Part shown: positions 1 to 64,000 of the stretch, one piece after another
How the letters are laid out: each line of letters opens with the position of its first letter
Position numbering within the stretch: position 1 is the first letter of the stretch
From: Octopus bimaculoides
Taxonomy: Eukaryota
Assembly: GCF_001194135.2 (NCBI RefSeq)
Contig: NC_069004.1
Coordinates: 2,018,934-2,082,933, forward strand
Reading direction: 5' to 3'
DNA length: 64,000 nt
The notes under the pieces: model-generated
The model's input: the letters and a program-made list of their open reading frames with translations, nothing else
Told to the model about the DNA's origin: nothing
Database searches by the model: none
Position numbers and translations under genes: made by a program

Positions 1-324
1 TTTTGCTGAAATGTGCATCGTTCAGATTTCAAGTTTGAATTTCATACAAGAATTTAAGAAGAAAATCAAAGCTTTCTTTGAGACTGCCTTAAAAGCAGAG
101 CGGTGCTAGATATAGTATTTATCAATTGTAATCAAGGTCTCGAAATTGCTGTATTTGTTGCATGGGGTGAGGGTGCTAGCTTTCCCAAACTCAACTCTAG
201 TTTTTTTTTGGCTCAGCTAAGTACGAAAACTCGTTTTATTAACCTTCTCACTATTTCATTGTCTGAGATTAAGATTGGAAATTAAGTAAAACTTTAAAGA
301 TTTAAACTTAATACTCATGAGTGC

Positions 325-555
325 TTGGTGACCTCATTAATGCTGGTGCCCCTCCCCAACAAAGAAAGAGAGAAAGCACCCAGTCTGCTCTGTAAAGTGG
401 TTGGCATTAGGAAAGGCATTCTGCTGAAGAAATCATACCCAAGCAGACAGTGGAGCTGAGCACAGCTCCCTGGCTTGTCGGTTCCTGTCAAAATGTGAAA
501 CCCATGCCAGCATGAGGGGGGGGGGGGAAGGATGTTAAATGATGATGATGATGCA
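325..555 (+). repeat. Short element sharing the RTE 3' end with (GAT)n tail
   Basis: TGTAAAGTGGTTGGCATTAGGAA...CCCATGCCAGCATG...GTTAAAT(GAT)n. Related copies at about 47100-47295 (+), 18330-18465 (-), 50105-50290 (-) and 55075-55320 (-). Confidence 0.75.
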
Positions 556-3414
556 AAAGCAGTCAATATCTACACCAAGAGAAGTGTAGTGATAGTTAAA
601 GGTTAGATTTTAAATGTAAAGCAAATGTAAAATATGTCTAGATGAAAATACATGAAGACAACTGTTTTAAGTTGTAGAAAAGAAAAAGAAATGGCAGGAG
701 CCTTTGTCATGCATACTTAATATAGATTCAGAACGAACACTAAAATGCAGGAAGGTGAGCAATTGGTAACAAACAAGGCAAAAAAGCAATCTTACCGAAA
801 ATAAAGAAATGGAAAGTTACGGGTATATGCCAAAGGTCAACGATAAATGGAGAGAGTGACTTTTGGAGTACTTGTTTATCATTGCAGATGAATATAGAGA
901 GAACAATTTTAAATGATTAGAAACAAAAACACTTACACATGATGAAGAGGTTGTACATTGATATTGAAAAACATAACATTGCCACATGCATTCACCAGCA
1001 CATTTGTACATCAAAAGCACACTGACATGCATAAAGCAAAATATTCATTTTAAAAATAATTTTTTTGTGAAAGTTTTTATATTCCTTATCAATGTCGTGT
1101 ATTCGTTTTTTTTATTCAAATTTAAAATTATCGTGTCACAAATCCAAAGCTATTAGAGGCATTTTAGAACACTTTGCACTTACTGACTACAGTCAGATTA
1201 ACCTCAATGTGTTTTTTTTTTCCTTTTCTTCTTGAAACCAAATTGACAAGGCACAAAAGGCTCTGTATTTTGGGAGATGTAAGTAAAAATGCAATATTAA
1301 AGAATTTCTCAAAGATATTATCAATACAAAGAAATCAGGGATTGAAACTGTGTTACAGTTTCTGCTCACCCCACACTATACACCATAGAACTCAAACCCA
1401 ACTTATTAGCAGTGACTTACCAATAGCAGAGCTGGATACAACTGAAGAGAAAACAGTTGTATCAGGTGTAACTTGTTAGTCAAGAGGGAACTATACACAT
1501 TAGGGAAGAAATCGCTCCAAAAGATTACAATTAAGAAGTCTGAGAATGAACAACTAAATTCATTACAACAGAGCATATTAGTATATAAGCTACATCTTTG
1601 AAGCTAAAAACTTGTGTAGATTGTCATAGAAGAGGAACTAGACTCATGTTAAAAAACAATTTTTAAAAAGACATTAAAATCCATGGGGAAATAATGTTTG
1701 TATAAATCTGATACAAGTTTCAAATAAAGAATGAAAACAAAGAAATGAACAAATCAGAAATGTTGTCCTATCTGGATTGTAACCGGTAGAATGTGCTAGC
1801 TGAAAGCAGTGCAGGAGAAGCAGTTTGCACCTAAAAGAACGGTGCAGTCAGCGAAAGCTTTCAAAGAGGAAAACTCACTTAAAATTCTGATAAAGCTCTT
1901 CATCAGTTTCAAAATGTAACCTTTATTCAGAGGGAGAGAAAAAGAAAAGCTATCTTGACTCATTGCTGAGTGAAGGGAAAAAAAAAATTAAATGAAATGA
2001 AATACTGCAATCATGAGCAAAAGATTTCCTTAGACACAGAATGTTGGGGTTATGTTTGTAAGTAACTAATGAGGTGATTGTCATAATGATTTTGAAATAG
2101 GAAACCTCCAGATCCATCAATAGATTACAACAGAATGTTAATGAACGCCGCTAGCTTTTCATCAGTAAGTGATTACAGGGAGATTCTTTGCGCATAAATT
2201 ATGGTTTGACTTAAAGACAAACAGACACTTAGATAGAGTTACTCGATTAAGGAAAATAATGATAAAATGGAGAAGGAAAAGTGGCAAAAACACATATCTA
2301 TTTTTAAAAACATTTGAATTGTGTTGAGTGACTATGTTGGTCAGATGGATAGCCTTAGACGTCCAGGGGATAAGAGGAAGAATAATTAATGAAAGAAACA
2401 GAAAACTGAAGACTATTATCAAAAGTCTACGACAGGTTTGCAGGCGATCATCATCAAAGAGTTTTGGTGAAGAAGTGATGTTCACAAAGCGATTCTAAAG
2501 AAGAATATACCAAAGTGGGCTTGCATTGCTATCTCTAGATTTACCAGTTGAATTTGGCATTGTAAGCTAACAAAACATTTGTTAATTTTACAGTGCTGCC
2601 ACTGCTTGATGGAGCCAGTTGTTCCTGTATCTTGGCCACAGACCCAACATAGTGCTGATGTCAGAATAGAAGCTACTTCTCTGATAGCCTTTCTTTTCAT
2701 TTGGTCATTCAAGCTCTCTTTCAGGCAAAGCAAACTCCCAAGAATTACCTGCATTCACAATTGCTATGATCTGATGATCCAACAAGGAAACATTTACATG
2801 GTTGTGTAGCCTGGTAAAAAACAGCAATGAAATCTCAAATTATATCCTAAGACACATTGAATAATGTATGTCTGAAATGATAAAAAGCTGCAACTGGAAT
2901 GTCTCTATTATAGCCCTAGGCCAACCAAAGCCTTGTGAGTGAATGAAGTAGATGAAAGCTGAGAGAAACCTGTCGTGTATGTATGTGTGCACATATACAT
3001 GTGGGTGTATATGTTTGTGTGTACCTTTGTCTTGACATTGTGTAATGGTTGTAAACGAGCATCCTTGTCATACAAGCAGTGTAGTTTTAGTTTCCAATCT
3101 TCTGTGGAAAATATGTCTGGCCCTGGGGAAATATTATCTTGCTTGGAAAGCAGAATAGGGTTGGTGACAGGGAGGTATTCATTCAGTCATAGAAAATCTG
3201 CCTCAATAAATTCTGTTTGACCCTTGCAAGCAAGCAAAAGGGACGTTAATGATGATAAACGAGGATACCTATAATTATTGTGAGAAGACTTGTCACACAG
3301 AGGGCAGTATTTAGAGCAATTCGTTTTCTTTTTCTCAGAGTTTGATATGACTTGGTGTTGGGTACAGGGTCTCTTTGCTATTCCACCACCTCTAGTGTAC
3401 ATACATAGGTACAT

Positions 3415-3418
<4 letters not shown>

Positions 3419-3497
<79 letters not shown>

Positions 3498-3511
3498 CAG
3501 AGAGAGAGAGA
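3419..3511. repeat. (TG)n then (AG)n microsatellite
   Basis: Seen directly. Confidence 0.95.
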
Positions 3512-3607
3512 GGGGGACTGAGGTGGTTTAAAATTTGGATCTCAAGGTCGAATGTAAAACAACACCAGTCTAAATAGTGCAGGGAATGGTTCAGGTGCTA
3601 ATATACG

Positions 3608-3851
3608 TCACAGAACATGGGTGAGGGAAGTGAAGGGAGTCACAATTTGTACTTTCATAAGCTCATTACTCATTATTCCAACAAGATGGAGATGACTATA
3701 CCTTTCTTGTGAACAGTTTACTACTTTTTCTGCCTCAGAGTCGTCACTTGAAGCAATTGGGTCTGAGTTAGCTGACTGGTTGCTATCAGATTGACTGCTG
3801 TCATCTTTAGTAGACCATTCTTTATTGGTAACATTTTTTTTGGTATCACCA
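3608..3851 (-). CDS. PPP6R3: PPP6R3-like exon 23. Either read through to TGA at 3608 or spliced at 3702.
   Basis: TTTTTTAACAG acceptor in phase 2, then [50 protein letters not shown]. An internal donor AG|GTATAG lies at 3702/3701, after which the sequence stops resembling the acidic tail. Confidence 0.75.
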
Positions 3852-4303
3852 CTGTTAAAAAACAAACAAAATAAAACATTTTAAAATACAAATATGAAAT
3901 TACCAATGCTGGAACATTACAACCAACATCACCAGAAACTACACCTCCAGCTTGGCATCCAATTTTGGTTTGTTTACATCCATCTAAATTGGTGGTTTGT
4001 CAAAAAGGCCCAACAGTATAAGTACCAGACGTAAAACCTAAGTAAAGGGAGCGGGGTCCGTTTGATTAAATTCCTTCAAGGTGGTGCCCCAGCATGGCCA
4101 CACTCCAATAACTGTAAAAGTAAAAAAAAAAAAAAACTGCAAAGGATAAAAGTAAACACAAGAAATAGAAGGATGTGTACCTCCAAAGTGCATCTTCTTT
4201 AGAACTTTTTCCATTTTCATCTTTTGCAGCAGTTTCAACTGTTCTGGTTTGAGGACTTTTTGGAGAATCTGAAACACAGAGTTTTGGAACATCATGATAA
4301 TGG

Positions 4304-4336
<33 letters not shown>

Positions 4337-7300
4337 TACATCATGTAGAGTTTATACATATACAAGTAGGATGGCTACTGGAGTCACACATGACTGGAAG
4401 ACAACCAGCCAGGTTTACAGCATAACAAACGGTTACCAGAGTTATAAAACTATAAAACAGACAGACAAATATACAACAATGAAATAGAAGAACGATTAAA
4501 TAAATTCAAATCTAATTTTCTCAAGTAAATAATAATGGTAGCACATAAAAAACAAGCACTACTGAAAAGAATACGTCCACCTTTGCTAAGGTGGGGGTAA
4601 TAATTATTCCAATATATAAATAGATACGTACTCTTATCTTCACAGCCTGAACTAGACACAGTGTCACCAGTATCCATAGCTATAGGAGAGCTACTCCGAG
4701 GAATTCTGGAAAACAAAAGAATTACATTATTGGATGACAGGAATTAGTCAATATATCAGGTTTAAACATGGCTGTGTGGATTAAGAAGTTCATTTTGCAA
4801 CCACATCACTTTGGGTTCAATCCCACTACATGGCAGCTGAGTGGTGTATAGTACTGAAGGCGGTGGCTTTATGCTAGACGGACATAAACATGTGTCTTGC
4901 AATAGAGGTGAAATATGGCCACCCCAGTTGGATTTATGTCATTAATAAAGACATATATTTCTTGATGTTCATACATTTGGATTCTAAAGAGTAGCTTGAT
5001 AGAAAAAGTGATGAAGATTTTTAGAACACCCATTCAAAGTATTACAGCAACATGGTCAAAGAAGGCAACAAATTTGTCCGTACCGCTCCAAAGAGGAATT
5101 AAAACTAGAAAAGTCAGCCCAGTTATTTTCTGACATTTTCAGATCAAAGTTAGCCCACTTTTGATCAGGAGTCTCACTTCCTACAAGTGCTGTATCCCAA
5201 GGGGACGTTTCCATTGCTGTAAGAGAAGAAAGTAAAATTATAGCAATTTTACTCCAAAGACAGAAACCTTGTAAGTTGAATTTGTTAATATCAAATGCAA
5301 CAACAGAAAAATTGGTAGAGAAATTATTGATGTAAAATAGTCAGAAATACTTTGCAATTCAGTAACAGAGACCAACAGAACAGGTACCAGACTTAAGAAA
5401 TAAGCGCTGGGGTCAATTTATTCAACTTAAAGCCTTCGAAGTGGTTAGGGTTAGCACGGCTGCAGTCCAATGATGGAAACAAGTAAGAAATAGAAGATCA
5501 ACGTACAACCAAGCTGATCAAAACAATTTGAAATCTCATCAACCAGCATGCTGAACATATTTAAGTGAATTTGAACAGGGGCTTAGCAATAGCATCTTTC
5601 TCTGTTGATACATAGCCTAGAAGAATAAGGATCAAAGAAAACTGACCTTCTACATCGACATCCATCTTCTCTTGAGGCTGTTGTAGAATGCACTTTGGAG
5701 AGTCTAATTCTTCATCACTGTCGGTGTTGTCCTCTTCCTCTTCCTGATCATCAGAACCAAGACTGTCGGTTGACATACTACAACCATGGAGAGAAAAGAA
5801 ACAAATTGAGAACAGGGCTGGGCAGTGTTTCACAACTACAAGACATCTATTCCAATAAGGAAAAGTATAGATTATTAGAGAAGAGAGAGAGAGGCTCACA
5901 TGACTAGGAGATATTAAGTAACCTAGCTGCTTACCCAGTTGGCTGGACAGGTGAATTTTCAAAGAGAATAACTTCCTTTTTTTCCCAGATTTCTTCATCA
6001 CTATCATTGTCATCAAACTGCTGGATTCGTTCATTACAGGCTTGTTCAAACATGGTGGCATTAGGGGCCTACAAACAATAGAAAGTGCAGGTGCAGCTAT
6101 TAGCAAGATAATGCATGTGACTTTTTATCCTTCTTTGCTAATGATGATCACACAGTCACACAAAGATGGAGTAAAAGAACAACAAAAAAGTGTATTAAGC
6201 TGACACTCAGGAAAAATGGAAGACGTCTTTAGCATTTTAAGCCTATACTCTTCTGCAGAAAGGATGGATGAGGAGGGACAAAAGATGGCGAGGAAAAGAA
6301 AACAAAAGGTGTCTGAGTTAAACAGCCAAGGCATGCTGTATATCTGAATAGATTGAAAGTGTTGCGTGACAGACATGACTATGTCTGAGTTGGATTTTTT
6401 AAAGAACTTTTCATCTTTTCTTATTAGTCTTGTATGCTCATAGAAACCATTAGTCCAGTAACATTTCAGAACCACCTCAACTCTATTTATGGAATGAAAT
6501 GACGAGAGAATGTTGTGTCTGGATGTGCTTTGGATTGGATTGCAAAGAATCATGGGATAATTGGTGAGAGAGAGAGGGGGGGAGGTCTATACTTACACTA
6601 TCTTCATCAGCCCTTATATTGAAGTCAATGCTTGAGATCTTCTCATTAAATGTGGTGCTGCAGGAAACAAAGAAAGAAGCAAACACTGAATTGCTGCTAC
6701 AATTTATTCACAAGTAAAAGACGATTTCAGCTACGATTATATACTGCACATTGATGTAATAAAAGTTGTTATTTGACCATAACAATTTACACAAAATATT
6801 AAATGAGCCCAACTTTGCATATATAAACAGAAATTATTTTGGAGGAAAAAGTATCTTCCATGCCATCAAATAAAATAGAAAAAGAAATATCAAGAGAGAA
6901 GGCGGAGAATGACCACTCACTCAATTTTGCCATCTTGGTCAGCAAAATCATGTTCATTGAAGCCAAATGTATCAATGAAATTAGATGTCATCTGTAGTTG
7001 GTAATCAGAGAAGGCCTGTTGATAGCAAAAACAAATGTGAAAAAAAGGTGAATGAAATAGAAGAAACTAATCTAGAGAAGTAAAGCTCAATTTTAGCAAA
7101 ACTCATAGAAACCAGTGACAATGATTTTCAGTCAGTGATAATTAATTTCATCCAATTTAATGCTTTAAGCACTTCCTGTATAAGGCAAATTACAGAAGCA
7201 GTTTCTAAACTCTCAAAATTAAAATTACTGTAAGATATCCAAAGTTTTAAACAGAATACAGCAGATGTAACTGATGCAGCTTAAAGTATGACAAAAAAAA

Positions 7301-7395
7301 AATATTGTAATTGTGGATTAAGAGGAACATCAGAGAAATACAAAATAATACATCTTAAAATGTAAATGCATGCAGACAAAAGAAAATTACATGAC

Positions 7396-7426
<31 letters not shown>

Positions 7427-7476
7427 TATATATATATTTATATATATATATATATATACATATATATTTATATATA

Positions 7477-7513
<37 letters not shown>

Positions 7514-10500
7514 CACATGTATATATAAATATATATACACATATGAATGCATTTATATATGTATGTACGTACACACATATATATGTACACATGTAACGTT
7601 TTCAGAAGAACAAATTTATTTTCAAATATCTAGTTTATAGTGCATGTCAGACATTAAAAGAGACAAAATACATGCAGGTCAACTAGACATGGAAGAAAAA
7701 AAAAACAGTTCTTAAAAAATCTCGATACAATACCTCAAACATTTAAATAATTTATTAACAATAAGACCTGCTGTGGTAAAAAGATAACACTAAAAAAACT
7801 ATGTTATCACTAAGTTATACTGTTACTTGTGAGCACTAGATGCATTTAAGGTCAGACTAATTAAAATTACAAAACGTATATATAGTTGTATAACATTCTA
7901 TTAGTAACATGACACTGATAGTCTCAAGAGTACATCTTAATATTTGACTAGAGCAAAATTTTAAACTGTGGCCATGTCATTAGCTTAGCAATCTTCTATA
8001 TTTCTTCTTTATCTAACAATTTGTATTCCGATGGAACAAGGTCATGCAGTCTTGTTTTCGAAATAAACACCTGGCTACAATAAATGTTATGATACATCCA
8101 AAAGATCCAAATGATGCTCTGGTCTGATAACATTTTTATCTTATTTCCCCTTTCTCAATAAAACAAGCAATCTCTATTTCTCTCTCTCTCTCTCTCTCTT
8201 TTTTAAATAAAAAAAAAAAACAGCACAACCCATCTATGATTGCAAATCGGCTGAAAATGCCAGCAAATATAAAGACCTATACAAGACCTACATAAACTAT
8301 GAGCCGAATTGGTTTTATGGCAGTTTTTTTTTTCTTTTTTAATGCAAGCCCATGTCGCACAGATCTGAAATATATTCCAGTTTGTATATATACCATGTTG
8401 AAAGGCAATTTACTGCAGTATTCATCCAGAGATATGAAAATTGCTCCAATAGTGGCTAGCAAGAACGCAATACTAGTGAATGTTTATTCATTGTTTCCTA
8501 GATATTGGATGTGACAAATCTCCTCTAAGCATGTCATTGAATGTGAGTACATGCCATTGATAAGACCCAACAAGGCCAAAATGCACCTGGTGTTCCCATT
8601 CGCCACTGCTGGGGTGATTTATGTTCCCCTCCACTATAATGTTTTTAAACACAGCATGTCCATAAGAGATGTTATCTCTAGATAAATACCACAGTAAATT
8701 GCCTTTCGATGATGCAATGACATTAAGTTGGTTATTTAAAAAAATAAAAATGTATTTAGTCTCGTAAAATAACAGCATAAATCATAAAACCTCAAATACA
8801 ACTCTATACTACATTCCGCAGATGGTCACTATATTTCAAGCTGATGTTGAAGATATCACTAAAACTGATGGTTGAGCTGTTACATCCTGGCTTGCCAAAA
8901 TGATTTGGCATTATAAAGTATTTGACAGCAAAATCTAAACTATATTGTGAATATATTAATGTCATCAACATTGAACAAACTTTTACACAGATATACAGTT
9001 TAATAATTATACTGCAAGACATTCCATATCTCATTATTTTCAGAACTATATCAACAATACAATAAATTTTCATTACCAGTAACTTCCATGATACAATCAC
9101 CATATCAAACGAATCTGCTGGGAAGAAGCTATATAAACTCAAAACAGGTAGCACAGTTCTTGCCCCTTGGTTTGCCAAAATACTTGGCCTTATAACAATT
9201 CTTTCTAATTAGTACCTAAGACCAGTAATTTAAATGAAGGACTGATTACACTGACCCCAGTACTAGACTGGTATTTTTATTTTATCGACCCCGAAAGGGT
9301 GAAAGGCAAAGTCGGCCTTGGCAGTATTTGAACTTAGAACCTCAAGGAATACTGCTGAGCACTTCATCCAACACACGACTCCACCAGCTTGCTACCTTAT
9401 TCATTGTATAACTGACACTCCGTCGCTTACGACAACGAGGGGGGTTCCAGTTGATCCGATCAACGGAACAGCCTGCTCGTGAAATTAACATGCAAGTGGC
9501 TGAGCACTCCACAGACACATGTGCCCCTTGTATCTAGTATGTAGTATGTTGTATCAGAGAGAGATTCGGTGTGACAAGGCTGGCCCTTTGAAGTACAGGT
9601 ACAGCACTACTCATTTTCCCAGTTCAGTAGACTGGAGCAATGTGAAATAGAGTGCCTTGCTCAAGGACACAACACATTATTGGGTATTGAATTCACAGCC
9701 TTACCACCGTGAGCTGAATACTCTAACCACTAAGCTATGTGCCTTCATTATATTAAATATATATATATATATATATATATATTTTTAGAGGCTCTGCTGA
9801 AGCTATAAGGTGTTACTCAGGCACTAACCTGAGTCCACTGCATCTTATAGCAGAAACAGCTATAAGCTAATGAAGTTCATAATTGTTTATACCTTTGTCA
9901 TCTTGTTTTCTTTATATATGCATATATATGTGTGTGTGTGTGTATATATATATATATGCAATCATATATATAATTATCCTGGGGTCTGTCTAAATATGTC
10001 TCAATAAGAGTAATATGCTGCAAAGAACGAAATATATTTTCATATACAGACCTGTTTATAAACCTTCATGTGCACAGGACTGTGTGGACAACACAGATTT
10101 ACCCCATTTACTAAACACTAAAATCAGTCAAACGAAAACAGTAACTAGTGCAACAACTGAAGATGGAAAAAATGAGGGAGGGGGGAGGAGGTTTGGAAGT
10201 AAGTGAACACACAGTGACATGAGTGATGATGGTTGAGAATCATGTGGAAAGTACAAGCTATGAGACTAGGATAATTTATAATATAGCCTGCCCTCCACTT
10301 TACCAGCAATAATAACATGACATTAGACAGATCTGAGGGCAGCAAGACCATTAACGTGGTGAGACAAGTGTCCACTACTTACTTGAGAATAGTTGGGTTT
10401 CTGAAAAAAAAGCAATGTCGATGACAAGCATCAGAAGAAAGTCGTTAGAAGACAGGTGAGAAAACTAAGGTGAGAATAATTATAATAATTAGGATTTCTG

Positions 10501-13500
10501 TCTTAGGTAGAAAGGCAATGCTGACTCTGAGCAGAACTGAATTCTAGACATAAACACATAAATACAGCAAAGTATTAAAGCCTGACACTTAGCAGAGCCA
10601 ACCATCCATTCACTGCATGTAGTTCTTCAAAGCCTGTGAATTTCCTTCACAATTCCATAAACCTGAGTAACAGAATAAGCTAACTACAAAGCAGATTTTT
10701 TAAGACATTCACAACGAAACACCTCTAATGGATAAGATTTAAAGCAGTTGGAGAAGTTGATCAACATTTCTCTAAAAATTTTCTGTACAAAATATATGCA
10801 TTAAAACATTACTTACTTGAGAATATAATACATAACAGTTTTAATACAATATGAAATATTGAATAAACTGTAATACAAACAAGAAACAGTTAAATAAGGT
10901 AGAAAAAAAAAAAAGTAGTTGCTTGAGGCATGCCTGTGGGGTTAATTAGCTTGTTTCCCATCTAAGTGGTTTTAGGTTCAATCCCATTGCAGGGCACTTT
11001 GGGCAAAGAGTTTCCAGCTACAGCCTCAGGCTGACCAAAGCTTTGTGAGAAGATTTGGTAGGTAAAATTTAAAAGTCCATTACGTGTGTGTGAAAGTGCT
11101 CGTGTCTCGTTATCAAGGCTTCACATGAATTACAAAGGTGTACCCTCATACAGTAAAGTAGGGATTTTTACCTTAATAATTAAAAAAAAAAAAACCCCAG
11201 GAAATTTACTCCCCATAAATTAGCCATGAAGGTTTCAGTATCTGGACCCTGACCCTATTGAGATAAGGGCTTCAAGCGTTTTTAGTCGTTCATACCAACC
11301 CCAATACTTAATCCAGTACAGCACTTAGTTTACACAGAAGTTGAAAGCAAAGAGATGCAAAGCGTAACTACTTGGAATATTTGGGTCTAAAAGGAAACGG
11401 AAAAAAGCAGAAAGAGGTGACTTACTTGTTGCATTACAGCATCTTGGTTAAAAGGCAAATCTCTGAAGTCAGTGTCATCATCTTCACTACTTGAATGGAG
11501 AGGATGACCTTGAACCTACAAATCACACACACACACATACATAAGTACTTGAAAGTAACCAATTCTTTTACATATATGCACGCTTCTATAATATCATTTG
11601 TATGCAAATTACTAAATTACTCATTTCCTAACCTAAACGGCAAACATGTGTGGCCCAGTGGCTAATGTTTGGTACTCACAATCACAAGATTGTGGTTTCA
11701 ATCCCTTGTGCTCTTTAGTAAAACACTTCCTTTCATGTTGCCTCAGTCCACTCAGCTGTAAATGAGTAACCCTGCAGTGAACTGGCATCCCATTTGGAGG
11801 AAAATGTTGTGATTTCGGTCATCTATGTGCCATGGAAACCAGGTACCTGTGAATTCGAGGACTTAAGACAGTAAAGTCCAACAGACTTGGTTCTTGCTAA
11901 CCAGAACACTACCAACAACAAATCTGATGTACAGGGTGTCCATAAATAATCTTTACAACTTCTACAATTTTATTGTATCTATTGTAAAGGTAATTTATGG
12001 ACACCCTGTATATTGTTTCTTTGTTTTGTTTTTTAATCTTTATTTACACATACCTGGGTATGAGTGCATTCAAGTCTGAATGGTAATGAAGTTTGTCTCT
12101 TAGCAATGAAACTCAGGGTTCTTGGACAAGTGTCTTCTACATCATCCTCAAGTTGAGCCTAACACACACCTAAATACATTTAAACCATATACACAAGATT
12201 GAGTTACTAATACATACCAATTCAATTGTATTTTGTTTGTTGGTCTCAGCAAGTGTCGAAGAAACAAAAGTCGTCCATTTATTTCTATATTCTTCTGGAA
12301 TCTCTGAAATACAAATAGCATTCTTTACTATGTACATATAATTGTGGAAGTTTGTATTTGTTTGTGCAACCGTTTGCATAATTATACAAATATTCCATAT
12401 AATTGTACAAATGTGTGAACGAGAAAGAGAATTTCCAGACAGTTCAAAAAACACAACAGTAAAAAAAATTACACACACGATGATGGCAATTTCTGCCTGT
12501 CTGAAGATTATGGGGGAAAGCCACAAGTGGCTCTGCAATCCAGTCTTTGATGCTGCAGCACTTTTCTTCCTGCCTACATTTACCAATTTTAAAGTGAGAA
12601 GCAGCCCATACAATCTGATCTTGCTCTTTAGATTTGTAAGTCAGAACGCAGGGACTCAGTAGGCTCAGGCAGTAGAAAAGTCAATAAAAGCCCTTACCTT
12701 TTAAGTATTCTTTAATTAATTCGCTGTTTTCTCCTTTTTCTATACATTCAGTAATGTGATTTGCTATTTTAGTTAAATGTCCCATATATCCTCGACGTCT
12801 GCCTCCAATACGATGTCTGCAAAAAAAAAAATAAATAAATAAATAAAAATAACATTTATCATTTTGAGATTTCAACATTTTCATTTTTTATTTTTCTCTC
12901 ATTTCGTGTCATTTTCCATGCTGCTCTGATTTGGAAAGAGTCTATGACATAACACAGTTTCATGCACCTAAACTTAATGTATATCTTCTGTGAAGCCAAA
13001 TATTTGTATCACTTATTCCATATAATATTCAAAATCATCATCTAATGCCCACTTTTCCATGACTGCAGGAGTTGGATGGAGTTTATTTATTGGTTGGATT
13101 TGAACACAGAACATAAAGACCCAGAAGAAATGTCACCAAGCATTTTGTCCGATGCACTACCGATTCAACCAGCTTGCCATGTTTTATGCAAACATTATAA
13201 CAACAAAAAAGCAAAATGTAAAACAAGAAAACATTCGAAGGTCACTTACTCGTATTGGTCATTCTCTTCCCATGAATCTAGAATTCTCTGCATCAAATTA
13301 CATTTAATAAATATCTGAATATAAAACAAAAGAAGAGTAAATTATGATTTCATACAGAACTGGCAAGGTTTTTTATTATTTGATTAGCTTACTAATTAAT
13401 AGAACAGTGATTATAAATAATAAAATCCTTATGGAGTTGATGAAATAAAATACCAGCTGAACACCCTTCAAAATTGTTAGGCCTTGTGCCGAAATTCAGG

Positions 13501-15604
13501 GCAAAATGCTTAGCAGCCGTCAGTTTTCACATTCTGAGTCCCCCACTCCACCCCCACCCTGAAATTGCTGTCCTTGTGCCAAAATTTGAAACCGTCATCA
13601 TCATTATTATTAGGATGATAATTCAATAGAAATGGAACATTTTTGGGGGTTCCTGGAAACATGGGTGTTTTGGTCATCATCTTTAGACAACCCTTATTCA
13701 AGGACCTTTTGAGTGAGAGGGGTTATTTGACCTGAAGAAATTTCTAACTGGACTCTACCTACAAGGCCATGATATGATGTCAGCTTGTCAAAACTTCTGG
13801 CACTGGATATTTCAATGTTTTACAAAGTGCAAAAAAAAAAAAGAAGCTAAAATTCAACAATGTGGATTATCTTTAAAACAATTAAAAAATCTACTTACTT
13901 GTTCTAAAAGAGGATGTTCCTTTCTGTTATCAATTTCTGTAGGTGAGTTGTTAAGTATTAAATATATGCATTGCTCTACTTGACTATGTAAGAAATTGTT
14001 CCATATATATTTGAAATATAAATCCTGAAAGAAGAAATGATAAAATCTAAGAAAAAACAGATGCTGAGAAAGAGAAGGGAGGAGATGCAATCGCACAGGT
14101 AAAATGTTACTTACCAACATTACACCAATGGTCCCAGAATTTGCCAATTCTACATTGACCTCATGAGAATTGGTCTGAATTAAAGCAGTGATCAATTTTG
14201 TTATTTGTAACCTAGTATTTCCCAGAGGTGGTTCAAGTATACCAATAGTGGTTGGCATAGCACAGTACCGGGGCTGAAAAGGAAAAAAGGGAAATTATAT
14301 AGAACATCACCAGATCATCAACAAGAGTAATTTTATATTGGCTAAACACACACACACATTTCTTCTTCTTATCACTCTGTTGGTTATGACAAAAAGTGTT
14401 CCAGTTGATCCAATCAAAAGAGCAGCCTGCTTGTGAAATTAACATGCAAGAGGCTGAGTACACCACAGACATGTGTACCCTTAATGTAGTTCTCAGGGAA
14501 ATTCAGTGTAACACAGAGTGTGACAAGACTGGCCCTTTGAATTACAGGTACAACTCATTTTTGCCAGCTGAATGGACTGGAGTAATGTAAAATAAAGTGT
14601 CTTGCTCAAGGACACAACATGGTATATCAATCCAACAGATGGTAAAAACTGTTCATGACAGGGGCAGAAGCTAACAAGCTTTAAGTGACCCTCACCTTAG
14701 GTGGATTTAATAAAAGTGAATGGAAGTCCTTTATTCTGGGAGTTATAGCATACAGAACATGGTTGACACCTTGTGTTAGATTTTCAATTTCTAAACTAGA
14801 TCTCTGGTCCACTTCTCCTTCATATCTACAAGGAAAGACAAAAGAACACAATTAAGTATTTTCAAAAGTCACAAAAAACTGTAAAAACAGCAGCTTCAAA
14901 AATTCACATCATATCCTAAAACAAAACCAAAAAAAAACTAAAAAAACATGCATCTACAAACAGATTAACCTCACTTAAAAAAAATATTTTGGTACTTATT
15001 CTATCAGTCTCTTTCAACAAACTGCTAGGTTATAGGGATGTAAAAAAACCAGCAGCATTTGTCACATGGTAAAGGGGACAAACACAGGCACAAAGAGACA
15101 AATGCGCGCGTGTGCGTGTGTGTGTGTGTGTGTATACACAATGGGCTAGCACAGTTTCCACCTGCCAAATTCACTCATAAGGCATTAGTCAGCCCTGGGG
15201 CTATAAGTAAAAGATATATATATATATATATATATAGGTGCAGGTGTGGCTGTGTGGTAAAAAGCTTGCTCCCCAGCCACATGATTCTGGGTTCAGTCTC
15301 ACTGCGTAGCACCTTGGGCAAGTGTCTTCTGTTATAGCCCCAGGCTGATCAAAGCCTTGTGAGTAGATTTAGTAGACAGAAACTGAAAGAAGCCTGTCGC
15401 GTGTATGTATGTATATTTGTGTTTGTCAACCCACTCCATCGCTTGACAACTGATGTTGGTGTGTTCATGTCCCTGTAACCTAGCGGTTCAGCAAAAGAAA
15501 CCAACAGAGTAAGTACTACAGTTACAAAGAATAAGTCCTGGGGTTGATTTGTTTGACTAAAGGCAGGGCTCCAGCATGGCTACAGTAAAATGACTAAAAC
15601 AAGT

Positions 15605-15646
<42 letters not shown>

Positions 15647-18600
15647 GCACATACACACACATGTATATGGGTATATGCCGTCCAACATTTTCCTCTAGTT
15701 TATTACAGGTATGGAGACACTTGAGACATGCACTAAATACATGGCAGGTTATTAAGCATGGTCAAAGTAAATGATTCAAGTAAGAGGGTAAGTGGGGTCG
15801 GGTGGGAGGTGGAAAATACAAATAAAATTACACTTTCTTGATATCAAGCAAAATCTGTACGACAAGAAGACCGTTGACGATAACTGATTCGTTCTTTTCT
15901 CCGTCCAGTATGTTGTTTAACAAACGACCGATAACTGGTTCACTGAAAAAAGCAAAATAAATAAAAACGGTTGTTTATACAAATCTGTTGAAGAAACCAA
16001 AGAACTACAGACATTAGTCATTCATCTAACTCAATATACATTAATCATTAATCTATATATGGTAGTGTGAGAGTGCATAGCCTAGTGGTTAGGGTATCGA
16101 ATTCATGATTGCAAGATCGTGGTTTCAATTCCTGGACTGGGTGGTGTGTTGTGTTTATGAGCAAAACGCTTCGTATCACGTTGCTCTGCATTCACTTCGA
16201 CATCTGATGTGTGGTACATCATTACACCTATTCACGCAGCATCAATTTGATGGAGGAAGTGAGCTTAACGTACAGCAGGAACATATAATCAGTACAAACA
16301 AATCATTTGCACAGGTTCTTCAGTAAGAAATTGCAGAACTGTCTTTCTCGGACTACAAGAGAGTACCATCATGTATGCTAGTCATTCATCTATACACATG
16401 TCCATGCGTGACATTTAGTAAATATTACTTTTTTTTTTTTTTTGTAGTAATTGAATGAACTCAAAATCACAAGGCTGTGAGTTCAATTCCTTGACAGGGT
16501 AACAAGGCAATTCTAATCATGTTGCTCTAATCTGTTCAAGTGAAACGACTAATAGCAAGCCCAGACGCAGGTTCCTTTTCTTCCGTCTGTTTCATCCAGG
16601 GGTGTTTCCACTGGGTCACATATAATGGTTTGATCATTTGGACTAATGAAAGAAAGGAACAATGGCAATTCATATGTCAAAGAAAGTAGTGATCACAACC
16701 AGTGAAGCAGTGTGAACCAATAATCGGAACCGGTATGCAAAGAGGGTTCAGTTGAGAAACTAGTCACCCCTATAAATATTAGATTTTGCAAACTGGTATA
16801 CTTACGATTCTAAAGTTGCCAAGAGGGGATATGGTTGAGGACAATCCTGAATCTGAGACGGTTGTTCTCGACCTAATCGGACAATATCACAAAGAAATTG
16901 AGCTGCATTTGTATGAAACTGTGGAGAAAAATAAAAATAATAAAAATTAAAATAATGAAAAATGAACAATGAAAATATATAAAAGGAATGAAATAGTGCT
17001 ATACATGATTACTACCAGCTAGTAAACAAAAAACAAAAAATTAAATATTTGAATTTTATGCAACTTTTTCATTGTAATTGCAAATTCAAAGTTCTAATCC
17101 TACCTCATATTAAGAAACGATTATCTCCCTTCTTACGTCTGCTTTCCATGCTGGAATGGGTTGGACAAGTCATCATGGCCAAAGTCATTTGTCATTAGGA
17201 GCAAACATTTGTACACATCATATGGCTGGGGTTTCTATGGCTGAATGCCCTTTCTATTGCCAACCACTTTACACAATGTACTGTGCACATGTTTTCATGG
17301 CATCAAAATTTTTTTTTAAATCTAAACTCCACCCTGAACCACCTGAGCATGGAAACACCATTTCCACAAACAGGAACAGTGTTTGGCCACCCGGTTATTG
17401 ATACGATAAGAACCATACAAACAGCAGATCTGATAATGGATTTTGAAATCCAGAAGCACACACACACACATACAGCAAATACAAAAAGTCACACACACAC
17501 ACACATGCATAGTAGATACAGAAGGGGAACACACAGACACACAACAGAGAAACAACAAAGGTGGAAAATTACAGAATGGCGAATAAAAGTAACTCACATC
17601 TTCTTCAATTGATGGAACAACTTGATCCACGAGTCTTTCCACCAGTTTTTCTTCATTCAACCACTGAAATAGAAGAGAAAAGGAAATATAGACACAGAAC
17701 ATTTGCTTTAAATTTAAAGTTGAAATTCACTTGAAAATTTGGACCAAGGGAGTTTAGTGACAGAGTTCAATGATAGAGTACAAGAGATAAAATATTATTC
17801 ATGGTTTTCCACAACACAGTTTGGATTCCTTGGAACTATTTCATACATGTCTTTTATAAAGGTAAAAAGGCCAAAAATGTTAATTTGATCTTCCTATACA
17901 GTCTAAGCTTTCATCTACACACACACACACACACTCTCTCTCAATAATCAACATCCTGATAGATTTGCAAACTTTGAAAGCAACAAGTTTAAGTGCCTAG
18001 GTCACCCTTAACAGCTAATGACTAGTAAGACATCTCCAGTATTGGTACCACCATAAAACATGCCTAGTTCCTTTTCGTAGACAGTAAGCTTAAAATGTCA
18101 CCCTGCTTAACACTTTCATCTGGTTATGAAGTACATTTAGCTGAGTTCATTCGATTCAAAGCAAATGGGCCAAGCTTCCAACCAAAGAAGAACACATTCT
18201 ATTAACACACTGATTCCCACTTGGTCACTGCTTATCAGAGACAGCATGATATAAAGATTTTTCAGCCAATGCCAAATGAAAGGGGCCAAATCCAATATAT
18301 AACAGTACTTAAAAAGAAGTACTGGCATTGATTTCGTCGTAGTTTAATGTCTGTTTTCCATGCTGGCATAGGTTGGACGGTTTAAGTGGAGCTGGTAAGG
18401 CTAGGGCCCACACCAAGCGGCACTGGCATGGTTTCTACAACTGGATGCTCTTCCTAATGCCTAAATCGTTTGAGGCATGCTCCAGTATGGCCACAGGCCT
18501 ATGACTGAAACAAGCAAAAGATAAATGAAATGGAAATAATAATATAAGGTTAAAAAAAGAAGCTGACTGACCTCTATCATTTCAAACTTTAGTTTTGTAG

Positions 18601-19319
18601 ATTCTATACAGGTTATCAATCGTAACAAGAGATCCACCATTGCAGATGTACCAATATGTGTCAGTAAGGTTCCAACAAAGTCAGATTTTGATTTCAAATA
18701 TTTAAATATCTGGGGAAAAAAAAATTTAATTAAAAAAATAAAAATCGAAAATTTGCTGAATTAGTTTCAATTTTCAAATATATTTTGAGAGTATTACGGA
18801 ATGCAAACATGAATGGAAATCTTCAAATGCAAACAATACTTACCATCTCACTTTTTTTAACTGTAAGAAGGCCTATCACTTTACTGACAAAGCTAGCCAA
18901 TAAGGGATTAAGAGGGCCCTTCATCTCCAAGAACCCATATAATTTGTTTATATAAACACTATCTCCAGTTAGGCAGTCATTGATCTGAGTTACATCACAT
19001 GTCAATACTTCACAGCATGTATTTGGGTACCTTTTGGACAAAGAAACAAAGCATTAGAATCAGTTACTGTTTAAATAGTTGATTAGAGAGACATCTAAAT
19101 AGTTCAAATTTAAGGATGTTTTAATCTGAAGCAAGACGTCTTTTTGTACGATTATATCAACTGTATTTACTTGCAAATAAGTTGGACTAATTTATACTTG
19201 ATTTTAAGTGAAGAAATTGGGGTGCGACATACATGGGGCAAAACTAACAATATGAAGGGGAAAAAAATTTATACCAAGGTTTAACATTAAATTAGGGGGT
19301 TAACTTATACATAAGAAAA

Positions 19320-19363
<44 letters not shown>

Positions 19364-20338
19364 CAAAAGAAGCTGGAAAATTTTTTTTGGTATTATTTGT
19401 TCATCATGCGTACGAACAACCATGCTACATGGCAGTGAAACATGGGCTGTAACTGCTGAGGACATACGTAAGCTCGCAAGGAATGAAGCCAGTATGCTCC
19501 GTTGGATGTGTAATGTCAATNNNNNNNNNNNNNNNNNNNNNNNNNNNNNNNNNNNNNNNNNNNNNNNNNNNNNNNNNNNNNNNNNNNNNNNNNNNNNNNN
19601 NNNNNNNNNNNNNNNNNNNNNNNNNNNNNNNNNNNNNNNNNNNNNNNNNNNNNNNNNNNNNNNNNNNNNNNNNNNNNNNNNNNNNNNNNNNNNNNNNNNN
19701 NNNNNNNNNNNNNNNGCTTGTGCGGGTGGCACATAAAAGACACCATTTCGAGCGTGGCCGTTTTCGTGCGGGTGACACGTAAAAGCACCCACTACACTCT
19801 CTGAGTGGTTGGCGTTAGGAAGGGCATCCAGCTGTAGAAACTCTGCCAAATCAGACTGGAGCCTGGTGTTGCCATCCGGTTTCACCAGTCCTCAGTCAAA
19901 TCGTCCAACCCATGCTAGCATGGAAAGCGGACGTTAAACGATGATGATGATGATGATTACATATGGTTCATTTGCTTATAGGAATCACAACCCTGGGTCA
20001 TCCATGGGGCTGGGCCCTTAATGGATGTGAAACCATTGGTCACTCTATGACCAGACTTATACTCAACTGAATAAGAAATACACTATTGCTCTACGCTTTA
20101 GAGTGTGCCTCTTTTTCTGCTATATGATACAAATATATATATATATATATAAAATGAGGTTATATTATACTGGTAGGTAAGAATTCTAAACATTTTAAAG
20201 AGTGCAGTATAAATGCAGGCAACCAGAAACGTAATTTGGCAAATGCTATTACTTCATTAAAATACTTCAGATATAAACACTTTAGAGAAAACAAGAAATA
20301 AATCAACATGGAGAGAGGGAGGGAGAGAAAGAGAGTGA

Positions 20339-20435
<97 letters not shown>

Positions 20436-23400
20436 TTTAAATAATTTTACATAATTTATCTATGCTGCTGCTTTTCTCCTCATGGCTTCCACTCTTTCGC
20501 TCTGGATGTTGCTCTGTCAATGGCTGTGGTTCGCAAATGGTTCCACATTCCCCATCCACTGGCCTGCTTCTTCTTTAACAGTTCTTTTCCAGATGTTCTT
20601 GGGTCTTCGGCCCTTCCCCCTTCCATTCCAGGGGCTCATGTTGTGGCTGTCATACAATTGCTGATGAGATCTTTCCACAAGATGTGCCCAATGTACTGCA
20701 ACCTCCTTCACCATACTTCACATCTCGTGCCCTCCGTCCTAGCACTTCCCAAGCATGGCCTCCTCGCTCTTTGTATGCTCTTGCCACTGTGTCTTAAGTA
20801 TCAGCCTCAGACATCTGCACAGGAAGACATCTAGTTCCCTCTCGTCCCCTTTGGTCATTTTCTTTCTTTACCAAATATTCGAACAGTTTCATTTTGAGGC
20901 TAAAGCTGATGCTATTGGAACTACAGATGCTCTTAGGACAACTGAACGTGACTTGGGATTTGGCCAATCTGTTTACTAGGCCCATGGTACCAACATTAGA
21001 GACAAAGGTTCCTAAATATTCAAACCTGTCCAAACATTCCAATATTTCTCTATTGATCATGAAGCTGTCTGTACTTTTGAGAAATATATTTTTTATATTT
21101 TCACTCCAATGTGTTTCTGGAATAAATTTGTTTTTGTTTTCAATATTACTTGTAGATTTGCTGTTACATTTTGAAAATTGAAATAACTGACATTATGCCC
21201 AGTACAATTATACTTTTTCGGTATTTGCTATTACACCAACTTTTGAAAATTCTTCCTGTTCAGAATCACTGTAACTGAATGTGAAAGTAGCATTTGCAGG
21301 ATGTTTTTGTTTTTGGTTTTTACAAGTGGAAAAAAATTATGAAAAAGATACATACATGGAAAAAATATATGAAAAAATTTGGAGAACACAAATTTCACAT
21401 TATAAAAATGTTGGCTGATGTATAGTAAGTGTCCATCCAGTAAAATCATGGGATATCGTTAAAAGAGTAATAAGACATATCTCAATATTCTCTTTTAAAT
21501 ATAAATAGGTAATTAGGGATGGTATTGTGCAGTAACCTAGAACCATGAGAAGTTTGGGGCATTTGTTGATAGACTGATAATGAGAATTAATTAAGCATAT
21601 AAAATTAAGTGCTCTGTTCAAATTCATCTGAAATACCTGCAACTGTGGCGTACAAATTCACATCATAACCAAAAGGGGAATTTACCTATAACGCTGTTTC
21701 TCTTCAATATCTTCAGATGGTTCTTCAGTAACCATATTGACCATTTCTCTTAAGTTATCCGGACGGATAAGACTAAAATAAGAAGCAACAACCAACACAT
21801 GAGTAAGTGGACATATAAGGTCATTTAGAAAGAAAGTAAAAGATGATAAATAATGAAGTATTTCGAACAGAAATATCACAGAAATAACATCATTTAAGAG
21901 AATAGCAATTTTGTAAACTCTGACACGATACTTTATCACCAGCCGATAGTTCTGTCTCTCTCCTACTTTAAGCACCAAACAGAAAAATAAGAATACTTAC
22001 AAGTCAATAAGCTTTTTATGTCTGGCTTTACATTCTTGAAGAATATCATCTTCGTCAAGAAGTTCTTGTAAGGTAACATCCTGAAAAACAGATATTAAAA
22101 GATTGCAAGAAGACAAAGAAGAATAAAAGTCCTTTGGTTAAATTTTCTTCATCAGAATATTTTTTCAAACATTTTTTCAAACAAGATAATGAAGTTAATG
22201 TATCCAGTAATAGAAGTATTCCTACTAAATCAGTTAAATGTTCATTTTAATTTCACTGATGCTTAATACCAAATAATTCACTTTCACTTTGAGATTTTAA
22301 AATGTTTTATGATCAGAAAAGTGAAAGAATTTTTTTCATTTGAAATTGAAAATTCTTCCGTTTTCTCAGTTGAATTTAATGTCTCCAACTATCACGCTCT
22401 CTCTCTCTCTCTCTCTTCATTTATTGGTTCATGCTCCCATTACCAGCATGACCTCAAACAAAAACACATAACAAATTATGAAATATGATAGTATCATATT
22501 TAAGAAATAAGATATTTAGAGGCAGAGTTTCCAATTCAGGCTGTTTGTTGATAATTTAGTCGGTTCATTCATTTAATTTTGTTCTCTCTTTAATGGTTTA
22601 CGTTGATGTTGTCGTTGCTTTGTACCAAGTCAATCAGAAAATAAAATAGTTTACAATAAACCACACTGAAGATATAGATATATATTATTAGCGATGGAAG
22701 CAGTATTAATACCAAAAATTAATCTTTATATCCATCTTAACATGGATGTCTTGTTAGATCACTGAAGACTGCCTTATTAGCCTTGAGACATTCTCTTGTA
22801 CAGGCACTCGGTGCATAAAAGTACAATCATAGATTGTAGCAGACAAGAAGAATTGTCTGTGATGGGTGCCAGAATTCTCATATCAAGTGATTTCATTCTA
22901 CTGGAAGTCATCAGTGGGAAGTGTCGTCCAGTCACTGCATACCAGTCAAATCTCACTGCTATAGAGAATATCAGAATCTTTCCAGACACCGATGCCACAA
23001 GTAGCAAACTGGTATGATCAACATTTCCATATATTCCTGGCAGTTTCGTTTTTGAGATGCACGTATGGCTTTATGGCTAAGAAGCTTGCTTTCCAACCCT
23101 ATGCTTTCTGGTTCAATCCCACTGTGCAGCACATTGGATAAGGGCCTTTTAATTGAGCCCCTTGTTGACCCAAGTCCTGTAATTGGATCAGGTAGGCGGA
23201 AACTGAAAGAAGCCTGTCGTATGTACATGTGTATGAGTAACTGTGTGAGTGTATGTTTGTGTCTCCTTGTTTTGACATCTTATGATAGTTGTAAATAAGT
23301 GTCACTGTCATACAAGCAGTGTCATTCAATTCCAACATTCTGTGAAAACATGTCTAGCCATGGGGAAATATTACCTTGCTTGGAATTGTGTGAGAGTTGG

Positions 23401-24357
23401 TGACAGGGAGGGTGGTTGGACGTAGAAAATCTGCCTTAATTAAGGCCATCTGACGCAAGCAAGCAGGGAAAATCAGGCGGTGAAACAGTGCTGCTGATGA
23501 TATATCCATAGGTGCAGCATTAAGTCTGCACCGACACAACAGTGTGAAGCTAGGTCTGTTGCACTAACACTTGCAAAAAGTGGTTTCACAACTGAATGCT
23601 TTGCCTGTGAGACTTTACTGGTCACAGACAGATGCCTAGAGAGCACTGAATTTCATTTGGGTGTACAACAAAATGGCATAAGAAAGATTTGAAACATGTC
23701 TAGTAGAGCATAACTGCGAGTTGAATAGGATTTAGATCTTTATATAAATATTTTCTGAATGCATTATTGTAAATATTTACATGTTAAAATCACTACCTTG
23801 TTACCTTTTTCTCTTTCTTTTTATTTCTTAGTCACTGGACTGCAGCCATGCTGGAGCACTGGCTTAAAGGGTTTGCTTGAATAAACACTCCCAAATACAT
23901 ATTTAAAAAGAAAGTTTGTTTTTTTTTAATAAGCCTGGTCTTTTTCCAAACTGCCAAGTTACAGGGGTGTAAATAAACCAACACTTGTTGCCAAGTGATG
24001 ATGAAGCTATAAACACACACACACACACACACTGACAGGCTTCCTCACAGTTTACATGTAGCAAATTCACTCACAAGGTATTGGCCAGCCAGAGGCTATA
24101 GTAAAAGACATTTTGCAGTGGGACTGAATCGAAAAACCACAAAGTTGCAAAGCAAGTTTCTTCACAACCCAGCCGTACCTGCACCTACCGAAGGACGGAA
24201 ACATCAAGGAATGAGAAAATACTCCCAATCAGAAGTTAGAGACAAAGAATAATTTGGGCCCAGATCAAATGTGACGTAATGAATGTAAATAGGGACCTAC
24301 CTCTTTTTCAAGTAAAGAGTCAATGTGAGTTGAGGCAAGATTGAACTTCCAAAACAT
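3608..24357 (-). CDS. PPP6R3: Serine/threonine-protein phosphatase 6 regulatory subunit (SAPS domain), whole multi-exon CDS
   Basis: Spliced translation begins [37 protein letters not shown] and contains [71 protein letters not shown] and [11 protein letters not shown], all SAPS-family hallmarks. The first 22 exons sum to 2330 nt with every phase compatible. Probably the single invertebrate co-orthologue of PPP6R1/2/3. Confidence 0.96.
4181..4268 (-). CDS. PPP6R3: PPP6R3-like exon 22 ([28 protein letters not shown])
   Basis: GTGTTTCAG acceptor, GTACAC donor, 88 nt, phase 1 to 2. Confidence 0.8.
4632..4705 (-). CDS. PPP6R3: PPP6R3-like exon 21 ([24 protein letters not shown])
   Basis: TTTTCCAG acceptor, GTACGT donor, 74 nt, phase 2 to 1. 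Confidence 0.85.
5084..5216 (-). CDS. PPP6R3: PPP6R3-like exon 20 (AMETSPWD...QKWANFD...[15 protein letters not shown])
   Basis: CTCTTACAG acceptor, GTACGG donor, 133 nt, phase 1 to 2. Contains the WA(N/D)F motifs typical of this family's tail. Confidence 0.9.
5647..5777 (-). CDS. PPP6R3: PPP6R3-like exon 19 (acidic, [23 protein letters not shown]...KMDVDVE)
   Basis: Pyrimidine tract plus GTTGTAG acceptor, GTCAGT donor, 131 nt, phase 2 to 1. Confidence 0.9.
5935..6068 (-). CDS. PPP6R3: PPP6R3-like exon 18 ([32 protein letters not shown]...)
   Basis: GTTTGTAG acceptor, GTAAGC donor, 134 nt, phase 0 to 2. Confidence 0.94.
6597..6657 (-). CDS. PPP6R3: PPP6R3-like exon 17 ([20 protein letters not shown])
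   Basis: TTCCTGCAG acceptor, GTAAGT donor, 61 nt, phase 2 to 0. Confidence 0.92.
6921..7015 (-). CDS. PPP6R3: PPP6R3-like exon 16 ([32 protein letters not shown])
   Basis: ATCAACAG acceptor, GTGAGT donor, 95 nt, phase 0 to 2. Confidence 0.94.
7396..7590. repeat. (TA)n-rich microsatellite block
   Basis: Seen directly. Confidence 0.95.
9400..9740 (-). repeat. Second tRNA-headed SINE family (CTTGAGCAAG-CAC central motif)
   Basis: CCTTGCTCAAGGACACAAC...TACTCTAACCACTAAGC. Near-identical body at about 14385-14625 (-). Heads on plus at about 11645, 16065, 46440 and 51635. Confidence 0.75.
11426..11515 (-). CDS. PPP6R3: PPP6R3-like exon 15 ([30 protein letters not shown])
   Basis: ATTTGTAG acceptor, GTAAGT donor, 90 nt. 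Confidence 0.94.
12218..12303 (-). CDS. PPP6R3: PPP6R3-like exon 14 ([29 protein letters not shown])
   Basis: GTATTTCAG acceptor, GTATGT donor, 86 nt, phase 1 to 0. Confidence 0.95.
12698..12816 (-). CDS. PPP6R3: PPP6R3-like exon 13 ([21 protein letters not shown]...EYLK)
   Basis: TTTTTGCAG acceptor, GTAAGG donor, 119 nt, phase 2 to 1. Confidence 0.96.
13250..13314 (-). CDS. PPP6R3: PPP6R3-like exon 12 ([22 protein letters not shown])
   Basis: TATATTCAG acceptor, GTAAGT donor, 65 nt, phase 0 to 2. Confidence 0.94.
13899..14024 (-). CDS. PPP6R3: PPP6R3-like exon 11 ([20 protein letters not shown]...HPLLEQ)
   Basis: TCTTTCAG acceptor, GTAAGT donor, 126 nt. Confidence 0.96.
14115..14273 (-). 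CDS. PPP6R3: PPP6R3-like exon 10 ([23 protein letters not shown]...GTIGVML)
   Basis: CTTTTCAG acceptor, GTAAGT donor, 159 nt. Confidence 0.95.
14696..14825 (-). CDS. PPP6R3: PPP6R3-like exon 9 (YEGEVDQR...[14 protein letters not shown])
   Basis: TCCTTGTAG acceptor, GTGAGG donor, 130 nt, phase 2 to 0. Confidence 0.94.
15237..15610 (+). repeat. Composite tRNA-headed SINE, about 370 bp
   Basis: GGCTGTGTGGTAAAAAGCTTGC...GGGTTCAGTC...CCTTGGGCAAGTGTCTTC...GAAACTGAAAGAAGCC, a TG-rich linker, then a second body ending CAGCATGGC...TGACTAAAACAAGTAAAAGA. Confidence 0.85.
15832..15942 (-). CDS. PPP6R3: PPP6R3-like exon 8 ([37 protein letters not shown])
   Basis: TTTTTTCAG acceptor. The GTAATT donor was chosen for phase compatibility with the next exon. 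111 nt. Confidence 0.93.
16806..16918 (-). CDS. PPP6R3: PPP6R3-like exon 7 ([19 protein letters not shown]...PLLATLES)
   Basis: CTCCACAG acceptor, GTAAGT donor, 113 nt, phase 0 to 2. Confidence 0.95.
17598..17663 (-). CDS. PPP6R3: PPP6R3-like exon 6 ([22 protein letters not shown])
   Basis: CTATTTCAG acceptor, GTGAGT donor, 66 nt. Confidence 0.95.
18572..18709 (-). CDS. PPP6R3: PPP6R3-like exon 5 ([36 protein letters not shown]...)
   Basis: TTCCCCAG acceptor, GTCAGT donor, 138 nt, phase 0 to 0. Confidence 0.96.
18844..19030 (-). CDS. PPP6R3: PPP6R3-like exon 4 ([13 protein letters not shown]...[23 protein letters not shown])
   Basis: CCAAAAG acceptor, GTAAGT donor, 187 nt, phase 2 to 0. 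Confidence 0.96.
19380..19957 (+). mobile_element. RTE-clade LINE 3' fragment with (GAT)n tail, spanning an assembly gap
   Basis: [35 protein letters not shown]. The 3' end CCCATGCTAGCATGGAAAGCGGACGTTAAAC(GAT)n retains CpGs, which suggests a young copy. Confidence 0.85.
19521..19715. other. Assembly gap (195 N)
   Basis: Run of N inside the RTE fragment. Confidence 1.
20470..21050 (-). mobile_element. RTE-type LINE 3' relic
   Basis: [18 protein letters not shown] and [19 protein letters not shown] in shifting frames. Confidence 0.75.
21686..21772 (-). CDS. PPP6R3: PPP6R3-like exon 3 ([29 protein letters not shown])
   Basis: TTATTTTAG acceptor, GTAAAT donor, 87 nt, phase 2 to 2. Confidence 0.95.
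22001..22080 (-). CDS. PPP6R3: PPP6R3-like exon 2 ([27 protein letters not shown])
   Basis: TTTTTCAG acceptor, GTAAGT donor, 80 nt, phase 0 to 2. Confidence 0.95.
23058..23470 (+). repeat. SINE head fused to a different 3' body
   Basis: Same head as 15237, then CATACAAGCAGTGTC...GGGGAAATATTACCTTGCTTGGAA...TAGAAAATCTGCC. This body is also at about 3050-3230 and reversed at about 28160-28370 and 34900-35100. Confidence 0.75.
23815..24187 (-). repeat. Composite SINE, same family, reverse orientation
   Basis: Reverse complement of the 15237 architecture. Confidence 0.8.
24301..24357 (-). CDS. PPP6R3: PPP6R3-like coding exon 1 ([19 protein letters not shown])
   Basis: ATG at 24357. Donor GTAGGT, phase 0. 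Acceptor TTTTCAG at 24369-24370 leaves 11 nt of UTR before the ATG, so an upstream non-coding exon must exist. Confidence 0.95.
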
Positions 24358-24594
24358 GTCTCACGTATCTGAAAACATCAAACAGAAAATAAGTGGGTGG
24401 TGTTAAGTGAGCTTAACAATACTATTTTACATGGGTCATGATACACAATTAAATATAAGATATATATTGGTTGTCTCTTGGTTTACACAGGACTCGATTT
24501 GCATAGTTTCATTTTAACAGTGTTTACAATTTGGTTGATTTTTTTCTAATAACTCAATGCATATAATTTAGAAATACAAATCTGTTTATTTGTC

Positions 24595-24925
24595 ATTTCG
24601 GTCAGGTCACACTTGAGCGCAACTGGTAACATGTAACCCAGTACAACCTGTCATATGGTCGGTTCGTCGGCGACGAAACTGGCAACCCCCATCAAGCTTG
24701 CTTGGTGAGGAGAATGATTGTTGGACATCCTGTGGGATGAAAAATATGACCCGTTAAAGGGCAGAAGAACTACTGTGTAGTCAACAGCCAATTCAACAAG
24801 TACCTTGCCACGGTGAAGTGCCTGTGTGCTTCATTGACCCGGAGAGCTATGCTGGAGGGAGAGAAATCTTTAGGCAGGTCTTACCAAGCCAGACAGGTCG
24901 AAGGGTAGGAGACAGACAAAACCTC
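24595..24925 (+). mobile_element. RTE-type LINE 5' UTR relic
   Basis: CCTTGCCACGGTG...GAGAGCTATGCTGG...CCAAGCCAGACAGGTC motif resembles remembered RTE/BovB-type 5' ends. Confidence 0.5.
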
Positions 24926-25176
24926 AACAATAATAAGTGTCAGCAGTAGGATGTGGATTTAGTTATCGGCAGGACCTAACCGATCAGATTCCTGGCTTTG
25001 AACCAGAAGGATGTCATGCAGAGGATCTTGAATACAAGACAATGGATGAGATTTTCTCTCTAAGGTGGAGACTCACGTAAGGTCCATTTTTGGAAACAGT
25101 AACAATCAGCTATACATGAAAGCCTCCTTTCCTCTCCCTATGATAGGACAGGAACAAGTGTCTTGCTGAAGAACAC

Positions 25177-25198
25177 AGAGAGAGAGAGAGAGAGAGAC

Positions 25199-25266
<68 letters not shown>
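25177..25266. repeat. (GA)n microsatellite
   Basis: Seen directly. Confidence 0.95.
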
Positions 25267-25267
<1 letters not shown>

Positions 25268-26095
25268 AGTTTGAAAGAAACTACCTCATCTGTGAGTCAG
25301 ACCAGACAATGAACTGGTGAACCATTCTACACCAGGAGAAAACCAGAATTTATCATACTGCTGCTGACACTGAAAGTTGATCTAAATCCTAATTTCTATC
25401 AATAACCTCAATCTGTTATCTGGTTCATTATCAAGAAAAAGAAAAAAAAAATCTTCAGCATAACAAAACAATGTTTGAGAAATGCAATTTCTTTATCAGT
25501 TCAGAATTGCCTATATATGGTATCTGGCACTGATGAGAAGCTAACTACTTTGAAATACATGTAGCCACCAGCCTGACAGGTGGGCAGGAAAAGCTCTGAA
25601 CTGACCATGAATTTTTTTTTTTTTTGCCTCCAGTAAGAATATTTCTTCATAAACAAACTCTATTGATAAAACTTTTTATGGGTTCCAATAGCTCTCAGAC
25701 ATTAGAACTGGTTTCAAGTTTATTTTCTTCTCGGTCACTGCTTAGCACATCTACTCGGCAGGAGTTTATTAAGGTTTATAAATTTATATAATAAAATAAG
25801 AGAAAATTTATAAAACATACAATTTCCAAGGATCTCACGTTCATCTTGTTTACCTCAAATTTACCAAACTAACACAAATGTAATAGGAAGAAATTGTCAA
25901 GGCTGAATTTAATTATAACAGAACACAAATATCAAAGGACAGAAATAATCAGCGAGATTTGATAATCTTGTTTGCTTTACTTTATGACTCAAAGAGTACA
26001 GAAACTATTGACCTTTTTTATCTTACGTTTCACTCATTAGGAAATAGGATTATCTCCTTTTATTCATCATTAGCTATGAACAAAAAAAAAAAAGT

Positions 26096-26495
26096 AGGCA
26101 TGGCTGTGTGGTTATGAAGTTTTGGTTTGCAATCATGTGATTCCAGGTTCACTTCTACTACATGGCACTTTCGGGAAGTGTCTCATACAACAGCCTGAGT
26201 AGACCAATGTCTTGTGAGTGAAGTTGGTAGAAGGAAACTGTGTGGAAGCCTATCATATCGTGTGTGCGTGCATGTGTGTGTTTCTGTCTGTTTGTCCCCC
26301 ATATCTCACTTGACAACTGGTGTTGGTTTGTTTATAGCCCCATAACTGAGCAGCTTGGCAACAGAGACCAATAGGCTAAGTACCAGACTTTGAAAGAAAA
26401 TAAATAAGTACTGGGGGGTTGATTTATTTGACTAAACTCTTCAAGGTGACACTTCAGCACGGCTGCAGTCCAATGACTGCAGCAAGTAAAAGATA
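26096..26495 (+). repeat. Composite SINE, same family as 15237
   Basis: Same head, linker and tail. Confidence 0.85.
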
Positions 26496-27779
26496 AAAAG
26501 ATAAATATGGCTAACAAAATAATAACAAAAAAAACAAAAACAACAACTCTAAAACCAAAATAATATAAGATATTATGAACACCAATTTTGAGAGACAAAA
26601 GAGCAATTGGCACAACGAATGGAATCCAGACACACATATATAATAACTACTGCCTGCTAGTTGACATTACACCAAACAGAGTGTCTGTGATTCCCTCCTC
26701 CCAAATTACGCACTATACAAATGCTTTTCTTGGCTCATTTGCGGTTGCCGAATTTTCCTGTGGAGATAAAATATCAAAGAAAAAAGAAGAAAAAAAAAGG
26801 AAAGGAAAAGAAACATAACGAGAACACTAACCAATTCGAGAAGACGAGTGGCAGGCATAATAGAGGCGAATCAAATTATGAGGAAGCGCAAATTAGTATG
26901 TCATCAGGAAAGGAGATCTGTTGGTAAAAATTAAGCCTCTAACTTCTTTAACCCTCTATCTTTTATCTCTTCTGTTTGCTTTAGTCATTGGATGGCAGCC
27001 TTGATGGGGTGCTGCCTTGAAAGCTTCTAGTTGAACAGATCAACCCCCAGTGTATACTTTTCTATTAGTCTCCTTTCTCAAACCCACACTGGTTTGTCAA
27101 GTGGTGGTGGTGGTGGGACAAGCAATGGCCACCACATTCATAGCCTCTCCAATTATCTTAATTCCCATCCCATCTGACATTACATTCTCGTAACACATTT
27201 CTTTCATAATCCTTTCTCAACCTCACCCTAAATTTCAGATCTCCCTCTCTCACAAATCAATCACAGCTAACGCCATTCATAGATAGACTCCACAACACAC
27301 TCAAATAATCTATGCTTGGCATACATTCACGCTACATGCTGTACGTTAAATTTTCCAATTGCAAGCAGATTATTACCACCACCACCACCATCCCCATCAC
27401 CACACATCACTTTACTTCTGAAACTGTTCTCAATCAAATTCAAAAGCTGGGCTAAAAATCAGTTTATTTGTTAAGATTACTTGATGTATGCTTGTACATA
27501 TTAAAATGAACTCAGATAAGCATGTAAGCATGATATAAAAATGAAAAAAAAAAAAAAAAGGATTGATGTGAAATTACAAACCATCACTTATCTCAAAAGA
27601 AAAAAAACAAACATACAAAAGAACTAGAACTAAAACAAGATAAGAGTTCAATGCCTAAACAATGACATCTATAGAGTAGACTCAGCCATATATCAGAGAG
27701 GTCAACTGCCAAGACTTCTCTACCCCCACCCTGTTCCCTTTGTGTTGCTGCATGCAGACAATCAGCCAGGCTCTGCTTT

Positions 27780-28050
27780 TTGACGTTTGTCAGTTCACAT
27801 ACATCTTGCTTTCTTTACCTCTACAATTCCTGTCAGGATGGTCTTGGGCAGTGGCTCGAGGTGCAATGTGTGTCCAAAATAGGAGAGCTTTGTAGACTTA
27901 ATTCTCAACAAAAGGTGTCCTTGGACTTTTTGCTTTTCTAACACTTCAGTATTTGCTACCCTGTCTTCCCAGCTTCTTCTGTCCAATCTACAAAAGATCC
28001 ACACCTCAAAGGCCTTCCATCTTCTCCACTGCCGTGTGCATAGTCCAAGC
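27780..28050 (-). mobile_element. RTE-type LINE relic
   Basis: SWEDRVANTEVL...KLSYFGHTL...KTILTGIVE resembles the RTE post-RT region. Confidence 0.75.
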
Positions 28051-30799
28051 TTAAAATAATAAAATCCTCAATTTGATAAACAGGACAGAAATAAGGGGAG
28101 GAAAATCCAGATGTAAAACAATGTTTTATCATCGTCGTCGTCGTCATTGCTTTAACATTCCCTTATCCAGGTTTGCATGGGTTAGGGGGGAATTTGTTGA
28201 GGCAGGTTTTCTACAGCTGGAGGCTCATCCTGTTGCTAAACTTCATCTGTTTCTAAGCAAAGTAATATTTCCCCACAGCCAGACATATTTTTCACAGGAA
28301 GACTGGAAATGAACAAAACTGCTTGTCTGATTGTGATGCTCATTTACAACAATCATATGATGTCAAGACCAGAGGACACAGACACGGACATGGATGGACA
28401 GGGACACACACACACAAACAAGCTTCTTCCCCTTTTCATCTACCAAATCTACTCACAAGGCTTTAGTCATCCCAGGGATATAGCAGAAGACATTTGCCCA
28501 AGGTGCCACACAGTTGGGGCACCACCTTGAAGGACTTTAGTTGACCAAGTCAACCCTAGTACTTATCCTATTGGTCTCATACCAAACTGCTAAGTTATAG
28601 GATGTATACAAACCAACACTGGTTAAAGAATGTTGGAGGACAAACACACACACACACACAAAATGGGGTTTTTTTTTCACTTTCCAACAACCAAATCCAT
28701 TCACAAGTGGTGGTTGTGGTTGTGGTGGCTATAAGAGAAGACATTGTCCAAGGTACCACAAAGTGGGACTGAAAACCTGAAACCATGTGGCTGGGAAGTA
28801 GTCTTCTTACCACAAGGTCACGCCTGTAACTATTCTCTATAAATAGAGAATGAAAAGAAAGACCCGACAAAAGCTTCATAATTTAACCTGTAAGACTGTG
28901 TGGTCAGTATCTAATAGTTTTTTTTGTGACTAAAATAGTTCAGATGGCCTTATTTTCCGTTTGAAGCTATTTTAAAAATAAACTTTCCCAAAATAGAAAA
29001 TTAGGTGAAGAATAGTTCTCAAAACAACTTGCAGATCACAATTGTAAAAGAAAGCAGGTTTCTTTTTTTTTTTTTTTTTTTTTCTTTCCAAGAAATAACA
29101 CACTGATACATGAACACAAATCAGTATGATTATTATTATTATTATTATTAAACCTCAACACCTTATGTCTGTCTTTGTGTTGTCCCCCTCATCCTTCACC
29201 CCAATGGCAAATAAAAGAAATCATCATCATCATCATCAGTAGTAGTGGTTGTAGCCAAACACTTGTTTAGGTTTATTTCTCTTTCCCCCCAAATCGAAGA
29301 GGTATAGGGGTAGAGATATATGAAGCTACTACTACTACTACTACTACTACCAATCACAGAATCAGATATTTGTGTTATTATTAAGAGGCATTATTAATCC
29401 ACTTGTTTTAATCTGTCTAGCTGGAAAAACACACAAAGCTGATATTTTATCAATTGCTGGAGCTAACAGCAATTCATACCAAATAAGTACATTATCCAAT
29501 AAAATATCTTTCCCTTAGCCAAAGGGGGCTGATAGAGGCTCCACTCACTCAAGTACACATTTATGCCTAACTCCACCCCATCCCACCCCTTTTTTTTTTA
29601 ATAGAAAGCCGGTTGCTTCAAGAGAAGTTCTAACTCAAAACATTTAAGTACCATTTCATAGAAAACAACACAGCATATACTAAAAAGAAAACGAATATAA
29701 TGGTCTCAAGTTCATATTTCATGGCATATTTGAGCAGTAATCCATGCAATTTATTCACATCATGTTGTTGTTGGTTATCTAAGTCTAACATAATGAAACT
29801 GGAACTGATTATGAATCGTTTACAGACCATCTCGTTTAGGTGCAGACGTGCTATCTGATAAGAACATACCAAACAAGAGTGAGTGTATTAGTTACACTAC
29901 AACCATGTTCTATTATTCTGTTAGTTGTCTTAGCTGTTTGGTCTGAGGTCATAAGGGACACCACCCTGAAAGGCTTACTCCAGGGGTCTCCAAAGTGGTT
30001 GATATCAACCCCCTGGGACTATTCAAGGGGTCAATAAATGGGTTGAGTATTCCATGAATGGGTCGATGGTCTAAAAAGTTTGGGGACCCCTGGTTTACTC
30101 AGTCATTTTCAAGACACAGGAATGGCTGTGTGGTTTCAGAAGCTAGCTTCCCAACCATGTTGTCTCGGCCCTACTGTGCAGCACCTGTGTTATAACAGAA
30201 GCGTCTTCTATTATAGCACCAGGTCGACCAATGCCTTGCGAGTCGGAGTTGGTAAATGAAAACCGAAAGAAGCCTGTTGCACATGTGCATGTGCATGTGC
30301 AGGCATGGCTGCTATCATAAAAAAGTTTACTTCCCAACTGGTACTTATTTTGTCGCTTTTGCTGAACTGCTAAGTTACAGGGACATAACCAAACCAATAC
30401 TGATCGTCAAGTGGCGGTGGGGGACATACATATATACCTGATACACACATATACGATGAGCTTATATGCAGTTTCTGTCCACAGGGCATTGGTCAACCTG
30501 GACCTATAATAGAAGACAATTACCCAAGGTGCCATGCAATCGAATTGAACCCGAAACCATGCAGTTGCAAAAAGGCTTCTTAACTGCCCAGTCATAAAGA
30601 GAATAAAAATATTATTTACTAATTAAACTTTGTTTTTTAAATCAGACCTGATTCTTGAGACTATGGAACTATCAAATTTTTAAATACGTCAACACTTTAT
30701 GGTCAACTGAAACCTTTATTACTTTAGCTCTTGGTCTTCATGTTGAGTATTCTCCTTAAGCATGTGAAGTGGCAACTGTCCATTGTGTTTTCTTCCATT

Positions 30800-31275
30800 T
30801 TTGTCACTTCCTAGTTTTTACATCCGTAGAGTAATACTGGTTGGACCAATGTCTTGAACAGCTTCGGTTTTGTGTTTTGTGGCCCATAAACTTTGCTTCT
30901 TCATACCTTTGTCTGATTGTAGAATGCTTAAGGAGAATACTCGACATCAAGTGGCTGCAAAGAATCTGAAATGACACAACCGAGATGACAACAAGCATCA
31001 ACAGGATCAGTGACAAAGATTCAGATGCTGGAAATGGATCAGAAACGTCCTCAGGCAAGATCAAGAAAGCGATTCTATGGTGGCACTAAAGTGGCAGCCT
31101 GAGGGGAAAAGAGCATCGAGGCACCGTAAAACCACACGGTGAAGGATCATTGACAAGGAAAGGAGATGAGAAGAGTGAAGGAATTGGAATGAGACCAAAT
31201 GAATAGCGGAAAACAGAGCTGGTTGGAAAGATTATGTTGCAGCGTTATGTGCCTCATGGCATGGAGAGAACCAAC
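30800..31275 (+). mobile_element. RTE-type LINE 3' relic
   Basis: ALKWQPEGKRASRHRKTTR resembles ALxWxPEGKRxRGRPKTTW. Many stops. Confidence 0.6.
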
Positions 31276-33646
31276 TCACTTAGCTCATAACAGTATCAAG
31301 TTGTAGTTTCTGTAATGCTAGCTTACAATCTAACAGTCATTTTCTCAAGAGTAGATTTTCCATTGCACCAAATAATGTACCCTCCTGAAGCTTCTGCCAA
31401 CTTTTTATTAGTTATCCTGAAACGTGTACATCCTTGTCTCTGATGGGGGGGTTGGGTTCCAAAAATACATCATAAGAAATGAATCATCTCCACATATTTA
31501 GTAAATGGAATGAATGGTAGATTCATTCGACACCAAACTTGCCACCCATAGCAGCAAAACTTCTATCACATATTTTTCTTGATCATCTCAACATTTTCTT
31601 GTGAAGAATTCACTCATCTGCATCATTTTTGATGATCAGGAGCCTTAGAATTTTCCTGTTCCCTGATCCCAATGTTGATGGGTACAAGAAGATAAACCTG
31701 TATAAAAAGAAATACACGGCTTCACAGCACAGTAAACACAAGAGATATAATCAATGCGTTCTGGTTAACCAAGCACTATGGGTGCTCAGTGAGGCACATT
31801 TCTGCAGAATAAGCAGAATCTTTGACCGATCATTGACCCATGTTACCACAGACCAATCTGTGATCAGGGTAACATGGATCACAACTGAGTATTCCATGTT
31901 ATCCCAATTCAGAGATGAATGAATCAGTAATAAACTAGGCTACATGTAGTAGTAATTGTTGTTAAGACACGTCTACCTTGATCAAAGAAATTACAATCCT
32001 GTCTACATTATCCAATGTACCTTTCCATCCCTATTTGAAGGGTCATAGGTGCAGGCACAGCCTTTAGGCACTGACGCAGCTGTGTGGTTAAGAAGCTTGC
32101 TTCCCAACCATAGAGTTTTAGGTTCAGTTCCACTGAGCAGCACTTTTGGAAAATATCTTCTACTATAACCTTGGGCCAACTAAAGCCTTGTTAGTGAATT
32201 TGAGTACAATTTTATTTTATTTTTAATTAAAATAAAAGATAAGCACCACAACTCTTAGACATGATATAACAGGAATTAAAGAGTTGAAACAAGTGTGAAT
32301 CCATTTTGGCTGAGTCTGACCATGTGACAAGAGTGATGGGATAATTTTAATCCACTGACAGATAACCACTATGGATGTCCTTGTAGGGCACATGATCTTC
32401 ACGAGAAAACATCTTCACCAGGCTTTGTCTCTCGAAAACAGCTCAGCAGCAGCAGTCGGTTGACACAAATAAATAAATTAACAAATATCCCACCTGTAGT
32501 TCAAATTCATTTCTTCTCTGCCCCCCTTGTTATCAGTAACCAGTGAAATCCAGTTGCTTTCTCTTCATCCTGGCAAGATATGATTGCTTTGAGATTTTTT
32601 TTTTTTTTCACAGAAAATGTATTTTTTGAAATTTATGTAAAATTTATGTGAAATCCATAGCATGAAATTTATTATTTTAAAATAAATGACATGAATGCCA
32701 ATGTAGAACAAAACAAATTATATAACACCAAGTTCTAGTGTCAACTTTCATCAAAACCTAGAATGTATAAATCCTATTTGTATGCCATGTTCCATACTAA
32801 AATAGTTCCCTCATCTGCACACATCATCCAATCTCTTTCATATCAACCATTTTCTCATTATTGTGTAAATTTGAAATGATTATCAAACTAGATCATACCC
32901 TGTGCTTTCCTAATCTATAGCTACAGACTGTCTGCAATTTCATTATATATATAAATATATATATAGTAAAGCTTATTTGCCAACAGAATGTGGTGGTCCT
33001 ATAAAGGACGATGTTACTGTTGTTTAAGCCCCAGGAAAACATCTTTTCCAGCTTCCTGTCAACACAGTCTGTGTCCGTATAGCTTGCGAGGGAGGTCATC
33101 ACTCCCATCTCCAGCCTTACGTGATACTCACAGACCATGGTTTTTGGGTGGTTACCCGTCCTCCGTGTGAGATAATCATATATATATAGAGAGAGATAGC
33201 GATAGAGAGAGCAAAATCATTATTACTTTAACAGCCTATATTTCAAATATTGAACTTGTATTTTATATCTATCTTGATTAGGCAGTAATCTCATCGTTGG
33301 TTATTAGTAAACAATAAATAGCTCAGATCCTATCCCCGTATCAACATATTGTTAGTTATCTGAGCAGCACTTGCCTTGGTGTACCTAGGTGTTGAGAATA
33401 AACACAATAGTATCTAAGATAGACTGTTGTCCAATCAAAACAGAGATTTTTTTTTTCCTATCATTTAACACCACAAACCAGTTAGTCACCAACTTTGTGA
33501 ATGCATTTTAAAACATTTAATCACTAAAAATACAAAATAAAAGGTTGGTAAACCGAAAGGTTATAAATCTCAGAACTTACTCCGGGATAGACAAACAATC
33601 GTCTTTGGACCCTATTGTCAATGAAACTTGCGGAGTAACTTGTCAC

Positions 33647-33678
<32 letters not shown>

Positions 33679-36600
33679 ATGCTTCATCAGATCTACTTAA
33701 TTGCTTAACAGCACAATGAGCTACTACTGCTGCTCTCATTAACAAGTTTATCAACACTGACTGCAAGCATTATGCTGGCTTGCCACCGAACAACCACTCC
33801 TCAGAATAACATTTCTCATTACAACATTCAGCTTAACAATTTATTAGTGTTTATGCTATAATAAATTTGCGTAACTAGTTCTCACTTGTGTTAATTGCTA
33901 CAATGGCAAGAGAGCCCGGACCTAATACGGATTCAATTTGGAGATACAAATGTCCCCAAACCATATTAAGATTTAAATTAGGCAACCACTCATGGCCCCG
34001 CCTAAAATCATAGGGGTTTTTCTCCACCCCACCACACCCCTCTAAATCTTCGTGGATCAAGTTGCATGCTGTGGTGACTAGGGTGACCTATTTACAACAC
34101 AAAGAATATTATTAGGGGAATGTTGCTAGAGTAATATATACCTCCCTTTACTCACAGGTAAAAAGAAGCTTCTATTGCATAAATTGACAGATTGCAAAAC
34201 CAATACCCCCCACCTTTACTAGGTTACAACAGTTTAGTGAATATACACACGATGTACATACGCAGATACTGTAACAGATAGTGAGAGCTGCATAAATGGA
34301 CGGCAATTTCTATAGACATACCTAATTGTCATGGAAACTAATGTAACAAACCCTAAACACTCCCCATTTACAAATACAGACAGAAACTTGTCTACACATT
34401 CCATAACAGACAAGAGACTTGTCTATACAGCACATAACAGGTTTGAGACCTGTATACACACCCCACAGCAGAGAAAACCCTGCAGTGTTTTTAGTAAAGA
34501 TCCTTTTGTTGCAAGTATTCTGACTAGGCGTCTACTTTGGTGATGACTGTCAATGCACTGCTTCCAACTGAAGGTTGCCTGGTGAAATGCTACTGTTTAC
34601 CAGAGGGTACAGGAAGAAAATGTTTTCCAGCAGAAACTTGCTGCCAGGTGGAGTAAACACCGATACCTGTAGCTGATTCTTTGGGAACCTGCCCTATTAA
34701 CTGGCACAGAATTCTATATCCATGACTGCCTCAGCAATAACTGGTTTTGAGAAACCCACTTACAACCACTGATTTAAAATTGGATTACTTAAAAGGGATC
34801 AAAATAATGGTGACAGCTTTCCTCTTTTTCTGAAGCAATTCAAAACAATGAAGTCAAATTGTCAACATCATTTTAACATCCACTATCCAAGCTTGCATGG
34901 GTGGGACAGAATGTCGAGGAGGATTTTCTATGGCTGGACGCCCTTCCTGTTGCTCATCCTCATCTGTTTGCAACTAAGGTAAATATTTCTCCCATGACCT
35001 GATATGTTTTCACAGAAGATTGGAAACAAAAGGCACCTAATGCAGATATTGTCATCAGAATGCAAGTAACTGAAACAAACAGTGCCGGACATTGATCTAA
35101 TGCTCTTATAGTTCTGCCAATCCAACCACTATAATTTCATACATTTTAATCACCTCCAGAAGGATGATAGGCAAAGATAAACAGAGCAGGATTTGAACTC
35201 AGATTACAGAGTACAAACAAATATCACAAGACATTCTATCTGACACTAACAAATCTCATACCTTCTGGTATCCAACAATTACAAACAGCACAAACATTTG
35301 TAGGATCTCGTTACAATAACTATTTAGCCACACCTTTTTAATTTTACCTGCACATGGAGCTACATAAGAAAGCTGAGACACTGTGAAAGAACAAGTCATA
35401 TAGCTGGAAATGACGTGAAAACTTGAAGCATGAAAATATTGGAACCATTCCAGCAATATCCTGTATCACACTATCATCATTGTTTTTTATGTCCATTTTC
35501 CCAAGCTGGCATGGGTTAGACCCGTTCCAACAACTTGTAACTGGCAGGACTTCCTGAATGACAAGCCTAATGAAAAATTATCATGAACTGTTTTAGTGTT
35601 TTAATAACACACCTTGTCTGATGATGAGCCATATCTCATGTGGCCCACTTCTCAAAAAAAGTTGCTTGTGTTTAGGCTAGACAAAACTTATGAAGATAGA
35701 TCTACAACTAGATGTGCTTTTTATCATAAACCTCCATTTGTTTTACAAGTCAGGCATTTTCAATCAACTACTCCTTACACATTCACTTAAGTATAAGACA
35801 TTTATTTATTTACTATAGAATTTAAACATCACTTTCCAACCTGTACCCCAACCCTTATTTTTTTTTTGCATAAGCAGTGTAATACATGAAAACCTGTTAA
35901 ATCGACATTCTTTGGTCCAGGGAACAAAACTACAATCTTACAATCATGAGTCCAGTACTCTAACCACTAAGCCATGTGCCTCCACTAATTAACATTTATA
36001 AATTACTTTTATAATTATTAAGGAGACAAGCTGGAAGAACTGAGCTTTAGTAGAAAATGCTTGCCCAAAGTGCCATACAACAGGGCTGAACCTGAAACCA
36101 TGTGGTTGCAAAAGAAAGCTTCTTAACCACACGGCCACTGATGACAGAAACAAAAAGAAAAAAAAGTTCTAAGTTTCCTATAAATAAATGGAAACTAGTT
36201 TTGTAACACAAAAGAAATCAGGTACCACTAATTGAAATGAAACCATAGTCTCTTCTTTTGAACTATTAACGATGGCAACAATATGACCAACAACAACAAC
36301 AGTATGTTAATCAGGTGCTAATTTGAAAGCTTATCTTGACAAGCTATTCTGGTTTCTTTACACATCAAGTAAGGCAAAGAAAACACACCGAGAAACCAGA
36401 TTGAAAAGGTCAACGTAGAAATAACAGTGGTCTACTTCTGAAAAGAAGGGGAGGAAGGGGAGATGTCTCTCTGAACATTCCGGATATTATAAAACTGAAT
36501 GTCATTGTTGTGAATCATTGAACAAAAGTCGATTTAACAGTCCAATGAGCAACACAGGAATTAATAGAACAACACTATCATACTTAGAAAAAACTTGATA

Positions 36601-38319
36601 CTTGAAAGCGACATAGCTTCAGTCGAATTTTGTTTAGCTGAAGACGAGAAAATGTATCTTCCAAGAAAGTCATTTGTTTCACTATGAAATGACCAAGACC
36701 TCTATAAGGAATCTGTCTGCTGCAGAAAATGGTTCTGCATTTTTTTAAGACAAAGAAATGGCATTAATGGAAAAGATTAATCTGCCATATCATTGTTGTT
36801 GTTTAACTTTTTTATCTTTTATGTGTTCCAGTCATTAGACTGCGGCCATGCTGGAGCACTGCCTCAACCTTTTAGATGAACAAATGAATCAACCTTAGTA
36901 CTTCTTTATTAAACCTGATACTTATTCTGTTGGTCTTTTTGCTGAACCAACCACACCCAGTCCAAATATTCTATTTATTTTATGTTCAAACTAGCTGAGT
37001 CTGGCTTCTCATACCTGCTCTACAATGTCATTCCATAAATAAATTAATCCCATCATCGAAATCTTGAAGCTACAAAATAATGTATGATTTATTTAAAACA
37101 ATATGAATACATAAACATTACATTCAACAGAGTAAGCTGAATGCTAAAGGGTCGGCACATTTTGGCTGAGTATCCTACAGACACATGTACCTTTAATGTA
37201 TTTCTCAGACCAAATCAGCAAGACATCAATATTACAAGGCCAGGGCTTTATCTAACTCTTTGGCATTCAAATTACTCTGTCAAACGCAATACTTATTTAT
37301 TCACATCGCTTTGAATTAATCATGCATTATCTCGTAGCTTTGAGAGTTTGATGATGTGAATTGTTTATTTTTAGAATGACATTGTGGCTGTGAAGGGTTA
37401 GATCGTGACAGTTTGAACAATAAAACAAGTAGAATATTTGGGCTGGGTATGTCCAGTGTAAATGCTAAAAGGTTAATTTACAGGTAAAATCCAAAGAAAA
37501 AGGTAAGAGATAGAAGAATCAATCCTATTACTGGACCAATATTCTATTTTTCAAGACAAAGATGACCTTGGCAAGATCAGAACTCTTTGTACTTTGTGTT
37601 AAAATTCTGGAGGCAATTCTTTCACTCCTTCTTCTACAATATCTCAGCCCAGTTTCACCAATGTTATACTAACCCATTTCTATTCATTCATTTCACAAAC
37701 CAACCAACCAACCAACTGAAGCATGAAAGACTAATGTGTTTCTTTGTATTCTGGTTAACTGTAGTGCTTTTGTTATAGCCATGTGAATGACAACTCTATT
37801 CACACACGCAGCTTATATAAATTTTACTCCAGTTTCTTATACTGGAAGACACTATATCATACAACAGGTTTTGCTCTGGCATTTTCTTCTTTTTGTTTCA
37901 ATCAGATCGGTCTCTCACCAACTTTTCTGAGACACAAAACTCTTTGACAGTTCCAGGATTTCCACACTCTTCAGCATCAATCTCTCACTCTGCCATTAAT
38001 GCTTGTAGTTTTGCCATTTTTTTTTTCTGTTGGAAACCGAATTAAATTTTCTAAAACATTTCTGCCGACAAATCTGTGCATAAACAAGGAAGAGGTTTAT
38101 GAGTAATATACAGACATACAAAACCTGTTTAAGCAATCAAATATCATTTCATATCTGACATCACAGGTATAGTCCCAGGGATTTTTTGAAGGGAGGACAC
38201 AAGGTCAGAAGGAAATACAATTCCTGGAGAAAAAGGCATAATATTATTTAGAAGGGCACACTTCTTTTCTTGAGGGGGAGGGTACGTGCTCTTCAGCCAC
38301 CCCCCTGTTTGAAAGTGAT

Positions 38320-38900
38320 AAAAATCAAACATCCAGTCAACATCGTGGTGTTTGGGGTAGTCACTAGTGATGGCGACGTTTTGCCTCCAGTCATCTTCCC
38401 ACACAGCCTCAGACTTAACACGTGTTTGGGGATAGTGCTGTCCTGGGTCAAGAGGGTGGCTGCTGGAAGACCCTATGTCTGGCCACAGGACTCTGCACCA
38501 TGCCACACAAGCAGGAGAATCCAGTCGTGGCTGTCAGACAATTTCTGTGACCACATCGCTCTTAACTCCCCAGACTGCAACGCCCTTCGTTATTATGTGT
38601 GGGGCGCAGTTGAGGGAGAGACCAACAAAACTCCTTGCAACACCAAAGATGAACTGAAGGCAAGGATTATGGCAGCATTCACCAACTTAAACAAGGAGAC
38701 CGTCCAGAAGAGTTGCAGGAGATTCTGAAGTCGTCTGGAGACTGTGGTTGAAGCTAATGGCAATTTTATTGAATAAATTTACTCTTTAGTATTTCAAGAT
38801 ATTTTTTATGTAACTTTGGTAAAGATATGTTAAAATAAAATGTCAGTGTTATTTCCATTTTTGCATAATTTAGACGACAATTTATTCACCGCACCCTATA
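38320..38900 (+). mobile_element. Tc1/mariner superfamily relic (maT/DD37D-like), 3' part
   Basis: VFGVVTSDGDV, YVWPQDSAPCHTS, NSPDCNALRYYVWG, TKDELKARI, CRRF*SRLETVVEANGNFIE*. Internal deletions and a premature stop. Ends in CACCCTATA, like a right TIR. Confidence 0.85.
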
Positions 38901-40369
38901 TATGTGTGTGAGAGAGAGTGTGTGTTTGTTTTTTACCCCACCATTGCCTGACAACCAGTGTTGGTTTGTTTACATCCCTGTAACTTAGCAGTTTGGTAAA
39001 TGAGACCAATAAAATATGCATCAGACTTCCAAAATAAGTACTGAAGTCAAAGTAGTGCCCCAGCATGACCAAAGTCCAACTAAAACAAGTAAAATATGAC
39101 AGATAGATTTGACTTAAAATTTTTTAAAAAACCACGACCTAAATCCTTTTTCTAGACAACAAGGATCACAAAGTACAGGAAATTTTAAAATGATTAGCTT
39201 TGATTTCAATCACGAGATTAATTTTTTGGTTTTTTTTTCGCATATTAATATGAATGCAAGGTTCAAGGATTCATTTTATTGTGACATATTTAAACGGCAA
39301 TTTAATCTATGTAACGAAGCTATCAAGCAGAGCAGTTTGAAAAATTAATTCATTTCAAAAATACTTGTTATTAGAATTGACAATGCAATTGACGATGTTG
39401 ACATTTCTGTCCTGGCCTAGTCTAAAGACTTACTTGAATTCAGCAAATTTAAGACCCCGTGAAAACTGTGAGATGGCAGTGAGTATGATGCACTGGAAAA
39501 TTTATACATTTCTCTCAACAAATATTTCCAATTATAATTCATTAATTGAACACAACCGACATAAATACTTTCCCTCTCTTCATACGAAAAAGACAAAGAT
39601 ACTCACTCTGATAAAGAGAGAAACATTAAAATGTGTGATGTCAAATAAGTCCGTGTTGAATCAGCAACAACAGATAGGCAGAGCCAAGAAAATCTCATAC
39701 TCCAGAGGCCATCATAATACTACCAGTAAAACAAGCAGAGAGAAGAAAGAGTACCATCTGTGAGCTACTTATTGAAACATGTTGGTGACTGAATCTTTGC
39801 CAATCGGTAGGGTGGTCTTCTTTTGGATGCAGTCTAAGGTGTCTCTTTTCTGTCTATGCATAGCAGCAACATCTTTCAGTACAACTACACTTTCACTCGA
39901 CGTCTGATAATTCAGTTTTTCGTTTGACATTTAACAATTTTGCTATTCTATACTTCGCTTTCTTATTTTTTTCTTTTGCTTTATGCTTTATGTTTATGTG
40001 GTATTTGTAGTCGTTGCACCTCGTAGAAAGAACAGCCAAATCTCCCTCAACAAATAGTAAAAAAATGAAGTCACTAACCACGCCCTCTTTCTTTTCTTTG
40101 ATACAACTGACTTTAATTTCATTTGTATTTGGTTATTTTTCAAATAAACCCCCCCCCCCCAACAGACTAGCACCTGAGTACCACAAAAGAAGATAAACCG
40201 AGGCTTTGCAATGCTAGGACAGATTTGTACAAGTACACAGCAATGTAAATGAAAGCAAACAGACTATAAAGTGTGACAAGAATTAGAATCTACTTCCAGA
40301 AATAAAAGTAAAGGCCACTTCTATCATAGTTCAACATATAAGATGAGTGAAAGGGGGAGGGGTATTGAT

Positions 40370-40770
40370 GATGAGGTCCAAGATCTCTACCAAAAGACTC
40401 AAGGGTGGCTATGGGGTCTACTGTAGGCCCTAATTACACAAACCTGCTTGTTAGTCATGTTCAAACCCAAATCTTCCAATTCACTGGATCCAACCTACAG
40501 CCACAGTGGTTACCTTGCTGGTCGTATCAACATCAACTCTCTTACAGCTCAATTCCTTCATCATTTCCATCAACCCTTCCAACCTGGCCCTACACTTCAA
40601 CCCCATCATCTTCATCACCTGAACATCTCTATTTCTCTGGACCACACCATCCTCTCCGTGTCCGTCTTTTATCTGCTGAGCCCCTATTCTTCCTTTGACT
40701 TCACTTCTTTCCATTCCACTCATGCCAAATCTAACCATCACCTATTCCCCTACTTCTTCCTTTCTAAGCC
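40370..40770 (+). mobile_element. Penelope-like retroelement RT fragment
   Basis: AMGSTVGPNYTNL resembles the PLE motif G-x-AMG-x3-P-x-YANL. Downstream SVFY...DFTSFHSTHAKS matches the PLE post-RT region. Frameshifted. Confidence 0.7.
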
Positions 40771-43769
40771 AGAATGCTAAAGCTCAATTGTGCCACACTG
40801 TCCCCGTTCATACAACCGACTTATCTCCAAACCAGCAGACAAGAGGCAGCCACAGCCGACCTGCTCTCACACCCACACCATACTCCACCTCAACCACCAC
40901 CACCCCACCTCATAGGAATGAGTGTTTATAGAATTATCAGCAAGTGGGTCAGAGTGTGGGGGGAGTCCTTACTAAACCTTTGACTAAACGGATTTACACA
41001 TGCTGCAATTTTTAACAAGTCATTGGTATCTAGAACCAGCAATACAGTAATTCATTATTACATTTCTTTTTTTATATTCGTTTAAAAAGCAAATGCTACA
41101 TTTCTGAATCAAAGCTAAATTTCAGCACCTCAATTACATTACATTAACTATGTTATCTTAAGAAAAGAACAAAACAAAAAATTTCTTTCAACAAAAATAT
41201 ATACAATATATAGTTTTTCAATGAACATATTTATGTTTGTGGAACAGGCTAACAACTGTTTATTTCCAAGTCAATTAAATACATGTTAAGATGACACACC
41301 AACAGCAGTAGTAGTCTCACTCACATCAACATCCATTCCTAAAAGTGCATAATTATCTCTTTTTTTTTTTCCAAGCAATATACAGAAAGAATTACTGAAC
41401 TGATTGTAGCAACATTTTTGCCGACATCGCTTCAAAGAACTTATAGTAAAATGCTGGACTTGAAGTTTCTATTTTATTTAATTTAAGAATGAAGGCCTAT
41501 ATTCATGATATTCTAAGGTACAGCAAAACAATCATTACAAAATGAGCTTTTACTGTACATTATAAATATCCTTTGTAAATCACTGAACGTAAAAGATAGC
41601 GGCTTATTTGAGGACAAATGTATCTTATGTTGGAAACCTAACTTAAGGTCCACCACATTTGAAAACAATACCAAGCTACATTTATTCTTCAAGGATAGCT
41701 GAAGCCCCGCTTTCCTATTTTAAAAAAAAACCCATTCTGAAACTACATTAATGACTATTATGTCTATTAAAAACAATGAGTCATGAAAGATTTGATTAGA
41801 TAAATATATCGTCTAGTATACACAACTGAGACAGTATTAAATTAAAAATAGCTGTGTGTGTGTGTGTCATAATGTATAGAAACGGTTGATAGGTCAGTTA
41901 TTGTGGCATTTGCCCACAAGTAACCTCTCTGATAGAAGTACAATGTTCAAAAAATAAATAACAGAGGGAGATGAAAATTTATCCCAGTGGTGGCCAGCAA
42001 GAGACACAATTGCATTTCAGCTTTGTTGGGGCTTTTCAATAGCATGTTCTTGCAGTCAGATACAGGAGAAATTGAATAAACCATTCACTGATGTTGTGAA
42101 TTGCTGCCCAGTTGAAAAAAAATCCTACATATGCAATTGAGATAGTATTAAATTAGAACAGTCATCTATACATCATACATAATGTATACATAGACATCCA
42201 TTTTAAATGTACTGCATTTACTAGACTGGTAGGTTTTGTTTTCTTTCTTTTCAGTTTAATTAAAGCAATGGAAACAGTGAAACATTTACACAAGTTATTT
42301 TCTCAATGAACACAGATTAATATTTAAGGATTTCTTACATAGACATGAGGTTTCACAAAGATAGGGAAAAGTTTATTTATGCCTTTCGAAAAACATCGTC
42401 CCTGGCTACTACCACTGCCTGTCACTCAAAATGATCTTTAGTACTTTCCACTCAAACCATAAGGCACAAAGACTGAGGTCAAAATGGGCAGATCAGAGCA
42501 GTATTCTGAAAACTTCAAACCATATTACAGCCAAAACTACACTTGCTACAAAATGTGCTTTGCCAACAAGATTCCATTCTTAAATGAAAATCGAGTAAGA
42601 GTATCCAACCAAGAAAGCATTTGTCATCACAGTAGGCAAATATTCAAATGAAGAACAACTTGCTTATTATTCTTGTTAATATAGGAGAATGATTGTAAAA
42701 CACTTTCGCTAATGAATTGGTAAAAGAAATCACAGCAGAATATGCAGAATTGTTACATGTCACACAGACAAAGAAAGAAGTCACACATGATTAATATATG
42801 ATATGGAAATATTTTTTTTTTTCCTAATACAATACAATTATTTTTAAAAATACAGTAATGGTATAAAAACTGGTTGTATTTACATGGGGCAGTTGCTTTC
42901 CTAGAAAATTATTTTAATGTAAACTCCAATGGAACATCTTTATGAGGAATTGATCTGAAACGAAACAACAGCAATAATAAAAATAAGCAGGCAAAATATT
43001 TGTCTCAAAGCTGTGAGATAATGGCAGACTAATCCATGACAATGTGAATAAATAAACATTATGTGTGACAGAGTAATCTGAATGCTAAAAGGGTTTAAGA
43101 CTAGCAGAAGACCTAAACAAGGGAGACTTTCAGTATTTGGATGGCAGCCTGTCAGCAATCTGTAGCCACACTTGATTATCAGCAGCTGCAGAGTTTGTTC
43201 TGAACTGAAGATGACCCCAGAGTGGCAATGTTAAGTCAATGATTTAAAAAGAACAATCATTGTTTAACAAAAACATTTAATATACTTTGGTTGCATAACA
43301 AAATACGTTGTCCCTACAGGTCATTTATATTTACATACCTGAGTAACCCTATGATCAAAGCAGTCTAGCCATGACCTACCTAGCATATTTTCAAACAGAG
43401 CATCTAAATTGTTTTCCTTTCTTTTTATTTTTTGTTTAAGACGATAGAGTCCAGCTCGAGGAGAATCTGACTGCTCTTTCTAGCAGGTTGAGCAAATCGT
43501 GCATTGTTGGCAACAGATTTGAGTAAATCATTAAGGTTAATCACCGTAGAGCCACTGCAATTGCCACTGCAATGAGATAATTGCCTGAACCGATTCAGGT
43601 CAGGCAATCAGCTTAATTTTTTTTTTTTTGCAAATATTTGTTTGATAAGCAATTGTGGCTGGAAAACTTGGGCAACCAGTCAATGTATGAAATGAAAGGA
43701 GAGAACAGAGGAGAAATTCTATTTGAAAAAAACATCTCTCTAGCGTGAAACATCTGCAACAGCTTATCT

Positions 43770-44135
43770 TTTTACTTGTCTCAGTCATCATTAGACTGCG
43801 GCCATGCTGGGGCACCACCTTCAAGGTGTTTAGTCAAACAAATCAACACCAGTACTTATTCTAACAGTTTCTAAGGCTGAACTAGTAAGTTACAAGGACA
43901 TAAACAAACCAACACCAGATGTCAAGCAGTGGAATGGAGGGAAACACACACATACACACATATATATATATATATACTAATAGGCTTCTTTCAGTTTCAG
44001 TCTACCAAATTCTCTCACAAGGTATTGGCTAACTCAGGGCTACTGTAGAACACACACTCCCAAAGTGCCACACAGTGGGAATTGAACCTGAAACCATGTA
44101 GTTGTAAAGCAAGCTTCTTAACCACACAGCCAAGA
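43770..44135 (-). repeat. Composite SINE, same family, reverse orientation
   Basis: Reverse complement of the 15237 architecture. Further partial copies at about 10925, 28505, 32075, 36040 and 52735. Confidence 0.8.
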
Positions 44136-44677
44136 CTTCCAGTAGACCAAAATGGAAGAGTATAACAGAGCCGTGGGCAATGTATTTGAGGGAATAGTCC
44201 AGTTACTAAGCACTTAACTTAGCTGAAGCTCTGATTGTGTAATCTTATCAGCAGGACTGAAGCAGGTAGATTTAACATTCTTAGCAAGAGTGTAGGGAGA
44301 CAGAAACGACTGTGGATGTTAAAGCACACTCTAATAATGCATTTTGCAAGTTGTTATAAACAGGATATTTTGAAAAGAAACTGTAGCTAAGCTGATACCG
44401 TTCTCTATCCACTTCAATTCCACTGACAAATTCAAATTTTTAAGGGAGCTCCAAGCTCCTCTTTGCACTCAGAGGTTTCAATCAGTAGTTATCACTCGGT
44501 GCTGTTTGTATTACAAATCATAAGTGGGAGTGCGAGGTTTAGGTTTTCCCCATTTAGTTAAATGAATTAGATGTGCTTTCATAGTGTAGCTCAGGTTTCA
44601 AAGTTGAAATCTCCAATGACTTTTGTTTAAACATAATTGAAATGCTCTCTGTGATTTTGCAGTAGATAATTCTTTCA

Positions 44678-44842
44678 TGGAACAGTGGATCTCAAAGCAC
44701 ATGAATTATAGCATTTACATACTGGTTTGAAAACCCTTTTTCAAAGGCTTCCCATGGAACACAAACCCACAAAAAGGGTTTTCAATTCAATGTTTACACA
44801 ATGTTACTCATAGCTTTATGTGCTTCGAGATCCACTGTTCCA
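44678..44842. mobile_element. Palindromic MITE-like element
   Basis: 25-bp outer inverted repeat with 1 mismatch (44678-44702 / 44818-44842) and a perfect 15-bp inner inverted repeat (44727-44741 / 44771-44785). Confidence 0.75.
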
Positions 44843-44924
44843 AAAAGGAAGTATTTCACCCTCTCTTGAAAGTTAATAAATTCTTAAGATGTCTACAGTA
44901 GATAGTTTATAATATTGTACACAT

Positions 44925-45240
44925 TTTAATGAAGCACATGTAGCTTTTTCATGCCTATCCTAGAGTGAAAGTGAATGTTGCCGGCATTCATCAGGTTATT
45001 TCCGGTTTTGAAACTGACAATTCTGAAACAAGTTTGAACTGAATAAAAATAGAGGCATGAGCTGAGGTTAATAAATGTGTAATCACCACAACAACGGATT
45101 ATAGAGCAAACTCTTTAGTTATCTCAAAGTACCAGGAATATATATATATAGTTGATTCTCTAGCCAAGGCAAAGGGTACATATTTGGTTGAGATATGAAC
45201 TGGACTGACTTCAGAAAGGATTCCATATTCAATCTCCCAG
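44925..45240 (+). repeat. Unclassified interspersed repeat, copy 1
   Basis: Shares CCTATCCTA-AGTGAAAGTGAA...TTCCGGTTTTGAAACTGACA...GAGGTTAATAA with 47918-48215. Confidence 0.7.
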
Positions 45241-45719
45241 CAAAGGTAAGGACAGTATATATTTAGTTGAGATATGAAGTGAACAGACCCCAGAAGGCTG
45301 GCTGCAGTTAATGGTGACCCTCACCCCTTAATGTAGTTCACTATTTGCATGTAAAAAGTTTAATTTTCTGAGTAGGAAGGCAGCAAGGTAGCAGAATCGT
45401 TAGCGTACAAGACAAAATGCCTCGCAGCATTTTTTCCAGTTTTTTCTGAGTTCAAATTCTGCTGAGGTGGACTTTGCCTTTCATTCTTTCAGGGTTGAGA
45501 AAATAAGCATCAGTTGAGCACAGAAGTCAATGTAATCAACAAAACCCTCCTCCAAAAGTTCAGGCCTTATACCTATAGTAAAAACGTCTTATGAGCAGGA
45601 AAGCAACATCTGTCACTAGTTGATGGGTGCAAACTATAGGTTTCAGATCAATGTTTTTCCCTTTAATTGTTGGTATAGGTTGCACAAAACCCTCCCGTTT
45701 TGGTGAAAAGAAAATTCTT

Positions 45720-46170
45720 TCTATGTGTAAAGAGCAGACCATATGATGCATGTGTGTCTGAAGTGTGATGTTACATGATAATTAAATATGGACACTGAAT
45801 GTGAAGTATTTGAGAAGGCTGGAAAGAAACGAAGTGAATATGTTCTGCTGAATGTGTAAAAATTAATGTGTATGAACAACAGAATGAATGAGCTGTGAGA
45901 AGCCACAGTTCATGTGGACATGAGGCATATGAAGGATGACAAAAAAAGTGCCAAGTAATTAAGGTGAAATACAACTGCAAAAGAGGATAATCTCAGGATG
46001 CTGAACCCCACGAAGGAGATAACAATGAGTTGAAAGAAGTAGCGAGACACTGTGCTAGAGAAGCTCTGCCCAACCAATACAAACATAGGAACCTAGCAGT
46101 GAGGTGAAGACAACGAGTGCGGCCAAGCTACAGAAGTTAATAATAGAGAAGACTTACAAGACAACTTCCA
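45720..46170 (+). mobile_element. Decayed RTE LINE 3' relic
   Basis: Nucleotide similarity to the 19400-19520 copy (LERNE...M..MC region). CpG-decayed, with stops. Confidence 0.55.
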
Positions 46171-47489
46171 TATCTTCACTGCCACAACCAGATTGTGACA
46201 TCTCCATTGAAGTTAGAATACTTTTGTACAAGTCTGTTGTTGTCTTTGTGACTGTCTTGTTTATAATGGGGTGTTACTCAAAATCAAAAATGCTGTCCAC
46301 TAGTCAATGATTAATCCCTAGATAATACACATTTCCTCTCCAGCACAAACAGAAGCATTGGCAGAAAGCCAATTCTTTATTCTTCACCAAATGAAAATTA
46401 ATACTTATAAAGAGATTTTAATTTTTACTTCTTATTGGGTGGAAGCGTGTGGCCTAGTGGCTAGGGTTTTGCACTTATGGCTACAAAATCATGGTTTTTA
46501 ATTCCCAGACTGGCAGTGCATTGGGTCCTTGAGCAAAACACTTCATTTTATGTTGCTTCAATTCACTCAACCATAAATAACCCTGTAATGGAATGGAAAT
46601 TTGTTCAAGGGGATGCCATCATTTGAAAGCTGCAATGCGAAAAAGCGCATTGGGATCAGCAGTGTACAACAACATCTGATAGCCTGGTTGATACAGTGAT
46701 TAGGGAAATTAAAGTGAAAATTCCAAAAATAGAAGCTTTACCTAGAATTGAGAGGCCTTAAGGTAAACTTAGTGAAGATGAAAATTTTAATACGTAGGAA
46801 AGAAGACAGTCCTGGTATCTCCAGGAAAGTCATGGATACACAAGAGGTGTTAGTGGAATCACAAGTAGACTAACAGAGTTTCATTTGTGTCTGAGTGGAC
46901 ACCTCATCACGATTTTTATATCTTTCCAGTTCCAACCCGTTCACTCCCACCCTCTCTTCTAAAATGTGAATTGCTATGTAACTCTTCTGCAGCAAGAAAC
47001 CTGCTCTGCTCTGGCCCCATCTCTCATACTTCAGCCCCTCGCTTGCTAGCCTAAATCCACTTCCCTCAGGGTTCATTGTCTTGCAAACTACATGATGACC
47101 TCATTAGTGCTGGTGCCATGACAAAAGCAACCAATACACGTTGTAAAGTGGTTGGCGTTAGGAAGGGTATCCAGCCATAAAAACCATGCCAAAGCAGACA
47201 TTGAAGTATGATGTAATCCTTGGACTTGTCGGATCTTGCCAAACCATCTAACCCATTCCAATATGGAACATGGACGTTAAATAATGATGACGAAAATGAT
47301 AATCAAAACCACGACCCAGATGTTACGATATGAACAGGACTTATAAGGGGGGAGGTTCAGCTGATACATTAGTCTGGGCCCGGAGCGCCAAGAACGGGTT
47401 AGTAACTATTTGTGGGGCCCCTCCCAAACAAAAACAAAAAAAGAATTCCTGCCTTCCGGGGCTCGAAAACAAGTCTTGTTCCGCCTTAC

Positions 47490-47545
47490 TGGAGAAATCC
47501 TGCAGTCTTTAAACGAGGAAGAAGTTGCAAAGGAATGTAATATGA
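47490..47545 (-). other. Candidate non-coding 5' UTR exon of PPP6R3-like gene
   Basis: Acceptor TTATTTCTCCCCGCCCCCGTCAG and donor CCA|GTAAGG around a 56-nt segment in a CpG-rich patch. Confidence 0.45.
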
Positions 47546-47917
47546 CTGACGGGGGCGGGGAGAAATAAGGACCTAAATATGAACGGAAAGGAAGTTGCTG
47601 AGGAACGAGATAAGAGTGACGGATAGAGGAAATTTGTTCAACGAGAATATGAAATATACTACAGGACTAACAAATAAGTTCACAAAGCAGTAAACCATTA
47701 AAATAATAATAATAATAATAATAATACGTAAGAGGAAGCATGAAGACTAGTTCAACAGAGGGGAAGATTGGGAGGTGGGATGGAAAAGCATCTCATTTAA
47801 GTGAATTGGATGCGTTCTTGGAGAATTATTTAACTTTCGATGCCAAAATCCCAAATGACCTTTGTGAAATGAATTTGAAATGGTTTAAATAATTCTACAG
47901 TGTATAATTAATGACCC

Positions 47918-48215
47918 TAAACGTTTTAATGAACCACATTTAGCTTCTTGCTACCTATCCTATAGTGAAAGTGAACATTGCTGGCAGTCGTCGGAGGTCA
48001 CTTCCGGTTTTGAAACTGACACTTCTGAAAGAAGGCCGAACTGGACAAAGTAGAAGTATGAGCCGAGGTTAATAATTATGTAATCACTTGCAATAGATTA
48101 CGGTGGAAACTGAACAGTTATCTTATTTCAAGTATGAGGTTACATACCGACAATCTTCCAGCCAAAACAAAGGGTTGATCGAGGAAGACCTCGAAAGGGA
48201 CTCCACACTGGCTGT
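47918..48215 (+). repeat. Unclassified interspersed repeat, copy 2
   Basis: Direct-orientation homologue of 44925-45240. Confidence 0.7.
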
Positions 48216-48744
48216 GTGTTAATAATGTTTAACCGCCACTAGACATGACAATAATATAAAGTCTAAGCATTGTTGCTATGTCAATTGAGTAGAGAGCCAT
48301 TTTGAACAAGGAGAGGTTTTAGAATAAAGAGATCCATCTATCGACATATACCTAAATGTATATATAGATCCATTCATGTCTAGTTACGAACTATTTAGCA
48401 ATTGAAGAAATATCAAGTTATATATTATTGTCTGCAGTAGCTTATGAATCCGATGCTATCATCCATGTCAAGTAACTTGTTAAAGCTTCAGGTGAATGGA
48501 GAAACGTGAAACCCGTCAACATCAAAAAGGAAACAAAAAAAAAAATAATCACCGTTGTTAGTAGATATAAAAAGGCAATCACTAAACGACGGTGACATAT
48601 CGGTGATTATGTCTTCATTACTCAGGGTGGATAACGTAATAAGTTACTCACATACACACACACATATATATATAATACTTTCTCTTTTACATGTGTATAT
48701 AAATGCGTATGTCTGTATTAAAATCTGTGTCATTAGTGTTTGAG

Positions 48745-48745
48745 C

Positions 48746-48797
<52 letters not shown>

Positions 48798-48831
48798 CGT
48801 GTGTGTGTGCACACGCATAACTATCATATGA

Positions 48832-48865
<34 letters not shown>

Positions 48866-48993
48866 GTGTGTTAATAGTGTGTATATATACAGTATGTGTG
48901 CGTGTGTTAGTAGTGTATATAGTGTGTGTGTGTATGATTATGACTGTTTTACGTATATGTATGTGTGTGCGTGTATATATATGTATATATGTG

Positions 48994-49056
<63 letters not shown>
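48745..49056. repeat. Compound (TA)n/(TG)n microsatellite block
   Basis: Seen directly. Confidence 0.95.
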
Positions 49057-49259
49057 CAGGTACACGTCCAGTAACATCCACATATGTGGTGCACGAGGCG
49101 ATCTATATACACTGAAAGTGTAATCGGGAGGATAGCAAAATTTTATAAAACAAGAACTAGATCAATACATTAAAAAAAAAAAGCAATAACTACAAAAACA
49201 ACAACCAACGGTGGCCAAGAAAGACAAGAGACAGAGACACAGAGAGACACAGATTGCAA

Positions 49260-49600
49260 TTTACGCTGCAAACATAGAGAGGAGGGGGAGGCCATTGGTT
49301 AAAGAAAACATGAAAGTTGAATAAGAATTAAGTATCAGCAGCGAACCTGTATGTAATATTCCGCAGGATATCTGGACATGTTGAATAAAGTGTTGATCGG
49401 CTGGAGCAGGCATTCCATAGAAGTGAAGTTATGAGGCGGGAAAGAGTCCAAAAAAAAAAACAATGTGAAAGCTTCGACAAAATGGCGAGTAAGAGAGAAG
49501 AGAGGAACAGGACAGTGGCGAGATTAACGTCGGGATTCTCGTCGTTACGACGATAGAGAGGCAGAGAGAGAGGGAGGGGGAGGAAGTCACGCTTGTGAGT
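49260..49600. promoter_or_regulatory. CpG-retaining promoter-like region with YY1-type motif
   Basis: CAAAATGGCG at about 49478-49487 (CGCCATTTTG on minus) next to a minus-strand polypyrimidine run. Many CpGs, flanked by GA/TG repeats. Confidence 0.4.
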
Positions 49601-52242
49601 TTTTTTTTGTTTTTTGTTTTTTTGGTGAGGGAGAATGGGAGAGAAAGAGAGAAGAAAAGAAAAAGAGTAAAATATGAAAGGGGAAAGAAAGGGAGATAGC
49701 GTGTGTGTCTCTATGTACGTATGTGAGAGAGAGAGAGAGAGAGTGTGTGTGTCTCTATGTATGTATGTGAGAGAGAGAGAAAAGATATAAGGAAGTATGA
49801 GGAAGACTATTCTATCTACCTTTCTATCTGTCTATACACTCACACACATATATATATATGTGTGTGTGCGTATGTGCATTCGCGTGTGTGTGAGTGTAAC
49901 CTATGCAGTGGATATTATATTATTTATATAGGAAGTGCGTTTGGTTAGGGAGGAAAACTTAATACGTAATGCAGACTATTCATAACTTTTCTAATTGGTT
50001 GAAAATACTATAGTAGTTGCTTAAGGGAAAAGAGTTTCATTCCGAGACAGTTATGTATATATTCATGTGTGTGTGTGTGTGTGTCTATGTAAGTAATCAC
50101 CATTATGATTTAACGTCCATTGTCTATGCTGGCATGGGTCGGATGGTTCGACAGAAACCTCCAAACTAAAGGACTATGATGAGCTGAGGAACTCCAATTT
50201 TCTTCGGTATTGTTTCTATGGCTAGATGCCCTTCCTGGCGCCAATCCCTTTACAAAGTATTCTGGGTGCTTTTTCGCAGCACCAAGTAACTTACAAGACA
50301 AACCCCTTTAACTCAGTGGGTGTGTAGAATTGAGGGAGGTGGCTTTATGCCAGGAATTGAGGGGTTGAAGTAGGATAGAGGGGTCAGGAAACAGGTGTCT
50401 TACAGCTGAGGAGATATTTGGATACCCCAACTGGAAAGCAAGAGATACGATAGTGGTGATGAGGTGTCAGGTTGTACCCTCAAGTTAAATGAGGGTTAGT
50501 ATAAGAGAGAATTTTTAGGGGGTATTATTTTACATCTTTCTTTAAAGCACAAACACTAAGCTTTTTTATTGAAAAGAAACAAGAAGACTGTAGTGAATCC
50601 ACCTTTTTATCCTGTGGTTGCCTTGCTTAAGATGGGCAGCAGCTGATCAGTTGAGTAAGAATGGCGACAAAACTTGGAATCCATAACTGTTGCCTCTCAT
50701 TTTGTAAGAAGATACTTCATCTTTGTTCCAGAAAGCTACAGCGTCCTTTCAATGTTGAGAAAGAAAAAAGGAGTAAAAAAAATAAGGACCGTGTGTGGCC
50801 ATAAATCTGTAGCATAGCTGGAAGGAGCATAAAGGTGGCCCACCCTGAATAATACTTTTATGGGAGCAGCACTTTTAGGTCTGCTGTATAAGCCTGTATA
50901 AGGGGTGGGGATTGCAAGCTCAAGTGCCCCAGGTTACACATACTCTAGCTATACCACAGCCATACAGTAAGACTTTCCTGTAGTCAGGTCTTCTTTCCTA
51001 CTTAGTAAAAAATTTGTCTCTGCTAAGTTTATAACAAAGTTACAAGCACACGTTTTTATCTAACATTTCAATATAAAAGTAGAATCTATTTTATCATATT
51101 GCATTTCTATTTGATGGATTGATGCTTATTTTAGGAGTAAATACTTTCATGGTTGAATGTTCTTCCTCACCCACACAACCATGAAACAGCAATTGTACTA
51201 AATTTCATGGTTGAGTGGAGAACAGAGGCAAATAAAGTAACAGCCCCAGTTGTGAATACGCTACAGTGGTGACAGTACACTCTCTTGAACTTTGCTTTCT
51301 ACGTGATGCTTGTTTCAGTCACAGGACTGCAGCCATACTGGAGCAACACTTTCAAGGGTTTTGTCAAGCAAACCAACCCCAGCAATTATTGTTTTTAGTG
51401 ATTAAGGTAAACCCTCTGAAAACACAGCCATAACACTGTACACGGGAGTTTTGTAAGCAACTGGGATAAAAAAAAACAACAACAAAAATTGTTGCAACCA
51501 TAACAATGAATATCATGTCATCTTATATTCTATATTATGATATTTTTCTATGACAATACTATTTTACTATATAAAAAAAATTAGGCTGCAGAGTAATTAA
51601 AATGAATTTTGAATAAATATTATTGTATCCTGTGTAGGTGCGTAGCTTAGTGGTTACGGGTGTTGGTTCGTGACCGTCAGATTGTGGTTTCGATTCTTGG
51701 ATCGAGTGACGCATTGTGTTCTTGATCCAAACACTTCATTTCACGCTACTGTAGTTCATTCAGGTAGCAAAAATAAGTATTATGGTGCAATTGCGACAGA
51801 CCTGGCAAACTGGCGAGGAATGGTGAACCTGCCTAAAAAAAGAAAAGAAAAAAAGACAAATAGAAGGGAACTTCTGGACTGACAGTCCATAGAGCTACTG
51901 TGGTGTTGAGTAAAAGAAAGCTAAAAATAAATGTATTCTGGTTTTCGAGCTGAACGTTCGACTCCAAAAAATTTAGTGCGAAAACTAGTTTATAAATGGC
52001 ACAAGGGAAATAACTCTAGAGTATAACTAGAGCGAATGTATATATATTTTTACGTCAGATTCCAAAATTCTAATCGCTCTGATAATGGGTAATATTTCCA
52101 TCGAAAAGATCGATTCGATTCTTATATGAATGGACACGGAAATTTCCCATGGCCGTTGTATTATATTATCTCTTTTCTAGAGCGGTGTTATTCATTGGTT
52201 GCCAAGCTTTGGAACAAACACAAAAACATACATACATACATA

Positions 52243-52464
52243 AACGAGAGGTTGTTCAACATTTCCAGGCTTTAGGGGTATCGTGAAAAGCCTGCTTGGA
52301 GGCCCAACCTTCCGAGTTCTTTTACAGGGCGTAGAAAAAAATGAAGGACCGCTGCAATAAGTGTGTGAATCTGAGAAGGGAATATGTTGAATAAAATCAT
52401 AATTAACTGATCCTCCTGTATTTTCTTTTACCCAAAGCTAGGAACTTTTCAGCACTCCTTCGTA
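52243..52464 (+). mobile_element. Mariner-derived MITE, copy 1
   Basis: Right TIR GGAACTTTTCAGCACTCCTTCGTA, degenerate left TIR. The interior encodes a mariner C-terminus (FYRA*KK...NKCVNLRREYVE*). Confidence 0.75.
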
Positions 52465-52476
52465 TACACACACACA

Positions 52477-52694
52477 CATGAGGGAGCACTGAAAAGTTCC
52501 TGACTTTAAGGGTGTTGCAAAAGGCCTGGTTGGAAGCCCAACCTTCCGAGTTCTTTTACAGGGCATAGAAAAACTGAAGGGCTGCTTCGATAAGGGTGTG
52601 AATCTGGAAGGGGAATATGTCGAATAAAATCATAATTCACTGATCCTCTGGTAATTTCTTTTACCCCAAACCAGGAACTTTTCAGCACTCTCTC

Positions 52695-52697
<3 letters not shown>
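52477..52697 (+). mobile_element. Mariner-derived MITE, copy 2
   Basis: TIR pair ATGAGGGAGCACTGAAAAGTTCCTG ... CAGGAACTTTTCAGCACTCTCTCAT. Interior clearly homologous to copy 1. Confidence 0.85.
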
Positions 52698-52734
<37 letters not shown>

Positions 52735-55700
52735 GACAGAGGCTTCCACACATTTTCCACTTACTTCATGCACTCACAAGGCATTAATAGGCTTTAGCAG
52801 AAAGCTCTTGCCCAAGGTGTCACACAGTGGAACTGAACCTGAAACTAATTAGTGGTTATGAAGCAAACTTCTCAACCACACAACCATGTCTGCACTTTGT
52901 TAATAATTTTAAAAGGTGCCTGTATATGATGGCTTCTGTACAGTTTCCATTGATTTATTCATAAGTCAGTGGACTATAACAGAAGACACTTTCCAAGGCA
53001 CCGTGCAATGAGAATGAAGTCAAAATCCTGTGGTTGTAAACTTCTTCGGCGCACAATTTCGCCTCTGTCTCTTCTACATTTTTCAATGATTGGAGGTTTG
53101 TTAGCGAAAAATGAGATCAAAATACAATAATACTTCGCTATGGAAAAAAATAAAAAAGCAAAAAAACAAAATGCTACTAGTCATTGCACAAAAATAAAAT
53201 TCTTCCATTGACTGTCGTCATCCAAACTAAAACAGCTCTATTAAAAATAATAAACATAGAGAATTAAATTAAAACTAATTATGCACTAAGGAGAAATCAT
53301 CATTAAGAATTTAATTAGAAGCACATATGCACAAGTTATTGAAAATAATTGTATCATAAGTAATTGTAATCAGATTTTTCATACTTTGCAAATATGATAC
53401 ATTAACACTAACTTAACTATTGTTTTTTCATACAGGTGGTGTCTCTGAGTAAGCAACCTACACTAAATTTTAATACTTAGTTGTGTAACATATTGCACTT
53501 GTTCTTAATGGTTCTCATTATTAATAATGCAAGTGTAGTGAAATTTATTTGCTGAGGAGGACTAAGTGTATTGAAACATGTCTTTAGTTATCTTCCATAC
53601 TTGTCAAAATAATTAAAACATCAGTCAGTAACTTAGTATTATCGTTTCAATACTGTGTATATATTTCTAAGATTCTTGGTAACCAAAGACAATTTGTTAG
53701 CTTGTACCATGCTGTTGTTGATTGTTTTAGGTACCTATGCAGTCGTGAGCAGACATAAGCACTCTTTGTTGTCTCAATCTTGATTCAGAATGTGACAGGA
53801 GAAGATAAAGTGAAAGCTGCACCAGGACAAAGCTGGTACTTTCTTTATTGATGTCAGGGCAAGAAGTCTCATCCAACCTTTGCCAGAAGGGCAAAGCTAA
53901 CATAAAAATGACTGATGATTCGCTCAAGTTTTTTATAAAATTTTTGGTGTCATATTTCATATGATTTAAAGAAAACCAAACAATGTGCTGGATGATTTTA
54001 TAGCTCTTTTTCTTGCCAGTCAGTTGTGTTCATGACACAGCAAGCTGGTTGAAATATGTGAGATTTAGTTATTAGGTCGAACAACTCGGAAACCTTGAAA
54101 GGAAAAACTCTTACAATTAAGTTGCGTCTGTCAATGTACAACTGTCCTGGGAAAAAGCTCTGCTTACATCTTGATTCATTTAGCATTGCAAGTAAAAGTG
54201 ATGAAGGGATTAAGACATCCATAAGTCACAGCATCCTTTGTCCTCTCCAGCATATATCTTAAGCTTCCTATAAAACTAGATGGGAGAGTTCAAAGCTATT
54301 CAAACTCTGTCTCAGCAACATTATTGCTAATGCCATCTAATAAATGCATGTACAATTCTGAATGTAGTTCTTTTCCATATGTTTTTATGTAACACAACTT
54401 CAATACATCTTATGCTTGTCTCTTGTTGCAAGACATTCTTTGTTCTCAGATATTGTCTATTTCCGTTCCTCATTATACGTTTCTTACAGTTCATACATAT
54501 TAAAAAAACAGCATCCAATTACATCACCGGTATTACATTCCACTTTTTGCTGACTCTAATTAGTTTAATCTCTGCTAATTCTTAACACCCATTCTTTAAC
54601 TGTTTAAATGGACTATTGTTTCCCCAAACATTCATTATAAAAATTAATAATTTCTTACATTTCACTTGCTCCTTTAGAATGTCCTTAATTGCCAAATATA
54701 ATACATTATATATTTAACCCTAATCCCTTTTTATCCTCACACCTTATCTACTCCTCCACTTATAAAAATTTAGCATCTTACTGCATAATTAGTATCATAT
54801 TTTATTTCTGCTAATTCTAGACTCTTATTCTTAATTAATTTTTAAATTTTTAAACATAATACATTATATATTTAGCTCTAATCATTTTAACCCTCGGTCT
54901 CCTTCAGTGCACAGGACCACTACCTTAAAGAATATCTGTATTAGCAGTTATCTTTATTACTTGGTGAACATATTGGCGAATTGGTATAAATCTCACTGAA
55001 AGATCAGTCCTTGAGTGTAAACCTGACTGAAAGACTATCTTCATATATCACTAGCAATGCTTCACTCGGGAAGCATCATCACCATAATTTAATGTCCATT
55101 TTCCATGCTGGTATGGGTAGGATGGTTTGACAGGAGCTGGCAAGCCGAAGGGCTGCACCAGGCTCCAGTTATCTGTTTCGGCACAGTTTCTACAGCTGGA
55201 TGCTCTTTTCAATGCCGACTACTTTACTGAGTGTACTGGGTACTTTTTATGTGGTACCAACATGGGTGCATTTTTATGAGGTGCTGGTACAGGTGCTTTT
55301 TATGTGATGTTGGCACAGGACATTTTTAGAATTGATTTACTTATTGGAAGATGTTGCATGAGCATTATTAATGATAACTAATCAACAAACTTTATTAATC
55401 CTCTCAGATATATAATATGGCACTTTGTTTAGCTTTAATCCTTAGTTATTTTGAAAACTTAAATCATAAAATATATAACCCTCAGTCCATAAAATTACAG
55501 GTCTTATACCAAAATTTGAAACTATTCTTATTATTTACTATTATTTAAATCCAATTTATTGTGAAATCATTATCAAATCTTTAAGGGTGGCACAGATGGT
55601 AACACATTGAACGGTCATTAGTTTTGCATATTATTCCACCATTGATCTGCAGGAAATATTTACTGTATTCAGTTCAGTTGACTACAGCTGCTCCAATCTG

Positions 55701-56624
55701 TGTAAGTATGTGTGGAGGTACAAAATATATTACACAATAGAAATTTATATTGGGTCAAGAGGTCACTAACTGACCAGACTGCATCAAAAACTAAGTAGTG
55801 TAGTGGGCAGAGACAATGACAACAACAAGACTTTTCACTTAGTATATAGGATTTTCCTGTAGAATATATATTTTCCTCTTACGTTCCATGAGCAGTCCTA
55901 GTTTAACATACAAAACATTGGTTTGATACTTCATTGCTAGAAGTAGACGAAACATAAACTCCTTAACATTCCAGTCATGTGACAGAAATATTACACCATC
56001 AGGTCATTTCCACCGTTATTTCAAGTCCACTTAAGGCATGGATTATAGCACTTGTGTACACGTCTTTTACATATATCTGTCTGTTGCTGTGACACGACAT
56101 GCACAAGGACCAATGGTGAAAACATATTGGCCAACACCGACAACAGTCCTTCATCCTCATCTACCAGTCCTTCACCTGTCAACTTGCTGCAGTCCTTTCA
56201 GAGATGCTTTTCAGCACTCCTTGCACCATAACCATTTCCTTTACTTCACAACCATCCACTTTCCCTGAAGGAGTTCACCACAAAGGAACTATTGTAGGAT
56301 GTAGTAGTCCCATCTACCAAATTCCATTCACAAAGTTTTGCTCAACTCAAGGCTTTGACAGAAGGCAGCTGATGAAGATGCTTGCATATTGGAATCAAAT
56401 CCAGAACCATGTGGTCGGGAACTGAACTTCTCAATCAATCTGTACACATTCTTGCATGACTAATCCATTCGTTGGTTGCTTATGCCCTTGCTAGGTATTC
56501 CCATGCTTTGAAGCAGCAATATACAATAACAAAACTTCTAAAATAACAAGCAATATTGTAGTCACTACAATATAATACCTAAATTCATAATTTAAATCTG
56601 AGCTTTTAGAAAGCTGTTACTTTA

Positions 56625-56950
56625 TCAATTACTTAGGCCCATTGCTCCCAATGAAGTGCAGGCCATTGACAGCTTTTCTCCACTGCTCTGGGCTCTGGGC
56701 TTTTAGATTAGAAGTGACCTTCCTTTCCTAGCTTGTTGGTTTTGAAATGGCCTCGGTGCTTCTGGCCCATTTTTACCTCTGGGAAGAGGTAGTCCTTATT
56801 AGTCTGGTCGCTGTCCTTAGCCATGTCCAGCATGGGAATACCTACCAGGAGCTTATGCTCTGCTGGCATAGCTCCACGGTCATTGAGGGTTGAGGGACAC
56901 AAGCTACCATGCGACAGCAAGGAACAAACTATGTGGTGGGCTGCTTCATC
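56625..56950 (-). mobile_element. Short bipartite RTE-derived element (5' UTR joined to 3' end)
   Basis: The 5' half has GAGCTATGCC...CCCATGCTGGACA...ACCAGACTAA, shared with the 24800 relic. The 3' half ends in CAGTGGAGAAAAGCTGTCAATGGCCTGCAC...GGCCTAAGTAA. Confidence 0.55.
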
Positions 56951-57436
56951 AACGCCAATTAAAAATGCACAGCACAGCAACGATTCTGCCAGCTCACCAT
57001 TTTGTCTGTTGTGTATATCACTTGCTTGTAGTCAAAGGTCTTAAAAGAGTCACCTAGAGATAAAAAGAAATAAAACATAATGAAATATAATGGAAACTCA
57101 AAGTTTGATATTTTTAATGTAGCCAAGGCAACAGAATGCAATGTATCCAAAAGATGGCTGGAACCTGCAAAGATATAAAAACTGGTCGTTGAGTCATTTG
57201 CACAACTGATGGTAGCCATTTGCACAATATCATTGACTTTATGATTATAATCTGAGCTTCCACTACACTTACGTTTTATGTTATTTTATATAAATGGTTA
57301 TTTGTGTGTGCAAGGTTATGTTTGTATGCATGAAATGTGTACAGTGCTTTCAACAACTGAGGAGTTGCAGGGACTTCAATTTTGACTTTTTTTTGCAGAT
57401 TCGTATGGCCCGTAGCTGAAAAGTGGAGGGAGGGGT

Positions 57437-57446
57437 NNNNNNNNNN
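57437..57446. other. Assembly gap (10 N)
   Basis: Run of N. Confidence 1.
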
Positions 57447-59808
57447 CCGAATTGGTGATTAAATAAATGGAGATATTTAATTAAAATAATGTGTGTGTGT
57501 GTATATATATATATATATAAAGATTAGTTACATTAAACACACCACACACACGTGTGTGTGCTTGTCAGCATTTTCCATTTCTTATACTGACTTTTTACTC
57601 TACTCGATTCCTTTTTCTCTCCATCTTTTATCCTTGTTCCCTTCCTCTGCTATTTGAAAACCATCAGATTCTCACAATCAGTCCGGTCTTTTAGCGGCCC
57701 CTCTTTTCTTGTTTCCACCTAGGGACCTCCTAAGTACCAGTTCTCGTTAAGTTTTTCTTAAGTCATCATCATTCTATCTCCCTCTTACAATTCACCTTGC
57801 GCAGTTATCTTACCTTCCTCTTTCAAACATTTCATACAGTATTTCTTTTTTCTGTTTCTCTAATATCGATATTGATATGATTCCATCTATATCTTTCCCA
57901 TTTTGATGACAGGCACAGTCCAAAACGTTACTAAATTCTTCTTTTTACAACTCGCAAACCAATTATGATGTTTATAATTTTACAGTCTGATTTCAGCCGG
58001 TGTAGTCCAGCTCTAAGCTTAAGCACTCTAACGATTATTTCAATATATGCATACATTACATTAAAAGTACACACACATTATTAGTGTTATAAGCACACAC
58101 GTACACTTGTAACTGCGTGTTTGATAGATATGTAGACAGAGCGCTAGCAAGCTGGTACATAATGTAATTACATACAGTATCCATATATTTTAAGTTTAGA
58201 TTCATGTATATAGAAAGTTAACGAAGCACTAGCCACTCAAATTACAGCAGGCATGCATTAAAAGCTAAGCTGTTTTTGTATCATATATAGATTAAAAATA
58301 CACACAAACGTATACATATAGAAATCAGATACATACATCTACTGCTACCACACCTTATTCAGGTTAATCTCTCCAATATTGCATATTTATGTTAATAGTA
58401 TCTGAGCATACACAATGCAGCAGTAGCGTGGAATATATAAAGATGTGCAATTTACGCATATATGGCACCATCGCCACCACGACCATTATCACCGTCATTG
58501 ACAGCAACACCCCCTTAGCTCCTCCACCAACGCAAATACCACAACTATTATAACAGCCACCACCACCATTATCGCCGCCGCCGTCTTTGGATACAGTCAA
58601 TCAATCAAAAGCACTTCCCTCGTTACCAAGGAAACTGGCCCGGGCCTCTGTATGCCGTAAGAACGAACAGCCTACATTTCATGAATTTCACCAGCTGTGA
58701 ACTTTATCATATTCACCTACTTAGTGTAGATTTACCGAATATAATGCTCTTATTCTATGATATAGAAACTGACCAAGGAAGCCAACAAACTTCGGATAAC
58801 TAAACATCTGAAAGAAACTGCTTAAACAAAATATTTTTTATACCAGACTAACATTTCTACGCGCACATATTCATATACCATACTTATATTTTGTTTCAAT
58901 TAACTCCCATGTTACTTGGAGATGAAATTATGACCTTATTTCATTTTACTATTTCACCTTATGGAATTAAGACTGCTTTCTGAGAAGGAATGATGGCTAA
59001 TTCAGGAAAAACCATATAATATTATATATGATTAATATTACATGTCTGCATATCGATTTTAGTTGAGCAATATATATATTCTTTAAAGCTGTTCGCTTTA
59101 CCTCTTTCTCATTTTTAAGCATCGTGCAAATATCTATTTTGAGACTGCATAAACTATATATGATTTGTAATATATCACTCACTCTACAACCCAATATTTG
59201 CCTTATTATCGCAATGAATTCCATGTTTTTCGTTATGATATAGTTTCCAATTTATTTCATCTAATCTATTTATCTCAACTGATAAAACTTTATTTCCCGC
59301 CTAACTGGCATATTTTTGCCGATCTTTTCACTCTGGACATTTTTCTTTGTAGATATCTTTTTTAACATCTTTTCCAAGATAGCAAAATACATCTATGGAT
59401 GAGTCTTATATATTTGGATTGCGAGGTAATCATCCGGATAACACATATAAATATATCGCTTCATAAATGGGATTTTTGTTAAAAATAGGTATATTACGAT
59501 CAATAATTTCTTCAAATATCACCACTTTATATAGAAATCTGAAACCAGAGGAACAAGATTAATTCGGTATTTATACCTCGTCTATTTTTCTAACACGGGA
59601 AGGGGATTAAAAAAAAAATTGAATTTAAAAGATAAATAGCTCACGTCCGACAGGAGTGTACATGGAAACACTGTATAAAATAAACATCAAATTTGGTCCG
59701 TGTGTCTCAACTTGAAACTAGCTGACCAACAACAACCTGCTCGTCTCCGCCCAGGGGTAAGAAAAAAATCAACAAAAAACACATGAGGTAAATACAACTT
59801 GTCTCATC

Positions 59809-60396
59809 ATGTTGACGGCCGAAGAAGAATTCTTGAGAACATGGAGAGTGAAGAAAAATGAGAAAATAGGTAAAAATGTAGTTAGCATGACAAAGGAACA
59901 ATACAACAAATACCTGCTCATTTTGAAAGGGGCTTGGGACAAGAAAACTGCTTGGACTGGGGAAGAATACAATGTAACACGCCGTTTTGATTTGGTCACC
60001 AACGATCAAGGAACAAAACTAATTAAGAGAAGAAGAAGAAGAGACTCCGAATCCGTTCGTCCTTACATTGCCGATGAGGATTTATTTCGAGCCCTGAAAG
60101 CTGTCCACTTAACACATTCTCATGCTGGTATTAACAGAATGCAGAACATCACCCGTCAGTTATATGCCAATGTGACAGCCGAAGCCATAAAAATCTATAT
60201 TTCTTTATGTCCGAGGTGCAGTAGTCGCAGACATGGAAATTACAAGACCCATTGTAGTAAGGCTAGATTCAACAAGAGTCCAGTGAAGTCAGCAAATCCG
60301 CTAACGGGTAGATGGAACGACAAGAAGAATGACCAGTCACAGTCGGAATTGTTGATGTTGAGAATATTAAAAAGTGAGGATTTGGTGATGGAAAAT
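59809..60396 (+). CDS. KRBA2/SCAND3-like (Ginger-class transposase-derived) N-terminal module with integrase H2C2 zinc-binding motif, no catalytic core
   Basis: Uninterrupted ORF from ATG 59809 with H100-X4-H105-X28-C134-X2-C137 (HLTHSHAG...YANVTAEAIKIYISLCPRC), as in KRBA2-like proteins. Phase-0 donor AAT|GTAAGT after 60396. If unspliced, the ORF stops at 60462. Confidence 0.75.
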
Positions 60397-60446
60397 GTAA
60401 GTTTATATGTTTGTCTCCCCTGGACTCTCTTTCTATTCTGTTTTAC

Positions 60447-60890
60447 ATTTAACACCATTTAAACGTGGGTCCAATCTGAATGGGGGTGGGACATTGTGAC
60501 GATAACCAGATGTATATTGCATTTTTTAAAAATTTAACACCATTAAACGTCGGTTCTAATCCGACTGGGGTCAGTGTAAACGTTAAACAAATGTATATAA
60601 CTTTCGTTATTTAACGCTATTAAACATGGATTGACATGATTAGGAGCACTGTAAACATAAACGGATGCATCTAACTTTAACATCATTGATCGTGGGTTCT
60701 AATTTGGTCAGGGGCATTGCTATAACAAACAACTGTAATGTTCTGGGGTTTTTTTTTTTAATATTTAACACCATTGCACATAAATTCTAACCTAATTAGG
60801 ACGTTACAACGCTTAACAAATGGAAAAATAACTTTATTTAACACTGTTGAACGCGGGCATTGTAAGAATAAACAACTGAATATGACATTA
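60447..60890. repeat. Degenerate minisatellite, 6 units of 66-88 bp
   Basis: Motif (A/C)TTTAACACCATT(A/G)AACGTGGGTTCTAAT, with variants, starts at 60447, 60532, 60609, 60675, 60763 and 60836. Confidence 0.75.
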
Positions 60891-61824
60891 GATACCAAAA
60901 AAAAAAAAAATTGTCTATATAGCAGTGGGTAGATAGTTGCCTGCTGAAATTTAAAATATTGATAAAGAGTATTATTTCATTATGGTAGTATTGAGGACTG
61001 TTATAAAATTATATGTACATAACTCGAATTATAATGCTACATGTTTATAGCATTGTAAGAAAGGTATTTCACTTAAGTTATGTTATGTTGTGAAATAAAA
61101 GTCATCGTCTTAATTAGTAAAAAGGAGAAGAAAAAAAATGCTAAAAATTTGATCAGCTGATGTTTCTAGCATGATTCGTTATTCGCCCCAAACTTCCATC
61201 GGCAAGGCACACATCTCGGCTAAAAATATATTTTAGGGTAGAATCTCCTGTGTTACCCTTCAAGCTTTTATTTTGTCTTGGTCTGAGACTCTTATGTTTC
61301 CGTGCATGAAAAAGGAGTTAATCGAAAGAGATACAATTATAGTTTTTATGAATTTCAGCATTGCATTTAAAAAAAAAAATACCTTCAAATAAAATAGCAA
61401 ACATTACTTGTATTTCTTCTAATGTGTGAAATCTTGCCGAAGTTGTGGTCGTGAGAAAAACTTGGAAAGTCACGTTGAAGATTTTACGCAGCTGAAATGT
61501 AGAGATGTGGAATATATTGTAGATCACATCTCCACACGTTTTTATTTGCCTTAGTAACTGTATGGTTGATGTTACTATGGGCACTCAGTTATATAACCCC
61601 TTCTCTAACAATGTAATTTATATCACAGATCAAGACAGCTTGTATGTCAAACACATTTCGTTTGATTTATTGTAGTATCCAAGAAAAAAAAAAAGGTATT
61701 GTAGGAACATAGAAAGAGAGGAGGGAGTTTCCTGAGACTGCAGTCTTTTGAGAAGATGGATGTGATGTTGGTTTAGGATTTAAATCGAATATCCCGAATA
61801 TATTTCGAATAGGTCAAGTGTATA

Positions 61825-62015
61825 TATTTATTTCTTTATTGCCCACAGGAGGCTAAACATAGAGAGGACAAACAAGGATATACAAAGGGATTAAGTCGAT
61901 TACATCGACCCTAGTGCGTAACTGGTAATAGATTTATCGACCCCGAAAGGATGAAAGGCAAAGTCGACCTCGGCGGAATTTGAACTCAGAACGTAACGGC
62001 AGACGAAATACCGTG
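61825..62015 (-). repeat. Third SINE-like family (ACTTTGCCTTTCATCCTTTCGGGGTCGATAAA core)
   Basis: Homologous copies at about 9245-9400 (-) and 45375-45545 (+). Confidence 0.75.
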
Positions 62016-62812
62016 TATATACTGGAACATTTTGAAGTATAGGTTTCATGAGTTATTTGAGTATGATAAAAATTATTGAATTTGTGGTTATCTAGATTTT
62101 ATTACCATCCCTTAATAGTTTAAACTTTGCTTATATGCTGTCACTCAATACTCAAAGATTCCTAAGATCGTACTGGCCTGGGGTGGCGTGAGGGAGAATG
62201 GATGAATCAAGGGTGCCGGAGTAGAAGTAACACGAAACCAACTTGCTCAAAGAAGCAGAGGCCTCTCTAATAGTAGAAATGACCGAGAGGAGGCAACATG
62301 CTTTGACACCGAAGTTTGGAGAGATGATGACCGAATTCATATCAGGTTGTCGAGTAGCCTTTTTTTATGCGGTACTTCATTCTGGATCTCACACGGACTT
62401 CGTAGAAAGTTAGTTGTTGGGGACTCAAGTATTTTCGGGCCCTGTAGTCTTTGATGTATTAAGTATGTGGGATTATTAAAAGAGATCCTTAATAATGGGA
62501 AGTCTAGCTGTTGTAGCGACCTCGAGTGTTCACGATTTTTTCACTTTCCAAACCTCGGGCCAAACTTTTCGCTGAATAACTTTTTCATAAAATTGCATTT
62601 TCTTGAAAAAACTCTTTCTGTCTGTTTTTCATTCTACCAACAGCCTGAAATAATCCTAACTTTTGGATTGGTAGAGTGGCGGACGGAAGTACATTGCTAT
62701 AGTAAAAGTATCTTTAAAAAATTTATATTCTACCGAGAGTGCCTTTACTTTACATCTTCCTTAGTTAGGGAGTATCAATCACATACGACTGGGGTCGATT
62801 TAATCGACTATA

Positions 62813-63550
62813 CACACTGAAAATCCTATATCCGAAATTCCCAAATCCGAAAACACCCCAAATCCGAAAGTTTTTTGTGGACATGCCTCAAATAGAATAT
62901 TCTACAAAGTGCTAGGAAAGTTCCACCAAGTGCAGATGTTGTGTGCCGTTATGGCACGTGACTTCACCTACCCTGGGTACAGTTTTCCCATCAAAGTTCA
63001 GTTGCCAATTTGACGGCAGTTTGTTCGCAGGTCATCACAGTGACACCTTCGCTCGTTACCTGTGCTCTGTGACGTGGAGATATTGTCGGAAATGCCGAAA
63101 AGGCTTGGAAATACCCACATGGGTAATCGTGAAAGGAAAAAGAGAAAACATTTATCTTTAACTATAACGCAGAAAGTTAAGTTGTTGAAAAAACTTGACA
63201 GCGGTGTAAGTGTGAAGCATCTGACTGAGGAGTTTGGTGTCGGTACAACGACTGTCTACGACCTGAAAAAACAGAAGGACAAACTGTTAAAGTTCTACGA
63301 AGAAAGTGATGATCAAAGCTTGATGAAAAGCAGAAAAAAATTACATAGAGCGAAAAATGAAGATCTCGATCGTGTTCTAATGGAATGGATTCGTCAGCGT
63401 CGAAGTGAACGCATGCCGATTAATGCAGTGCTGATCAGGAAACAAGCAAAAATCTATCATAACAAACTGAAAATTGAGGGTAGCTGTGAATATTCAGCAG
63501 GCTGGTTGCAAAAATTTAGGAAAAGGCATGGCATTAAATCTTTAAAAACA
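62813..63550 (+). mobile_element. Tigger/pogo DNA transposon left end (Tigger4/Zombi-like), truncated
   Basis: TA at 62811-62812 followed by CACACTGAAAATCCTATATCCGAAATTCCCAAATCCGAAAACACCCCAAATCCGAAAGTTTTTTG, with the repeated TCCGAAA units of Tigger4-type ends, then a transposase ORF. No right TIR in the window. Confidence 0.8.
63092..63550 (+). CDS. Tigger/pogo transposase DNA-binding region (HTH_psq-like plus CENP-B-type HTH), no DDE domain
   Basis: MPKRLGNTHMGNRERKKRKHLSLTITQKVKLL...GVGTTTVYDLKK...LMEWIRQRR...YSAGWLQKFRKRHGI, 153 codons without stop or frameshift. Ends at phase-0 donor ACA|GTAAGC. The unspliced ORF stops at 63643. Confidence 0.85.
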
Positions 63551-63837
63551 GTAAGCACAAAACGTGATTTTTATTTTACACCTGAATTTCACCTGTGTAA
63601 TGAGTATAACACGACTAACATCGTTACTTGTACATTACTTTAAAAAAAAACCAAAATGCTATGTTGACTTTTTCAGTTTTCGTTTTATTTACCTGTAATC
63701 ATGGTCAATGCTTTGGGCTTTTAAAAAAACTTATATCTTACATAAAATCCAATATCCGTTATAGCGAAGAACGAAATACAAATGGCGTACGTGTACTGTA
63801 ATCTTTTAATCGAAACTGATGTTATCCTACTGTTCTG

Positions 63838-64000
63838 ATGGTAAGCGTGGGTGTGTGGTAAGAAGCCTACTTCCCAACTACATCGTTCCGGGTTCAATCC
63901 CACTGCGCGGCACCTTTGGCTAGTACCTTCTACTATAGCTTCGGGCCGGCCAAAGCCTTGTGAAAGGACTTGGTATACGGAAACTGAAAGAAGCTCATTG
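63838..64000 (+). repeat. tRNA-headed SINE, CpG-intact copy
   Basis: GGGTGTGTGGTAAGAAGC...CCGGGTTCAATCCCACTGCGCGGCACC...CGGGCCGGCCAAAGCCTTGTG. Confidence 0.85.

What the first reader, a model, noticed from the sequence alone, without database searches (positions are those of the whole stretch)
59700..63725. Two unrelated transposase-derived modules in tandem, each cut off at a phase-0 splice donor: possible swappable-first-exon locus
Seen: two same-strand, stop-free ORFs 2.7 kb apart, each with its own ATG. One is a Ginger/KRBA2-type H2C2 module (196 codons) and the other a Tigger HTH module (153 codons). Each loses its catalytic DDE core and ends at a consensus donor (GTAAGT at 60397, GTAAGC at 63551), both in phase 0. 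Almost every other TE fragment in the window carries stops or frameshifts. Known: capture of transposase DNA-binding domains into host genes by splicing is an established route to new regulators. Inference: these may be alternative N-terminal exons spliced onto a shared downstream exon, giving two DNA-binding specificities on one effector. That exon could lie beyond 64000, or at the nearby acceptor TTGACTTTTTCAG|63677, which would add FSFYLPVIMVNALGF*. A TATAAAA at about 59674, a donor at 59757 and an acceptor GTTCGCAG|63031 offer a second model, in which one promoter yields either protein by alternative splicing.
Basis: partly seen in the sequence, partly recalled or inferred. Interest (0 to 1): 0.82.

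Follow-up and report, generated by a model that had tools for sequence, protein, structure and literature searches.

The report
Two conserved transposase-derived DNA-binding exons
An octopus-type genome carries two unrelated reading frames borrowed from mobile elements that selection has kept intact: an old integrase-derived first exon of a host gene, and 2.7 kb downstream a younger Tigger DNA-binding module; that they swap onto one shared exon is not shown.

Summary
ORF1 (59809-60396, 196 codons, then GTAAGT) and ORF2 (63092-63550, 153 codons, then GTAAGC) are real, on the same strand, start with ATG and lack a catalytic core.

ORF1 is not a decaying transposon. It is the N-terminal part of a Ginger2/KRBA2-type integrase, carrying the HHCC zinc motif. 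It sits at the orthologous site in Argonauta hians and in a third cephalopod contig. dN/dS is 0.04-0.09, all indels are in frame, short non-coding blocks upstream are conserved, and a phase-0 donor closes the frame in every lineage. The Argonauta annotation splices it onward. I read it as the first coding exon of a host gene whose remaining exons lie beyond 64000.

In the hemichordate Ptychodera flava, a homologous module is an annotated alternative first exon of FoxP. I could not test that link in cephalopods.

ORF2 lies inside an internally deleted Tigger element with inverted repeats, a TA duplication and a nested SINE. It is absent from the Argonauta locus. Between two octopus species it evolves under purifying selection (dN/dS 0.21, no indels), and the constraint stops near the donor.

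The shared-exon model and both specific splice models remain unsupported. Verdict: partly supported.

The parts
58620..58710 (.). Conserved non-coding block 1, about 1.1 kb upstream of ORF1. Its core, ATTTCATGAATTTCACCAGCTGTGAACTTTA, contains an E-box (CAGCTG).
   Evidence: The block is colinear with Argonauta L001 8562-8662 at 79-81% identity, with a 31-nt perfect core. L002 8333-8363 gives a weaker match, 81% over 32 nt.
58858..58965 (.). Conserved non-coding block 2, upstream of ORF1.
   Evidence: It is colinear with Argonauta L001 8815-8940.
59809..60396 (+). ORF1: ATG-bearing first coding exon of 196 codons. It encodes an integrase N-terminal module (an NED-like part plus the HHCC zinc-binding domain) and a fast-evolving linker (aa 146-196).
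   Evidence: Argonauta has an orthologue at 73% aa identity. dN/dS is 0.086 overall and 0.041 for aa 1-145, and all indels are in frame. In all three species the ATG is the first in-frame ATG after an in-frame stop. The AlphaFold model has pLDDT 92.4, and its best PDB matches are PFV and MLV integrase N-terminal regions.
60106..60219 (+). HHCC zinc-binding motif: H100-x4-H105-x28-C134-x2-C137.
   Evidence: H100 and H105 are invariant, and C134 and C137 are present in at least 90% of the 40 aligned family members. 31 of the 40 match Pfam Integrase_H2C2.
60397..60402 (+). Phase-0 splice donor GTAAGT that closes ORF1.
   Evidence...GTGATGGAAAAT|GTAAGTTT is identical in Argonauta, and alignability is lost immediately after it. 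L002 ends its frame at AAA|GTGAGT, about 9 codons earlier. The Argonauta model splices from this donor to a 51-nt exon.
60447..60680 (.). Degenerate direct repeat of about 85 bp in the sequence downstream of ORF1 (presumed intron).
   Evidence: A self-match at 70% identity links 60447-60604 and 60532-60678.
61832..61995 (.). SINE fragment in the presumed intron.
   Evidence: It has copies at 9244-9340 and 45540-45444 in the window, and in L001.
62812..62870 (+). Left terminal inverted repeat region of the Tigger element, with a 15-bp subterminal repeat (GAAAATCCCAAATCC, 3.3 copies).
   Evidence: The TRF hit is. In the orthologous contig L003 the arms 240-272 and 1725-1757 are 88% complementary, and each is flanked by TA. 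The right arm lies beyond 64000.
63092..63550 (+). ORF2: Tigger/pogo DNA-binding module (CENP-B_N + HTH_Tnp_Tc5), 153 codons.
   Evidence: Pfam matches are. Against L003 it is 92.4% identical with no indels, while the flanks are 82-85% identical with many indels. dN/dS is 0.21, with a binomial P of 2.8e-5. Homology to Tigger proteins stops at ...GIKxLK.
63551..63643 (+). GTAAGC donor-like site followed by a 30-codon read-through tail ending in TAA.
   Evidence: The first 15 nt are identical in L003. After that, identity falls to about 0.6 with indels. The tail is not significantly similar to Tigger relatives.
63847..63994 (+). SINE nested in the Tigger element, shared with L003.
   Evidence: The window holds at least seven further copies. 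The SINE is present at the same place in L003.

Best explanation
The interval holds two independent domesticated, or at least selectively maintained, transposase fragments of different ages. They are not a demonstrated pair of exchangeable exons.

(A) ORF1 is an old cephalopod coding exon derived from the N-terminal region of a Ginger2/KRBA2/SCAND3-type integrase. That region comprises an NED-like part and the HHCC zinc-binding domain. Translation starts at ATG 59809. The exon is spliced at GTAAGT 60397, in phase 0, to exons that lie outside the window. It therefore puts an integrase-type oligomerisation and DNA-contact module at the N-terminus of a host protein. The partner protein is unknown. 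FoxP is a candidate, by analogy with the hemichordate Ptychodera flava.

(B) ORF2 is the DNA-binding half of an internally deleted Tigger/pogo element. The element inserted downstream of ORF1, on the same strand, in the octopus lineage after its split from Argonauta. Its reading frame has since been kept by purifying selection. I infer that it acts as a binding-domain-only protein, either as a repressor or regulator that binds the element's own ATCCGAAA repeats or as a nascent exon.

Shown: ORF coordinates, domain identity, orthology, selection, donor conservation and transposon structure.
Inferred: use of the donors in this species, the downstream partner, and the molecular roles.
For: ORF1:
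- Only two close homologues exist among 5.8 billion proteins, and both are cephalopod-type loci.
- The Argonauta locus L001 is colinear, with short conserved non-coding blocks upstream.
- dN/dS is 0.086 overall and 0.041 over the domain, with dS saturated at about 1.8.
- Indels in the linker are all in frame, and the frame ends at a consensus phase-0 donor in three lineages.
- The start codon is conserved, with in-frame stops just upstream.
- The Argonauta annotation joins the exon to a 51-nt exon that itself ends at CAG|GTAAAG. The model is 3'-partial.
- Relatives carry H2C2 + rve, and some add Znf_SCAND3.
- The HHCC residues are conserved.
- The structure model has pLDDT 92.4, and its eight best PDB matches are PFV integrase.
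- Precedent: Ptychodera FoxP isoforms X1-X3 begin with a homologous module (39-40% identity, E 4e-24). Its last exon ends in phase 0 and joins the same shared exon as the canonical first exon.

ORF2:
- Pfam domains are clear.
- TIRs and TA duplications are present in the orthologous contig.
- The left flank outside the TIR and the nested SINE are both shared, which argues for orthology.
- The ORF is 92.4% identical with no indels, against 82-85% with many indels in the flanks. There are 18 synonymous and 17 non-synonymous changes, giving dN/dS 0.21. The binomial P is 2.8e-5 and the Fisher P is 3.5e-5.
- The ORF has no counterpart in Argonauta. The Tigger ORF there is only 26% identical and belongs to a locally repeated family.
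Against: - No transcript data were available, so no splice junction in this species is shown.
- The Argonauta 51-nt exon has no detectable counterpart in 60397-64000.
- No database protein joins ORF1 to any host domain in a cephalopod.
- The selection test on ORF2 rests on one species pair and 35 substitutions.
- The right flank of the element lies outside the window, so orthology of L003 rests on about 115 bp of left flank plus the shared nested SINE.
- Both ORFs share strand and donor phase, and constraint on ORF2 stops near its donor.
Confidence: 0.55

Rival explanations
1. One reading: ORF1 and ORF2 are alternative first coding exons. Each has its own start and splices in phase 0 onto one shared downstream exon, giving two DNA-binding specificities on one effector.
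For: - The ORFs share strand and donor phase.
- Both are under purifying selection.
- Constraint on ORF2 ends within about 15 nt of its donor.
- Homology to Tigger proteins stops 1-2 codons before the donor.
- Ptychodera FoxP shows that this kind of H2C2 exon can be one of two exchangeable first exons.
- Argonauta also has a different Tigger binding-domain ORF, truncated after the same domain and followed by GTAAAG, downstream of its ORF1 on the same strand.
Against: - ORF2 is a lineage-specific insertion that still has its TIRs and TA duplication.
- The Argonauta Tigger ORF is not orthologous (26% identity) and belongs to a locally repeated family.
- No spliced product is on record.
- The four independently assembled contigs of the related species are colinear with the genome across the donor.
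- The proposed acceptor at 63677 adds a peptide that is not conserved.
- The shared exon would lie outside the window and was not seen.
Confidence: 0.15
2. ORF1 encodes a small stand-alone H2C2 protein, from a single exon or with only one or two tiny 3' exons. The conserved donor serves only a short 3' end, and there is no fusion to a larger host protein.
For: - The only cephalopod model (P0001) adds just 17 residues.
- No cephalopod protein in the database joins ORF1 to another domain.
- No FoxP-like or Q-rich exon lies within 3.6 kb downstream in the window, 10.5 kb in Argonauta or about 10 kb in L002.
Against: - The Argonauta model is 3'-partial, and its second exon ends at a good donor with no stop.
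- The read-through tails after the donor are unrelated in the three lineages.
- Cephalopod introns are long, so finding nothing within 4-10 kb says little.
Confidence: 0.2
3. Both ORFs are ordinary transposon relics. Their open frames and the GTAAG motifs are chance survivals, with no host function.
For: - Stop-free runs of 183 or more codons arise in 3.5% of simulated 64-kb sequences.
- GTAAG is common, at 0.86 per kb.
- ORF2 sits in a recognisable non-autonomous element.
Against: - dN/dS is 0.04-0.09 for ORF1 at saturated dS, and 0.21 for ORF2 with P 2.8e-5.
- Neither ORF has a second copy in the window.
- The next-best database hits are at 71% identity.
- The non-coding flanks of ORF1 are conserved.
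Confidence: 0.04

Closest known systems
Host-transposase fusion genes formed by alternative splicing (Cosby et al., bioRxiv 10.1101/2020.05.07.082677)
   Same: A transposon inserted in a gene supplies a DNA-binding domain and a splice site. The fusion is then kept by selection.
   Different: In 8 of the 9 cases traced there, the transposon gives an acceptor upstream of the transposase ORF. Here the modules are N-terminal, carry their own ATG and end at a donor. The host partner has not been identified, and no transcript evidence is in hand.
Ptychodera flava FoxP isoforms X1-X3 (XP_070559490-92), which have an H2C2 N-terminus
   Same: The N-terminal integrase module is homologous (39-40% identity over 136 aa). 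It starts at the same position (M..EEFL), carries its own ATG and ends at a phase-0 donor after the CxxC.
   Different: The Ptychodera module is split into two exons and ends 14 residues after the CxxC, against 59-68 residues in the octopods. Orthology is unresolved: the module is as similar to intact integrases as it is to ORF1, and a sister grouping has 11% bootstrap support. No FoxP exon was found near the cephalopod ORF1.
KRBA2, SCAND3 (ZBED9) and GIN1: domesticated Ginger/Gypsy-type integrase genes (PMC3575427, PMC2836005)
   Same: They come from the same integrase superfamily. ORF1's relatives carry H2C2 + rve + Znf_SCAND3.
   Different: Those genes keep the rve catalytic core. ORF1 keeps only the part N-terminal to it.
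Tigger/pogo-derived host genes (CENP-B, JRK, the TIGD family) and truncated-transposase repressors such as the P-element KP protein (own knowledge)
   Same: ORF2 has the CENP-B_N + HTH_Tnp_Tc5 pair. Like KP, it is the binding-domain-only product of an internally deleted element.
   Different: CENP-B, JRK and the TIGD genes keep a DDE_1-derived domain and have lost their TIRs. ORF2 still lies between TIRs, is at most as old as the octopus lineage, and has not been tested for repressor activity.
Variable-first-exon clusters (clustered protocadherins, UGT1A) and the Drosophila mod(mdg4) and lola loci (own knowledge)
   Same: They place several alternative exons encoding binding modules next to shared exons.
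   Different: Neither an array conserved between species nor any constant exon was demonstrated here. The mod(mdg4) and lola loci vary their C-terminal exons, not their first exons.

Membership tests
Retroviral-type integrase N-terminal domain (Pfam Integrase_H2C2; Ginger2/KRBA2/SCAND3 lineage) | HHCC motif H-x(3-7)-H-x(23-32)-C-x2-C | tested here: met
   The motif is H100-x4-H105-x28-C134-x2-C137. In 40 aligned relatives both H are invariant and both C are present in at least 90%.
Retroviral-type integrase N-terminal domain (Pfam Integrase_H2C2; Ginger2/KRBA2/SCAND3 lineage) | Score above Pfam's gathering cut-off (25.5 bits) | tested here: not met
   ORF1 itself scores 19.3-20.2 bits. 31 of the 40 aligned family members match at E < 0.01, with a best E of 4e-8.
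Retroviral-type integrase N-terminal domain (Pfam Integrase_H2C2; Ginger2/KRBA2/SCAND3 lineage) | Relatives are integrases with an rve core (and Znf_SCAND3) | tested here: met
   P0050, P0052, P0057, P0064, P0097, P0156 and P0165 have H2C2 + rve. P0136 and P0165 also have Znf_SCAND3.
Retroviral-type integrase N-terminal domain (Pfam Integrase_H2C2; Ginger2/KRBA2/SCAND3 lineage) | Fold of an integrase NED + NTD | tested here: inconclusive
   The model has pLDDT 92.4. The eight best PDB matches are PFV integrase, but with E 0.13-0.5 and probability 0.66-0.89. MLV integrase NTD (3nnq) gives TM 0.51 relative to the target.
Intact Ginger-type transposon or integrase gene | rve (DDE) catalytic core after the zinc domain | tested here: not met
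   No rve hit was found. The sequence after C137 is a lineage-specific linker and then a donor.
Intact Ginger-type transposon or integrase gene | Terminal inverted repeats and multiple copies | not tested
   TIRs around ORF1 were not sought. The window holds one copy, and each species has a single database hit.
Tigger/pogo transposon | CENP-B_N + HTH_Tnp_Tc5 binding domains | tested here: met
   The E-values are 6e-10 and 1e-15, both above the cut-offs.
Tigger/pogo transposon | DDE_1 catalytic domain | tested here: not met
   The domain is absent. Homology to relatives stops at ...GIKxLK, whereas they continue with ICGDKASADHEAAEKF...YNADET.
Tigger/pogo transposon | Terminal inverted repeats flanked by a TA duplication | tested here: met
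   In the orthologous contig L003 the 33-nt arms are 88% complementary, and TA lies outside each arm. The left arm is at window 62812-62870, and the right arm lies beyond 64000.
Tigger/pogo transposon | Dispersed near-identical copies (a young family) | tested here: not met
   The window has no second copy. The best database hit is the 89% orthologue, and the next is at 71%. Whole octopus genomes could not be searched.
Host-transposase fusion gene | Transposon-derived coding sequence under purifying selection | tested here: met
   dN/dS is 0.086 for ORF1 and 0.21 for ORF2.
Host-transposase fusion gene | Splicing to exons that encode a host domain | not testable with these tools
   The only evidence is the 3'-partial Argonauta gene model. 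No transcript data were available, and the downstream sequence is outside the window.
Alternative-first-exon locus with shared constant exons | Two or more ATG-bearing exons ending at donors of the same phase | tested here: met
   Both ORFs are in phase 0 and each has an ATG preceded by in-frame stops.
Alternative-first-exon locus with shared constant exons | A common acceptor or constant exon | not testable with these tools
   None lies within 63551-64000 that is conserved as coding sequence. The rest is outside the window.
Alternative-first-exon locus with shared constant exons | The array is conserved between species | tested here: not met
   Argonauta has ORF1 but not ORF2. In its place are a FLYWCH ORF and an unrelated Tigger ORF.
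FoxP gene with an H2C2 alternative first exon (as in Ptychodera flava) | FoxP exons downstream on the same strand | tested here: inconclusive
   No FoxP or Q-rich exon was found in the window, L001 or L002. Only 3.6-10.5 kb downstream could be read. The database searches meant to fetch the cephalopod FoxP locus failed or gave only fragments.
FoxP gene with an H2C2 alternative first exon (as in Ptychodera flava) | The H2C2 exon is the closest relative of the Ptychodera exon | tested here: inconclusive
   Identity to the Ptychodera exon is 35-40%, the same as to intact integrases. In the NJ bootstrap, the cephalopod clade has 100% support, the sister is P0047 in 11% of replicates, and P0049 takes about 37% of the sister weight.

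The most novel reading that the evidence does not exclude
ORF1 is the cephalopod counterpart of the H2C2 alternative first exon annotated in Ptychodera flava FoxP. That would mean an integrase-derived N-terminal isoform of FoxP dates back to early bilaterians and has gone unnoticed in the FoxP literature. The intron behind it would then act as a trap in which sense-strand Tigger binding domains are recruited as further lineage-specific first exons (ORF2 in octopus, a different one in Argonauta).
Probability: 0.15. Interest if true: 0.85.

Novelty: new member of a known kind. Interest (0 to 1): 0.55.

Why it matters
Domestication of transposase domains is well documented in vertebrates and poorly documented in molluscs.

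ORF1 would be a deeply conserved cephalopod coding exon made only of the N-terminal, non-catalytic part of an integrase. It sits at the N-terminus of a host protein and is joined through a donor rather than an acceptor, which is an unusual geometry for transposase capture. The only public model for it is labelled 'hypothetical predicted protein, partial'.

The Ptychodera FoxP isoforms show that this module can be one of two exchangeable first exons of a key neural transcription factor. Two evolutionary FoxP papers I checked mention no integrase or transposon exon. If the cephalopod exon also belongs to FoxP, it would point to an old and overlooked FoxP isoform.

ORF2 offers a young, datable case of a binding-domain-only Tigger product kept by selection while still lying inside its element.

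Tried and rejected
1. Fetching the Argonauta or Octopus FoxP locus to test linkage with ORF1. Two protein searches with the Ptychodera FoxP sequence timed out. The third, with the 79-aa FOXP-CC region, returned only fragments of 135 aa or less and no cephalopod entry.
2. Looking in the window for the Argonauta 51-nt second exon. Neither blastn-short, tblastn, a local alignment against shuffles nor an M[MK]QE motif scan found anything.
3. Testing whether ORF2 belongs to a shared deletion derivative, with the read-through tail homologous to the tails of P0004 and P0008. The local alignment scores were not significant (P 0.07-0.9), so I rejected this.
4. Testing whether the ORF2 read-through tail is coding. 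There are 16 changes, giving dN/dS 0.33, and divergence is about 20%, as in the neutral flanks. This is not distinguishable from no constraint.
5. Structure prediction from 3 sequences was useless (pLDDT 38). It was repeated with 40 sequences.
6. A sequence search of ORF1 against the PDB found no meaningful hit.
7. An Rfam scan of 58000-64000 found nothing.
8. Looking for the conserved upstream block in the Ptychodera FoxP locus gave only chance-level matches.
9. A literature search for the origin of the SRR runs behind L003-L006 found nothing relevant. Whether those contigs derive from RNA or DNA is unknown.
10. Testing for a mod(mdg4)-like reading of the Argonauta FLYWCH ORF. It has its own ATG and a stop, and only a weak in-frame acceptor. 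I did not pursue it.

Full report
**1. Observation**

The + strand holds ORF1 and ORF2 exactly as described.
- ORF1 has its ATG at 59809, runs 196 codons to 60396, and is followed by GTAAGT at 60397.
- ORF2 has its ATG at 63092, runs 153 codons to 63550, and is followed by GTAAGC at 63551.
- Both donors are in phase 0.
- ORF1 and ORF2 give the longest stop-free runs in the window, apart from artefacts across an N-run.

ORF length and the donor motif alone are only moderately unusual.
- Simulated 64-kb sequences reach 183 or more stop-free codons in 3.5% of trials.
- GTAAG occurs 0.86 times per kb on this strand.
- The weight of the evidence therefore has to come from homology and conservation.

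**2. What ORF1 is**

Pfam gives only a sub-threshold Integrase_H2C2 hit. A profile built from ORF1 and its two close homologues (A2) found 458 relatives among 1.84 billion proteins.

Many of the longer relatives that I scanned are integrases.
- P0050, P0052, P0057, P0064, P0097, P0156 and P0165 have H2C2 followed by rve.
- P0136 and P0165 also carry Znf_SCAND3.
- This is the Ginger2/KRBA2/SCAND3 lineage (PMC3575427).

The zinc-binding motif is intact.
- In a 40-sequence alignment H100 and H105 are invariant, and C134 and C137 are nearly so.
- 31 of the 40 members hit Integrase_H2C2.

With that alignment AlphaFold gives a confident model of residues 1-150 (pLDDT 92.4, pTM 0.84).
- Its eight best PDB matches are all prototype foamy virus integrase chains.
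- The MLV integrase N-terminal domain also appears.
- The statistics are weak, with E 0.13-0.5.
- The module thus looks like the N-terminal extension plus HHCC domain of an integrase, the part that contacts DNA ends and holds intasomes together (own knowledge).
- No rve core follows it.

**3. ORF1 is a conserved host exon, not a relic**

Among 5.8 billion proteins only two close homologues exist.
- P0001 is a 'hypothetical predicted protein, partial' of Argonauta hians.
- P0002 comes from a 221-kb ENA contig.

The Argonauta locus (L001) aligns with the window only in three places.
- Over ORF1, at 80.7% nucleotide identity.
- Over the donor.
- Over two short upstream blocks, 58620-58710 and 58858-58965, the first with a 31-nt perfect core containing an E-box.
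- Islands of identity in otherwise unalignable sequence are what orthologous loci look like, not what transposon copies look like.

The selection signal is strong.
- dN/dS against Argonauta is 0.086.
- It is 0.041 for residues 1-145 and 0.21 for the linker.
- dS is about 1.8, so it is saturated.
- All four indels are in frame.

The frame ends at a consensus phase-0 donor in all three lineages.
- The two octopods share ...GTGATGGAAAAT|GTAAGTTT, and similarity then stops.
- The third lineage (L002) ends its frame at AAA|GTGAGT, nine codons earlier.
- L002 has one extra base in an AAAATTTT run. This may be an assembly error or a real frameshift.
- The read-through tails are unrelated in the three lineages.

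The ATG is preceded by in-frame stops in all three, so translation starts in this exon.

The Argonauta model splices the exon to a 51-nt exon (tag|CTTGAA...CTCCAG|gtaaag) and is 3'-partial, so more exons must follow. I could not find that small exon in 60397-64000. The next exon of the window's gene must therefore lie beyond 64000.

**4. The FoxP lead**

One relative, P0047 (E 2e-22), carries FOXP-CC and Forkhead domains behind the H2C2 module. It is XP_070559492.1, forkhead box protein P1-like isoform X3 of the hemichordate Ptychodera flava.
- Isoforms X1-X3 begin with the H2C2 module.
- Isoforms X4-X7 begin with a conventional N-terminus.
- All of them converge at ...VMQQVLMQAGPK.

At the Ptychodera locus (L007) the layout is as follows.
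- The conventional first coding exon is at 10001-10156 and ends CAG|GTGAGT in phase 0.
- The H2C2 module lies inside the following intron as two exons, 20553-20723 (with its own ATG) and 21329-21610 (ending CCA|GTGAGA in phase 0).
- The shared exon starts at 24767.

Whether the cephalopod exon is its counterpart is open.
- ORF1 is 39-40% identical to the Ptychodera module, but equally close to intact integrases.
- A neighbour-joining tree recovers the cephalopod clade in 100% of bootstraps. Ptychodera is its sister in only 11%.
- No FoxP or Q-rich exon lies in the window, in the 10.5 kb of Argonauta sequence downstream, or in the roughly 10 kb of L002 downstream.
- My attempts to retrieve the cephalopod FoxP locus failed.
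- Two evolutionary studies of FoxP do not mention an integrase or transposon exon.

**5. What ORF2 is**

ORF2 has CENP-B_N and HTH_Tnp_Tc5 domains.
- Its relatives (P0005, P0011, P0012) continue in frame into ...ICGDKASADHEAAEKF...YNADET.
- ORF2's homology stops at ...GIKSLK, one to two codons before GTAAGC.
- The 30-codon read-through tail shows no significant similarity to those relatives.

A 2-kb contig from a related octopus was assembled independently in four runs (L003-L006). It is colinear with window 62697-64000, including about 115 bp to the left of the element and the SINE nested at 63847-63994.
- In that contig, 33-nt inverted arms (88% complementary) flank the ORF, and TA lies outside each arm.
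- The left arm is at window 62812-62870 and carries a 15-bp subterminal repeat.
- The right arm lies beyond the window end.
- ORF2 is therefore the binding half of an internally deleted Tigger element.

Even so, selection has acted on it.
- The ORF is 92.4% identical between the two species with no indel in 459 bp.
- The flanks are 82-85% identical with many indels (Fisher P 3.5e-5).
- There are 18 synonymous and 17 non-synonymous differences, giving dN/dS 0.21 (binomial P 2.8e-5).
- In 30-nt windows the high identity spans 63087-63566 and then falls to about 0.6.

Three further points separate ORF2 from an ordinary young element and from ORF1.
- The window has no second copy, and no database protein falls between 89% and 71% identity. 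ORF2 is therefore not a young multi-copy family as far as these data reach.
- Argonauta has no orthologue.
- Its own Tigger ORF, 6.8 kb downstream of ORF1, is 26% identical and has a second fragment nearby.

**6. Interpretation**

The best reading is two independent, selectively maintained transposase fragments.

ORF1 is an old cephalopod first coding exon that places an integrase N-terminal module on a host protein, through the donor at 60397.

ORF2 is a younger product of the octopus lineage, lying in the sequence downstream of that exon. It is either a stand-alone binding-domain-only protein or a nascent exon.
- A role as a repressor or regulator acting on the element's ATCCGAAA repeats is an inference by analogy with truncated transposases.

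Same strand, same phase, and constraint ending at the donor all fit it. But it lacks its key element, the shared exon, and it is weakened by the lineage-specific, TIR-bounded nature of ORF2.

Its two concrete splice proposals fail on conservation.
- The peptide added after 63677 differs and loses its stop in the related species.
- The donor at 59757 is not conserved in Argonauta.
- The acceptor at 63031 lies next to a 1-nt indel in neutrally evolving sequence.

**7. Comparison and novelty**

The closest known kind is the host-transposase fusion gene formed by splicing (bioRxiv 10.1101/2020.05.07.082677). In 8 of the 9 cases traced there, the transposon supplies an acceptor upstream of the transposase ORF. 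Here the modules are N-terminal and end at donors.

The domesticated integrases KRBA2, SCAND3 and GIN1 keep the catalytic core, whereas ORF1 does not.

I file the finding as a new member of a known kind, with one open lead (FoxP) that would raise its interest considerably.

Noticed in passing
window 63092-63550; proteins P0006, P0008, P0009: The ORF2 binding domain is 64-76% identical to short proteins annotated as 'jerky protein homolog' in Lemur catta and Ochotona princeps, and to a shark (Chiloscyllium punctatum) protein. It is equally close to many metagenome fragments. Such similarity between a cephalopod and vertebrates suggests a Tigger family with a patchy distribution, possibly spread by horizontal transfer.
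   Followed up: no
L001 (Argonauta hians BAAFZT010000077.1) 13792-14424, 17457-17969, 20670-21122: Downstream of the Argonauta ORF1, all on the same strand, lie three further features. The first is a FLYWCH zinc-finger ORF (Pfam E 1e-11). The second is an unrelated Tigger binding-domain ORF ending ...LQDVK|GTAAAG. The third is the start of an 871-aa gene with DUF3504/QRICH1-like and BTB domains. Together they form a cluster of mobile-element-derived binding modules.
   Followed up: partly
window 58676-58706: A 31-nt block identical between the window and Argonauta (ATTTCATGAATTTCACCAGCTGTGAACTTTA) contains an E-box (CAGCTG). It is weakly kept in a third cephalopod contig. It is a candidate enhancer or promoter element of the ORF1 gene.
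   Followed up: partly
window about 5560-17700, minus strand: These appear to be exons of a SAPS-domain gene (protein phosphatase 6 regulatory subunit-like). The ORF at 13854-14258 hits Pfam SAPS with E 4e-15.
   Followed up: partly
window about 19400-19700: A run of N (an assembly gap) produces artificial long ORFs containing X.
   Followed up: no
window 38270-38728 (+): A 152-aa ORF looks like the C-terminal part of a mariner/Tc1-type transposase. That reading comes from my own knowledge of the sequence. Pfam gave no hit at E below 0.01.
   Followed up: partly
window 63847-63994 and at least seven other sites (for example 15246-15393, 44132-43984, 32081-32191): This is an abundant SINE family, 70-78% identical between copies. 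It is also present in Argonauta L001 but was not detected in L002, which suggests L002 comes from a more distant cephalopod.
   Followed up: partly
proteins P0142, P0095, P0055 (insects): The same integrase N-terminal module occurs inside a ZAD + C2H2 zinc-finger protein and in THAP-domain proteins of beetles. This hints that the module has been captured repeatedly by host regulators.
   Followed up: no
window 48687-49115: A dense TA/CA microsatellite tract gives spurious ORFs on both strands.
   Followed up: no
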